NCBI GenBank assembly: GCA_973895155.1
Contig: OZ316894.1
Span: 4,240,944-4,304,943 of the forward strand
Origin: Marsupella aquatica
Taxonomy: Eukaryota > Plantae > Marchantiophyta
Length of the DNA stretch: 64,000 bases
Reading direction: 5' to 3'
The notes under the pieces are model-generated. The model did no database searches. It saw only the letters and a list, made by a program, of their open reading frames with translations, and was not told where the DNA came from. This document shows positions 1-64,000 of this stretch, in pieces. Numbering within the stretch: the first letter of the stretch is position 1; each line of letters begins with the position of its first letter. Made by a program: the position numbers and the translations under genes.

Positions 1-748
1 TCCGATTCTGACCATCTTCGAGTCATCGGCCCACGAATTCTGAATTTTTCTCTGGGCATCGGAGCTAACTGGTCTAGAGGTGGCACGAGGCGTCGTGGAT
101 TGCCTAGGTGCAACGTTGCGCAGTCCATTGTAAGTCACGGACTCGGATTGAAGACGCGGCGAGGTGGCCGTGCTCTGAACTACATTCCTGGAAATCTGAG
201 CACCACCCACGTAGGAAGTGCTAGCAGCCATTCTGCTAGCAATTTATAGCTCTCTTTCCAGCTACGTTCCAGATGAACAGATAACGCTTCTCGCATTCAC
301 AACATGTAAATCCCTTAAGAATCGAGCTCTCTCTCGAGAATCGGAGAGCTGTTTGCTTCGAGCTCGAGGCCCACAGCCCAGAAATACTGCACTACTGCTA
401 CTGATGCACTGAAACTACAGCTTCTCAGTCTGGCAGTCTGAAATACATTTCAGCAGTTCTGAAGCACATCCCGCAGTCAGGCGAGCTCGAAACGGAACGA
501 GCAGAGCAGAAATCTCGAAGTGAGATTATGATAGTGAGATGGTGGAGAGGGATCCATGAATGTCATCACTGTGACGGCTCTGCTGGGGTTTTACCCGTTT
601 CTCGAAGGTAACAGAGATGGCCAGAAAACAAAAGAGGTATTTTTGCTTCATGGGACCCCATGTTACTTTATAGGACCCCTGAATGATCCAGTGATCCAGA
701 CGGTTGATTGACTTGGATAGGCCTTGAATCAACGTACCCAAAATCTGA

Positions 749-1090
749 AGGGTCCTATCAAGTCACACTGTTCATATTGGGGTCCCATCAAGCTTGGATA
801 GACCTTGCATCAAGTACCCAGAATTTCAAGGGTCCTCTAAGTCACACTTTTCGTTTTGGGGGTCCCATCAAGCAAATACTTCCAAAACAAAACCCGGCAG
901 AGAAAATGATTCCATCTCAAGGGTCCTATCAAGTCACACTTTTCATTTTGGGGCCCCATCAAACAAATACTGCAAAAACAAAACCTGGCAGAGAGGATTC
1001 TTTCTCAAGGGTCTTATCAAGTCACACTTTTCATTTTGGGGTCCCACCAAGCAAATACCTCCAAAAACAAAACCTGGCTGAGAAAGGATT
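749..1090. repeat. Degenerate tandem repeat, about 4 copies of an 80-90 bp unit
   Basis: AGGGTCCTATCAAGTCACACTTTTCATTTTGGGG-like core recurs at about 749, 829, 919 and 1007; a related inverted copy lies at about 653-681. Confidence 0.8.
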
Positions 1091-1479
1091 CTATGTTATC
1101 TCCTTCCATTTTTGCCCTCGTCCCTGTTTTGTCAGTACCCTCATTTAATTTCACTTGTGTAGTCACTTAGAGTCATGGTGTATAGACTACCCTTTTGTCA
1201 GCACGAGTCATTATCTTGGTTTATTTTTGTCTTGAAAGGAAATGAGAAAGAACACTTAGTAGATTCTCCCCACCCCAATAGTGACATGCATTCTTTGTAG
1301 AGCATCCATTTCAGGGTGAGTTCCTATGGATAGACAGGGACCCGCACCAGGAGGGAGAGAGTATTTTTAATCAGGGTCACAAAGTGGGCAACCAGGGGCC
1401 AACGAGATCATTATAACTGCAATCCACTACCCACAAAACCCATCCCACCACACACTTATACCCTACACACCCCATGTGT

Positions 1480-1550
1480 GGAGGGGGGGATTGAACCTGG
1501 GACCTTTTAGTTCCAGGCTAATCCCTTAACCAACTGACTGTTTACCAGCC
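1480..1550 (-). mobile_element. tRNA-derived SINE head or tRNA pseudogene remnant
   Basis: Minus strand reads CAGTCAGTTGGTTAAGG (A-box/D-arm-like) then GGTCCCAGGTTCAATCCC (B-box/T-arm-like); no complete cloverleaf. Confidence 0.4.
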
Positions 1551-3088
1551 ATTTTTTGTGAGCCAAAACTAAATAATTACTTACCAGAAAAAACAGGCAG
1601 TTTATTGATACCCTGCAGGCTAAGATTTTAAAAAACATGTTCCATTAGCCACCACGGAATGTACTATGGGGGAGAATTAATGAAAGTACTATACAATAGT
1701 CAGAAAGTACTGTGTAATTGAGGAAAAAGTACTTTATAACCAGACTATGCTTGACAGTAGGATAAAATAGGCACCACCTTGGCTAATGTTTAAGAACAAG
1801 AAAAAGTTGGCTTTTCAACACCCTCATTTAAGTTAGGTTATGTTGTCACAAAGATTCACGGTCTAGAGGCTACCATCACTCAATTTCAGTAATGTTTTCA
1901 CTTCGAGTCACAGTCTATAGGCTCACTCTAGACAACCTCCATGAGTATGGAAGGTTTGATTGGACTTTATTAGTAATATATACTTCATCATTCATTCTCA
2001 ATTCTATTCTCAAAACTGGATGGACTCCCAATGGTCCTTCACTTAATAGTTAAGATTAGAGACAGAAAAAGTCATGCTGCTATATAGTGAATCCAACTTT
2101 CATGCTGTCTTATTGAGATTTGTGTCCAGTATTTTTATATCAATGTGCCTAACAAGGTAAATCATTTGTATTATTTAGATTCTGAATTATTTATGTACCT
2201 GTTTTAATTTTTTGTATCATAGAGGATCTTGAAATTCTTTTGGCTCCCCTCATCAATTTTCAATCGATGCTATCCTAGAGATCCATGATCCTGCTAATTT
2301 TAGATTTCAATACTCAGGCGCAGGCTAGTCCAAGTATTTAGTCACACTCAGGTCCAGGCATGAGTCAGGGCGTGGCAGTTTGAGTACAAGCACAGCCCAT
2401 GCCACCTGTTTTGCGGTCGGCCATGGCACTCTACTCTAAGCACAATACAACATCGATAGGGCAAACAATGTATCTTTGAGTTGGTGATGATTATTGTTGG
2501 TTCTCGTTGCCGTTGTGCTGGGCAATATTTTTCCCAATAATTGGTAGCAGAGCTTGGATCATGCACGAGTGACAACGTTCAAAGGGGAATGTTGCATGAT
2601 CAATTAGTTTCTTGTCAAAACGCAATGGAAGTGAAAAACTTTAGAATTGACTTGTTGATTGATTTTGCTATTCTTTAAAATAGAAATTATCAATTTTCAT
2701 CGACAAATTGTTCATATTTGATCTAGAATTGTTGGATTTTAAGCATTCAACAGTTTTTTTATGGTTTTTCTAGTGTTTTTCAATTGCTGAAGAAAATGGG
2801 ATGATGATTGCTCAAACTGGGAATTTTCTTGATTCTTTTGTGAAGAGTGAGTGTTGCTCAATGGGATTGAGCATCATTTTTCAGTAGCATACAAAAATAA
2901 AGGCATCATTCCCCAAAACAATAGGTCCTTTTCCTTTCTTGTGTATTCCTTGGGGGTCTCACTATCTGGAGCCCAATATTTTCAGGTCAAGTACATCTTT
3001 GAACTTAGGACAAAAAAGAAGAAGTTCTTTAAATCAGTTTACCGCCATTGGGAATATTTATAGATTTAATTTTTTAAAACCCTATATG

Positions 3089-5277
3089 TGTTGTAACCCG
3101 AGTTAACCAGACCATACATGAGGTTAACTAGGTTTACGCCTACTCAGGTTAGACCACATTAACTGTCTAACCGCCTGGCTATTCGATAGCCTATATGTAA
3201 GGATATGGAAGGGAATGAAGGATCAGTTGTTCTATACCTTACAACACGTTATCAGCACGATGCTGATTTGAATCAATTTTTTTTTTTAAATTATCTCCTC
3301 TTTTCTTCTCTTGAGATAGATTGGCAACCTCTTAGGAAAGGATTGATGGCAGGCGAAGGTGCAGCGGTGGCCAGATCAACCAAGGGGGATGGAATGTTAT
3401 AAATCAAGATTACACATTGGACGAATCGGACGATTGAGATAAGAAATTACAATTCACCAACTACAATTTGCAATTCCATTTCCTCTTTCTCAAATTTCAA
3501 CAATGGAACGAAATTGAGATTCGACACCCAAAATACAATTGCAACCTTGTGCTTACCAACAAGAAATTATACCACTTGAATCCTGTAATATGTCAAAGAA
3601 TTCTATGGAGAAACTCTTATTTCAACCACTCAGCATCGATGGTGCCAACTATTTGTCCTGGACGCTCGATGCTGAAGCTCACCTAACTTCAAAGAATCTA
3701 CAGGACACAGTAATAACTGACAATGGCCAAACACTTCAGCAAAAAGCGCAGGCATTGATACTAATTCGACACCATTTGAGTGACTCCTTGAAGCGACAGT
3801 ATATGAACGAATACAATCCGAGAGTCCTTTGGGACGCACTTCAATCACGCTTCGACCACACGCGTATCATACACCTGCCTGCAGCCAGACACGATTGGAT
3901 AAATCTCCGGGTCCAGGACCATAAAACAATCGCGGATTACAATTGCGAATTATTTCGGATTGTATCCCAATTGGCCATATGTGGCCACCCCGTTAATGAT
4001 GACGAACAGATTGAGAAAACGCTCTCTACCCTTCACACTACAAATCTCATCCTCTCTACCCAATATCGCAATACGCGATTCACCCAATACTCCGAGTTGA
4101 TTGCCCATATGCTCCTGGCTGAAAAGCACCAGCTATTGCTATTACAGACCTCGATCCGTAGACTACATCGCGAAGCTCGGACCAACTCACCTCAGTCGAA
4201 CAGATCTCGAACAAAGATCACAACAGACATCTACAAGAAACGGCAGCTGCGCCAACATGACGAAATGAATGACTATAAGAGAGCCACAAAAGTGAATGAC
4301 TCAGGGGGAGCAATGCGCAACCTCGCCTGTAAAGCAGTCGGGAACAAACCTTACCCGCCACAGTTCGCCACATCCGCTCCCCGACACTCCCATCGCACAA
4401 AAGCAAACTGAACAAAGAAGAATCGCCCGACCTCAGAAAGAACGACCACCAACAATGCAGCTGCACACACCTCCCACCGAAAACCATCGACCTTGTGACG
4501 AACACGCCTAGGCCCAGCATCACTTCTTCAGGAAGAAAGTTGAGTCCATTGCCCCTCGACATCTAACAAACGACCAGGACCACAACGCGCATCAACAATC
4601 TAACATGAAGAAACCGAACACCGCACATCGATCATCTCAGACACGAGGCCGCCGTCCACCCAACCAAAGCACATTCAAGATCTTCGAAGCAACAGAATGC
4701 CGAAACTACAAAAGAGACACTTCCGCGATGTGCATTCCTTCGAGACGACCCTCACACTGTAGCAGACAACACCAAAAGCTCGCTACTGCAACCACCAAAA
4801 ATCGCCACGCAAATTCTCTCACTTTCGAAACTCATACGAGACATTTAGGTCTTTACTAGTTCCAATAACGTTACATAGCATATGACACCCTTACACAATT
4901 TTAACTCTAATAACTCGATTACTCATAACTTAACCATGATTCTAAGGTTTTTAGGGATGGAATGGTAACACTCTTTCCCCCCAGCAAGAAAGGAGGGGGG
5001 GTTTTAATGAGGTTACATTCCCCCCAACCCACAAACCTCAGAATACACATTTCACATTTAGAGTAGGCTAGAGGTGGGTGCAACATTCCTCCCCAGATCA
5101 TGTTACACCCAAGGGGGAGTGTTGTAACCCGAGTTAACCAGACCATACATGAGGTTAACTAGGTTTACGCCTACTCAGGTTAGACCACATTAACTGTCTA
5201 ACCGCCTGGCTATTCGATAGCCTATATGTAAGGATATGGAAGGGAATGAAAGATCAGTTGTTCTATACCTTATAACA
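3089..5277 (+). mobile_element. Non-autonomous gag-only Ty1/copia-type LTR retrotransposon (TR-GAG-like)
   Basis: 158-bp LTRs at 3089-3246 and 5120-5277 (TG..CA, 2 mismatches seen); 5-bp TSD ATATG (3084-3088, 5278-5282); PBS-like CGTTATCAGCACG after the 5' LTR; polypurine tract AAGGGGGAG at 5111-5119; no pol. Confidence 0.93.
3590..4411 (+). CDS. Copia-type Gag protein
   Basis: ORF 3539-4411, probable start MSKNSMEK. Motifs LSIDGANYLSWTLDAE.HL, LILIRHHL...LKRQY and LW..L..RFDH are typical of copia Gag; the C-terminus looks decayed. Confidence 0.8.
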   Translation: MSKNSMEKLLFQPLSIDGANYLSWTLDAEAHLTSKNLQDTVITDNGQTLQQKAQALILIRHHLSDSLKRQYMNEYNPRVLWDALQSRFDHTRIIHLPAARHDWINLRVQDHKTIADYNCELFRIVSQLAICGHPVNDDEQIEKTLSTLHTTNLILSTQYRNTRFTQYSELIAHMLLAEKHQLLLLQTSIRRLHREARTNSPQSNRSRTKITTDIYKKRQLRQHDEMNDYKRATKVNDSGGAMRNLACKAVGNKPYPPQFATSAPRHSHRTKAN

Positions 5278-6066
5278 ATATGTACTTATAAGTATCAACA
5301 TTGAATTTGAAAGACCCAAAAGTTAGTTCACAACAATTTGCGAGTCTTTTTCCATAAGGAATAGAATGACCTTATGCTTTATTGCACATGATATATCACT
5401 TTCACGGAAGTGAAATCCCCTAGTAAACTGTCCATTTTAAACTGCTCTGGACAATTAACACTTGGTCGGGGCATTTGAATAAACTACTCACAGGTATTCT
5501 TTACGAAAGTGAAACTCAGGGGTATTCTTTATGAAAGATAGCTTTCAGAGGGATGATATGAATGCCCAAGTGACACCATCGACAAGTGGACATTTTGCTT
5601 ACCTCCACCATCTGAACCCACGAAGCAATGCAAGTGACTTATTGCCAACAGTACAATTGCAAAGACACGGCCACTCTAAGGATGTCCAACCAGTGAAGGA
5701 TGACATACAGTTTGCCTCGATAAAATAGGCAATAAGATTGAAAGAATCTCTATTAAGTAGATATCTCCAAACATCACCACCTTCTGTTTGAATACCCATC
5801 TACGCAAATAGTAAAAACAATCCCCAACTCCTTGGGTGTATGAGGAGCATAGGAGATGAGCACTCTTTTCATGGGACAGCTGCAGTTAGGATATCAGAAA
5901 CGGAATTAATTGAACTCGGTTTACTGTACAAAGTCAACATTTGTCAGGCAATGCAAGCTAGACCAAGGAGGTAAAATTTTGCACTTGCATCTATGCCTCA
6001 GGTGGAACTCTTCATTCAGCTGACTTGCAAGCCGGAAGGACCCAGGGTCCATGTTTTGGACTGATC

Positions 6067-9000
6067 TCAATTTTTCTCCAGTAGTTGTCGTACTCTTACC
6101 ACCAAATTGTTCAGTTTCGATTTCGGAGGTGCAGTGATTGCATCTAGAGCAGCCTCAGCGCTATCAGAGTCGATGAATTTGACCAAAGATTTGCGTGGAT
6201 AAAGGGCCTTATGAAGCTCCAAAGCAGATACGCAGAACTGGACGGCTTCTATCCTCCGTGGAGCCTTAGCTGATGACGCACCGTTCAAGTGATGGACGAC
6301 AACTTTGCTCAGACTTGGGAGATGTGGGTTTAGCGCCTTAACCAGGCTATCCAACGATGCATCAGGTTGTTTGGACCTAGTTAAGAATTTCCCGTTTTTA
6401 AACCCCAGAATCGTCCCTGCCAGTTGAAGAGACTCAAATTGGAGATACTCCGTCCTGGCATTGATGCACTTCTCCAAGACGGGCCCCACTAGGCAATTTC
6501 CGAGCCACTGATTCCGGGTGAAAGTCTCCTTGAAGAATGACGACGGCAACCTGCATTTCTTGTGCACAAAAAAGTCCTCCAAAGCGGCGGAAAACATGTC
6601 TTCCACATCCTTGTCCTTCTCCTCCTTCAAGTTCCCATGAATCACTTTGAGGATCCAATAGCAGGCGGCTTGGGCCATCAGTGAAACCCTTTTCACAGTT
6701 GACCGAGAAGATAATTTCAAGGATTTTTTTAGCAAGTCCTTCAAACTTGTCTGGTCCACTTCTGGACCCTTTGGATACTGCTTGCCTTTGAAGAGTTTGT
6801 TCTGCAAAATGGAGCTAACTCGGTCTGCCACCTGTGAATTCCCATCCGTTGTGCAGGAATTCACAAACACGTGGAGCAAAGAAGGGAACATAGTAAGTAC
6901 AAGCAAGCTTCCAGAATGTTTCTGCAAGAAAAAATCTAGTAGAGCTAGGACCCTGAATTTGAAGTGCATAAGCTGTGTCTGTGCATCTTTTGAATCATCC
7001 GTCCCACTGGCCCCGCCTTGCTTCCGCTGCTTCAAAATATTTGCCAAGTGCTTATCCATCCGAAACATTGTCTCATCATCTAGATCAGATGTTTCCCCTT
7101 CATTGTCCTCGCTTTCTTCTTCTTGTTTATCTTCATCATCCTCATCGTCATCATCCTTGACCTCCGCTGCTCTAATGGGTTTTTTAGCTGCTTTCAATTT
7201 TGTGTCCTCTTCATCACCATCACTATCTTCACTGTTATCATCATCCATATCTTCGTCAATTCCATCCTCATCTACAGAATCCTCATCACTCTCTTCCACA
7301 TCCAGTATGTCATCATCCTCGTCCTTCTGAGTGTCGACCTCCACAACTGGCTTGTGACGAGAACGCTGGGTATTCTTTTTCACAATTCTAAGTAGGTCCG
7401 TCAAACCCGAGCTAGTAAGATCACCACTGAAGGACTTAAACACCTGAAAGATAAGAGAAACAACGATTAAGGACCTCAATCACAAATCTGAGCACATTTA
7501 CCAAAAGAAGGACACCACCATCAAAGTTAGTAAGATCATGAATGCAAGACTTGAACACTCAGAGTAAAGGTTCCGGACGTGCAACAAAATTTTGAGTACA
7601 TCTTCCTATACAAACGAACCCTCCTCTCTCACCTGCTCTGCAGCGGCTCGAATTGGTGCAGAAGGTTGTGCCAGTAAAGAAAGAAGAACATCCACGAGGA
7701 CATCCATGAAGGCTGGCTCCACTCCATCTTCTTGAGATTCGACCTCCAGCTCCACTAGATCTCCAAAGGCTTTCTTGCAACATATAGTAATTTCTGAGGC
7801 AATTTCAACAGCAACGCTTGGAACCAGCCTTGACTCAAAAAGTAGTTGTACAATGAGGGCTAACATTGCTTGCAACCTGTCTTTCTTTTCTCCAGATTCG
7901 ACTTGGGACAGCTGCATAGCCATGCCAGTCAAGCATTAATCAAAACCTTCTACTTGAGACTGCAGGAACGATAGAAAACAAAGTAAAAGACAACAGTTGA
8001 AACAAAAAAATCTCAGGGGACACAGTTTTGCTTGAAAGACACGCACTATTGCTGCAGGCATTCCAGTTCCTTTTTAACTCACCGCAGAGCTCACTTGCAA
8101 CATTGTATGCTGCAGAGTTGCAACAGCCTCTTCCTCTTCCTCTGTGAAGGGCTGTACAGGTGTTAGTGAGGGCAAGAACTTGGCTACCAGCTCCTCAACA
8201 ACAACATTGGCTGGAAGGCTACCCAGAGCTTGCTGACACAGAAGACGCAGCTGATCCACAGCCCACCTTTGCTGCAAAGGATCGCCTATGATATCCTTCT
8301 CTCCGTCACCTTCTGGATCTCGGACAGGAACCTTTTGCTTCTTACTACTTAACGATGATTCGAAAACTTTATCACCTTTTACGGTCTCCCCGAATAGATA
8401 AAGTCTTGAAAGGGCCTGGAAGGTTGATTGGTAGCCTGCAATAGTGGTTAGCCCAGCCAACAAGCCCTTAACAGACTGAGTCTTTGAGAGATGATCGAAC
8501 TTGCCCTGGCTACTCTGTTGTAACGCAAGGACAACTCTAATACGACGCTCGTCATCATTTTCTGCCCACTTGCAGAGCTCAGCAATGCAATTCTGTGCTG
8601 CCTTGAAGAGGAGGTTGTCCTTGGAAGCAGTCGCACCCACGAGGCATTGTACGAAGTTCTTGGAGAGGATATACTGAATGTATGATGAGGCTGGCAACCT
8701 TGGAAGAAACATGAGCAACAGCTGCATTGCTAGGTGCTTCCTCTCATGCGAAGATGTAAGAAGTGATCCATCAACAACGGTGCTCCAAAAGGTCTCCAAC
8801 CTTGTCTCCAAGTTTGACACTGAATCTGAAGTTCTCTTGTTCTTTTTGCCAGGTTTTGAGATGGCTACTTCTGAAAACAAGATTCGTAGCAAGGGGTCCC
8901 ACACCAGGTGTACCCGAGGATGACTGCTGGTAGATTCCTGCAGTATCATCAGTAAATAGCAAAACAGGTTAAGACGAGCAAGAACCAAAAGTTCAATTCC

Positions 9001-11880
9001 TCCACTAATTCATGCGTTCATGGCTTAGTTGTTTTCAATAAAGGGGCGAGAGGCACATAAATTTTGTCAATTTAATTCTTTCGCTTTTGCAGAAAGGTAG
9101 GCGATGCCCGGACTAAACTCTCCATTTCATTCCCACACTTGAAGCAACACCAGAATTGAAGTTACCTTAAGGCAAGGGAGAAGTTGCAACAGATGATCCT
9201 TCTCAAAGATATCAATGAGGTTGCCAGACTCAGGGATGACTGTGCAGGACTCAAACGCCGACTTTGGAAGCTTCCGGTGGAAACTTAAAGCAAGAAACAG
9301 GGTGTGTGGCCCAATGCTGTCTATCCCTTCTTTCAAACTCTCCGTTAAATGTGTCGATGCCCAAACGCTTTTTAATAGTTGAGGTCCGTCCAGCTGAGAA
9401 ACAAATACACTAATATGACGTAAGTACCCTAGACATGTAAACAGTATCACACAACTTTCAGATAGGAGCACGAAAAAATCTTAATAATAGCTGACTATGA
9501 ATCATTCTCAACCAGAACAGTACATTCCCAAATCCACTACCTCAATGTGTTCGTACCTTCTCACCAAGCTCTACCAGAGCAGATACTGCAGCTTCCTGAA
9601 GAAATGTCTTCTTCTTTGCCAGCGCGAGAAGGCGCTCAGTTAATTCTTTTGCAAGTTCTTGCTGCTCACCAGTGCTGCCTGCTCCTATAACTCGGGAGGA
9701 TCGTATGAGAGCAGCGTAAGCAAATAGCTGCCCTAACAATGCATCTCGTGCTTCCTGCAATTTCATAATTACACCTCAGGCCCTTGCGAGAACAACTTTG
9801 AGACATTGCAGGTTCAAATGGATTAAATATGATTATCAGACACTTGATCCTGGATCATACTCTTTCCTTGCACAAGGAATTGTCCTCTCACTCTAAAACC
9901 CTAGCAAAACCTTGCGTTGAGAAATGAATCACCCATCAAACTTACAGCCCCATCAACTTCTCCTCGACGTGCCTCCATATAAGTCTAGTCTCTGATAATC
10001 TCGAGGTTTGTGAGCAGCTGCAGGCATGCTAAATCCAGTCATGCGCTTCAACTTGCATAGGATGTGAAACAAACCTGTCCTTTCATAGCCGAAGTTACTT
10101 CAAGATGTTTGTCGACCATCTTCACGATAGCTGCCCCATTAATGGACGGCAATGCTTCCAGAACTGCAGCGAGGGCGAGGGCAAAACCCTGCCTTGCACT
10201 CTGAAAAAAAATCCTAAAGGTTTAAGTAATTTTGAGGCAGGCGAGAAGAAAACTCAAGAAGTTGGAGATGGGTAGGCCTAACAGTCACGTAGAACAATGG
10301 TAGACGATGAGACCACATAGAATAAATGAAGAATTCTTATAGCGGGCATCTCTAAGAAGGATGGACCCACTGCGTAACAAAATAGAATCAGGAGGGAGAG
10401 AGATAGGGACCTCGCGAGAGGAGGCAACTCCACGAACCAGCCGGCGTAGAGCATACTGTACAGCCGGGGCAAAATCCTTCAATCCATCTTCTTCTACCTT
10501 CGCTTCTCCCAAAATCACAGCCTCTGCAGCCTTTTCCTCCTGCCCTAAACCTGAACTTGGAATGTAAGAAAGGTGCTCTACTTTATGCTAGGGAACGTGA
10601 TTAGGGTTTAGGGTTTAAGCACTCACAAACCATAGTAAAGGAAAAAAAGCCGAGCAATGGGGCAGTGTCCTGAATTCAAGTAGCAGATCAATAGACTGCA
10701 AATTCGACTAACAATCGAGGCCACCAGCGGACCGCAAACCCAATCTTTCATAAAAAGAATATGTCGACTTGCTGAATAGTTCATTCTCGATTCAATTGGC
10801 ATTCCGCCTAATCTAACAAAGTGCAGAAATGTTCATCCTCGAGACAATTCAACTACCACTTAGGATCAAGGGTTTAGGGTTTTCGCGCCCCATTCTTTCA
10901 ATCTCTGCACTTCAATTTTGGTGAGTAGCATGCTACATTTCTGAGAGGGGAAGGGACGCAATGTTTACAATCTCTACACCGACCAACACTGAAGCCACCA
11001 CTACCTACGGACACTAAGCCCTCTCATACATGCTTTCGAGACAACTGACATTCAATAATTTCTTCACTAAACGGATTCCCTCCGACAAGCGATAACTAGT
11101 AAGCAATGATCAGCCATCGGAGGACTTCGCCTACAACTCCGAGATATCTTGAACTTGACTGAAAGTTGCACCAAAAAATATTCGCTCACCTCTGTCCTCA
11201 TAGTCTTTCTGTGCGCCAATCAGCTCTTGAACCAATGCCACAGAAGCCGCTTCTCTCACAGATGCATCCACATTCGAGAGATTCCAGTAAATTTGCATAC
11301 CCACAGGCTCAGGGACGGAGGCAACAACTTTAACTCTATCAAACGAAGGCTCCTCGGATTTTCTGGTAACAGTCTGCTTCACCTTCACATTTTTATTAAT
11401 ATTCCACCTCTTCTCATTCTTCTCCTTTCTCTTCTCCCTCCTCTTGTCCTTCTTCTCCTTCTTCTCTAGATTCTTCTTCTCTTTATCCAGAATTGGCTCG
11501 CGCTCGGAGATTCCTCCCTTGCTCGGCGTGACACTACCGTCTAGCTCCGCTTTCTTCTTATCCTTCTTCTTCCTGTGCACTTTCTCTACCGCTTCATCTG
11601 CGGTGGCCCCTCTGTAGCTCGGCTCGACGGCGTCCTCTGTTTCCGCCTTCTCCCTTCTCTTCTTTTTCCTTTGATGCATTTCCTCTACCGGCACATCTGC
11701 AGAAGAAACTCCGTTACTACGTACTACAGCTGCCTCCACTTCGACTACCTCATCCTCCTTTTTCTTCGTGTGATTGGATTTTTCCTCTACAGATTCCTCC
11801 TCCGCACTCCTACTCCTGGGAGTGATGGGTTCTAAAGCCTTGGCCTTCTTCATCTTCTTGTACATTCTCTCGACAGACAT
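6067..11880 (-). CDS. MYBBP1A: MYB-binding protein 1A / DNA polymerase V (Pol5)-family nucleolar protein, about 8 exons
   Basis: Lys-rich N-terminus, then YALRRLVRGVASSRE.ARQGFALAL, RDALLGQLFAY.AL.RS, SSHPRVHLVW, SSHERKHLA, an acidic tract, LDDETMFRMD..LA and HFKFRVL.LLD. Approximate exons: 11880-11190, 10540-10411, 10201-10075, 9754-9557, 9393-9166, 8937-8095, 7912-7632, 7443-6067. Confidence 0.88.
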
Positions 11881-12017
11881 TTTTCCGACCTCCATTCCAG
11901 AGAAACGTGGGAGCTCTCAGCGAAAGAACTCGTGTCCGTCCGCAGGGAGTGTATCTTCACTGTCCAGGGTGAGAACAGACTACACAGAGTGATGGAGGGT
12001 GAGCGAGTGTCTCTCTG

Positions 12018-13091
12018 AAACCCTAAACGCTGTAGCCCTAAACGCGGTGAAGAGTGTCTGCGCTTGACTCTACGGTACCCCGACAGGAATTCCACGTTTA
12101 CGTGCTCTACGTAAATGTTCTGCAGTACAAACGAAAACTCCGGGAAGGCTCCTTTATACAAGGGACACTGCGTGTTGTCATACTCGGGTCTGGGCGCCTG
12201 TCACGGAAGCTGGGGTTTGGGGCCGTGAAAGCTGGGAAACGCTCTCGGGACCCCATCTGAACTGCAATTTGTAAAGCTGAGGTTGCCGTGAGTTGCGCCA
12301 TGGTCTGAGTTTTCTACCCAAACTCGCTAAAAGAATTGGACAGACCAAATAAACACGAGTCAGAGAGTCTTAGAGTGGCTCAAAGTTTCTGACGACGACA
12401 TTGTGAGACGAGAGCGTAAATGAGGAGCTCCGTCCACAGCTTAACGTTGGCGGAGGTTGGGCTTGATGGGTTATCGGGATTTTCCTTCAGTCAGGGTCGT
12501 CTTTCACTGAAGGGAGGAATGGTGAGGACCGAATTGGGAGATGAAGCATGAATGATTAGCTGCGTCCAAAATCTAACGCTGGCGGAATTTGGGCTTGATG
12601 GTCAGGGGATTTACGCAATTCCCTTCAGTCGGGTGTTCTTCCATTGAAGCTAGGGATGGAGAGGACGACTTGTGCGACAAAAGCATGAATGATCAGCTCC
12701 GTCCACAGTTTGGCGTTGGCGGACTTTGGGCTCAATGGTCCTTGGGATTTATGAAATTCCTACAGTCAGGGTGGTCACTGGTTGACGCTAGGAGTGGTGA
12801 GGACGTCATTCTGAGACAAAAGCATGAGTGATCAGCTCCGTCCGAAGTTTGACGTTGGCGGAATCTCGGCTTGATGGTCTTTAGATCGAAGCTGGGAATG
12901 CTTGTCATATCTGCTTTAGAATAGTGGCTGACTGGATGGGCATGGGGATTTATGCCATCCTTCAGTAAGGGTGTAGTTTGATCGTGGTCGGACAATCTCT
13001 GCAGTAATTTGCCAGCTCAATGACCCAGGGCGGGGATGCTGAAGGAAAGGAAGAGAGACAGAGACAGAGAGAAGTTTGTGGAGTAGGGTTT
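12018..13091. promoter_or_regulatory. Divergent promoter region with telo-boxes
   Basis: AAACCCTAA at 12018-12026 and TAGGGTTT at 13084-13091, each near a start codon of the head-to-head genes. Telo-boxes are known in plant ribosome-biogenesis gene promoters. Confidence 0.55.
12410..12880. repeat. Degenerate tandem repeat, about 4 copies of ~135 bp
   Basis: AGCTCCGTCC..(T)AACGTTGGCGGA..TGGGCTTGATGG core at about 12426, 12558, 12695 and 12834. Confidence 0.75.
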
Positions 13092-13153
13092 AGGCTATAG
13101 GGCCGGTGTGGGTGGTGAATGAACGGGCTCGTGGCAGGGAACTACTTCACAGG

Positions 13154-15216
<2,063 letters not shown>

Positions 15217-15754
15217 TGTTGCTCCTATGTTAGTTGGATCCTTGAACGTTGGCAATGACGATCTCGCGTATCAGAAATTGAATGTGAAGTGTTATGACGA
15301 TCCATCGCCCACATTTGCATCAGAACACTGGTCATTACTGGGGTAGTTTTGAATCACGTTCAGCGAGATTTGGCTCAGTTTTTATACCATTCTCATCTCT
15401 GAAGTAAGTTCTCTCTACTGTTCCCTGTCCAAATGACAGAAACTTCATATTTCCAACACTCTAAGCACATATACAACAGCGCTAGTGCAAATTTTTGTGG
15501 CAAGAGAGGACTCCCCAGTCGCCTGGTAATATCCAAATTGTTTGTATGTAAACAACTATGCAATGGTGAGACTTGGAACAGAGATATTCTGATATCCATG
15601 TATGCGATTTAATTCCGTGAAGCGATGAGATTGAAATTTGGTCCAAGGTTTTGCATATTCCTACATCCTAGTTTGGGTGTCTGCATGATTGTATGGCCTC
15701 ATTTCTGACATAGGGTTGTTCTTAAATTCGTTTTTCTTTGCCTTTAGTCTCGTT

Positions 15755-16234
15755 TTCACGTGCACCTTTCTTTTTTTTTGCTTCGAAAAAACCAAACGAA
15801 TTCCATTCATAAGGCCAGAATACAAAACGGGGGGCCCAAAAAAGGGCACCCCCAAGGGGACCATGAGGTCGAGGTGCCGGGGCCTGTGAAGCCGGAACCA
15901 GGGAAGAAACTGAGCCTCCTACAAGGCAACCAAACAAGGGATTTGGAAACTACAACGGGAGCAGCACACTCCCAAAGACCGGCCAGTGCAAAGGGGCCGG
16001 CGGGGTCCCTTGCAGTGGATACATGATAAGGTGGGAACACTCTATCAGTCTAGCAGTAGTGCAACTTCAAAACCTACAGTGACGTATTGCTCAAGGGGGA
16101 CGTGGGGGGACTGGTTGGACTTGGAGGATATCATCATGGAGGAGCCACAGTCCATTCCATGTGCCATAATCCCGAGACATTGCGTGGTGGGCCTCGCTGA
16201 AGGTGGACTTCCCACCTTCACGTGCACCTTTCTT
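15755..16234 (-). mobile_element. 5'-truncated non-LTR (LINE-type) insertion with poly(A) tail and TSD
   Basis: 18-bp direct repeat TTCACGTGCACCTTTCTT at 15755-15772 and 16217-16234; T-run at 15771-15779 is the minus-strand poly(A). Confidence 0.7.
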
Positions 16235-16797
16235 GCCTTGGCATCAAACACCGTAATTTAAGATAGACTCTCGCACAAATCTGATGAAAGGGTTCAATAT
16301 CAGACCTGGCTGATGGAAATTCTGTAGCTGAAATTTTTCATTCAATTAATGCAACACATCCAAGGTGTTGTCTCGATAAACTACGTATTGCACTATGTGA
16401 AAAGTGACTGGGCATGTCAATTGACGATGAAGGTCACAAGATAAAATGGTCCAAAGGATCTCCATGAGCTATTTGACATACGCTGAGGCAGCAAGGCTTT
16501 GTACTGTGTTACGAAATGGTACGAGGAAATGAATGTGATCTCCAAATTTTCTTTTGTCATATGAAAGACTTGCATGCTTTAGTTTGTCGTATTGATTGCA
16601 TCGAGTCCGCCAGCAGAGTGGAAAGGAGAGTTGAGCATAATGTTCATGCCCAATGCGCTACCACATACAAAGAGGGACGCAAAGGAAGCTGTTGGATGGT
16701 TTTCAAACTCTCTTTGCACCTCTCGATGCAGTAACAAAATACCTGCTCCGCTAAACCCTTCCTTGGGGATTTCACTTTCTTTGCCGGCAAAAACACT

Positions 16798-16995
16798 GAA
16801 AATGTTGGGATTCTTGGGAAAGCCTCCAAGAAGCAAAAGACAGATTCACATTCTCGTGGGCCGAATCTTCACCGGTTTTCAGACAGAAAGTGGTTGAAAC
16901 CTTTTTCGCGATGGCAAGGACATTTAATAAGAATGTGTGGAATGTTGGGTTTCTTGGGAAAGCCTGGAATGTTGGGTTGCTTGGGAAAGCCCCCA
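16798..16995. repeat. Short repeated motif AATGTTGGG(A/T)TTCTTGGGAAAGCC, 3 copies
   Basis: Copies at about 16801, 16941 and 16968. Confidence 0.6.
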
Positions 16996-19900
16996 TTAGG
17001 CGACACACAACAGGTACAGCAATACATGGGGGAGGGGAAAACTGGGTGAGGCCAACTACTATAGCATCTAGACAGCATCATTCTACAGTCCAGGAGTACT
17101 TTCATACCTGCCTGAACTTTCACCTTGAATGTTATCGGTGGGATCGAATTGAATGTGTATTGACTCGAGTGTTGACTACGTCAAGGGTCTCGTCAACTCC
17201 AGATGTGGAGATGGTGGGTATAGTCCAGACAACACAGTCATCTCCTGACCAGGGTAGCTTTAAGGTTTGTTCGTTTTCTCAAGTGTGGCTAATGTCTCCT
17301 TGAGAGAAGGAGACTATGCTAAGATAATTCCTTATCTAATTTTCTAGATTAAATTCTGACCAAACGATCTCCTAGATATAAGTGCTATCATCGGATTCTG
17401 GTTAATGGGTCTGTGGAACTGCCAAGACAAAATATGTTTGCTAAGTTTTGCCAAAGGTGTGGAAGACTTTTCACCAATTGGATGTTGGCAAATTTTGCCC
17501 AACAACAGCAACGTCTGGTTCCAAATTGTGGTTCTAACACACTCTGGAACATTCACTAATCATGACACTCTCTGGTCATAGAGGACCGGGCTTCAACCTC
17601 CTGACCTCTCGTTACATTTTCTTGTTTTCAAAAATAATTTATTACTAATGAATAAAGCTGACATTCTTTACGTCTCGTTGTTTTGAAATATTATTTATTA
17701 AGAATGAAGAAAGCTGAGGACTTGTTTGACTTTCTCACCCACCTTCTTTACTAGCTTTCCCTCTTTTGGTTTTGAATTGGCTCAACCCACCTTCGTAAAT
17801 TGTTCTTGTGGGTTTGTTGGGGCTGCCCCCACCCAGATTTCATTCAACATGGAGGAAACCACATTCTCCCACGAGGATGTGAACATAGTAAATAATCTTT
17901 GACAGTAATTTAGAGAATCTAGAGGTATTTGTTTGATTCAACGGTCCAGATTGGGAAAAGTATTGAGGGGGTTGATTAAGCAAACTTTTTGTAAGAGGGG
18001 GTCTACTAAGCATATCTCTCAGCAAAACTATATTAGGAGAAGTCTGGTCAGTTGGTTTACAATACAGTAATGCAAGTAATATAAGGTAAGCATACCTTTG
18101 TGTAAAACATATGCGTAACTGTATAAGAAAACTGTAGGGACTATGAGTAATGTTGCTAGTTTGCTACGCTTAAAGTACATATAGCTTCCATGCCTTAACC
18201 GTGCGTCATGCTTTATTGTACAGATCCTTAAATCCTCTGTTGTCAGTTAGTACTTTCAGAACTACTTATCGTTAATAATGATTAAGCACATGTGCCCAAT
18301 AAATCATTGACTGGATGCGTGAACCCAAGTATCCTGGAATCACGGAATACCCATTCATTACCAGATTTTCGTCCTCCCTTTGTTTTGTTTTGTTTTGAGT
18401 GAGCGGACAATAGTTAGCAAAATATGGCATATATGATGTACGACACCCCTGCATACCGTGATAACCCTAGTTTTTTTTTTTCAATCAATGAATGTAACCA
18501 TATTTTGATGTGTGATTACCAACAAGGAATAATTAGTGGATCCAGGGAAGGACAGCCTCCAGTGCGAATTCTTTGATCACTGTAATGTGTACTCTTCATA
18601 ATTAAGTGCACACTCTTTGGAAGAAACGCCTTGCACTTACATGTGGCTTACAGAAGCAAACATTTTCACACTTTGCTCATATTGATGGGTAACTCGATGC
18701 TTCTTCTTGCTACTAGGGTGCCTTAATTTACAATCATTCTTGTTCCCTTGTCCCTCCAAGAATTTCCCCTGGTGTGTTCAAGTAGGATTCTGGTGCCTTT
18801 CCTAGCCCATCTATTGTAGTAAACCCTTGTCAACTATGTCCTAATCAAAGAACCTAATCTCCTAAAAATGGTATGTGCTTATCCATAGGAGTTCATGTAA
18901 GATTTTGTGCTCTTACCCATAAGTGCATGTACCCTTAGAGAGGGGGTTTTGCAAATACATATTCATCGTCTGGAAGCATTCTTTGCACTTATACAAAGCA
19001 AATTGGTCGAAATAAATGAAAGAACCGGATGCCTTTGCAATTAGGCAGGTTTGCGCTCACGGAGTGTGCACTTAGTAAGAACACTAGTATTCTGCTGTAA
19101 GTTTATTCCTTCAGTCATGTGACTCATGTCGTTAGGAGAGTAGTTTTATTTTATCACACTGTTACAAAAACAAAGAATTAAACTGTGTTCATTAATGCTG
19201 GTAGGTGTGTCCCGTGGGCTGCATTAAGGACGACTGCCCCCCTAGGCCCCTAGTCGACACCAGATGCATGGCTCCGTGACCGTTGAGCATTTAATACACT
19301 CACAACTCTAAGAGTATTTTATATTTATTAATTTTAAGTAAAAGTAGAGTACAACTTTTATAATGAGTTGATCCAGACATTGACTTTGCCCCTCCAGTAA
19401 TGCCTTGAAAATTACAACGAAAAACATCACTAAGGGCATAAGTAAGTCAGCTTTGTTGTTGCTCATGGCGTCCAGTCATTCCATGCTGCCTATTATGCCT
19501 TTGTGCACAAAAGGTGAAAACAATTAGTATTTATTCTTCACATTTCCAAATTATGCCACCTTTGATGGGTGGATCCATACAAGTGCAGTTTTCTTGACAT
19601 TAGTTATCCCAGCAAGTGGAGCCCATGGTACAAACTCCATTCATTTGTGATAAGTAAGGTTCAAGCTTCATAAGTTGAGAAACCCCCATCACAAATTGAA
19701 TTCACCAAACCCCTGGAACTCTTAGAAAAATTGGAGGTCACTCTTTTATGTCCTAAATGGAAATAAATAGGCTGGCAGCATCTAAGACCTGGGACAGTAA
19801 TAAATGACTTTCACAGGAACAGTCCACCTGAAAGAAATTTCAGGTGCCAATTGTAGGCCTGGATCATATAGGCTAGCCCACACAAAGAGGCAGGTTGCAC

Positions 19901-20940
19901 CAGTGGCCAGCTGGGCGACAGCCTAGAAAACTTGATATTGTACACACACAACTCCATAGAAAGCACCTTGAATAGCTTGGGTTGAACTATTGTGGCTGAC
20001 TCTTCCCTTTATGTGGGGTTTCACAGATTTACTCTTAAATTGTTTTTTTTTAAGCACCTTGAAATAGGGGAGTTGAGACAGGAGTCCGCTGTGAAAATGG
20101 CATTGCCAGCCGGCCATCCAAAAAATGAGAGCCACCATGCCTCTCTATGTCGCCAAAGTCAAGAGCCAACCCCCCACCAAGTTTCCTCTCTGGGTGAGCA
20201 GTTGTGGATTTCAGTAGTGGCAGGCAAATGCCCGCCGTCCAATCCATTTGAATGTTTGGATTGTGCCTGCAATGGCATGAGGTCGGGATCAATGATGCTG
20301 GACTTTCTGTGGTCCCGTGCTGCCCGAAGGACTCAGTGGAAGATGTCTCGGGTAATCTGGGGTGACTAATCTGTGGAAGTGCATTAACGGCACTGTTAGA
20401 CTGCCAGCACCTATTATCCGTTGGTTGCTGTCCAAGCCATGGGCACATGATATAAATATGAATACTAATAATGAGACTATTATTTGTCCAACTGGCTATG
20501 GGTATTGTGATAGACCATCTGGGCAGGGAAGGGGAGGTGTTGTGTTTGGAATCCTGGAGGCGCATCCCTTGTCATTTCACATAAACCCCCGCATAAACCT
20601 CACCCAAAAGTGTGGTTTAGACAAAGCTTGTGACTCATAGAAAAAATGACATAGTTGCAGTTGTGTGTATGGGCAGCAAAGAGTGCACTTCTAGGGATCT
20701 GACATCCTGAATATAGAATATGGGTGAGTGTTAAACATTTACTCTTAGGTCTAGGGTTACAGGTGTAGCCATAGTTAGGGCTAACCTTAGTCACAAACTT
20801 GGTTAGGTTAGTCATGTGCACACTATATCCAAAACGGTGTTTGCTTGGATAGGAGGAACTCATGCTCATTTTTACGGAGCCAATTGAGAGATAGGGACTG
20901 CCATCCCGTGGATGTATAGGATAATCAGGCTTTAGTCGCC

Positions 20941-21045
20941 TGTTACCAGGGAGTAACGGGGCGACCAAGTTACGACCGACCCGCGACCAGCGGAAACCGG
21001 GAGCGTTCGGGAGTAACTCGTGAGCCCCGGTTAATCCCGGTAACA
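20941..21045. other. Imperfect ~105-bp inverted repeat (hairpin)
   Basis: TGTTACCAGGGAGTAACGGGGCGACCAAGTTAC pairs imperfectly with GTAACTCGTGAGCCCCGGTTAATCCCGGTAACA. Confidence 0.7.
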
Positions 21046-21741
21046 CGGGTGCTAAATCCTGATTAACGTGCGTAATCAGGTTTTAGTCTGCAGTTTACCG
21101 GCAATCACCAGTGCAGCCAATGGGAGCGGCGCATCAAACGTAAATACAATGCAAAGCTGATGAAGGTGCTCATTCGACGGATTGCACTTGCGGGGGAGGG
21201 CACTAGAGCTACTGAGCTTTGCTCTGATCACGTGTTGTTGATGGCGTTGATCCTCTGTGATCTTTAATTTTTTGTTGCTATGGGATGCTGCCATTCAAAT
21301 CAATTGGATTTCTGATGAAGACGCTTATTCGACGGATTCAACTTTTGCTTTCTTGGGAGGGCGCGGGAGCTACTGATTTCTGCTCTGATTTTTGTTGATG
21401 GCGTTAATGTTGAGCTGTGATTCTTTGCTGTGGGATGCTGTCATTCAAACCGATTCAATGGCGCGGTTGTGTTTTCTTTATTTTGAAATTTCTTATCCAG
21501 GGATTAGTTTGCACGCAAGTGGACAGGCGCTGCTCATTGATCCTCTGTGTGTGACAGGATTTCAAACGGACGAGCGGGGAAATCAGCAGGGACAACTTAC
21601 GTTGCGTTCAAGATGGACAGGTCCTTTATACATGCGGAATGTTCCTTGCATTTCGGTTTAGAGGTCTTTGCTATGACGGACCTTGATAGTTTATATCCGC
21701 TGACCTCATTTTCAATAATCACTGCGTCTTTGCAAGTCGAG

Positions 21742-23535
21742 ATGACAGAATGCCAAGGGGCTGTAATTGGAGTGAGTCCCAAAGATGGAGAGGAAGACGA
21801 GAATGACTTTTTATTTTTTGATGAAATTGAGGACCTTCAGCTGCCTAGTCTAGAAAGTCTTGTTGATGATTCGTCTGTATGCAATACTCTTAGTAATTTT
21901 CCTCATGCTGAGAGCGAGGACGATGCTCTTGTTGCTTGTGAAGTTCCTGGTAGTCATCCTGTTCATGTGGCCATAGATAATGTCGGACCTCAGGGGGAAG
22001 TGTCATCTTTGGAAGTTACCATACCAGGCTTAAGGGCGGTTCCAGATAAGACGCTTCATGATGCTGGTAAAGGTGAGGAGAGGCAAGCTTCAGAACGTAA
22101 CGATCAGTGGGCTCTGAAACGAGCAAACTCTCTTCGGGCAGCTAAGGGGTGGGATATGTCTGTATCCCTCGGCGACCTATCATTGCAACTCCTGGATGAG
22201 CTATTCAGCGATTTGTTCAGTAGGGTAGTGAAAGTGAATGGCCAAGATTACCCGGGAGATTACCCCAGTGCTACCTTGATGAACATGTGCAATGGATTCA
22301 ACCGGTTAATCAAACGGTCAAGTGAACTTAGATCTCTTAGAGGGGAAGGGAATCTAATCAACACAACAGCATTTAACATTAAAACACATGTTGCCTTTTC
22401 AAAGACACGTATGGTCTTGCGGGCTGCTATCAAGAAAGCTTCTCGAGAAGGCAAAAATAAGAAACGGAAGAAGGTGTGTACAATGTTATTTCTGTGGCTT
22501 TTGTGTTTCTTTGTGTTTGAATTTATTAGTGTTCAAGATTGACGTTATTCATTGTTTGTTTATGTAATGCAGGTGGAGACCATTACGGAGGAGATGGAGC
22601 AAGCAATAGTAGCCGACATTGATCACCAGATTAGTAGTGCACATGGCTGCCAGAAATGTCTGGCATTTTACTTCTTGCGTCGTCTAGGGATCCAGGGTGG
22701 TAAAGAGCTCTGGCTCTTGCAGAGGAATGACATACGCGTGGAGAGTACAAAAGAGGGGAAAGAATACGTGCGGTAATGGCCCCTGTAAATTTCTGTATTT
22801 GTTCCACCCATGTTTCCGTCATATGGCTGAAATAATGTCCTCAACCCTTGTCGCAGCTGTAGACGGGGGACCTGCGTAATCTTTCAACAATAGTCAGTAA
22901 TTGCTAATCTTTTGAGAGTTTTTTTTATTTACAGATTTGAAGAAAGAGAATCGAAGAATAATAGTATGACATTGGACCGATATTCAGAACACCAATTTTG
23001 TAACGCTTTCCACAGCTTCAAGGCTGATCTCATTCTTTGCGTGAAACAGTATCTACGTCATATGGCTCCAGCCTAGGAATGCAAGAAGCAGGATCTTTTC
23101 ATGCAACCTATTACTAACCCTGTAGGGAACGTCTGGTATAATAAATGCCACAAAGTAGCACAAGATCGCACAGGGCATATGCTCAATAACATGTTACAGC
23201 TGGTAGGGCTTCCTAAAGATTTGTTTACTAATAAGAGTGGTCGGGCGACTCTGATTACGCGTATGGCAGCAAAAGGCGTTCCTGACGAAGTTGGCATGCT
23301 TGTGACCGGGCACCACACGACTAGTGGATACTTGAGATATGATAGGACCCAAGATCTTAAGCAGGACGCTGCAACCTTAGTGGGATGTAACTCTAACTTG
23401 AGTTACGAGAAAGCTCTGACGGAGGTTTCTAAGCAGTTCTACAGTGAGAAGGTGGCAGGGAGTGGTGTAGCATTGAACCCTCTCATTGATAGAGTCAGTG
23501 TACAGCGTAACCTTCAAGTAGCGATCAGTCCATAA
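21742..23535 (+). pseudogene. Crypton/DUF3504-like tyrosine recombinase, intron-containing, disabled
   Basis: Motifs KVNGQDYP..SATL, LAFYFLRRLGIQGGKE, EYVRFEERESKNN, YLRH..LFMQP....VWY, FTNKSGRAT.ITRM...GVP......TGH..SGY.RYDR. Introns at about 22474-22572 and 22773-22935; in-frame TAG at about 23074; expected box-I Arg is Gln. Confidence 0.75.
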
Positions 23536-24034
23536 TTGACTAAGGTATGTACTTGTGCATAATGTTTCAGTCATTTATGTTTGTTGATTTGTGATTTGTT
23601 TGTTGATTTGTTTTATGTGCACACTCTGATTACAGGATACGGGCCAATCTTCAAAATCAGATGAGGATGTGGAGATCAAGATCAAAGTTCAAGTTAGTAC
23701 TATGTACATGTCTTCTCTGGTTTTTCATTGCCGCTTTTTACGTGAAATCTTGTTTTCAGATGATATAAATTTAACATACGTAAGTTGTTTTTTCTTGCAG
23801 AAATCTAAGAGCGTATCAAATGATGGGACTATCATGACAGACGAGCAGAATAAACGTGTTATTGAGTGGAATAGGACGTTTGATGAAGTCGACTATGTTG
23901 GGGAATTGACTCGGGGGGGTCACTATATGAAGGGTCATACATCACGTGCGACGGTTTGGGTCATTTATGACCCCCCTAAGTCACTTTCTAGAAAGTTGTA
24001 CGACACTAGTCATGTGATGACACTTATGCATTTT

Positions 24035-25085
24035 GCAATTAAACAACCCTATTTTTCCATAGAAGACTTAATAAGTCTTCCGCCAAAGCCATTTAAATGG
24101 CCCTATACTTCGTCGCACATGATATGCCACTTCCATGGAAGTGACACCCCCCGAGGGAATTGAGCAAGAATCTGACTCTAGCTGGTTATTTTGCAGCCCA
24201 GTCTAAGGCAAAGAGTGTATCGGTGGGGAACAGTTTATGTGGAAACTATAACAATTGCACGATCAATTTCATAGTGAAAAAGGATGACGATGCTTAGAAG
24301 TAGAATAGTAGCAGACCACGTAGTCAATTTTTTAGGATAGTAGAGATTAGACTAAAGTCATGTGCATTTCACTAGCTGAATCGAACCTTCAGCTGAACAA
24401 TATGTCGGATGTACTGTTTTTTCGGGTGTAACATTTTCATGGGTTCACATGCCCCGCTCATTTCAAGAAATTGGCATTTTACATAATGAAGCTTCTCTCT
24501 TCTATGAATTTTGAATGGAGTCATGGATGTCGGGCATGGATCTCTCTCATGCAGTTGCTATGCTATTGTCAGCCAGTTGTGTTGAACTATGCAAACAAGA
24601 AAATTAAAAACAGAGAATTGCATCAATTGGCTGCTGGAGATGAATGTTGTCGGTAGATCACGTAGTTTACCGTTGCTGGATTATATGTCACCGTATCTAG
24701 ATTACAAGTTACCGTCAAGTGATTACAATCTACCGTCCCTAAATTACGGCTTACCGTTGATCTCATCCCCAGATTACAGCTTACCGTTGGTCCCACAAAC
24801 AGATTACAATGTGACCGTCAATTTGGGGCAAAGATTACGGGAAATAACATATTCCACAGAAAATTGGATACACAAGTAAACTAAAGACTAAACCATGTTT
24901 ACGTAGTCTAATCACACATCTCTCTATTTTGACTACTTGTGTGCTGAATGGTCAGTCAGGGGTTTCACTTCCATAAAATTGACATATCACGTGCGACGAA
25001 GTATAGGGTCATTTTATTGGTTCGAAGGGAAGACTAAAGAATTTTCTGAGAAGAACAATAGGGTCTTTTAAATCCAATTTTGAGA
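24035..25085. mobile_element. Non-coding element with long (~110 bp) imperfect terminal inverted repeats (MITE/foldback-like)
   Basis: CCCTATACTTCGTCGCACATGATATG..ATGGAAGTGA.ACCCC at about 24100-24150 is the reverse complement of about 24958-25010, and the similarity extends outward. A related copy is at about 5300-5425. Exact ends are not resolved. Confidence 0.65.
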
Positions 25086-28000
25086 CTATTCCAACTTTAT
25101 AACCAAATTTTGAGAATATTCCAACTTTATAGGGGTTGAGAAAAAATATATTTTCTTACATTTTAGGGGTCCGAGGCCTAAAAACATCACAGGTGATGGG
25201 GAGACATTCATATAGTGAGACCTCCCATAATGATCATGGGCTTGTTGTTGTGAATGTCACCTTTGCTCAACATTGAAGAGCCCATCACCAGTTCTGTCCC
25301 TAAGGCCCAGCTGCCAAAAGGATTCAATTCGGCAATCTACATAAAGCCATTACAGGTGAATGGAGGCCATGGGTGAGAATGTGCAGGGAAACCCATGATT
25401 GGCCCCAAAGGGATTATGGAGTGTAATTCCCAAGGGCTATGAGCCAGAAGTGTTTAGAGTCATGGTCGCTCAAATACAAGATCTCATAACCCCGGGGCCA
25501 AGTTGGTAAGGGGTAATTGGCTCATAATAATCATCCATAAAAATTCAAAGAAAAAACATACAAGAGGTGCTTACTCTCATAGAAAAGGTGCATGTCGTGT
25601 AGATGTGAGGCAGGTCCTTACACACCCATTGAGGTCTGCTCTTTAGTGGCAAAAATTTGCCAAATTCCACCTCCCCAAAACCTTTCGCCATTTTCTGGCA
25701 AAAATTTACTAGTATTTTTTCTGTCTCATTAGCCTGTGTTTCATCTAGTCACAGGTCCCATGAGCCAGAATCTAACAGTTATCCTTAAATGAATCTAACA
25801 GTTATCCTTAAATCTAGATAGATCTGACGGTCAGAAAATAATGAGATCACTATTATATTGAGTATTTTCTCCATTCGCCACTCTGGCAAAAAAATAAACC
25901 TTCGGTGGGCGCCCGAGAATCTTCAGAAGTTTTCACCGAAAAGGTCAGAAGCTTAGAATGGCATGAGCAGGGCAGGGCAGCCGGGAAGTCCCGGGCAGCG
26001 CGACATGTAAACCGCACGTTGTCGTGACGTACATAATATTTTGAATGGGATCTTTCTTCAACAGGTCGAGATCGACGGTAGGAATCAATTGAAAGCCCGT
26101 TTGTTGACATATCCACCGTCAATATTAAGACAGTCTACCGGATGGCATAATGATCTGCCCCCACCCAAATGAATCCCCGTGTCGCAATCTGCCCGTCGTT
26201 GACAAAAAGACGACCATTAACATTTGTTCCCTGACAGGTCATTATCCCGTACCACGTCACAATCCTGCAGTAAGTACGGTGCTTTAGTCATGTAACTTAA
26301 TTATCTGCGTTAGCTTTTCAACCGCCCTAAACGTACACACCACTTATTATTGAACTGAGCGGTTCAGAGCACAATTAACCCCTCGAAGAGCATTTATTTC
26401 ACTTTTGTCACACTCGTGTCCAGCCTGCCAACCTGCCCGACCATTCCAGAAAAAGACTTGATGGGCCCCTCCACGGAAAATAAACCCCCTTATTATTTTT
26501 GAAAGTAACTCCATGGGGCCCAGTACCTCTGGCCCTTACACATCCCCTCTACCCATGGTGTCCCTGCAACCCTGGTATCCCTAACAGCCTATATTTTTTC
26601 CCCATAGTGCAACCCTAGTGACCTTACCGGCCTACTTTTTTTCCCATAGAGAAGCATCAGATTCTGGCAAGCGTTTGCTAAGTTTTCCCAAGAGTGGCTA
26701 ACATGGAATTTGGCATAATTTTGCACTTATAAAGTACATTCCATGTTGCTGCATGTGTCTTGACATCCTAGTGGCTTTTGTAAGTCTTGCAGAAGGAGGG
26801 CAGAGGCTGACAGGAAATTTAGGGATTGCACTAAAGCATCTCAAGGTAGCCTTTCCCAATGGGTTATGGGTAGGGTGCCAGTAATGTGTACCGTCGAAAA
26901 TTTGTCTGCCCAATTGTGTTAAGACCTAGTTTTGTGCAACTTGGAACCAAAATTTTCTAGAAAAGTTTAGAAGTTTACTGTTTAGGCATAAACATGCAAC
27001 CTCGTTGCACATATGTTCAATTCCACTGCCCCCTTTGCTATCACTCTATCGTAGTTCTGAGCCATGCATGCTAACTCATGATTTGGACTTTGTTTGATTA
27101 ACCAAGGTCAATTTAGGAAAACAATCAAAACTTGTTAAGGACCAATTTCACCACTGAAATTTTCATATAATGAAAATTCTTAGTGCCCGACTTTTCTCTC
27201 GCTTTTGATACATATATGAGTCATCTCTAGTTAAGGCAGTTTCGGGATAGGGATGGGATATATTATATGAGACCACTATGGTACAGCAGTACAACCATTG
27301 ACAGGCTAACTTCCAGTTGTAGGTGAGTATGGTAAGCAACCGGTGCCAGACGGTGAGAAAATGATTGACTCTCATTACACACGTCACACCCCACAGCGTT
27401 ACAGTGGTACCCTGTACGTAGTAATGCAGTGGTCTCCAAGTACGGTTGGGCCTTACGGTAACCTGACCACCAAGCGGTGTCACATTTTGGTGTCAGTTAG
27501 TCAACCCTGGTCAGGTCTGCTGTCGGTTGTGGACTGGTGGCCCCTGTGGCCAGTGTGGCGGTGTGGACTCTGGGCTGGGCTGTGGTTCGGATCCAACTGT
27601 GTCCTCTGGACACTAAGTCTGTGAGTCAACCTCAGTCGTGTAACTTTGGCTCTTGACAGTAAAGGACATGGATTCGTTTGTGTGAGCGTCGGCCCCTGAC
27701 ACTGTATGACTTGCTTTGACCTCACCTGACTCTGCTCTGAGCGCCTCGGATGGTACTATGGTAGATGTATGAATGTATGTACCATAGTGAGGTGTGAAAC
27801 CGTGCTTTAAATACTTAATGTTAATTTTTATGTGCTCACAAAATTATATAGGTCAAAAAATGTGTTTTCTGGTGACAAGAACGGAAACATATTCTATAGA
27901 TTCCAGTCAGCTATGGCCTCGCTTAGGCCTTTGAAATGACATTTCTAACCACTATTGCAAATAATGATTATGAGTTATTCTCTCCATCCAAGCCTTTGAA

Positions 28001-28532
28001 CTAGACTCCCTGAACTTTCCATCCAAGCCAAAATACACATTTTATAGAATCCAATGATCTTAGAATATCTATCTGAGAAAATTCTAATTATTTTCTCAAA
28101 AACTCTCACGACAAAGTAGACACCACACCTCAAATTCCACAACATAAAACCTCCTCGATGTGGTTTTAAAAATGGGCATTCCACGTGTAGGATTGTCCAT
28201 GCCATTGAGAGAAAAAAGTGCAACCTCAGTTCTCTACAGTGAACGTTGCCATAATAACAAGTATGGACAGCGCAGATTCAATCTCAGAGCCCAAAGCCCC
28301 CTCACGTGAAGCAGCCAGACATGTTTCCAAATCGCACAATCATAAGGCTGCAAATAGAAAAGGGGGTTAGAGGAAAAGGTGGGACTATAGAATACAGAGG
28401 CCGTTGGCAAAATAATGACTTCGTGCATGAGAGAGAAAGCACGTCGGTGGTTGCTAAATTCGACAGACTGAGACGCAGTGTATTAAGAGCGATGATCATC
28501 GTGGGAGCTCGCTGCTGTGGTTGCTGAGCTCC

Positions 28533-28763
28533 GGAAATTCACGTCAGACGAATCTGTAAGTCAATCTGTCAGTTACATTGCATTGCAATGCCACCACCAT
28601 GGCTGAAGCAGCTCAGCCAGCAGTACTCAGTAAGCTGCTTTGGAAATTCATGTCAGACTAATGTGTAAGTCAATCTGTCAGTTACATTGCATTGCAGTAC
28701 CAACACTATGTTGAATTGAAGCTCAGCTCAGCTCAGCTCAGCCAGCAGTACTCAGTAAGCTGC
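28533..28763. repeat. ~110-bp tandem duplication upstream of the ABCG gene
   Basis: GGAAATTCA(C/T)GTCAGAC..TGTAAGTCAATCTGTCAGTTACATTGCATTGCA..GCTCAGCCAGCAGTACTCAGTAAGCTGC occurs twice. Confidence 0.8.
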
Positions 28764-29460
28764 GTGTCTGAGCTACGTGCAGAGGTACATACAGTATGTA
28801 ACTGAGAATGAGTTGGTTTGATGAGGTGAGACTTGAGAGAGGCTTGCAATCCTTGCGTGCATGCACGGTTGGGGAACTGGGGATATAAATGACAGCAAGC
28901 AGGTGGAGCATTAATTGAGCGCTCTCTCTCCCCCTCACACTCATCACTCATGAGTCATGACTGAATGAATGAATCGACACTTTGAATGTCGGCTCTAAAC
29001 TTACAGTAAGGAAGGCAGAGCAGATTGCTGGACCACAAGCGGTGAGGGCGTGAGGCGTTTTCAGAGCTTTCGAGGAAGGAGGGGGCTGCGCGCTTGCTGC
29101 TATTGCTGCTGCCGGCAATCGAGATTTGGCAGGGTGTGGTTGGTTGGGCCGAGACTCTATCTCACATCTCACATGCTTCATTGAGTCAGTGATTGGTGTG
29201 CATTCATTCATTCATTATTGCCTTCAGGCCCTTGCCTTGTTTTAGCTGGATACGAGAAGTCGGGAGGAGGACTCTAGCCGAGTGTTGAGGAGTGCAGCTG
29301 GCAGCGGAGGCATTTGAAGCAGTAAACTGCTGTATGTGTCCAGCAGCAGGCAGCAGAATGGCCTGCTGGAAGACTTGTGGCCTCTAGGCAGCAGCAGGGG
29401 AAGAGCTGGCGGAGCTGCAGGCACACCGAGACATTGGACCAGTCGCTTCGCTTCAGCTTC

Positions 29461-29590
29461 GTTTAGTCAGAGAGTACGTTCAGAGATAAGGAAATCGGTG
29501 GGTGAGAGAGGCGTTGATAAAATTTGTTCAGTCAGAGAGTACGTTCAGAGATAAGGAAATCGTTTGGTGAGAGAGGCGTTGATAAATTGT
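29461..29590. repeat. 65-bp tandem duplication in the ABCG 5' region
   Basis: AGTCAGAGAGTACGTTCAGAGATAAGGAAATCG..GGTGAGAGAGGCGTTGATAAA occurs twice. Confidence 0.85.
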
Positions 29591-30277
29591 TGAGCAAGGA
29601 GCAGAAGTCAGCAGACCGAAATCTGATACCGTCTCTCCTAGCCTGCCGACTCATTGGGTGACTCATTGGGTGATTGTGAGGAAGATTGGGAAGTCTTTGC
29701 ATCGCTCGCTGGGGATTTTGACTTTGCTGGAGATCGGCATCGAGTGTGAAGCTCAGTCAGTCAGTCGAGAGAGTACAAAACTTCGTCATGTTCTAGAAGG
29801 TTCTCCTGGCAAGCAAGCTCTCTTTAGCTTGCCTTCCAACATCTCAACTCGTACCAACAGCGTCCGTTACAGCGTCCGTCGAGTGGAGAGGTGATCTGCA
29901 TTGGAATGAACGACAAGCTAGCTTTAACTATCCCGTTTGAGGCTTACACAACGAGGTCCCGGATCGATCGATCACTTACAGGTCCACGAGTTAATGGAAT
30001 GTGGCTGGAGCTGAAGCGTTGGACCAAGGAAGCTGAGTTGTTTTCTCGTACACCTAAATTTTGACTGGTTGGGAGTTTGCGAGAGGCAAAAAATGGTGTG
30101 GAGTGCGAAAAAGTGTCAGTCGAAGAGGTAACATCGTCTCCTGGAAATGAAGCTGGTGATCGAGCTCTCGATCACTGCTGTGTTTAAAGTTCTCCAGCGA
30201 GCTGTCTGAAGGGTGCTGCACGTCTCCAGCTGCAGTGGGAGCACCATCTAGTTTGGTGTTAAAATTTGACTGAAGAG

Positions 30278-33200
30278 ATGGCGCCCTCAGGACCGGTAAC
30301 GCGGGAAAACTCCATGGGGAATATGAGCGGAAGGACCATTGGAGGGTCGGTTCGGTCAGAAAGCAAGGGCTACTCTCGGCACAGCTCGAGCATGAGGGTT
30401 GAGCAGGACCCAGATGTGGAGTCTGGTAGATGGAGCTTCATGGACCATGTGCAAATGATCCCGAGGAGTTCAGAGCTGGGGCCTGAGAGAAAATCCAACA
30501 TGAGTAAATTCGGGAGCAGGCACTCACAGCTTTCTCAATCGCCTCTGGACATGCTCGCTGCTGGCCTCGACATTGACTGCCTCCCCTTCTACGACTTACA
30601 TGTCAGGAACCTCGATTACAAGGTACAAATCTCCGAGTTCCATCCTCGTTTTGCCACTCAAGGTCGACTAATTCTCGTTTACCCATCTGACCGCTTAATT
30701 CTTGAATGCTCCAACTACCGTATTTGCATTCACATGTGGGCTACGGACGAGCTTCCTCTCTTTGGAGTGCGTGTCAACTACATTTTATACGTACCGCCTG
30801 ACCTGCACAAAAGATCATCAAGACGATATTCTTTAGTTTTCGGAGCCCGGGCACGGTTGTTTCTGCTTCCTACTCTAGCCTTTTCGGTCACGCGAGGCAT
30901 ACGTAAGCCGTCTCCCGACGTCCTTGTGCATGGCTTGTGGCAATAACCTTTTTGTTCATTCCCTATATATCCGGCGACTATCTCGGAAGCCACAAAGACG
31001 GCGTCTGTCTTTTTCTCGTGGGGAAAGTGGCTCAAATAACGAGGCATACAATGAACATTCTCTGTAAGTCGTCTTGTCTCCTTCGGGCACATGACCTGCG
31101 ACTGTTCTACTTTTGACAGAAGTGTGACGGCTTCGTATACTTTTCACGTTGCTTGGTACACTCGTTGGAACCTCGTTAGATTTGAAAAACCTCTGTCCCA
31201 AATTGCCCCCGATTGATTTTCGACTGTTTCCTTCGATAAGGGAGGCTAGCAAACATCTTTTGACACTGCAGACATTGCGGATGCATGTAAGATAGATCAT
31301 GCTATGTCGGATAGATATTTATCTGGCTTTATAACTAAGATCGAGCTAGTCTCAAGTTCGGAGACTTAAGCACGAATAATGATGATCAGTCCCGGTCTTC
31401 GATTCAGGTGCTAGCTTTTGCCCGTGCTCACTCTCCCTAGGAATCTATGCTCCCGCTGCAACAAGCTCTTTGGCTCCAAAATGATTTACTACTTCCCTCA
31501 GGTCTATCGATTGCTTACTGGAAATCTAGAATGGTGTGCTGGTTGTCTGACGTCATTGACTTCGTTGATTATCGTGCTAACCATGATACACCGTCCCACA
31601 TGTGTAGGTGACTGTCAAATCCAAGGATCTAGGGACAGTGCAGAAGACTCTACTCAACAATGTCAATGCGGAGGCTTACCATGGCCAAATCCTTGCGGTG
31701 GTTGGTCCCTCAGGATCTGGCAAGACAACTTTCCTGGATGCAATTGCAGGGCGCATCTCAAAACACAGCCTAGAGGGGGAAATCCTTGTCAATGGCGAAC
31801 CCACCAACGAGTGGTTCAATCGCATATCTGGCTATGTCATGCAAGACGATGCCCTGTTCCCCCACCTCACTGTCCGCGAAACGTTGATGTACAGCGCACG
31901 GCTTCGAATTCCCGGGGACCTGTCCTTACAGGAGAAGAGGAATCGCGTGGAAAATATGATAATCACTCTGGGCCTGAAACAGTGTGCAGACACTCGTGTC
32001 GGCAATGACATGGTACGAATTCGTCGCTGCGGAGTTCTTAGGAGCCCAATCAATTACAACTTTTGCAATCTTGATACCTGTTGTATGATTGTAGTCTCGT
32101 GAGCGTGAGAATTGCTTTTCCATTAAGGATTCATACCGATTGATCCAATTTAGGCCTAGACAAAAGAATTGATGGCAACCTGTGGATGCTCCGAATTGTT
32201 TGATCCGATTCTAAATTTTGACAACTGCAATTAATGAATTCCGAGACAACATCTTGGAAATCAGCGCATTCATTTGGAGTGAAACCTGTATCGTCTGATT
32301 CATTCTTTCCCGTCTGTATGCCAACAGATTCGAGGTGTCTCAGGTGGAGAGAGGCGGCGGGTATCGATTGGATCTGATATCATCCATGACCCGGCTGTGC
32401 TCTTCCTCGACGAGCCGACGTCAGGCCTGGACAGCACTTCGGCCCTCAATGTGATGCAAAAGCTGGCAAGGATGGCGCAAGCAGGGAGGCGGACTGTCGT
32501 TCTGACCATACACCAGCCCAGTTACCGCATTTTGGATACCATAGAGCGAGTACTGGTGCTGGGAAACGGCAACGTCCTTTTCCAAGGAGCCCCCACGCAG
32601 TTGAAGGATCATTTCAGTGCCCTGGGCCGCACCATGCCCGAATTCGTAAGGAACATACGCACAAAGCTCATGTATCGTCATTTCCGTTTGTGTAATTCGT
32701 CAATTTCCACTAAACTTCTGTTGATGAAAAACTGATCGTGATGGTGTGCGTCGATTTAGTCACTCCTGTGATCGGATTTGTCTTCACTACTAAGGAACTA
32801 ACCGAAGTGGTGGGGAGGCAGGTGAATGTTGTTGAATACGCACTGGACACAATCGAGGACTATCAAAGATCGTCGGAAGGTCTGCAGCCGCTGATCAACT
32901 TGGCAGTAAGTGTCTCTCGGCAATTACATTGTCCCATTCCCAAGTATGTTCCTTAGAATGATGTGACTCTGCTCATCAAATGAAACGAGGAATTTTGACA
33001 TTGAAGAAGAGCTCGGGGTCCGTCGATCTAATGGACGTGATGACCGCCTGCTTGCTTGTAGCAACTAATCAACATGGCCTGTGCCTCGTGCGTGCTTAAT
33101 TTTACAGTTGTCGCACAAAAATAGCCAGAGTGGCGTGGAGGTCCCGATTGAGACCGATCAGCAGTCCGGCATTTCAGAAACACCGCCTCAGTACGCAACG

Positions 33201-34477
33201 TCGATATGGTCGGAATTCTGGGTGCTGGCTGATCGTAACTTCAAGAACATCTGCCGCACCCCGGAGCTCTTCCTCTCTCGCGCTGGAATGATGGTAATTA
33301 AGCTATTCCTGACAGACCTTTCCAGTTCAACACTCTCCTCCTAACGATGGACAACGATGCTGTTCGTCTTCGCCTGCTCCATGTAATTAGTATGTTGCTG
33401 ACTGATCGAGGTTGAAGATTATGACAATCTGCACCTTGATAATGACAGTGTGACTTTAGATCATCATGTGATTCATTCCTCATATTGTTTTAGTTCAATT
33501 GTCAAACTGTTGAGAAGCTGTGTGCCAATACAAACCTTCGGAGCAGTTCCTTCCTCCTCTTTACTTCAATTCTCGCTTACAGTTGATCAATGTGTTGCTG
33601 CACATCTCCAGGTGGTTGTTGCTCTAACTATGGGCACGCTCTTTCTTCACGCGAAGCTGGGAGAGACTAAAGGCATTGAGCAGCGTACAGCGTTTGTTTC
33701 CTTCTCTATTGCGTTGATCATGTTCACGTCAACCGAGTCCATGGGGCCCTTCCTGGAGGAGCGACACATCTTCATCAGAGAGACGTCTCGCGGAGCATAT
33801 AGAGCAGGCACCTACGTGTTCTCCGGAGCTGTCGTCATCCTCCCCTTCTTGTTCTTCCTTGCCTTGCTCTACTCAAGTGTGGCGTACTGGCTGGTGGGTA
33901 TGGTGGCTCAAGCCAGCGCCTTCATCTTCTTCACCTTCATCATATTCCTCGCTCTCTGCTCGGCCAACTCATTCGTCATCTTCTTCAGTGGCCTGGTGCC
34001 CAACTTTACCATCGGCCTTTCGCTTGTCTGTGGATCCATCGCCTATTTCTTCCTCTTCTCCGGCTTCTTCATCAACAGGTAAACATTAATGATATTAATG
34101 ATCGAATCTGTGCATTCCAGAATCAGTAATCATCATGGTCATCAACACTGAAAATGTTGCACGCACCTCCCACCAGAAAGTGACAATAATAGTATTTGTG
34201 TGATGGTTGCAGAAAAGCAATTCCGGTCTATTGGCTATGGATCCATTATATCTCGCTATTCAAATATCCCTACGAGGCGCTGCTCCAAAACGAGTTTGGT
34301 CGCCTCAATGGAGTAATTTGGGATGGGTCTTTGTCGTCGAATGACGTCCTCGAAATATGTACGCCCGGTAAATTACATCAATGGATCAACATTATGGCTA
34401 TTCTTAGTCAGTTTGCTGGGTACAGGATACTCTTCTGGCTCACGCTCAAGTACTTCTCGAAGTCCATTCGGAAGTAG
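30278..34477 (+). CDS. ABCG half-size (WBC-type) ABC transporter, 7 exons
   Basis: Walker [18 protein letters not shown], signature [12 protein letters not shown], Walker [14 protein letters not shown]-loop TIHQP, and a C-terminal ABC2 membrane domain ([16 protein letters not shown]). Approximate exons: 30278-30622, 31608-32012, 32328-32645, 32822-32905, 33108-33292, 33612-34078, 34213-34477. Confidence 0.92.
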
Positions 34478-35912
34478 ACTGTGAAGACTGTCTGTGGTTA
34501 AGCGAGCAGTTCTTGCGGTTATTCGAGAAGCGAAGAGGAGGTACATCATATGAATGACCTTTTGTACATATAAACAATTTATGTAACTAATTCCACAAGG
34601 AATTTGGTGAAACGGAAAATCGTCGAAATTCGCATCTTGGGCAGACAGATTTCAGGCGCTGAGAATTTGCAAGACAGAGCACATGGATTAGTTCTTCAGA
34701 AGTGACTGAATTGGAAGGGCACATGAGTGATCCTCTGATCCAGCACGCATCGTCTACATTGCACTACAGAAGAGTTCTGTAAGTCAAAAACTTTCTGTTC
34801 ACATGTCAATGAACAGAAAGTTTTCGAGTATTTGCGGGTCGACTGGAGCTTGGATCTGCTTGCTTGCTAGGTGGCCTGACCATGACAGGTGAAGCAGACG
34901 TCTACAAGCACAGAGCTTGTTTCCTGATATTAAAGTCTGTGGTCTGAGGGGAGGCTTCCGTCGACGAAAAGAGGTTGGGGATTTGGTCAGCCATTTGATG
35001 AGATTGATTGTATGTTCGATCAGTCGATCCATTTACTGCCCATGGGCGTAGAGAATGCTTGGATGGGTGGACGATCGACGAGCTAAGGCCAATATGATCT
35101 CTTTGTTTCTTTTCTCAACGCTGAGTTCCAAAATGTTGTTCAACTTCCATTAGTGTTGAAGTTCAACTAGACGATCAGGGACCCAGGTCAGTACTTATTA
35201 TTAGTCTTAGGTGTGGGATAGTTCGAGTTTGATGGATGCTATGTAGATGGCTCCAATATTTATCTTATCATTCGTTGTAAGTTTGACAAACAATTATTGT
35301 AACGTATATGGGGATCTCACAGGTCCGCCTTTATTCCAATACGTGTTCCCCAAACCCTGTCTCAATTTTGGATTCATTTTCCTTCTGGGATCCCTTGCTT
35401 CGTACCTAGAGATGGCTGCATGAAGTTGGATCTCCACGACAAAAGGCGTAAACGATGTTAATTGAGGATCTGAGGCCATGATTCAGACTTCCCGTTGGTA
35501 ATATTGGTACAATTGCCTTAACCAGTGGACCAATTGTCTGTCTTACGGCAGATTGCCCTTCAAATTGTGTAGGGTAACCCCTCCCCGAGAGGGGTAATAG
35601 GCTTTAGTTTTGTTACAGTCAACCTTTGGTTTACAGTTTTGTATTTCTTGAATATAATTCTTACAACTGTTACATGAAACCCCTCCCACCTCCACAACGG
35701 CAATTCATAAGATTTCCCCTGATGCCCGCTTGACTGCAATTGTTCACCAGAGAATAAATTCTGGATTGTACTGATTTTTTCGAAGGAAAGAAAAGGTGCT
35801 GGAGGCAACATTCTAGTGTCACAACCCAAAGACGCAAGAATGAGCCACATGCAATTGATATCCTGCAAATTCTGACGCACTCTAAGTGATAAAGGTTATC
35901 CAGGTTTGACAT

Positions 35913-38900
35913 TCAAAACCAGGGCATCCACCAAATGTACATCTTGCTCAAGTTTTCAAGAGAGACAGCTTCTGCAATCAGTCTGTGAACCTGCCCCTCA
36001 ACTGAGAGTGGAAGTGAAGGGGCAGCAGCAACCCCAACCACTACTCCCTCCAACCTTGCCTCAATGTTGGCGATGGCTTTCTGTGCATGTGGATTTTGCA
36101 CCTCTACACCACTAGATTTATGGGACTTTGTCCACTCTACCAGTGGATCATGGATAAAAGTCTCCAAGACACTCATGAGTGTCTCACGGTGTGATCTCAG
36201 GACAGACAAAGTGATCTCACAGACTCGTAGAAACATCCCCTCATATCCTGTTATCCCAAGACCATCTATCATATTCTGTGTGAGTCTGAACGGCACAAGC
36301 TCTGGCTTCTCAAGTTGTAGCCCTTTGTCAAAAAGGCAGCTGAAGTCCACATGCACACAATCTCCAGTGGTAGAGTCGAACAAGATGTTCTCTCCATGCC
36401 TGTCTCCCAGCCCCACCATGTGGCCTACCATTGACCAAACGGCTGTAGTATGGGCATAAGCCACCCTAGCTTGGAACCAACTTGCAGGCTCTGGGAATGT
36501 GTTTAGAAACCAGCGATGAAACACAGGTGGAAACATGGGCAAAACTTTGGTCAGCAGCATATCTGCGTCAGACATCTTGTCAGGATGTTTATTGGCCTGC
36601 TGTTGGTCATAGATCCGCTTGATGACTGGGTTCGTCTTTAGACGGTCAAATTTGCCACAAGCAACGTACACGTCCTGCAATATGTGTCTCAATCCTCGAG
36701 TATGGAGAACCCACTCAATCATCCCACAGTCCTCACTCAGAGGGACAACGGCGAAGGTGCGAATGTAGAGCTTCCGACGGCGGCTGTTTGGATCCTTTGA
36801 CAGTAGCCGGTTGATCATCGTTGTAAACTCCATCATTCGTGCATCTTTGCGTAAGTCATCCTTCGGCTTGCACAAGAAAGGGTGCTCTAGTCCATCACTA
36901 CCCAGGAGTACCACCTTTTTTGGCTTCTGGAGGGAGGCTAGAATTTCAACCTCTTCCCCAATGCCAAAAATGGTTGAAAATTCTGCAGCGGGGAAAGGGT
37001 TATAGTTCATGTCTGTTAATCCATGTGCCGGAAGTGTGACTGTGAGGGCTTTTTGAAGGGGCAAGATCACCCCCACAGGCATCAATCTCTTCAGATATCC
37101 AAAATCAGCTGCCAAACTAATTGTCTTTGCTTTTGGCTGGCCAGCATAATTACAAAGACGAATCATCTGGTCAATCAAGCCAACGAACTGAGTCAAGAGG
37201 ACTATCTTCTCCCTGTCCTGGCCTAGAGAATGCCTTAATTGTTGAACTATTTCAGCAGCTGCTTCTCGTCTTGCAGGAACAATTGACTTTGTGACAGCTG
37301 CCATGCTCCAGAGGGCCTGTTGTGGGTATGCCTGTAAGACGCTCGTTATGATGTGCTTCACTAGGCGCACCACTTCATCATTGTGGTGACAAATACGTGA
37401 GACTAACTGTGGAAGTGAGGTGAGCCACTGGTAGGAAGGAAGATCCTTCAGGCAGCCCCTTACAATGCCCATCACCCGCGAGTGCACAGCTTTCACAGCT
37501 CGACTTGAAGAGTGTGAATCTCCACAGGAAAAGCTCCCAAATTCAAACCATAGGGTGAGCAAACGAGGCATTGCCTGAAATAGGTGGACATGTCCTTTGT
37601 GTAGACTCTTTGCATAAAATAACATCACATCTGGTAAGTAATTCCACCAAGGCTTGTCGTCCGTACTAAGGCGTCTTCTGTTGAGACCACTGGCATTGCC
37701 AATGTCCTGGTTCTCTTCTTGCCTGCGCCGAGCATCAACCAGTAGATCATCAAAGTACCTGGCCATAAAAAAGTACCCCTTCTCCCACTTTGGCTGCAAT
37801 TCCTTGACCCGAGCATACAGGCTCACAACATCATCCTTTTGTTTCTGGCCAGTGTGATGCACCCATCTTGCAAGTAGAAGGAGAGTTTTTGCCGTCTCCA
37901 TATCCTTATCCCTTCTGACCTGTGTGGATATTTTGATTGGGGTGCTTGCTGGAGACCTTTGGTTTAACTGCTTTATAGGTGACTTCCCATGAGCATGGAG
38001 GAGACCGCTAAGGGCAACATTAAGTGCACTGCCCAAAATAGTACGAGGGGTTTCTCCAAGGGCCTCTTGCAGCTCTAAAATTGCACGATGACTTTTTTTT
38101 GTGTCCCATAACAGTTTTGCCATCTCCATGTGAGCATTTGGTGCCCCAGCAGATTTAGCCTGCAATATGGCCCTATTGGCAGTCTCAAAGTGTCCAGCTG
38201 CGCGACAAAGCTTAGCATACTGCAGCCAACAAATACCAACTTCAGATTGAAGATCACTGGCACCGAGGATCAGCCTTCGAAGTGCTAGAATCGGCTCACG
38301 TGTCCACAACGATGGTTGTGTTATCTTTAAGCGAGTTTCCCAATGTTCAACCAAGTCAGTCATGCTGACCCTCAGCTGACGGTTATCTGGTGCCTCCTTT
38401 AAGGCCGCAATTGCAAGAGAGCTAAAGTCCTCCAGCTCTTGCAACATATGCAACTTGACAATCAGGGGATAAGCTCTTGTGTAAGATTCCATGCTTGCAG
38501 CCGCTAAAGGTGCCAGAAGTGCTTGCCGAGAATGCATAATCTGCTCCGTGAAGACGTCAAGATCTTTCTTCTGAAGGGCCTGAAGAATCTTAGCCAAGCT
38601 GATATCAAAAGCAGCATTATGCTCATTGCCATTCGCTGAAGCACCATCACCATCAGCTCCAGCAACATACTCTTCGAGGAGATCCCACTGACCAAGCCGC
38701 CATGCCGCTTGAACCCCTCTCATGTACCATTCCTTCTTATGGTCTGGCAAACGTGAGACTAATCCATCCACATGCGTCACCATGGCTTGGAGGTGACCCA
38801 TGTTAAGCAGGCAATCCAGAACACCAGAGTGTTGTACAACACTAGAGGGCTCCATTTGCAAAGCTTGCTCACAGCATGTCAATGCCTCCGCCCAATTTCC

Positions 38901-41900
38901 CGCATTCTCGTTGATTAAGATTTGATCCTGCAGATTTGTTGAGGTTCTCAAACGAGACAGCCCAGAGAGGCCATCAGGCTCATCCAGTCCACTATAGATC
39001 GCCAGAAGAAATGTCACATCCTCATCGGCAAAAACTCCGCTGGTCTCCGCAGCAGGATTAAAGGACCCTGACTTTTCTCGCACATGAGTTTCAAAATAGA
39101 GTAGAGCACGCGCGTAAGCTTGACATCGGAAGGAAGCTCCAGCCAGTGCTTGCTTTGGAATTGCAGCTAGGAGCTGGATTACATTTTGCCGATGTAGGGT
39201 GGAAAGGTTGGAAACTTGCCTTGGCTCACTCTGATTTCCATTTGAGTTGTTGGCATTCGAGTTGTTTCCATTCGAGTTACCTCTACCTGATCCACCTGAA
39301 ACTTGCGGACTTTGACTTGTGCTTGGTTGTTTACAATCGTCCAGCCATTGGCCAAGATTATCAATTAAAGTGAAAACTGTCTGGGTGCTAACCTCACTTG
39401 GTCCTGACCCGCCCCTAGGCATAATGCCAGGCCCATTCTCTAGACCAGTGAGAGATGGTGTACTGCTTGTAGCGGCTGCTTCAGCGAGTACGGCTAGGAT
39501 TTCATCAGTTACCGATTTCCTTGGCTCAACAGATCCATCACAAACAACATTGAGGACTAGATAAGGCAGGAGGTAGAGGGCCGTACCCATGTCATGCCTC
39601 ACAACACTTGTACAAGCTATGAATATCTCCGCCCTTTGCCCAGTTGATTGACATATAAGGCGGCGAGTCCACAAATACATCCATCTTCGAAAGGACATGC
39701 CTGGTCGGAAAATTGGACCGTCAGGTGTGGATGCTCCTGATTTTTTGAGGAAATACTTTGACGTCAAACAAGGCGTGATAATCTCTTTTACATCATCTGT
39801 GAATCTTCGCCAGAATTGTTCTCCAGTATCGGCCATGGTGTTTGCATCCGCTCCTGTTGTGTTCATGACCTTTGATGTCTTGGATGACCCACCTCTCGCT
39901 CTCACTGAAGTGTTAGTAGTTTCTTGTGCCCTAACTAGAAGAAGGGCCTGACAGCCACTAAATTTCAGAAGCTCCTGAATTGCAAGTGCTGCTGCATCTT
40001 GAATATCTGTGTCTGTAGCAGCCCTCAGAACCCTTGCCAGATGATCGTTGATTAGCTCAAAAACCAGGTCCTCATTACTCCGTTCAATTCTCGACTGGTG
40101 CCTTAAATGTACCTGCAAATTGTGGCCTAATCATCGTAAAAAAATTGCCCAAGGGAAGGATTGCCACGATTCTCAAATACAGCAAAAGAAGGGGTGAGTA
40201 GGGGAGCAGGTTCCCAGTGAAACATATCCATTAATATCGAATCTTGGTACGCTTGGTTTGAAGGATGGCGACCAACTCCCTAAGAACTCTCAACCAAAAC
40301 TAAGCTAATTTAAGAACATTATGGGCCCTTGCGTTATATCAGAATATGAGCCGGTTCTCAGGTTTCCAACTAAGCTCGTTTTTCAAAAGATTTAAAAAAC
40401 TAATGAATCGGAGTAACTTGAACTGTGGTAATAAAACCAGAATTTTAAGAGGCAGGCTTTGGGAAACACGATGCCTTAAATATACCTGCAATTTGACTGG
40501 GTCCACAGCTCCCAGCTCTCCCAAACACTCTGCACACGCCAGTTTTAATCTCTGGCTCATAGCCGTGCGTGACTCTTCAGCGCATCCTCTCAACAAGGCT
40601 GTCACTAGATTGCTTACAACATTCACATCCATGGCCGACTCCCCTGCCAACATAGTCGTCATGTCCGTTCTCTGTGCTTGCATGACTTTGCGAAGTTCAC
40701 TGCCAGTCATATAACGAACACTCATACTCTCATGCGTAAGTCCATCTGCCACTCGTCTTAGTTGATCACGGAGACAGAGAGATCCCCGCGCTTTTTGGAG
40801 GACGGCATTCACCTGACTTAGAGATGGAAGACTGGGGAGAATTGGGAGCTCATGAGCCTGATCCTCCAAAAATGAACCATTTTTCAGTACTAGTTCCTCC
40901 AAGACCTCTACAACTGCTGTTTGCTCCTCTTCTTGACCTTCCAAGCATGGCATAAGAGCAACAACAATCTGGCTGGCGACATTCTTTGCACTTGCAGGTG
41001 AGGTTCGCACCAACGTGCGTACAAATGAGAGCCACACTTTCAAACCTGCAACTTGGAGAGGTGCATCTTGCAATGCACGCGTAAGGAGAGCCATGATTTT
41101 AGGCACAAACGCGCTGAGATGAGGCCCAATCATTTCCACTAAGCGCTCAATACAACGAAGGGCCTGCTTCTGAGAGATCACATCTTCAGCCCGTAGTAAC
41201 TTCCGATCAATACTATTCAAAAGCCCGACAAAATGGCCCCTCAAAAATGTGGGAAGATCATCTGAACCTGTGACAATACTAGCCACTTCTTTAATCATTG
41301 GTGCCACCCTTTCGGACCTTCGCTGAGCATCCTCGTCGTCCGTGTCCCCAAGGAAACGCACCAGTTCATCTAGAAGAGCTGGTAGTACTGCTGTAAATAT
41401 TTCACGAGGATCCGAGCACGTCTGCATTTCATAGAATTGCAAAGCTGCCATTAACTCTGTGCCGTCCGCTCTAAGGAGCAAAACCGATAGAACCTTATGA
41501 CACCACTCTAACAATAATAGAGGAAGATCAATGTTGAGTTGCTTTGCAAGTTCATGCAACGTGTCCAGAGCTTGTTGACTATGCTGTTGATTGAGTACAA
41601 GCTTTGGCAGGACGTCTGGGACCATTTGCTTGAGAAGATCCTGAAAAGCAATCCCAAGGACAGCCTCAGCAAACTCCTGAATCATGACCGGCCGGGAAAG
41701 AAGGCGATTGATCAAGTACTCAAAGAGCTCTTCCCTAACAGAGTCCAGTATAGACTGGAACTTATGAGCCCCAGCTTTTTGTGACGTCATGGAGCCAATT
41801 CCATGAATCAACTTCACACTTTTCATACGGAGTGAGAGGTCTTTGCAGTCGAGCTGCTCCACAAGAAGAACCAGTGAGAAGAACAACAGTTGCCGATTGT

Positions 41901-44703
41901 GATGGGAAACATTTGCAACTTCAGCAATTGTTTCTATCAAAGTGTCTACGACATCTGGATCGTGGGTTGTAGTTAGCGCATGCTTCAGTTTTCCAAGCAT
42001 TTGGAGCTCATGGTTAGCTTCACTGTCATCAGCATTCCCTCCAAAAATTCCAGCGAGAACGTGTGCTTTGGTGAAGAACTTGATTTGTGAACAAAAGGCC
42101 TCTCTCACATCCCGACGTCGATGAACGGGTAGCATGCCCAGACACTCAAGCCATGAAGTTTTGGTCATGGCAATTTCATCTGGTGTTGAGTGCTGTAGTA
42201 ATTGTGACATACAGCCTATGAAGGATACCTGGACATGCTCCGAAGTCTCTTTGAAGAGAAGGTCATTGAAAAGGTGCTGCCAGAGGACAAGAGGGGAAAA
42301 ATAATCTTGTCTTTCTCTCGGGCCACTTAAAGTGATAACGTTCTGACCAGTAGACTCTCTATCATTGCACAAAGAGCAGACAAAGTTAGGTTTCAGCTCC
42401 CCTCCTTTGTATCCTCCCGCCATTCCAGTGATTTGATCTCGTTCAGGAAATTTTGAAAAAAAGAGAGAATTATGAAGGCAAGCCATGACCCCAACGATAG
42501 CAGCAACAGCATCTCGAACTTGCTCTGCATCATCCCTTCCAAGATTTCCAAGTGTTTCACAAAACCGTCGTACAATTGCAGGAGTTGTCCACTGCACAAA
42601 GCTCGGAATGGCTGCAACTGCTGCAGCTCGGACCCTGTCGTCACCATCTCGGAGAGCTTGTCTCGAAATATTCTCAAGTCTCAAGTCCTCCATATCTCCT
42701 GCTATTCTTGAAGCAATCCAAACCGCACAGCTTTTTGATCTTCTTGTGATAGTTTCTTGGCCAGGTTGTAAAGTAGACCAAGGAAGCAATAATACATCCT
42801 TCATTACATGTAAGTGCTCAGATGTGCCAAGGAAACGCTGCTGCTGGACATTTGGCACAGGGTCACTCCCGGCTTCATTGCTTTGTTCATGCTCAGACAA
42901 CACTCTTTCCACAGTTTCCAAAAACATGGACAGCTGCAACTCTGATAGACTTCCTTCTTGTGCCTTACTATGAATCCAAGGCAACCAATGATGAAGGAGT
43001 TGGGTCAATTGCCTGTGACACACAGTCCCCGAGTATGCACCGAACATTTGTACAAGAACAGATAAACCGGTAAGCTTCCCTTCAATGTCTGAGTTTGCTT
43101 CCAATTCTGTGGAAGGGGCTAGATCTATCATAAGGCGTAAGGCTTCCTTTTGTGCCTTTGCTGCAGGTGACACCGTGTCTCGACTGTCAAACTTGGAGGA
43201 TGAGCCACTGCTTTGAGGAGAGATCTCATTTATGAGCAAGTCTATCATTGAGGGAATTTGCACATTTTCCATGGACGAGTCTTTGCTGGCATGCTCAGCA
43301 TTTAGTGGCTCCTTATTTGTCATGTCTTGCTTCCTGCTGATACTCTGCCTCCGGCGCTTAGCTGGTCTGCTTTCGGTCTCCTGACTGTGTTGAGTTTCGT
43401 GCGTTACAATAGAATCTCCTGACACCGATGGCGAGGATGGTCCCTCTCCACCTTCAATCATTTTACCATGAAGGTGAAGTGGGTCTGTGCCGTCAAAATC
43501 TGTAATTTTTCCCGCCACCTTTGTTGTACCCAGTAATTTCATCGCCATTTGTAGGCTACAGCCAAGCGATGGGCCTATTCCTGGAATTTTTATTAAATCC
43601 AAGATTGATGACAAAATTGATGCATACGATGGACACTGCTTGAGAATCAGAGAGAGAATTTTGAACATGACTACTTTCAGGTCTCGGCTGGGACTTTGCT
43701 TCACAGTTTGTGCCATCACATCACAGAAAGCTTGGGCAACACACTCGATCGTTCCACTTTGACAAGAGGAACACAAGGAAAAGAGACAGGCCCCAAGAGC
43801 TGAATCAAATGTAGCCGTTCTAAAAGGAAGAAGATCACCGCCACTAAATGATAAAATGTTAATTAGTGACATGATTAGCCTCTCACTTGGAAATGTCTCC
43901 ATATCCATGACTGATGTTGCTATACAAATGAAGTCAAAGCACGCCATTTGCAGAACGGAATTTCCATAGCACATCAGTACACCCACTGCTGAAATCAAGG
44001 ACTCTGTTAAGAGGCCTTCTACATGAAGTGCTCCCTCCTGAAGACAGCGCCCCAGCAACTTGACCGTCCACTCAGCTAGGGGCTGCCATGATACCTGCCC
44101 ATTAACGTCTATTACAAGCCCTTGATTCTTGTCAAGCATCCCAGCGGCAGCAGTTCTGCAGTCTTTCAAACTTGATAGCCCAGAGTACGCTCTCAAATAG
44201 GACTGAACAGACAAGTTTGGGCCTGTTGGGACGGCATTGGAACTTGCATAGAACGATGCAATAGATACCAAATCTTGAACAAGAATCATGCCATCCATGA
44301 ACATTTTTTGATAAGTCTTACATTCGCCAGCTCGCAATAGGGCCATGAAGGCTGCCCAAGTCTCAAAAAGTCCTTCATGGCAAGCCCTCAGCTCCCATTC
44401 TGCGAATAGCGGGATTATATAACTCAGGATAGGAAGAACTGACCGTCCTTCTCCGTTGTAGAAGACGCCAGGGTAGTGCTTCACCATCATGCGCAAAAGT
44501 TTCAAAATCGCTAGGAGTTCTCGCTCCTTCACTTTGCCTCGCACAAAGGAGCGTTCCAGTAGAGTTGGCAGCACCGAACGGAAACGAGACTCCACAGCAT
44601 CGTCCTCATCGTGCTGCGTGCTTCCTGTAATATCTCCTTTATTGGCGATGCGGTCGCCCAAATCCTGGAGGAGGACGAATAGGTCTGCCATCCCTTCCCT
44701 CAT
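35913..44703 (-). CDS. ATR: Serine/threonine kinase ATR (PIKK family), 2 exons: 44703-40486 and 40112-35913
   Basis: HEAT/UME region, FAT (AYARALLYFE), kinase (LCKPKDDLRKDARMMEF, GLGDRHGENIL, HVDFSCLF) and FATC end NLSKMYIWWMPWF. One in-frame GT-AG intron at 40485-40113. Confidence 0.96.
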
Positions 44704-45580
44704 CCCAATGCTCCTCTTACTGACTACGTTACATCCTTGCAGTGAGGTCTCTCTCCAATTTTATTTTCAATTCGGTCACCCATATTCTGGTGATGTGCAC
44801 AGAGGTCTGCCATTCCCATGCCTCATCCCAATTCTCCTCTTCCGAATTGCTCTACATCCAGCAACTGTTGCAATAAACCCTTAACCCGAAAGGCCCTTCA
44901 CCTTTACTGGTGATTTCGTCACCCAAATCTTAGTGAAACGTAAACAAATCGGCGGTTCTTTCCCTCGTCCCATGCTCCTCTTCCACAACGTGCTACATCC
45001 ACCGATTCTTCAGCTCAACCCTAAACCCTAAACCCCTCCACCTTTACTGTCAATTCCGTAACGCAACTTGTAGACAAGAACAACTCGATCCTCCATGCTT
45101 TACCTTGTACCAATGCTCCTCTTTCAAACTGTGCTACAGTCAGCCGGTTCTTGCAGCTAAACCTAACCTCCTTCGATTTACCAGCAATTCGATCACCCAA
45201 ATCCTCCAAGAAGTACTAGTAGATCTGCCATCCTTTTCCGCATCTCAACGCTCCTCTTCCACAGTGTGGTTACCTCCACCACATTGCACTCCCACTTGGC
45301 AATTCGGTCACAGCGATACTAGAATATTTGGCATCATTCTCTCGTCGCAATACCCTCAACATTGCCCAGTTCTTGCCGGAAAACCTCAACCCTTCACCAA
45401 ATTCGGAAGAACCAGAAATTGCTCTCCCATTCTTTCCCTCATCCCCGTGCTATATCTCCAAGCTCCTGCCATAAATCGTCAACCCTCAAGCCATCCTTAC
45501 TGGAATATCGGTCATCCAGATCATGGAGAAGTACGAATAGATCTGCCCTCCCTGCCATCATCCTAAAATGTGCTACAACA
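44645..45580. repeat. Degenerate tandem copies (about 7-8, ~120-140 bp) of the ATR start-codon region
   Basis: CGGTCGCCCAAATCCTGG..GGTCTGCCATCCCTTCCCTCATCCCAATGCTCCTCTT..TACATCC recurs with decay at about 44772, 44917, 45055, 45190, 45304, 45398 and 45509; one copy still translates as EDLGDRIA. Confidence 0.75.
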
Positions 45581-46789
45581 ACTACAAATCCTTGCAATCC
45601 ACGCTCTCATCACAACCACATGCATTCATTTCCAATCCAACCTGAGCTGCAAATAGCTACTAATGCTGCTGGACAGACTGGACTACACCCACTTCAAAGA
45701 TCGGAGCGACTACCTCCGCTGTCGTGTGTCATGAACTTGAACCTACTCTTGAAGTTCCGATCTCGAGAGCCATTCTAATCAAACAATTTCTCTGCCCTCC
45801 CGTACATTGAAACAAATTGGTTTCGTCTGGGGAGAATTCGGAGTTTGTGGGTGTCCCTTCATCGTAACTTTGATGCTTCTATATACAGATTTGTACAGAG
45901 AGGATGAACTGAGAACCCACCTTCCCACGTCCTACCACTGTCAGCGTGGTATTCACCATATCTTGTGAGCTCCAAAGTATTTGCAACCCACGGTCAGGTG
46001 TTGTGGTCCAGTGTCCAGTCCTCTGAACGATGACGGTCCCAGTTCAACTGTAGTGGTACCCCTGAATTGTCATTTGTAAGTTGGTAGACCTTACCACAAG
46101 AAACAATGGAGACAGAATCTTGAAAGCAATATGCAAAAACAGAATGGACTTGAGAGTGTGTGAGGTTTTCTCTTCCATTGTAAGGTTTTCTCTTTCATTG
46201 TAAAATGGCATACCTGACCAGGAGAAACAATGGAGACAGAGCCTCAAAGTACTATGCAAAATCACAATCTTCAAAGTCGATTTTAATATTAGTAAAGATC
46301 ACTACAGTAGGTCTTCAAAGTTAGCTTTTGATATTCTTTTTTTTCTTTTTTAAATTTAAATAGTCAATCACAACAGTTCAACCCAAGACCTATTAGTCTC
46401 CACTCAAGTGAGCTCCACACAGCCATGCCTCTTTGGGCAAAGTCAACTTTAATCTTAACACTATAATATCCCATCTCACTTTTTCTGTACATGGTCTGTT
46501 TATGAAGTGTCAGCCTCCCTAGCTCTTGGATTATGATGACATTTTTTGATAACCATGAGATGGACCCAAAGATGCACCTTTTCCATGCTGAACACTCTCC
46601 CCGCAACTCACACATTCCTTAAAATTCAGTTGTCAGGTGGACTCGCCCACTCCCTGCCATGTCCGACTGCTTGGCTATCACTTATGCTTGACAACACTTG
46701 CATCCAACATCATGTACTATTGACACTATTGTGCAATTCACACACATTGCTAATATGCATATATTAAGGCAGTTTAAGTGTTCATATAA

Positions 46790-47170
46790 CCCTTAAGTTA
46801 GTTTTAATACTCATAAAGTCAAGTCAACTACTGTAGTTCTTCAAAGACAAGTTTACATTCACAGTCACTAGCTTTTGATGCAGTCTCTGGGTTTATTCAA
46901 AGACTACAGTCACTAGCTTTTCAACCTCAGTTTTGATATTCGTAAAGTAAACTAGTTTCAAAATCAGCTCACTTGGTTCTCAACATCATTTTTTATATTC
47001 ATAAAGTCAACCAGGTTTTCAAAGTAGATTTACATTCACGGTCAACTAGGTTCTCAACGTCAGTTTTGATATTCATAAAGTAAGCTAGGCTTTCAAGACC
47101 AATAGACCAGGTTCTCAACATTAATTTTCATATTCAGAAGTCAACTAGGTTCTCAAAGTCAAGTTTCATC
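46790..47170. repeat. AT-rich degenerate tandem repeat
   Basis: TTTTGATATTCATAAAGTCAACTAGGTTCTCAA-like units recur about 6 times. Confidence 0.7.
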
Positions 47171-48335
47171 TACATATAGTTGACTATGGAGGTTTCCTAA
47201 GTCGCTTGTCAGGCTTAGGGAGCTTGAATTTAACCTTGGTGTAGTCACAGGGAGTGTGCTTTGGGACCCACAATCATCTTAACTAATTCAGGGAACCCAC
47301 TTTGTGCAGCAGAATTTGGCATGCAAGGTCATTTGGGTCAGGCATGGCCCTTTACAATTGCAAGTCAGGCTAGGTCCACCATAGGTCATAGTTTGACTCG
47401 TTGAAGGTCATGAAATTTGTCAGATGACCGGGGTCCTTCCCTACTGAAATTCAAGAAAAGGAGGCCCAGATGGACAGCTTCAAACATTGAGGTTTGCCTG
47501 GATAGCAATTTTCACACGAAAGATTAAAGAGTGCGCAATTGGCAATGCATGAAAGATGTCGTGCGCATAAACATCGCTACACAACATACATCGCTTGTCA
47601 CACATATCTAAGCATAGTCACAATCAACATTACAAACATAAGAGAATGGAGTACAAGTGGAACTCCTATCCACACATGTCCAAAACTCACAATAATCTTC
47701 AAGAATAATCGAACAACGATTGATGCCAATCAAACACACAATCTTGTCTGACGCGATCACACACTTATGTCAAGCCAAACGCACCTTGCGCCTCAAGGAA
47801 TCCACGTTACGTACACACAACCTAGACAGCCACACCATAGCCGCTAGAGTTTGTGCTCGAAAGGCTCAACATCAAAAGATGAGACCTTTGAGCCAACACA
47901 AAGAGATATATAACTATCCCTCACAAACATACACTAACCCTAAACCACTTAGATAACACACATATGAAAGCCTCAAACCTACATAGTCCGATATCCTATA
48001 CTACCACTCATAATGGTGTGACAGTTGTCGTGCGCATAAACATCGCTACACAACATACATCGCTTGTCACACATATCTAAGCATAGTCACAATCAACATT
48101 ACAAACATAAGAGAATGGAGTACAAGTGGAACTCCTATCCACACATGTCCAAAACTCACAATCGCCCCCCTAGCTGGGAGTGAGGTCCCCTAACTCTAGC
48201 TAGCCATAAGTTCTACAAGGTTGATATACACCTTTTTAAGTGTGGAGATCAGGAGGCCGGGTGCAAGTGAGCCCCATCGATCACCTTCCTGCAATCTATA
48301 CCTTCCATGAGAACACCAATGGTAACTAGTCGGCT

Positions 48336-50708
48336 TCACCGACATTGAGGACACAACCATGATCCACTAGGAATCACCTCTAATGGTGGTGTTAAACACG
48401 ACATGTGCCATCCTCTAGAACACTTATCACAAATCAACATAGTGGCTGCTCCTTGAGCAGATCCACACAACATACACTTCAAGCCGGCACGAACATGAGC
48501 CAAACTTGGATCTACAGTACCGTCAATGTTTGAAAGATGACATGGTGCACAATTGCGCACATGATCCTTCCAAACCATACCATCACGTCCTTCCAACATT
48601 AGGACACCAGAAGATAACACTTCACGCATACGTAAGATTTTCCGACCTGCGGTCACATCAAGTGTCGTGGGTGCTGTTTGCTGCAAATAAACAAAATCAC
48701 CAGGATGAAACCGTCGAATCCTCGCACGATAACCTCCTCCACGAATAGTGGCATACCTCAAAGTATCACGATGTTGGGCAATGGCAAGGTTGTCAAAGGC
48801 CATGGGCATGACTCTCTTGAAAACTCGTGCCCTTTCTGAACACACCTTGACCCAAACATCGGGATCGTCCAAATCCACAACAATTGCCACATCACGACGA
48901 ATAGCCGCTGGCAAATCTGGCTCTCTACCATAGAGCAAGAAATAAGGTGAGAAGGATGCAAGTGATGCTTGTCGACTAAAACGGTAGCCCATAGCTAACC
49001 AAGGTAGCTGGAGATCCCAATCTCCCAAATGACCAACCTGCAAGCCATACTTACGCAATCCTCTCTTCACGGTTTGTACAACTCTCTCTGCCAATCCATC
49101 TGCTTCAGGATGATCACGAGAAGTAGTACGAGGATCAATAAGAGCTTTCTCACACAAACCCTCAAACTCTCCACGAAATTTCGTACCCTGATCAATCAAC
49201 ACCTCAGCTGGTGCTCCAAAATGACTGAGTACTCGATCCAAAAATGTGATAGCCACTCCTCCACTAGCTTTATCTGGCAATGCCACTAGTTCAATCCACT
49301 TGGAGAAGTGCTCCACCATAACCAAAATATATCGATTATGACGTTGGGTAAGAGGTAATGGACCAGCAAAGTCCAAACTCCATCGATATCCCAAACCCAT
49401 TATCGATAGTGGATGCAATTGGGGAGTGGGAGCATTGAACGATGCTCGCACTCGATCACATACCACACACTTAGCAATCAATTGTTGGACCTCAGTGCGC
49501 ATACCACGCCACCAATACTGTGTCTGCAACAAGCTATATGTGCGTTTCACACCAAAGTGACCCAACTCCTCGTGCGCATGTCGCACCAAACGTACTCGTT
49601 GTGACGGTTTTGGTACAACCAACACCTTGCCATCACGTAGTATCCTCAAAAGATGGTTTCCTTCCCATCGAAACCTCTTGGCTCGTTGTAGAACCCTATC
49701 TCGCTCCTTAGCATCACAATTGCCAACAATGGAGCCACCACGCAAATATTCCAACACTCTTTTGTCGTTATGAATATCTTGCTGCCCAAAAACTACCTCA
49801 TCAACATCCATATCTGAAGACTCAACGTCTACCCCATCCAATGAAGTAGAGTCCATAGATCCACTATATGTTGGAACCCAACAAAGAAAGGCAGATGCAT
49901 GCCATCCTGGCACACTCTCCTTATCCGACCCATCATGCCATCGAGCTCCAGTCTCATCCTCTTGACTGGTACATGGATTACGGCTCAACCCATCCGCATC
50001 CAAGTTCACTTTACCAGGCCTATGTACAACCTGGAAATCATACTCTTGTAACAACAATGCCCATCGTGCAAGCTTTCCTGTAAGCTTGTTAGACTCCATT
50101 AACCACTTGAGGGGCTGGTGATCAGTGATCAAGGTGAACAGATTACCAAACAAATAGCAACGGAAATGTGCCACAGCCCACACAGCTGCCAAACACTCTC
50201 CCTCATACGAGCTATATTTAGCCTCTGCTGAATTGTTTGATCTACTGGCATATGCCACAACAAACTCATTCCCCTCATCATCCTTCTGAGTCAGCACTGT
50301 TCCAAGTCCTACTCCACTCCAATCAGTGTGTAGTTGAAATGGTCGTCCCGAAACGGGTCTTCTCAAAATAGGTGTTGACGCCAATCTTTCCTTCAATTCT
50401 TGGAAAGCATGCTCTTGGTCGTCACCCCAAATCCACTCCTGGTCCAACTTAGTGAGTATAGTTAAAGGTTTAGCAAGTTGGCTAAATCCTTTCACATACC
50501 GTCTATAATAGCTCGCCAATCCCAAGAATGCACGAACTCTACTCACATCAGTAGGACGAGGAATTTGTGTAATGGCCTCCACCTTAGTCTCTTGCACACC
50601 CAATCCTCCTGGGTAGATAGTGTGGCCCAAATACTCAATTTTGTCTTGGAAGAACTTACATTTGCCAGGATGGAGTTTCAATCCATGTTCTCTCAATCTC
50701 TCCAACAC
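48336..50708 (-). pseudogene. Pol C-terminal part: RT thumb, RNase H, DDE integrase, C-terminal PHD finger
   Basis: FLGLASYYRRY, LHTDWS, YEGECLA, TDHQPL, HEELGH..CVVC, WSLDFAGP, DQG, GLAER; PHD CMLC..CDKC..WHMSC..WLCPQC. Separated from the RT core by an in-frame TAG. Confidence 0.92.
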
Positions 50709-50711
50709 AAT

Positions 50712-51416
50712 CTACAAGTGTCTTTGATGTTCTTCCACAGTCGAAGAATAGACCAAAATATCATCAATGTAACATCTCACAAAATCCAAACCTGCAAGAA
50801 TTCGATCCATAACTCTTTGGAATTCAGCTGGTGCATTCTTCAACCCAAATGGTAAGAACAACCACTGATACAAACGATCTTTGCCATAAGAATCAATTCC
50901 CCAAAATGTTGTCTTGGATCTATCCGAATGCCTAATTGGCAATTGATGGTACCCCGCCTTGAGGTCCAACGAACTAAATATCTTTGCATGCCCCACAACA
51001 TCAAAGATCTCCTCCGGTGTTGGCATGGCATATCGATCAGATTTTGTCTGACGATTAATAGGTCGATAATCACCACACATTCGCCTATCTGTGTAATTGC
51101 CATGCACATCCTTCTTGGCTGGCATCACTGTGGCAGATGCATACTCCCCGTATGAGATCTCCACCAAACCAGCCTCCAACAAATCCTGAGTTCTACTCTG
51201 GATCAAAGCCCTCTCCATGTCACTATACCGATACGGTCGTCGAAAGATTGGCGCATCACTAGCCAATTCGATCTGAATACCAGGACCCTTCAATGTCCCC
51301 AAATCCTTCATACTAAATGCAAAACAATTCCAATAACTCTTCAAGAATTGATGCATGCAACGTCTCTCCCTCCCGGTCAACTTAGGACCAATCTGTGGTT
51401 CCCAACTCTCCATCAA
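50712..51416 (-). pseudogene. Reverse transcriptase core (Ty3/gypsy type)
   Basis: RMCGDYRPIN, LDLKAGYHQ, LPFGLKNAPAEFQR, YIDDILVYS. Confidence 0.95.
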
Positions 51417-51419
51417 AGC

Positions 51420-51590
51420 TGTGACATCTTCCTTTGGAGTTGAAGAGTCACAAGCCGCGGGCTGTGACTCTCCTTCAAAGTTGTGACGTCTTCCGTTGGA
51501 GTTGAAGAGGCCACAAGCCGTGGGCTGTGACTCTCCATCAAAACTGTGACGTCTTCCTTTGGAGATGAAGAGGCCACAAGCCGTGGGCTA
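51420..51590 (-). repeat. Three 57-bp (19-codon) repeats in the DNMT-RT linker
   Basis: CACAGCCCACGGCTTGTGGCCTCTTCA..GAAGACGTCACA occurs 3 times; the third copy has a 1-bp deletion that shifts the frame. Confidence 0.85.
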
Positions 51591-51779
51591 TGGATGGAAG
51601 AGTCAGTCGCTCGTTGTTATTTATCAATAGTTTGAGCAACCTCCTTCTGCTCAACAATATGTTCTACCTTGGCCAATCTTGCCATAGGTCCATCAATCAT
51701 CTGCTCGCCCCCAGCTGTGGCCGCTACTGTCTCGATAGGCCGCAAGCTCACCAATGGACGATCTGTAACATTAGAAGTG

Positions 51780-52770
51780 CGCATTCGCAATTGTTCAGCT
51801 AATTCCAAGCTGATAATCCAAGTCAAGCAATTCAAATCCATGGCTTGACCAAGGACTTGACAACGTGAATGCTCCGACACCGAGGCCACTGTAGTGGTGC
51901 TAGTCAAAAATCCCATAGTCCGCTCTCTCTCATTAGCGGTAGGCTCTACTAGTCGTTGTAGAGCTGTATCCCACACAAGTCCAGGGCCACCTGCTCGAAA
52001 TGCGTATGAAGCAGAATGGCTCACAAAAGTGGGTAATGCACAACGCGGACGCCCAACAATATTCACCACTGCCAATGGGGTTCGATCAGATTGGGTAACA
52101 CTTTATGCATGACGCCCTGGATCCAAAATACTATCCACCACTAAGGTTGCTGAGCGAGGTACACCATCAAATGCTCGCTTTAAGACCTCACATGGTAACA
52201 AGTTAGTCCACCATAATCGTGGACAATGGGCACGAGAACCCACACATGCAGCATCCAATAACACAGCAGGTCCAATCCAAGATCGAACCTGATGAACACT
52301 AGCAACAATTCGATGACGATCATCACCCAATAATGGGACATTCTCCAAAATGTATGCAGGAGAATGTGTCTGATGCATCTGGAGATGGCGCAACACACGT
52401 AATATCTCCCAAAATAATGCAGATCTTGGATCATGAAATCCATGTCCAATTCCAGCCCGAGATTGACCCTGACATGGCCAACCCGCAATCACCAAATCAA
52501 TGGGGCCAACACGATCCAAATAATCCACCCCCAATAATGAAATATCAGTAGGCAATGCATGCTGATAACCACAAACGGCATCCACTGGCAACAAATGTGG
52601 ATAACGTTCCACCAACATCGCTACATGACGTAGTGAGATCCTCCGTGTTATCTCATCATTTTCCACGTACAAGTAACGACGCACAGGAATTCCTGCTTGA
52701 AGAATAGCAGCCAATCCAGTGCTAATCCCACCAAATAAATGCAACAAACAAATACCCTCCTCTGGATACT
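51780..52770 (-). pseudogene. C5 cytosine DNA methyltransferase domain (DNMT3/DRM-like motifs) inside the retroelement polyprotein
   Basis: Motif I LHLFGGI, II YVENDE, IV DLVIAGWPCQ, SALFWE, VI ILENV, VIII RLWWTNL, IX EPTANERERTMGF, X VLGQAMD. One in-frame TAA at 52103-52105. Confidence 0.9.
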
Positions 52771-53199
52771 GCCACACAATAGGAGTGGTATCCAATGGTG
52801 AAAGGGTCACCGGTCCATCTGCAAAAGATTGTTGTGCTCTTGACTCCGGTGTAAAAGCATGACGCCAGGCATCATGTATCAATTGGGTCGCATTTTGTTG
52901 CAAGGCCTCTCCAGTACCCCATACTGGTGCCACAATGGTATCAACAGGTAATACACCCATCATGTGTTCCTCACGTGGCTCCTCCATTGCCGGAACATCT
53001 GTTGCATGTGCATTACCTTCAATCAACTCATCAGATCCAGTAATCAAACTACTGAATGCTGCCAAAGACAATGGTGCAGATTTAGGACCTCCCACAGGTC
53101 CACTAAATCGCACTGGCAATTGGCTCAATCGAGCATCTCTAGATTGCCAATCGGGTCGATACGACACCGACTCATCCCAAAAATCAAGAACAAATCCCA

Positions 53200-55515
53200 T
53201 AGGATAAAGTACTGTACATCATACGACTCAACCTTAGTCAAAATAGCTTGAGCCTGGATCCGTGAGTTATCCTTTGGATGATCCTCTCGAATCCTAAGTT
53301 CAAGTGCTCGTCTGGTGATATGTTGTTTGGGTGTAGGTCCTCCCAATGAAGTCTGAATGGGAAAAGGACACTCCTCCAAATCATCTGGACACAATCCCAA
53401 TCCTTGTATCGCAGACTTACCCAACATCAAGGGCTGAGCACCAGTATCCAATAACACTCGTTCTGGCTGGTATATTGCTCCAAAAGGCCCAACTAATCGG
53501 AAGATACCACTCCGATTATCCAATGATACCACACTAGGTTTAAACCTAGTTCTCTCATAGGCAGGGCGTGCTGGTAACTCCATCAACCTCGCCGTTGCTG
53601 CTGGCCATGTTTCACCACTAGCAATAGGTGGAATCAACTCCACAACTTCAGATTTATGCATTGTCTCTGCACGAGAAGCAACAACTGGAGTGTCTTCACA
53701 TAATGTGGCCGCCAATCTGAACACTTCAGCTGGACTAACTCCCAATGCTAATATATCTGTTGCTGAAAATAACGGGGTGTGCACAATGTTAGTGGCCGCC
53801 CCCAACAAGGTACTTGCTAGACCTGCTGCAACATCATCCGATTTTACCGACTTATCAACACTTGGATTTGTCTTAACCGGGTTCATAGAGGTAGTGTGAA
53901 CTGCCTCTAACAACGTAAACGATTGAGGAAGCTTTGTTTGTTGACGAGCCTCCCCCCTTTGAGGATCCAACTCTACCATTGCTCCTCGGGGCTCAAGGAC
54001 TTTGGTTGCTCCTCTAGTCAAAGCTGCCGATGCGTCAACATGGGTAGTGCCACACATGAATCCCATGGTGGCCAAGTCTCCGTCAGCTCCATAAGATGTA
54101 GAAGCTCCATCACCAGAAGTAGGTCTAACCTGAGAACTGGCCATGGCAGCTAGTTGTTGCTCCAATTGAGCAATCTTTGCATCTTTTGGATCTATGGTAG
54201 TGGCAAGAGCATCACCTTGTTGTCTCCCTGCATGTGGCATCCCTCGTCCACGACCACCACCTCTACCTCCTCTTCCCTGATCATATGTACGCGATCCTCC
54301 CCGTCGTAGTTCAGGATGGAGTACAAAACACCTATCTTTGGTGTGACCAGAAACTCCACAATGATCACATAATCGTTGATCGGGCATAGATGCCCCTCTA
54401 CTATCCGGGCAATATCTTTGTGCATGATCCCCACCACAAGTCCAACATCCTGACTGCTGTCCAGCATAGGAGGGCACAGGTCTCTGACTAGTAGATTCCC
54501 GTGTTGTAGGCTTCTCCCTCTGGCTCTTCCTTACAGTAGGTTGCAGTGTGGGTGTAGATGCAACCTTTGGTGAGCCTTCCTTGACAAATCCGGAAGTCAC
54601 CACCTTCTCATTCACCATATTGAGCTCAATGCGCTCGGCTAGTGCAAAAACAATAGCCAATGTGGGATCTGAATCCCTCAATAGAGTGGCGTCTCTTACT
54701 CTACGCCGCAACTCTCTATCCAAAATTGCATACCAAAATTGAATTGCTTGGGCCTCTGTCACTCCCTTGGTGATTGTAATTAATCTTTGCATATGAGTGT
54801 ATGCCTCGCGTAGACTCTCTCCAGTCTTGCGCTGAAAATCTTGAAGACCCTTCAACTTATCAGTTCTCACACCCTGGTAGTTTTGCTTCAACACATCAAA
54901 GAACTTCACCACAGGGTTAAATGTTGGCACAACTCCACTCCCACCCACAATTGCACTGGTAGGAGTAACAGTGGATACTGGTGGAGTGCCACTCTGGCTA
55001 GTGCTACTAGAAGAAGCAACAGCCGGGGCAACAGGTTGAGAAACCGCACTTGTGCCGTAAGTGATGGACACATAGTTTGGTGACCAATGTTGTCTCCATA
55101 TCTCAATATCAGCCAAATGGGTCTTCCGAAACTCATGGTAATCATCCATGGGTGGACCCTCCAAATGCTGAAACAACCCTTTCCATGCCATGAAAGGTGT
55201 AAACAATGTGGCGTTACCCATCGTTTGCATATCACACCACGTATCAAACTCTTGGATGAAATCATCCAAATCAATTGTGCCAACTGCACCAGAGTATCTT
55301 CTAGGGCCCTTAGTGGACCCATACGTCTCCTCCATATCCCACAACAATGGTGCAACTACCTGATGATGAGGAGAGTTGACTACAGAGCCCTCGTAATCAC
55401 TATCTGAAGCTCTACTAGTATCTGCTAGCAATGTCGTTGGCCGAAATTGCACTCCACTTCGAGTGAAACCAGTCCGTTGTTCACCAAGTAGCTTTGCATT
55501 ATTGGAAGACTCCAT
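53200..55515 (-). pseudogene. Gag with two CCHC zinc knuckles and an RGG tract, followed by an aspartic protease
   Basis: FQRKTGESLREAY, CWTCGGDHAQRYC, CDHCGVSGHTKDRC, VLLDTGAQ; frameshift at about 53215 near the protease C-terminus. Confidence 0.9.
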
Positions 55516-55529
55516 GATTCCAAAACCCT

Positions 55530-55952
55530 AGGCCACAGGCCGTGGGCTGTGGGTACCTACCCACACAAACAAGATGAATCAGCCACAAGCCGTGTGCTGT
55601 GGGTGACTACCCACGCAACCAAACTTCAAGAGGCCACAGGCCGTGGGCTGTGGGTGCCAACCCACACAACCAAGATGAATCGGCCACAAGCCGTGGGCTG
55701 TGGGTGACTACCCACGCAACCAAACTACAAGAGGCCACAGGCCATGGGCTGTGGGTGCCAACCCACACAACCAAGATGAATCGGCCACAAGCCGTGGGCT
55801 GTGGGTGACTACCCACGCAACCAAACTACAAGAGGCCACAGGCCGTGGGCTATGGGTGCCAACCCACACAACCAAACTATGAGAGGCCACAGGCCGTGGG
55901 CTGTGGGTGCTAGCCAAGCTGCAAGAGGTCACAGGCCGTGGGCTGTGGGTGC
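55530..55952. repeat. Hairpin-forming tandem array in the retroelement 5' leader (9 units of ~50 bp, 101-bp higher-order repeat)
   Basis: GCCACA(A/G)GCCGTGGGCTGTGGGT at about 55531, 55582, 55632, 55682, 55733, 55783, 55834, 55885 and 55927, with two alternating spacer types. Confidence 0.92.
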
Positions 55953-58900
55953 CTCCCCACCAAAACTCTCTTTGCTCAAGTCATGCGCTAAACACGCAAT
56001 TGACGGGAAAATCACTATTCAGTATTTGTCGTTTCCTCTGTGCCCTAAGTCACAGCCGCCTTGCCTCTCCGCGGTGCCTTATCTTGTCGCGCGCCGCCAA
56101 CACAATTCACCAACATTCAACGTCGTTTCCTTCATAGAAACGCACTATCCATCAACAAGGAACTTGATGCAAATCAGAACTGCATCCTACAAAAATTGTA
56201 AACATAATCAACTATCGGGCTCCCAATTGAACCACCTCAATCAAAACCACAAAGAGTCGCACATCCGACTACTTTCCCTTCACAAAATAGGACCAGACAC
56301 CATCGTCTGTCTCACACACAATTGTCGATAGCAACATTCGCTTGTCGATCACACAATCAATCCTCCACGATGCAACACCGCATATCGATGAAGACCGCAA
56401 CTCCAAAACCACAACTTAGCAACAACAACTTGAAGCTTCACTTGAACTACGCAAGCGTCGCACCAACTTGCAATAGATCGAGATACCAGCGATCCGTTCA
56501 ATAACAACACCCGATCCGAGCTACCACGAATCGTCAACAACAAAACCAAAATGAAATCAAACTTCTGTCTGCACAGTCCGCACCACAGAGTTCGAAGCTG
56601 ATCTTTTGATGTAATCTTCAAGAATAATCGAACAACGATTGATGCCAATCAAACACACAATCTTGTCCGACGCGATCACACACTTATGTCAAGCCAAACG
56701 CACCTTGCGCCTCAAGGAATCCACGTTACGTACACACAACCTAGACAGCCACACCATAGCCGCTAGAGTTTGTGCTCGAAAGGCTCAACATCAAAAGATG
56801 AGGCCTTTGAGCCAACACAAAGAGATATATAACTATCCCTCACAAACATACACTAACCCTAAACCACTTAGATAACACACATATGAAAGCCTCAAACCTA
56901 CATAGTCCGATATCCTATACTACCACTCATAATGGTGTGACAAAGATCATATTTTCAAGCTTAATTTTCTGCAACTGTTCAACATCTCAAGGCCCACTTA
57001 GTTTGCTTGGAAGGCCATCAAATGAACTTTCCAATAGACCAATGTTTGCTTGATGCTGATCACAAATGGAAACATTACCAGTGCCAGAAGCGGGACTCTA
57101 AAGCAGCAAGGGCCACCCAATCGCATCTTTAGGGGCAACATCCATCCAAGCATACATTTGCTTGATGGGGTTGTTTTTCTTTGTGATTCTCAGAACCACA
57201 AGGTGTGAGGTATGTTTATGGTGTTGGCTCAAAGGTTGTCCCCAACCATAATGACCTTGCCAGCCTGGCCAGGGGTTCCCAAGTCTCAAATTTTCAAAAT
57301 CTTACTTATAAAGCGCCAAGGGGAAGATAGAGTCAGGGTCTAGGTTTCTAGATTGAAGTCTCTAGACATGACTCTAGGGCCCCACCAAAGAAAATGTGCA
57401 TAGAACAAAGATGTGCATCCACATGATTGAATATTATGTATGAAATAAATGAGAGTATATGTGCATGTAAAGAAAATATGGATACACATTATGGAATATT
57501 ATGTATGACATGAATTATTGTTTTCTAATCATTTCATTAATATTTAAATAATGGAAATAAGAAATATATATTGTTATATTTTATTGTCCTCTTCTCTACT
57601 CACCTTTTGTTATACTTTATTGTCCTCTTTCCTACTCTCCTTCAAAGAAGGGGTAGTCAGGCTAATGTTATCTAAAGAAAGAGTGTCAAGGGTTTTGCTG
57701 AGTGTCAGGGGTTATGCTTGCTCGCCCATGGTTTGTTAATGGACCATGGCTGTAAACCCTTCTAGCTTGCCGCCCTTGGGCATTACAGACAGTTACCCCC
57801 TCCAGGCCATGGGTTAAGCTACACTTACATGATTGTTCTACACCAGAAGATCACTCTTGTGCAGGAATTTTGTTTATCTCCTTGCACCTCGTCTGGAAGG
57901 GAATTCATTTCCACATGATAATTCTCCACTAAGCTGAAAGGCCCATGGACGTTACATAACTCTGCACACTGTTCTCCATCAAGAGCTGGACACCTCTTGA
58001 CTCTGCCCTGAATGTTGTTGCTCTGCAGAAAAGAAATTGATTTCCCATCCCAACTCATCTTAACGGGAAACGGGAAAATTGTTTCCATTAGTTCTTGGAT
58101 TGAGAAAGTAACACTCATGAAAATTAAGCATAATAGATGACAACATTTGCGGGTATTCTTGCATCTTGGAGAATGTGTCACCTTTGCAGGAATCAGGATA
58201 CACAGGGTTGTTGAGTACCCAAGCCCACAATATGAATCTATGAATCTATCTATCTTCGATAACTATATAATAGCAATCAAAAGCTACTCAATCAAAAGCT
58301 ACTCCCTGGGCCTACTACAATGGACATAAAACTGAAACTGTAGACAAGAAACAGGGATGGGGGCAAAGATGAACCGAAAATAGCATGGAGTCCTGTTCAA
58401 GGAATGATAATCAGGCTATTAATTACAAAAGCCAACCCATACCTGTCAGTTTGGACCAAGAGCCAAACCATCCTGTCAGTTTCGACCAAAGAAAAGAGAA
58501 AGGGAACCCCAAATGCAGAAACTGCTTATAGATTCGACTACGAATCTAGCACAGGTCCCACTACTTCAATGACTTCGTCATACTTGCCATACACTGAGTT
58601 GGCTTGAAAAGCGAAGCGAAACTGGGAAGTCATCACTGTAAAATCGAGCCCTCATCATTGCATTGGTGCATCTCTTTGCTCAATCAGGCGGACCACAAGG
58701 TCAAGCGCCAACAAGGACTAGCAGTGAAATGCTAAGACATCCATACTGCAAGAAGATACTGGAAGAGAGTATTGAAAGCGGTAGGTAACTTCAATGTGTG
58801 GTAAAGTATCTACAACTGGTGCAAAGACCATCAGGAGCAGCAAGTTACAATCAGATGGAAACCTTAAGAGAGTTCTCTATCCTGAACTGCAAGAACGCAA

Positions 58901-59605
58901 TGAATGATGGCGTTCCACGAAATACTTCTACACCAAAATTTCCAGGATGTTTCGGGGTCACATAATTAGGACCAGCCCACAACCTTCTAGAATCAATCTT
59001 GAAAACGGTTGAAATATACACCGTTGGTCGACGAGAACTACCACTGAAAGGTCTCTTCTAGCACTCCTGTCCGCGCAATTGGCCACCCAGATGGACATCT
59101 TCCCCTCCAGCCCTTTATCCAGTTCACTCTGTATGAACTCCTGATCAGCAAATTGGGGCCAATATGTTAATCTCTTCACGACCGAAACGCTAGGCTGTTT
59201 GTGTACAGTATTCCTCGAGACTAATGTCCAACCTGTGGTTCCCCCAGCTCTCGGGACATTTCGGGTTCTCTTTGGGAGCCGGGAAGGAGATTTACAGAGA
59301 TGTTCCACACCCATCACTTCGAAGACAGTGATGCCACGGAGTACAGCATCTCGGGATTCCGTGTCTTTGAAGGGACAGCATTGTCATCATGGACTAAATT
59401 ACATATAGAGAGAGGAGAAGATCCTACATCCTATTGAGGGATGCACGTTGTGAAGCTACTCAGAATTGAGCTAACAAGGATTTTCTGACAAAACGAAGTA
59501 TTTCGGTGACCATTGACCAATTAGAATCTCGGTTCACCATTTTTTTCGCTATGATTTTTGTCACTATGAATAATGTGTACAACCCCAAGGAAGGGGACCT
59601 ACGTC

Positions 59606-62600
59606 TTAAGATCTGACGCTTTTAGTGAAGTACTTCAGCACCAACCAGAATAGCACTCTGTAACCCAAGAAGAGCAAAATCATGGACAAGACGTTGATCC
59701 ATTGATGTACGGCCCCAGCAGAGAACGAAATAAGGATATCCTCTGAAGAACCTGCGCTGCCCCACTGAACATTGGCAAATTTTGGGTTTCCGAACTCGTT
59801 ATCCATCATAGACTCGAACGGGTACTTGAAGAGTGAGAGATAATGCAGCCAGATCCAATACTTCGGAATTCCGCTCCTGTTCAAAGATAACACGTATCCG
59901 TCATAATCTGCACTTTTGTAAAACATCGAATGAACTAACACGCCTCTTCTCTCCCCCTGCATAAACCACCCTACCGACTGGCAAGACTCTCATACTACAG
60001 GAAGACTAATTCGTGCAGGATCAAATGAACAATGAAGCCAACGGATCCCCTCCCTGGGACACCCATATCCAGCAATGCTGCTACACGAAGACCTGTCGAA
60101 AAATGAATGAAACTGATGTATTAAAAAATTGTGGGAATAACCCTACCTTGGGATGAAGAAACCGGAGAACAGGAAGAAGTACGCAATGAGACCAGAGCAC
60201 ATGGAATTGCCGATTGTGAAATTAGGGACCATCGAACTGATGAAGCATACGAATGAGTTGGCCGAGGCAAGAGTGAGCCATACAATGAGGACGAACAAGA
60301 AGAATGCCCCGGTGTCCGCAACCAAGCCCACGATGAAGTAGCCAGGGATAGAGAAGAGAAACGCCAGAATAAGCAAGAGCGGGACGGTGACGACTGCTCC
60401 GGAAATCACATAAGTAGCCGCTCGATACGCTCCACGTGACGTTTCTCGAATGAAAATCTGACGCTCCTCAATGAAAACGCCAATTGCCTCGGTGGATGTA
60501 AAGATCAGCAAAGCCAGCGCGAAGGCAATGAACGACGACCGCTGTTTCACTCCCTTGGCACTCACCTTAACTCTTAAGAAAAGTGTTCCAACCGTGACTG
60601 CCACAACCATCTGCGGACACATATTCACCCAAAAGTAAGTTAAAGGATGTTTTCAAGTCAGGCTTCTCTCCCTTTTAGTATACTTCAGATCCTTCCGGTC
60701 TTTGCTCCAACCTGAGTGCTTCGTTTCTGTCGCCAGGAAGCTCATTACTTCCAAGTCAATGGCAGGCGTCTAATTGCAGCCCCCTTATCATGTGTACGAT
60801 TGCCTATCGGCATGGCTTGGATTTGAGTACTTACTTCGACTCTGTCCCACAGGGAAAAGATTTCAAAGTGAAGTGCTCAAATTCTGTGTGCAGGAAATTG
60901 TTTTAGAGAAGTGTTTAAATTAAGCAAACAGGGAAAATATTTCAGAAAGTGCAAGTAATTCCGAGCTCAGGAGATTGTGTGCGCGAGGTAAAGTCAAGGA
61001 AACGCTTCTCTGGAAGCACGGTGCTTGTGAATTGATCATCCAATACCCTCTGCTGCAATTTGAGTCCTTAAAAGTCGGTGGGCGGGATTACTAAATTGTT
61101 TAAATTCTGTGGGCAGGAAGGTTTAAGTGAAAGTCGAGGGTATACAGCACGCTCGCAACGACGACAGAACAGTCAACAACGACCGACGATCAAGTCTTCA
61201 AGAGAGGAATAGCTAAGCAGTAAGCATGACCCCCTTCACGTCATCAAGATGTTTGAAAGCGAAAGCTGAATGAAACCTTCTACGTCGGAATAACTGAGGA
61301 CAGGAGGGCACTGACCATCAAAAATACTCGGGAAAGGAACAGCTCCGGGGTGCGAAGTGTGTTCTTCAAGTTCCGATTCGACAGCACGAGACACTCTGAG
61401 AAAAAGGATGTTGCATACTCCGGAGAAAAAGCTCCAACTATGTTAACTTCTTCTGGAGAGTTCTCCCTCGCTTTCTCCTCATCCATGATCTTCTTGTTTG
61501 ACGCCTGTGACACCAAACCAAACCATTCCCTCACTCCGGTCAGAAATATTGCCCTGGAGTCGTATCAAGTACGTGTATCCCCAAATTCTGCAAAGATTTC
61601 AAGCACGAATTAAATTCCTCACTCAAAAGAAGTAGAGTCGAGTCAATAGTCATACTTGTAACGCTTTAAGGGGTTCGAGGCCCTCAGGCGATCGTTGGTA
61701 ATCCTCAATGGTGTCGAGAGCGTGCTCGATGACGTTAACCTGCAGTGAGACGAGACCAAAATCACAGCATCAGAAAAACCGTGCTGCTAAATGGGCAGCT
61801 GGGGCCGGCCCTGATTAGCGGAATCTTGATCAAAATGAGGCTAAACTGAGAAGATTTCTGACCGCGTTTTTCAACATTCACTCGAATTAGCATAAATTGA
61901 GATGAGGAGGGCAGCGAAAGGACGGGCAGGGAAGGGGAGATCACCATCTCAGGCATGGGGCGACCGAGAGGGTCGAAGAAATGTTTGATTCCTAGGTGAG
62001 GTCCATGGTAGATGACATTCCCCCTTCCCAGGACAAGAACTCTATCAATAGTTTCCAGAATTCGGTAGCTGGGCTGATGGATGGTGAGAAGCACAGTCCT
62101 CCTTCCCGATTGCGCCATTCTCCTCAGGTTCTGCATGACATTTAGAGCAGATGTGCTGTCCAGCCCAGACGTTGGCTCGTCCAGGAAAAGAACAGCGGGG
62201 TCGTGAATGAGATCGGACCCAATGGACACCCGACGCCTCTCTCCACCTGAAACTCCTCTAACCTATATGACGTGCACATCCAACACGGAACGATCAGCTG
62301 CCTAGTATTGATCCGATAAGATGGGAAGCGAAGTGATAATCATGACAGCACCCTCGTTTATTTGCTCTCCACAAACATCAAGATGGCATTGCACAACGAC
62401 ACCCCCCCTTGAGGCTAAACCATAATGTCCAATTACGTGGCCACTCAAGTCATAATTATGAATCACGCCCCCTTCCATTCTATTTCCTCCATCAACGACA
62501 ACATGACATTGCAAGCTAAAGGCACTGTCTGAACTGTGTTGTCCAATGAAGTCGTTGGCATCTTGCATCATGTCCTCCTCCTTTCTTCGTTCTCCAAGCA

Positions 62601-64000
62601 CATCGAAATGAGTTCGCTTAGACAGTAAGATCTATCTAGTCCTCTTCCTTTCTTCATCCTCAAGCTGCAGAAACTTAACGTCTATGGAGGGTTGATATGG
62701 AGATCGAGTGTTGATAGACTTGATCAAGTACTTCATTTTGAGGTATCTCCGCTGGACTTGACCTCCATTGACTTGACTGGAGTATCAGCTCAGTAACATG
62801 CATTTCATCTTCCCTCATAATTCATTCGTTAAAGCAAAGAAAAAAAAAAAGCCAGACATGGAGGAGGAAGAGGCGAGATTCCCAGACTGAATGCGAAACA
62901 AGATTGAAAACGACACAACTCTTAACCGCAATTTAGCATAAACTCAACGCAGAGGTTGACAAGAAGCCCAACCCAGCGCCCTCATGAAGCAGCACAGACT
63001 GCAGAAGAAATTCGACGAACCTTCTCATTTCCAACGCGAGTGTCAGCGCATTGCGCAAGGCCGAGCTGCTTGATCATATTGTCCACCCGAATCTTCTTCT
63101 CCGCGAGGGGCATAGAGCTGGCCAGCCTGAGACGCGCGCTGTACAGCAGGGTCTCTCGGACGGTGAGCATGGGGAAGAGGGCGTCATCCTGCATCACGTA
63201 ACCCGAGATACGCTTGAACGAACTGTCAATCATCTCACCATTCACCAAGACGTCTCCCTCCAAACTCTTGCTTGATACACGTCCCGCCAAGGCATCAAGA
63301 AACGTGGTCTTCCCTGATCCGGAAGGCCCGACGATGGCAAGGATCTGCCCGTGGTAGGCCTCGGCATTGACGCCGTTCAAAAGCAATTTCTGTGTGGTTC
63401 CCTCGTTAGTAGTCACAGACACCTGCAGCACCACTTCTTAATTTAGATAGTGCTCAAATTTCTCGACTCAGACGGCTTTTGTCACGAACGGGACGACTGC
63501 AAGACATCAGAGCAACATTTCTTGACTTCATTGGTTTCCATTGTGGGAGGGAACGACAACTAGACATCTGACCCCACTAGTCCCAATTCTGAGCTCCTGG
63601 AGCACCATTTTCTTGAATTAGATGGTTTTCATTGTGGAACAAAACGACTGCAACACATTGTCACCCCACCCAACCCAACAGTTAAAAAAATTCTTCCAGC
63701 CGGATGGTTGTCCTCACTACCCCCCGCATTAATCATCAGAACTTGAAATCTGAGAAAGGCTTGATCAACAGAGAGTACGCCCATTCAGTAGGATGAGGTC
63801 AGGGGATGGCATCAGCTGAGACGGGAGAAGGAGGGAAAGACCTTGTAAGTCAAATCCTTCACAACGATGTCGTAGAAGGGGAGCATCTCCACTTGTCCAC
63901 CGGCAGCCAGGACATCTAGGACAGACACGGAGTTCTGGCTGCCGAATTTCCCCAGACTGATACTAGACCTCCTGGCCTGAGAGGCGCTCCGGGAGGCGCT
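59606..64000 (-). CDS. ABCG half-size ABC transporter, paralog of 30278-34477; 5' end lies beyond the window
   Basis: [77 protein letters not shown]; intron positions match the + strand copy. Confidence 0.92.

Follow-up and report, generated by a model that had tools for sequence, protein, structure and literature searches.

How a retroelement with an LTR-type integrase comes to be inserted with split direct repeats is the question raised by an element on the minus strand of the window (the whole stretch of 64,000 nt analysed here). LTR retrotransposons and retroviruses are taught as inserting the two ends of a linear cDNA, circles being by-products. The element, at 47557–56942, has TG..CA ends with AAGA at both flanks and carries, in transcription order, X, ORFs, a purine tract, Y, a 2-bp spacer, X and Y. 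It is a damaged copy of a Gypsy retrotransposon family of plants and algae. Insertions of this family start and end at a palindrome inside the predicted terminal repeat, likely because the DDE integrase cuts there and not at the predicted cDNA ends, which are likely fused by end-joining; the probability of this reading is put at about 0.7.

Layout and coding content

The boundaries and repeats are:
47553–47556, no strand: downstream 4-bp target-site duplication, AAGA (flank comparison)
47557–47693, minus: Y2, abutting X2 without a gap; their joint, 47693/47694, matches a fusion of the two predicted cDNA ends
47694–48023, minus: X2; its last base is the base preceding the primer site in X1 (self-comparison)
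48026–48162, minus: Y1; starts at base 1 after the purine tract, CACGACA at its end (self-comparison)
56613–56942, minus: X1; TGTCA arm of the internal site at its start, then TATA box, predicted transcription start, R and U5 (putative promoter)
56943–56946, no strand: upstream 4-bp target-site duplication, AAGA (flank comparison)

The X-ORFs-Y-X-Y order claimed in an earlier note on this DNA is thus correct, with the spacer at 48024–48025, as are its TG..CA ends and 4-bp duplication; X, given there as 331 bp, measures 330 bp here, one base being assignable to X or Y. X1 and X2 differ at 2 of 330 bases, Y1 and Y2 are identical at 137 of 137, and a blast search of the whole window with the element as query found no third X or Y. 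The window copy indeed lacks a full LTR pair, a two-LTR form existing only in the predicted cDNA.

The coding features, with the leader, are:
48336–51587, minus: RT, RNase H, integrase (HHCC, D..D-34-E) and C-terminal PHD finger; stop at 50712–50714
51620–53218, minus: C5 cytosine methyltransferase domain, motifs FGG, PCQ and ENV (PF00145, E 5e-12)
53125–55527, minus: gag (Cys/His knuckles by sequence) and aspartic protease (weak Pfam match, E 0.012)
55518–55960, no strand: tandem array of 50/51-bp units in the 5' leader

RT, RNase H, H2C2, rve and PHD domains were found in the element's frames, and tyrosine recombinase families gave no match in five long frames, nine shorter ones (at least 100 aa) and two sub-stretches, which bears out the description of a DDE integrase element devoid of recombinase. 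Integrase spacing is D-34-E in all 81 relatives matched by pattern, the usual D-E spacing being 35. The PR-RT-RH-IN order with a Gypsy-type RT is that of Ty3/Gypsy (Metaviridae), as are the HHCC and DDE integrase and the target-site duplication; two complete direct LTRs, the remaining Metaviridae character, are absent from the inserted ends and present only in the predicted cDNA. The Gypsy assignment of the RT holds: the closest solved RT structure is that of Ty3 (E 1.5e-29), and an RT-RNase H tree (127 of 200 sequences, FastTree, midpoint root, mostly unnamed outgroups) supports a clade, not a position among named Gypsy lineages. Klebsormidium retrotransposon proteins fall in that clade (support 0.98, midpoint root), none of them labelled KnitGypsy-Dnmt3.

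The copy is broken by three in-frame stops and two frameshifts, one of the latter near 53215 in the gag/protease region; the methyltransferase frame has an internal stop at 52103–52105 and is closed by another at 51617–51619. Neither the methyltransferase domain nor the damage had been remarked on earlier.

The layout itself is already known. A 2018 figure legend describes the repeats of KnitGypsy-Dnmt3 of Klebsormidium nitens as arranged as in DIRS elements, for which the same paper gives the order A-coding-B-A-B (de Mendoza et al., 2018, PMC5890265, Fig. 4c legend). Both elements join a Gypsy Pol to a cytosine methyltransferase and, going by that legend, share DIRS-like A-B-A-B repeats. Its authors place methyltransferase capture in the K. 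nitens lineage, whereas relatives of the window element occur in liverworts, Sphagnum, Closterium and Haematococcus; our methyltransferase search returned no Klebsormidium match. On KnitGypsy-Dnmt3 the available portions of the text and supplement are silent as to mechanism, primer site, cut site and duplication length (PMC5890265). The Chlamydomonas element Gypsy-7a_cRei, for which a PHD finger, 'LTR subparts' and numerous new insertions are described (PMC9940879), is a candidate for a similar organisation.

Membership of Troyka, with which a comparison had been suggested, was rejected. Troyka shares an LTR-type RT and a DDE integrase with the window element, but it has CG..CG ends, 3-bp duplications and paired LTRs and is confined to animals (Kojima, 2025, PMC12440569).

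Priming and the predicted cDNA

The signals for reverse transcription, all on the minus strand, are:
48163–48171, minus: polypurine tract, conserved in five families
56601–56612, minus: self-priming primer-binding site, abutting X1; exact complement of 56788–56799
56788–56799, minus: predicted self-primer, the first 12 nt of the predicted transcript (putative start)
56826–56831, minus: TATA-like box, 32 nt before the self-primer

The earlier note rightly reported no TGG-type tRNA site after X1 and overlooked the self-primer site at 56612–56601. Of the hybrid replication route it proposed, priming without tRNA is supported and a tyrosine-recombinase component is not, since RT, RNase H and integrase are of Gypsy type. 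Shuffling X gave a 12-nt self-primer in 1 of 5000 trials. Pairing between primer and primer site is preserved in three differing sequences (12 bp in the window, 12–17 bp in the L007/L038 family, 16 bp in L030), each matched by 0–1 of 5000 shuffles, and it ends precisely at the final base of X in all four cases folded. In four of 18 5' ends (L010, L015, L059, L061) another site matches better than the expected primer site, which counts against the model. As judged from sequence complementarity, self-priming of the Tf1 type, not priming by tRNA, is supported. As in Tf1/Sushi elements and the plant Tcn1 chromoviruses, which combine self-priming with two ordinary LTRs and a chromodomain (PMC4600332, PMC6317226), the primer site directly follows the 5' repeat and is complementary to the predicted RNA 5' end; unlike them, the window element combines split repeats with a PHD finger and a methyltransferase, and its integrase lacks a chromodomain.

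The presence of both a primer site and a purine tract makes reverse transcription look ordinary, and the cDNA that they predict is an ordinary one. Transcription would start in X1, about 32 nt after the TATA box, and the first 12 nt would fold back as minus-strand primer, as in Tf1; plus-strand synthesis would begin past the purine tract and, as in standard LTR replication, a pair of strand transfers would yield a linear two-LTR cDNA whose LTR reads Y-nn-X.

Inserted ends and related copies

The palindrome at which insertions end lies within this predicted LTR:
48019–48032, minus: junction CACGACA-nn-TGTCA, putative integrase cut site (spacer 48024–48025)

Its arms, CACGACA and TGTCA, are invariant in five families, while the spacer and most adjoining bases vary; the predicted cDNA ends (Y start and X end) carry no conserved CA. 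In these five families the inserted ends differ from those that primer site and purine tract define. The X|Y joint of the window element is the two predicted cDNA ends fused, and among 12 distinct L007-family copies the X2|Y2 joint lies flush with the primer-site and purine-tract boundaries in 10. The L004 joint has one extra base and the L015/L016 joint has filler with a purine-tract remnant, irregularities of the type that end-joining leaves. Two rearranged copies still terminate in a junction arm, and the inverted piece of L075/L078 comprises X bases 1–180, stopping exactly at the primer 3' end. X alone as an LTR with its own CA was rejected, the CA after X not being at a conserved place across families. 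The DDE integrase is supported as the integrating enzyme, and the Y|X junction as its site.

Layouts were counted among related insertions in metagenome contigs, from families other than the window's own. Eighty related loci include 21 with Y-X-Y ends (13 distinct flanks) and 24 with Y-only ends (20 distinct flanks); none of these distinct insertions has two ordinary LTRs, and no X or Y lies upstream of X1 in any of 16 distinct 5' ends. The permuted form X-Y-X-ORFs-Y was seen in none of eight two-ended Y-only copies and none of the 16 5' ends (rough p 2–3e-4 if both sites were equally used). Eight loci (L005, L006, L042, L044, L071–L074) extend beyond the integrase with no recognisable junction, which counts against the model. 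L030 and L033 read Y-X, followed in L030 by the primer site, and were used for motifs and not for layout because they were treated as collapsed assemblies (the L030 ends look overlapping). Viral contigs yielded 103 pattern matches and no relatives.

An exact 4-bp duplication flanks nine of 12 copies with both ends, the window copy included, compared with a 4-bp match in 3 of 132 cross-pairs of copies; duplications of 3, 5 or 6 bp occur in none of the 12, and the three copies without an exact duplication count against the model. This count left out L050 (damaged 5' end) and L049 (interrupted 3' end), and in L015 and L047, whose terminal TG is mutated, the boundary was placed by alignment. Identity with Phygy, which prefers NCGN targets (PMC6317226), was rejected because that preference is absent from the 12 duplications.

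Y1 and Y2 diverge by 7.0% within a copy and 8.9% across copies (permutation p 0.0007, 11 copies, L028/L029 being left out for a broken Y1 match). No alignment column separates all Y1 from all Y2, and the window base at 47631 is common to its Y1 and Y2 and almost absent from the contigs of other copies. X1/X2 distance is smallest within the copy in two of the four copies compared.

Routes to insertion

After reverse transcription the favoured reading would continue with end-joining of the cDNA ends, which would most likely produce a two-LTR circle ahead of insertion, an order given a slight preference over joining during insertion repair. The integrase would cut both strands after CA at the upstream CACGACA-nn-TGTCA, the 2-nt overhangs would be lost, and both arms would be inserted with a 4-bp stagger. 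The product seen is X-ORFs-Y-nn-X-Y flanked by a 4-bp duplication; it retains one junction that was not cut, from which both ends can be remade in the next round. X-ORFs-Y copies may come from one-LTR circles, from cuts at both sites or from later Y-by-Y deletion. Since a free two-LTR circle has two equal sites, X-Y-X-ORFs-Y is also expected, and as that permutation was never seen, a free circle is not established: the circular intermediate is plausible, and would need either a bias to the upstream site or loss of the permuted form.

The alternative that survives best, although less likely than the favoured reading, keeps the internal cut and dispenses with the circle: the integrase inserts both arms of one site of a linear cDNA, and the host repairs the break between the free cDNA ends, by end-joining to X-ORFs-Y-X-Y or by repeat annealing to X-ORFs-Y. 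It accounts for the same X|Y joints, and the distance from purine tract to cut site, 107–138 bp in five families, is as if a site near the end were chosen. If the downstream site were used, the broken ends would carry X repeats of 330 bp; these would readily anneal, leaving X-ORFs-Y, and the absence of the permuted form is then expected. This route nonetheless demands a chromosome break per insertion, and the flush joints in 10 of 12 copies are compatible with either order of joining and insertion.

It is improbable that RT jumps template, leaving the cDNA at its X end, resuming at the Y start and copying a third junction, with the integrase cutting sites 1 and 3. The inherent asymmetry of such a jump (left end always X1, right end Y1 or Y2) matches the observed copies, and two families have one shared base at the joint, but the L002 joint lacks one if its primer site starts as elsewhere (its 5' end is off the contig), and the L015/L016 filler is more like end-joining.

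Marginally less probable still is a route like that of PAT and Ngaro, with a transcript reaching into Y2, junctions copied from RNA or rebuilt on the internal Y-X, and a circle opened by the integrase. PAT, Ngaro and VIPER, as outlined in PMC6681497, PMC7192593 and PMC8969392, are ordered A1-ORFs-B1-A2-B2, with a tyrosine recombinase and no target duplication. Split direct repeats, the A-B-A-B order (PMC6681497, PMC7192593) and an internal copy of the end-to-end junction are common to them and the window element, which differs in its DDE integrase, purine tract, primer site and 4-bp duplication. The exact placement of a primer site at the end of X and of a purine tract at the start of Y, the tracking of same-copy Y1 by Y2, the joints with filler and purine-tract remnant, and the lack of a visible priming site downstream of Y2 all speak against this route. 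Membership was rejected (no tyrosine recombinase, 4-bp duplication in nine of 12 copies), and the shared layout is convergent.

That an ordinary two-LTR element was rearranged once or mis-assembled, which is in keeping with the single copy in the window and with contigs of run X3, possibly the source sample, that enter the element by 30 and 29 bases at the flanks (bridging threshold 31 bases), is very improbable, and is refuted at the family level by the 13 distinct Y-X-Y insertions elsewhere, with 4-bp duplications and none two-LTR, and by the same layout in the Klebsormidium legend (PMC5890265), so that the layout is a family trait. The element is far more deeply covered than its flanks in contigs of 4 of 10 sequencing runs, and none of the loose contig ends listed (24 of about 1650) lies at its termini, which carries no weight either way.

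Among LTR elements, the internal cutting of the favoured reading would be an unusual way to insert. If the integrase opens the internal site, the family offers a natural example of a DDE integrase that cleaves its own donor DNA at a specific sequence, and of a way for split direct repeats to form with no recombinase involved. IS3/IS30-type circle junctions are comparable abutted inverted ends cut by a DDE enzyme, and a circle-junction integration model was once proposed for retroviruses. HIV-1 integrase can cut the palindromic two-LTR junction, likewise two abutted inverted ends in continuous DNA, but there the enzyme cuts where the cDNA ends have been fused, as a side route (PMC1905944, PMC4372172), whereas the putative cut site of the window family is a separate fixed sequence inside the LTR, used by every inserted copy seen. 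No described mechanism for A-B-A-B Gypsy elements was found in print, in a search with most subscription papers, Repbase Reports and theses outside it.

More tentatively, at odds somewhat short of even, these elements may form an old Gypsy clade of the green lineage, from chlorophytes to bryophytes, in which the integrase site moved inside the LTR, circular cDNA integration is the normal route, priming is of the Tf1 type and the layout is convergent on tyrosine-recombinase elements. The 14-bp site and the flush joint render internal cutting testable. LTR finders that require paired LTRs would miss or mis-bound such elements, despite the abundance of the family in the runs examined.

Layout of the element and its relatives

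The Gypsy element occupies 47557–56942 on the minus strand, ends in TG..CA and is flanked on either side by AAGA, a 4-bp target duplication. Its transcription order is X1, leader, coding region, purine tract, Y1, two-base spacer, X2 and Y2, where X and Y are the two parts of a split repeat, each numbered by copy.

Terminal features of the element (window coordinates)
56942–56613, minus strand: X1
48171–48163, minus strand: purine tract
48162–48026, minus strand: Y1
between Y1 and X2, minus strand: two-base spacer
48023–47694, minus strand: X2
47693–47557, minus strand: Y2

Over 330 bases X1 and X2 show two mismatches; Y1 and Y2 show none. Between them lie coding sequences for gag, protease, a C5 cytosine methyltransferase, reverse transcriptase (RT), RNase H, integrase and a PHD finger; the nearest solved structure to the RT is that of Ty3, the nearest named relatives come from liverworts, and the frames scanned gave no recombinase match. 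The layout, TG..CA ends, 4-bp duplication and absent recombinase described in the earlier note are borne out by the coordinates, the AAGA flanks and the frame scan. Just two differences in 467 bases separate the terminal repeats, while three stops and two frameshifts damage the coding region (48336–55527), a combination which suggests that this copy moved in trans from a template damaged beforehand. A 63-bp repeat between methyltransferase and RT (51387–51605) has a core in common with a 50/51-bp array in the leader (55518–55960).

The X/Y layout is real and family-wide. Among the best 80 of 259 confirmed matches fetched from metagenome contigs by integrase alignment, 21 loci have a Y-X-Y 3′ end (13 distinct flanks, 12 from one family plus locus L002) and 24 a Y-only 3′ end (20 distinct flanks), while two are apparently collapsed (L030, L033), two have an inverted end (L075, L078), two are interrupted (L048, L049), one is cut off by a contig edge and 28 have no usable 3′ end, 8 of which extend beyond the integrase; a pair of ordinary LTRs is seen in none. 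Each of the 16 distinct 5′ ends begins in X, with neither X nor Y in the 122–700 bases upstream of X1. The 4-bp duplication is exact in 9 of 12 copies with both ends (the window's included), two others match at 3 of 4 bases and one has no match; duplications of 3, 5 or 6 bp occur in none of the 12, and cross-pairs match over 4 bp in 3 of 132 cases. Coverage of the window element's own family in four sequencing runs is far deeper than that of the flanks, a measure of family depth rather than of terminal junctions.

Predicted self-priming site and cDNA

The earlier note, reporting no TGG-type tRNA primer site after the 5′ X, missed that the 12 bases following X1 (56612–56601) form a predicted self-priming site: they are the exact complement of 56799–56788, a stretch of X with a TATA box 32 bases ahead of it (1 in 5000 shuffles holds such a match). 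L030 and the L007/L038 family show the same complementarity in different sequence (0–1 in 5000 shuffles each; mean pairing probabilities 0.67–0.94). Pairing ends at the last base of X in all four cases folded, and the expected site ranks first in 14 of 18 5′ ends, counting duplicates. Self-priming with this arrangement is described for Tf1 and Tj1 (in PMC4600332) and predicted for plant Tcn1 (in PMC6317226). Because the primer site abuts X1 and the purine tract abuts Y1, the end of X is the predicted minus-strand start and the start of Y the predicted plus-strand start; standard LTR replication therefore predicts a cDNA with two Y-nn-X LTRs (nn, the spacer).

An inverted repeat, GGCTCAA..TTGAGCC, surrounds the self-primer in X (window 56782–56818; also L007/L070 X copies). 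The 5′ end of the RNA lacks its upstream arm, and the repeat could mask the primer-like sequence in the RNA's 3′ copy. This stretch is deleted from X1 of L015.

Conserved junction and a proposed route to integration

Inserted copies do not end where the predicted cDNA does: their termini lie at the Y|X boundary within the predicted LTR. This boundary reads CACGACA-nn-TGTCA in five families that share few other terminal columns, with AC, GC, GT or AT as spacer. The junction looks like a pair of integrase ends set back to back; cutting after CA on both strands would leave 2-nt overhangs, and the spacer is missing from inserted ends, matching their loss. Two rearranged copies likewise end in a junction arm. 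The X2|Y2 joint brings together the base preceding the primer site and the base following the purine tract; the fusion is flush in the window's copy and in 10 of 12 distinct L007-family copies, carries one extra base in L004, and contains filler plus a purine-tract remnant in L015/L016. Y1 and Y2 differ by 7.0% within a copy and by 8.9% between copies (p 0.0007, 11 copies), as expected if one template per cycle gives both, a likeness that gene conversion may also produce. In the same comparison for X1 and X2, the within-copy distance was the smallest in 2 of 4 cases.

We propose that a self-primed minus strand and a plus strand started at the purine tract would yield the two-LTR cDNA, whose ends would be fused by end-joining into the X2|Y2 joint, and that integrase would cut the internal junction and insert its arms with loss of the spacer. 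The probability of the whole scheme, end-joining included, is put at roughly 0.7; cutting of the internal site by integrase is very probable, and cleavage of the circle junction by HIV-1 integrase offers a chemical precedent (as reported in PMC1905944, PMC4372172). Opening a two-LTR circle at the upstream one of its two junction copies gives the inserted layout. A circle as substrate takes up slightly more than half of the probability given to the scheme, and that circles are the normal integration substrate falls just short of an even chance. A simple free circle is disfavoured because opening at the downstream site should yield X-Y-X-ORFs-Y, a form absent from all 8 Y-only copies with both ends and from all 16 5′ ends (rough p 2–3e-4, L002 counted among the 13). 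Either integrase prefers the upstream site, which lies 107–138 bp from the purine tract in five families, or the missing permutation forms and then collapses, or the cut falls on linear cDNA before its ends are joined, or RT jumps from one cDNA end to the other. The proposed mechanism is now open to experimental testing.

Among rearranged ends, L075:3361–3878 and L078 carry Y-X, then an inverted X(1–180) whose limit is the primer's 3′ end and whose terminus is the junction arm; such an end appears to be a relic of priming by a longer RNA, or else of fold-back at the inverted repeat. The left end of L077:3236–3500 joins the primer site to an inverted Y, purine tract and 3′ leader, again with the junction arm terminal.

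Known systems and neighbouring features

The layout has been noted in print once, its mechanism apparently undescribed. In de Mendoza et al. 2018 (PMC5890265), the legend to Fig. 4c gives KnitGypsy-Dnmt3 DIRS-type repeats with Gypsy domains, and on that legend text it shares the element's layout; no published mechanism for such a layout was found in the largely open-access journal literature searched. With PAT and Ngaro, named in the earlier note, the element shares the repeat order as the sole common feature in the sources consulted (PMC6681497, PMC7192593, PMC8969392), and the comparison it suggested with Troyka excluded identity on the published description consulted (PMC12440569). Gypsy-7a_cRei of Chlamydomonas is a candidate for comparison (from PMC9940879). 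In an RT–RNase H tree the window copy groups with liverwort proteins and metagenome loci (support 0.99), nested in a clade with Klebsormidium, Closterium and Haematococcus proteins (0.98). Many annotated genes of Marchantia polymorpha (proteins P0103, P0104, P0125–P0141) are copies of the methyltransferase-bearing element, and such annotations may inflate DNMT gene counts.

Elsewhere in the window, 3089–5277 is a young non-autonomous Copia of 2.2 kb; its 158-bp LTRs, with TG..CA ends, are 99% alike, its target duplication is 5 bp long, and a copia-type gag (PF14223) is its only ORF. Two very long uninterrupted frames at 35913–44760 (minus strand), about 2.8 kb from the Gypsy element, resemble a plant ATR kinase gene in translation.

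Follow-up and report, generated by a model that had tools for sequence, protein, structure and literature searches.

A decayed Ty3/Gypsy retrotransposon of Marsupella aquatica with a DNMT3-like domain and a permuted repeat structure suggestive of insertion through joined DNA ends

Introduction

The presence of a C5 cytosine methyltransferase (DNMT) domain within a liverwort retrotransposon raises the questions of what such an enzyme may do for the element that carries it, and of how this element multiplies. The role of retrotransposon-borne methyltransferases has been a question since 2018, when they were known only from dinoflagellates and one alga. The locus considered here belongs to a 64,000-nucleotide stretch of contig OZ316894.1 of Marsupella aquatica (the window; positions are counted from its first letter), and was originally predicted to encode a single continuous Gag-PR-DNMT-RT-RH-INT-PHD frame interrupted by decay. 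Relatives found in Marchantia polymorpha open the question to study in a genetically tractable model plant, and they could confound counts of host DNMT3 genes.

From the analyses reported below, the locus emerges as a Ty3/Gypsy copy in which a DNMT3-like domain closes the Gag-protease product and the repeats follow the order A-internal-B-A-B. On balance, we favour a reading of these sequence features by which the element would insert by way of joined DNA ends opened at internal integrase sites, with the DNMT probably methylating the newly made DNA.

Architecture of the element and its repeats

The element is a dead, decayed Ty3/Gypsy copy of 9,386 bp on the minus strand (56942-47557), and it extends on both sides beyond the interval originally noted (48336..55515). 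Gag is followed by protease (PR), reverse transcriptase (RT), RNase H (RH) and a DDE integrase with a D-E spacing of 35, which is the order of Ty3/Gypsy (Metaviridae) elements, and the Pfam models RVT_1, RT_RNaseH, Integrase_H2C2 and rve all matched. The two complete matching LTRs of such elements, with a polypurine tract (PPT) ahead of the 3' LTR, are replaced by an arrangement in which repeat A1 (56612..56942; 331 bp, starting with TGTCA) precedes the coding interior, which is followed by B1 (48026..48162; 137 bp, terminating in CGACA), A2 (47693..48023) and B2 (47557..47693), the latter forming the outer 3' end and also terminating in CGACA. The PPT (48163..48175) lies immediately 5' of B1. 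A1 and A2 are identical at 329 of 331 positions and B1 and B2 at all 137, and the whole is enclosed by a 4-bp target-site duplication (56943..56946 on the 5' side, with identical bases at 47553-47556 on the 3' side). A leader array of approximately 50-bp tandem units (55518..55960) shares a short hairpin motif with the repeat found after the ORF1 stop.

Three other whole elements were found among the 52 loci examined. Since all loci were reached through the DNMT, family counts cover DNMT-bearing copies. All three share the A-internal-B-A-B order, with 93-96% identity between the B and 88-92% between the A repeats, and TG..CA termini with a 4-bp target duplication characterize four of four elements when the window copy is included. 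The near-identity of B1 with B2 and of A1 with A2 indicates that both repeat pairs appear to be reset at insertion. At the 5' end B never precedes A (eight of eight distinct ends; mirror form, 0/8), and at two of seven 3' ends (L015 and L018) B is followed by unrelated DNA, without A-B, which speaks against the path proposed below. In its working, the element is comparable to a Gypsy element whose LTRs are permuted. The permuted repeats, together with the self-priming and internal integrase sites described below, were absent from the original prediction. An assignment to Troyka, defined by CG..CG termini and a 3-bp duplication (PMC12440569), was rejected because of the TG..CA ends and 4-bp duplication of the window copy.

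Self-priming and the internal integrase-site junction

Within A1, a TATATA sequence (56831-56826) is followed by a predicted 12-nt self-primer (56799-56788; A1 positions 144-155), the exact complement of which is found at the predicted priming site (56601..56612) at the inner border of the repeat. The best complement among 209 control windows was 9 nt. Complements of 17, 12, 10, 13 and 16 nt were found in L024, L028, L032, L161 and L029, respectively; the sequences involved differ among three lineages with complementarity kept, so that they covary. In L162 a self-priming complement was sought and not found.

Where B1 meets A2, the integrase-type ends CGACA and TGTCA face each other head to head across 2 bp (48019..48030). 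The same junction is present in 10 other loci, always with a 2-bp spacer over the 11 loci (GC in six of them), and it was seen in two of nine chlorophyte-type loci, with a variant in two more. Such a 12-mer arose anywhere in the region in 8-21 of 2000 shuffles. Insertion ends accumulate at this place in contigs from four runs, of which 114 terminate at 48026 and 60 terminate at 48025, their flanks being dissimilar (agreement 0.36-0.43). In L162 the junction carries CG on both sides.

Proposed path of insertion

The head-to-head CGACA-nn-TGTCA junction inside the repeat, taken with the A-internal-B-A-B order, is compatible with a two-LTR circle that is opened by a staggered cut of 2 nt. Insertion as a DNA circle, as opposed to the linear copy used by ordinary retrovirus-type elements, is therefore the likely route on sequence grounds. 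In the path that we propose, RNA synthesis would start approximately 32 nt past the A1 TATA box, and the first 12 nt of the RNA would prime the minus strand just past A1, as the covarying complementarity suggests. From the position of the PPT, the plus strand would begin at B1, yielding a linear product with an LTR made of B, the two spacer nucleotides and A at both ends. The end of A would then be joined to the start of B, in a two-LTR circle or an end-to-end product; such a join is present in the sequence at A2-B2, where the predicted right and left ends of the reverse transcript meet with one shared A. Next, at one CGACA-nn-TGTCA junction, the DDE integrase would nick each strand after CA. 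This would generate normal termini carrying 2-nt overhangs, a target duplication of 4 bp, and thus the A-internal-B-A-B structure that is observed.

In the IS3 family, too, a DDE enzyme cleaves circle junctions, in which abutted ends form an internal palindrome. If correct, the proposed path predicts that a retrovirus-type integrase routinely integrates end-joined DNA through an internal junction cut, a route deemed marginal in retroviruses, and the end structure supplies an exact (predicted) oligonucleotide substrate, transcription start and readthrough site. Foamy-virus and HIV-1 integrases also cleave two-LTR circle junctions (PMC1180852, PMC1905944). The retroviral junction arises at the DNA ends and belongs to a side route, whereas that of the element is passed on as part of the repeat, 137 bp away from the predicted DNA end, and integration through it would be the normal route.

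The same inserted structure would result without a closed circle if RT jumped from the right to the left end of the linear product through the shared A and recopied B, after which integrase would pair two internal sites of a product that is linear or nicked. The sharing of exactly one A at the A2-B2 join, in both the window and the moss-like family, agrees with such a jump, which would also help to account for the use of just one of the two identical junctions, as the lack of mirror 5' ends (0/8) indicates. We nevertheless consider it unlikely: internal cutting by integrase is still required, and the shared 2-bp spacer is the one required for a single junction to be opened by one staggered cut. 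The products of the jump and of the circle are identical and inseparable by sequence alone.

An A-coding-B-A-B layout is also that of split-repeat DIRS elements (PMC5890265), so that replication could resemble that of PAT/Ngaro elements, with an RNA that extends from A1 through the whole of B2, the two B repeats derived from RNA, and priming independent of an LTR-type self-primer and PPT. This is highly improbable, given that the element has an intact D-35-E integrase, TG..CA ends and 4-bp duplications, that a PPT adjoins B1 and a covarying primer site adjoins A1, and that a tyrosine recombinase, as found in DIRS elements, is not among its Pfam matches. With its DDE integrase, the element falls outside the DIRS/PAT/Ngaro group.

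The conserved stop codon and the synthesis of Pol

ORF1 (51617..55515, minus strand) encodes Gag, with a CCHC knuckle at 54369, the protease, with LLDTGA at 53454, and the DNMT; ORF2 (48336..51616) encodes RT, RNase H, an integrase with an H2C2 zinc finger and a D-35-E core, and the PHD finger. Both frameshifts of the original prediction are present in the window copy, one near 53,220 and the other between 51,619 and approx. 51,400, as are its three in-frame stops, at 52105-52103, 51619-51617 and 50714-50712. ORF1 is indeed broken near 53,220 and at 52105-52103, and ORF2 is interrupted at 50714-50712, but the stop at 51619-51617 is shared by 23 of the 24 loci scored, window included, and is thus not decay. 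The continuous polyprotein originally envisaged has therefore to be divided in two, with the DNMT closing a Gag-PR-DNMT protein separate from RT-RH-INT-PHD. The second frameshift is copy-specific and falls in the zone of a 63-bp tandem repeat (51387..51574) in the spacer 5' of RT.

From these sequences, Pol is likely made by stop readthrough, the predicted signal being the stop and the CAA that follows (51611..51619). Gag-PR-DNMT would then be abundant, and RT-RH-INT-PHD would be made by the ribosomes that read through. In 20 of 25 rows the DNMT and RT lie in one frame on either side of the stop, which is always followed by a CAA or CAG codon; a fold downstream of the stop had z values of −2.4 to −4.0 in five of seven sequences and was unremarkable in the other two. 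A CAR-YYA readthrough context is present at only three of the 23 stops scored, plus L161, and compensatory pairs in the fold were 0/33 in a comparison limited to four sequences. Reinitiation, or a spliced or separate RNA, could provide Pol instead, as would fit the ATG that the moss-like family has two codons downstream of the stop and the Met just 5' of the RT homology in the window. We judge this rather unlikely, considering that an ATG is absent from the position after the stop in the window, L029, L030, L031 and L161, and that the frame and the CAA/CAG codon are kept.

The methyltransferase domain

The DNMT domain (51800..52768, minus strand) bears out the original recognition of ordered C5 methyltransferase motifs between protease and RT: FGG, GWPCQ, ENV, RLWWTN and the motif-X region follow each other in that order, with a Pfam DNA_methylase match of 5e-12 at about 52501-52310. 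Profile comparison gave DNMT3A as best match (1e-20), ahead of the best DRM-type enzyme (6e-10) and HhaI (4e-9), and the fold of the L029 domain also matched DNMT3A best. By sequence, the domain is DNMT3-like. It was correctly attributed to the element rather than to a neighbour, with DNMT matches in 63 proteins and conservation across the family. In an Atlas search a streptophyte DNMT cluster scored 0.96, with phage clusters at equal score. Origin from a bacterial or phage neighbour was rejected, the matches being short, of 24-55% identity and outside the element clade.

The dN/dS values of the DNMT, suggested at the outset as a check for neutral decay, were 0.12-0.15 in seven pairs of window and moss-like sequences, with dS near saturation in the window pairs, and 0.07-0.12 in three pairs within the L029 lineage. 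Values of 0.07-0.15 indicate purifying selection; they are, on the other hand, two to three times those of RT. Of 14 aligned rows, 13-14 carry the catalytic motifs IV and VI without change, and both patterns are found in 134 of 172 DNMT-domain proteins, fragments counted. In a Volvox relative the DNMT is degenerate, without a catalytic motif, and the PHD finger is retained.

Our best guess for the role of the enzyme, from its sequence, is methylation of the element's own new DNA, which would include CG sites such as that beside the CA of the B end. Fusion to Gag would place the enzyme inside the particle, the site of cDNA synthesis. It is possible, though we find it less probable in view of this placement and of the invariant catalytic motifs, that the target lies elsewhere, namely in host chromatin or existing copies, for self-limitation or to shield junctions from integrase, or that the domain is a nucleic-acid-binding part of the particle. 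The encoding of the DNMT at Gag level, in ORF1, in the streptophyte-type clade and the retention in every inserted copy of an intact junction that integrase could cut would suit these alternatives. The CG observed/expected ratio of the element (0.60) is close to that of the rest of the window (0.57-0.67), so that depletion does not exceed background and there is no footprint of self-methylation. The isolated Klebsormidium nitens domain produced no methylation in yeast, a result called inconclusive by its authors (PMC5890265).

A bolder proposal, which we regard as quite unlikely, would make integration of circles the normal route in a green-lineage Gypsy clade, with the DNMT as its switch. Through strand displacement, the two internal junctions, identical in sequence, would come to carry methylation on opposite strands. 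Methyl-CGACA at the B end would then look like the TGACA found at the A end, and integrase would open one junction only, sparing the chromosomal copy. This would tie the captured methyltransferase to the repeat structure and explain the mirror form count of 0/8. Both the L162 junction, with its CG on either side, and the Volvox relative lacking the catalytic motif are at odds with such a switch.

The PHD finger

As originally noted, the integrase ends in a PHD finger (48339..48485, minus strand; Pfam PHD, 5e-11 at 48476-48342), with dN/dS values of 0.33-0.46 in window-versus-moss pairs. A Pfam search of the element returned no chromodomain after the integrase, which sets it apart from chromoviruses (Tcn1, Chlamyvir). 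The PHD finger is predicted to bind unmodified H3 tails and may so bias insertion away from active promoters. It is no special partner of the DNMT, because PHD fingers are described as accessory domains frequent among green-algal elements (PMC8557442, PMC9940879) and the Volvox relative keeps its own beside a degenerate DNMT.

Relatives and comparison with known systems

Relatives were found in Marchantia, Calypogeia, Sphagnum, Closterium and Hariotina, indicating an old and widespread lineage; many of those of Marchantia polymorpha are annotated as ordinary genes. The family spans liverworts, Sphagnum and Closterium, plus a chlorophyte clade in which the DNMT is placed between RNase H and integrase. 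In the window the DNMT is in the Pol frame but 5' of the conserved stop, and in deeper-branching relatives DNMT and RT share one ORF. An integrase scan of viral contigs yielded 0 loci. The literature searched contained no description or mechanism of such an element in land plants, in keeping with the original statement that no characterized land-plant example was known.

The closest described element is KnitGypsy-Dnmt3 of K. nitens, a Gypsy element whose Dnmt3-like domain is intronless, unpermuted and under purifying selection, and whose repeats, by the legend of its figure 4c, are arranged as in DIRS elements, A-coding-B-A-B (de Mendoza et al. 2018, PMC5890265). All these features are shared by the window element, the domain of which is likewise unpermuted and intronless. 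The searches brought up neither a K. nitens DNMT nor a host DNMT3 by name, and from K. nitens an integrase alone could be placed: this integrase-PHD protein and the window element fall in one 39-row integrase clade (support 99); the integrase (77/179 rows) and DNMT (156/158 rows) trees were built by a quick method, without bootstrap, and midpoint-rooted. The element is most likely the land-plant branch of KnitGypsy-Dnmt3. The latter is reported only from that alga, and with the DNMT as part of the Pol ORF; in the window the DNMT ends Gag-PR ahead of the conserved stop; the PHD finger, self-priming, internal integrase sites and mechanism were not found in the accessible part of its description (PMC5890265).

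Self-priming past the 5' repeat has also been predicted from sequence for the Tf1/sushi and Tcn1 Ty3/Gypsy elements, present in mosses and club-mosses (Neumann et al. 2019, PMC6317226; Novikova et al. 2010, PMC2864245). These chromoviruses, as described, have ordinary LTR pairs and a chromodomain, unlike the window element with its PHD finger, DNMT and permuted repeats. The Chlamydomonas elements Gypsy-7a_cRei (PMC9940879) and REM1 have a PHD-bearing Gypsy polyprotein and an excess of intergenic insertions; a figure legend names LTR subparts, which may reflect the same repeat layout. A methyltransferase, present in the window, is not among the domains listed for them, and the passages available give no repeat mechanism. 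Cytosine methyltransferases are also carried by SymbioDIRS-Dnmt3 (PMC5890265), of the tyrosine recombinase-containing DIRS type, and by EpiLTRs (bioRxiv 10.64898/2026.05.21.726589), which too have a chromatin reader, but with a DNMT4-related domain, a DAM domain and a chromodomain. Two further strong matches, L161 and L162, come from genome bins labelled as cyanobacterial and are likely eukaryotic contaminants, because they display full retrotransposon anatomy.

Coding architecture and the methyltransferase domain

The Ty3/Gypsy element of the window spans 56942-47557 (minus strand; 9,386 bp) and is flanked by a 4-bp duplication. The domain set claimed in the original prediction, with a methyltransferase between protease and RT and a PHD finger ending the integrase, was borne out: Gag with a CCHC knuckle, protease (LLDTGA), C5 methyltransferase (DNMT), RT, RNase H, integrase (H2C2 finger, D-35-E spacing) and the PHD finger are all encoded on the minus strand at 55515-48336. 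The window copy is dead, because it carries two frameshifts and two decay stops, and motifs I and VIII of its DNMT are substituted relative to the family.

Sequence comparison and modelling indicate that the DNMT is DNMT3-like. The best match of the window domain was DNMT3A (1e-8), and a profile of 14 relatives gave 1e-20 for DNMT3A, compared with 6e-10 for the top DRM-type entry and 4e-9 for HhaI. The unbroken DNMT domain of a distant related locus, L029, was modelled with a pLDDT of 87, and the fold matches listed for the model were DNMT3A/B/C only (TM 0.65-0.71).

A conserved stop between DNMT and RT

The proposal of a single continuous Gag-PR-DNMT-RT-RH-INT-PHD frame had to be corrected, since the stop at 51619-51617, taken as decay, has an equivalent in 23 of the 24 loci scored (18 TAG, 5 TAA), a locus with a deletion at the site being excluded. 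The following codon is always CAA or CAG, and the 24th locus has stops 12 nt upstream of this position. The DNMT-RT frame is kept in 20 of the 25 rows containing both domains, and in the intact loci L029 and L161 two long ORFs are separated only by the conserved stop; in a few relatives that branch deeply, a single ORF covers both domains. Given this conserved in-frame stop, Gag-PR-DNMT is likely the major product. In L029, L030, L031 and L161 the stop lies in TAG-CAR-YYA, a readthrough context, and the TAG CAA CCC ATG of the moss-like family of relatives would also allow reinitiation. In 5 of 7 sequences the 120 nt downstream give a better fold than their shuffled versions, and 4 aligned sequences showed no compensatory pairs in it. 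A motif of some 24 nt, which forms a short hairpin, is common to a leader array (55518-55960) and a repeat after the ORF1 stop (51387-51605).

Selection

Neutral decay of the DNMT was not found by the Nei-Gojobori method among the loci compared, all detected via their DNMT (dN/dS 0.07-0.15). Volvox P0134 keeps the PHD finger and has lost the DNMT catalytic motif. DNMT values were 0.12-0.15 for 7 pairs of the window with the moss-like family (dS 1.7-2.5, near saturation), 0.26 for the window versus L029 and 0.07-0.12 for 3 pairs within the L029 lineage. The same 3 pairs gave 0.03-0.04 for RT, and the 5 unsaturated of the 7 window pairs 0.05-0.13; for the PHD finger, values were 0.33-0.46 (4 window pairs) and 0.05-0.07 (2 intact pairs). 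Of 172 DNMT-domain proteins, fragments counted, 134 show both patterns of the catalytic motifs.

Terminal repeats, junction and priming signals

The permuted terminal repeats, with subrepeats A and B, are laid out in the window as A1-internal-B1-2 bp-A2-B2. Both ends were present in 3 of the 52 loci examined, and all three share the A-internal-B-A-B layout and 4-bp duplications; no B stands ahead of A at the 8 distinct 5' ends, the window's counted. Five of the seven 3' ends of the moss-like family are B-A-B and two are B followed by unrelated DNA (L015 11734-11847; L018 6944-7057), which B1-B2 recombination, a one-LTR circle or a mirror insertion would each yield. Matching contigs from four sequencing runs end at 48026 (114) and 48025 (60), their flanks being dissimilar, and 48023 is the end point of several listed pieces.

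Across the B1-A2 join stand head-to-head predicted integrase sites, CGACA-nn-TGTCA, with a spacer of 2 bp in all 11 loci read (GC in 6). At the window's spacer, too, GC makes up between roughly one third and one half of the depth in the runs, and most variants are expected products of cytosine deamination. Among nine chlorophyte-type loci the junction follows the polypurine tract (PPT) in 2, a variant occurs in 2 of one family, and none was found in 5, several of which end too early. An 824-bp unit lies directly after the PPT in L041 (1-1648) and L043 (9030-9909), with a variant junction 50 bp from the unit end (long B, short A). In L041 it occurs twice in tandem, ahead of Gag, an arrangement that may reflect a circle, a tandem copy or an artefact of assembly. 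Two chlorophyte-type elements also have extra ORFs between Pol and PPT (L162 10033-12174, 713 codons; L043 7272-8741, 489 codons), that of L162 giving no match in Pfam.

Immediately 3' of A1 is a 12-nt stretch exactly complementary to A positions 144-155, a predicted primer that sits 32 nt past TATATA; among 209 control windows the longest complement was 9 nt. The moss-like family (17, 12 and 10 nt) and L161 and L029 (13 and 16 nt) show this predicted self-priming arrangement with other sequences. None was found in L162, while the sequences of L030 and L045 stop short of the region. The PPT lies ahead of B1, not A2, and the A2|B2 join in the window and the moss-like family consists of A up to the primer site and B from the PPT, with one A in common.

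Proposed integration and roles of DNMT and PHD

LTR-type reverse transcription using these signals would yield linear DNA with B-nn-A at either end. Joining of the ends, followed by opening of the junction beside the 5' side of the internal region, would give A-internal-B-A-B, the layout seen; nicking of both strands after CA across the 2-bp spacer would leave CA ends recessed in the usual way, with overhangs of 2 nt. B1 and B2 remain as alike as A1 and A2, which would fit copying of both from one template in each cycle. The intermediate may be a closed circle or, alternatively, the product of an end-to-end jump by RT. Self-priming is known for Tcn1 (PMC6317226, PMC2864245), and circle-junction cleavage by integrase in vitro (PMC1180852, PMC1905944).

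Methylation by the DNMT is a candidate explanation for the predicted opening of a single junction out of an identical pair. A CG adjoins the B-end CA in 13 of the 17 B ends read; against this candidate, the L162 junction is symmetric and the CG content of the element is at background (0.60 versus 0.57-0.67). The best solved relatives of the PHD finger are CHD4, KMT2D, DPF3, ATXR5, KDM5B, PHF21A and UHRF1, most of which read the unmodified H3 tail. H3K4me3 readers have a tryptophan two positions ahead of the zinc-binding histidine, and this residue is lacking in the family PHDs.

Family range and known systems

The window DNMT has 63 longer relatives; named ones are from Calypogeia fissa (71%), Marchantia polymorpha (70%), Sphagnum (67%) and Closterium (43%), and one cluster is Hariotina reticulata. 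Integrase-PHD relatives number 239, the 120 listed including Riccia, Klebsormidium nitens and Volvox. Thousands of contig variants cover the whole element in the four runs, which makes the family an abundant one in its host.

In a quick tree of 156 DNMT rows, none of them a host DNMT3 or a named K. nitens DNMT, the element DNMTs form one clade versus 12 rows of phage or bacterial origin. The window and the named bryophyte proteins make a 27-row group (support 99) nested in a 79-row group (support 96), nearly all rows of which stop after the DNMT; in the sister group of 47 rows (support 99), to which Hariotina and Volvox belong, the DNMT sits between RNase H and integrase. The integrase tree, which took in 77 of 179 rows, has a 39-row clade (support 99) common to the window and a K. 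nitens protein. Judged by these relatives of the element, the host is probably a bryophyte.

The pairing of a DNMT with a Gypsy element, like the repeat layout, has been reported once before, in an alga: KnitGypsy-Dnmt3 was described as a K. nitens acquisition with DIRS-like repeats (De Mendoza 2018, PMC5890265), in a paper whose main text lacks the words 'Marchantia' and 'PHD'. DNMT-bearing elements are attributed to 'streptophytes' by Sarre 2025 (PMC12344493) and likewise by a 2026 preprint (10.64898/2026.05.21.726589), the supplementary trees of both of which may include bryophyte sequences. Algal elements with PHD fingers are known (PMC8557442, PMC9940879, PMC6673714), and the available parts of PMC9985172 and PMC10952607 leave such elements unmentioned. 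In agreement with the original prediction, which knew of no characterised land-plant example, none was found in the literature searched, nor any repeat mechanism; the REM1 paper, Craig's thesis, Repbase reports and subscription journals, outside the search, could hold either. The additions are the land-plant and chlorophyte range, a Gag-level DNMT behind a conserved stop, the predicted self-priming and the internal predicted integrase sites, with which two open questions become testable in Marchantia.

L161 (1-9285) and L162 (1-13480) are eukaryote-type DNMT-Gypsy elements inside two cyanobacterial genome bins, likely as contamination, and one is entered in UniRef as a cyanobacterial reverse transcriptase. 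Hariotina reticulata P0350 has a weak Tudor-like match after the PHD finger (residues 2403-2459), below the Pfam cut-off.

Neighbouring genes

An ATR kinase gene with unusually few introns occupies 35916-44760 (minus strand). Its UME, HEAT, FAT, PI3K and FATC domains are carried in a pair of open stretches, 1,473 and 1,405 codons long with some 210 bp between them, and the element sits 2.8 kb upstream of the first. A small Copia-type remnant (3088-5277) has a gag match at 3518-4408 flanked by 159-bp direct repeats (99% identical), and pieces of a DNA polymerase phi (Pol5/MYBBP1A-like) gene lie at 6070-9009 (minus strand). Inverted similarity (73-78%) links stretches about 30 kb apart (32326-32588 with 62002-62264; 30581-30624 with 63840-63883), possibly inverted transporter paralogues because of an ABC-2 membrane match at 59606-59989 (minus strand).
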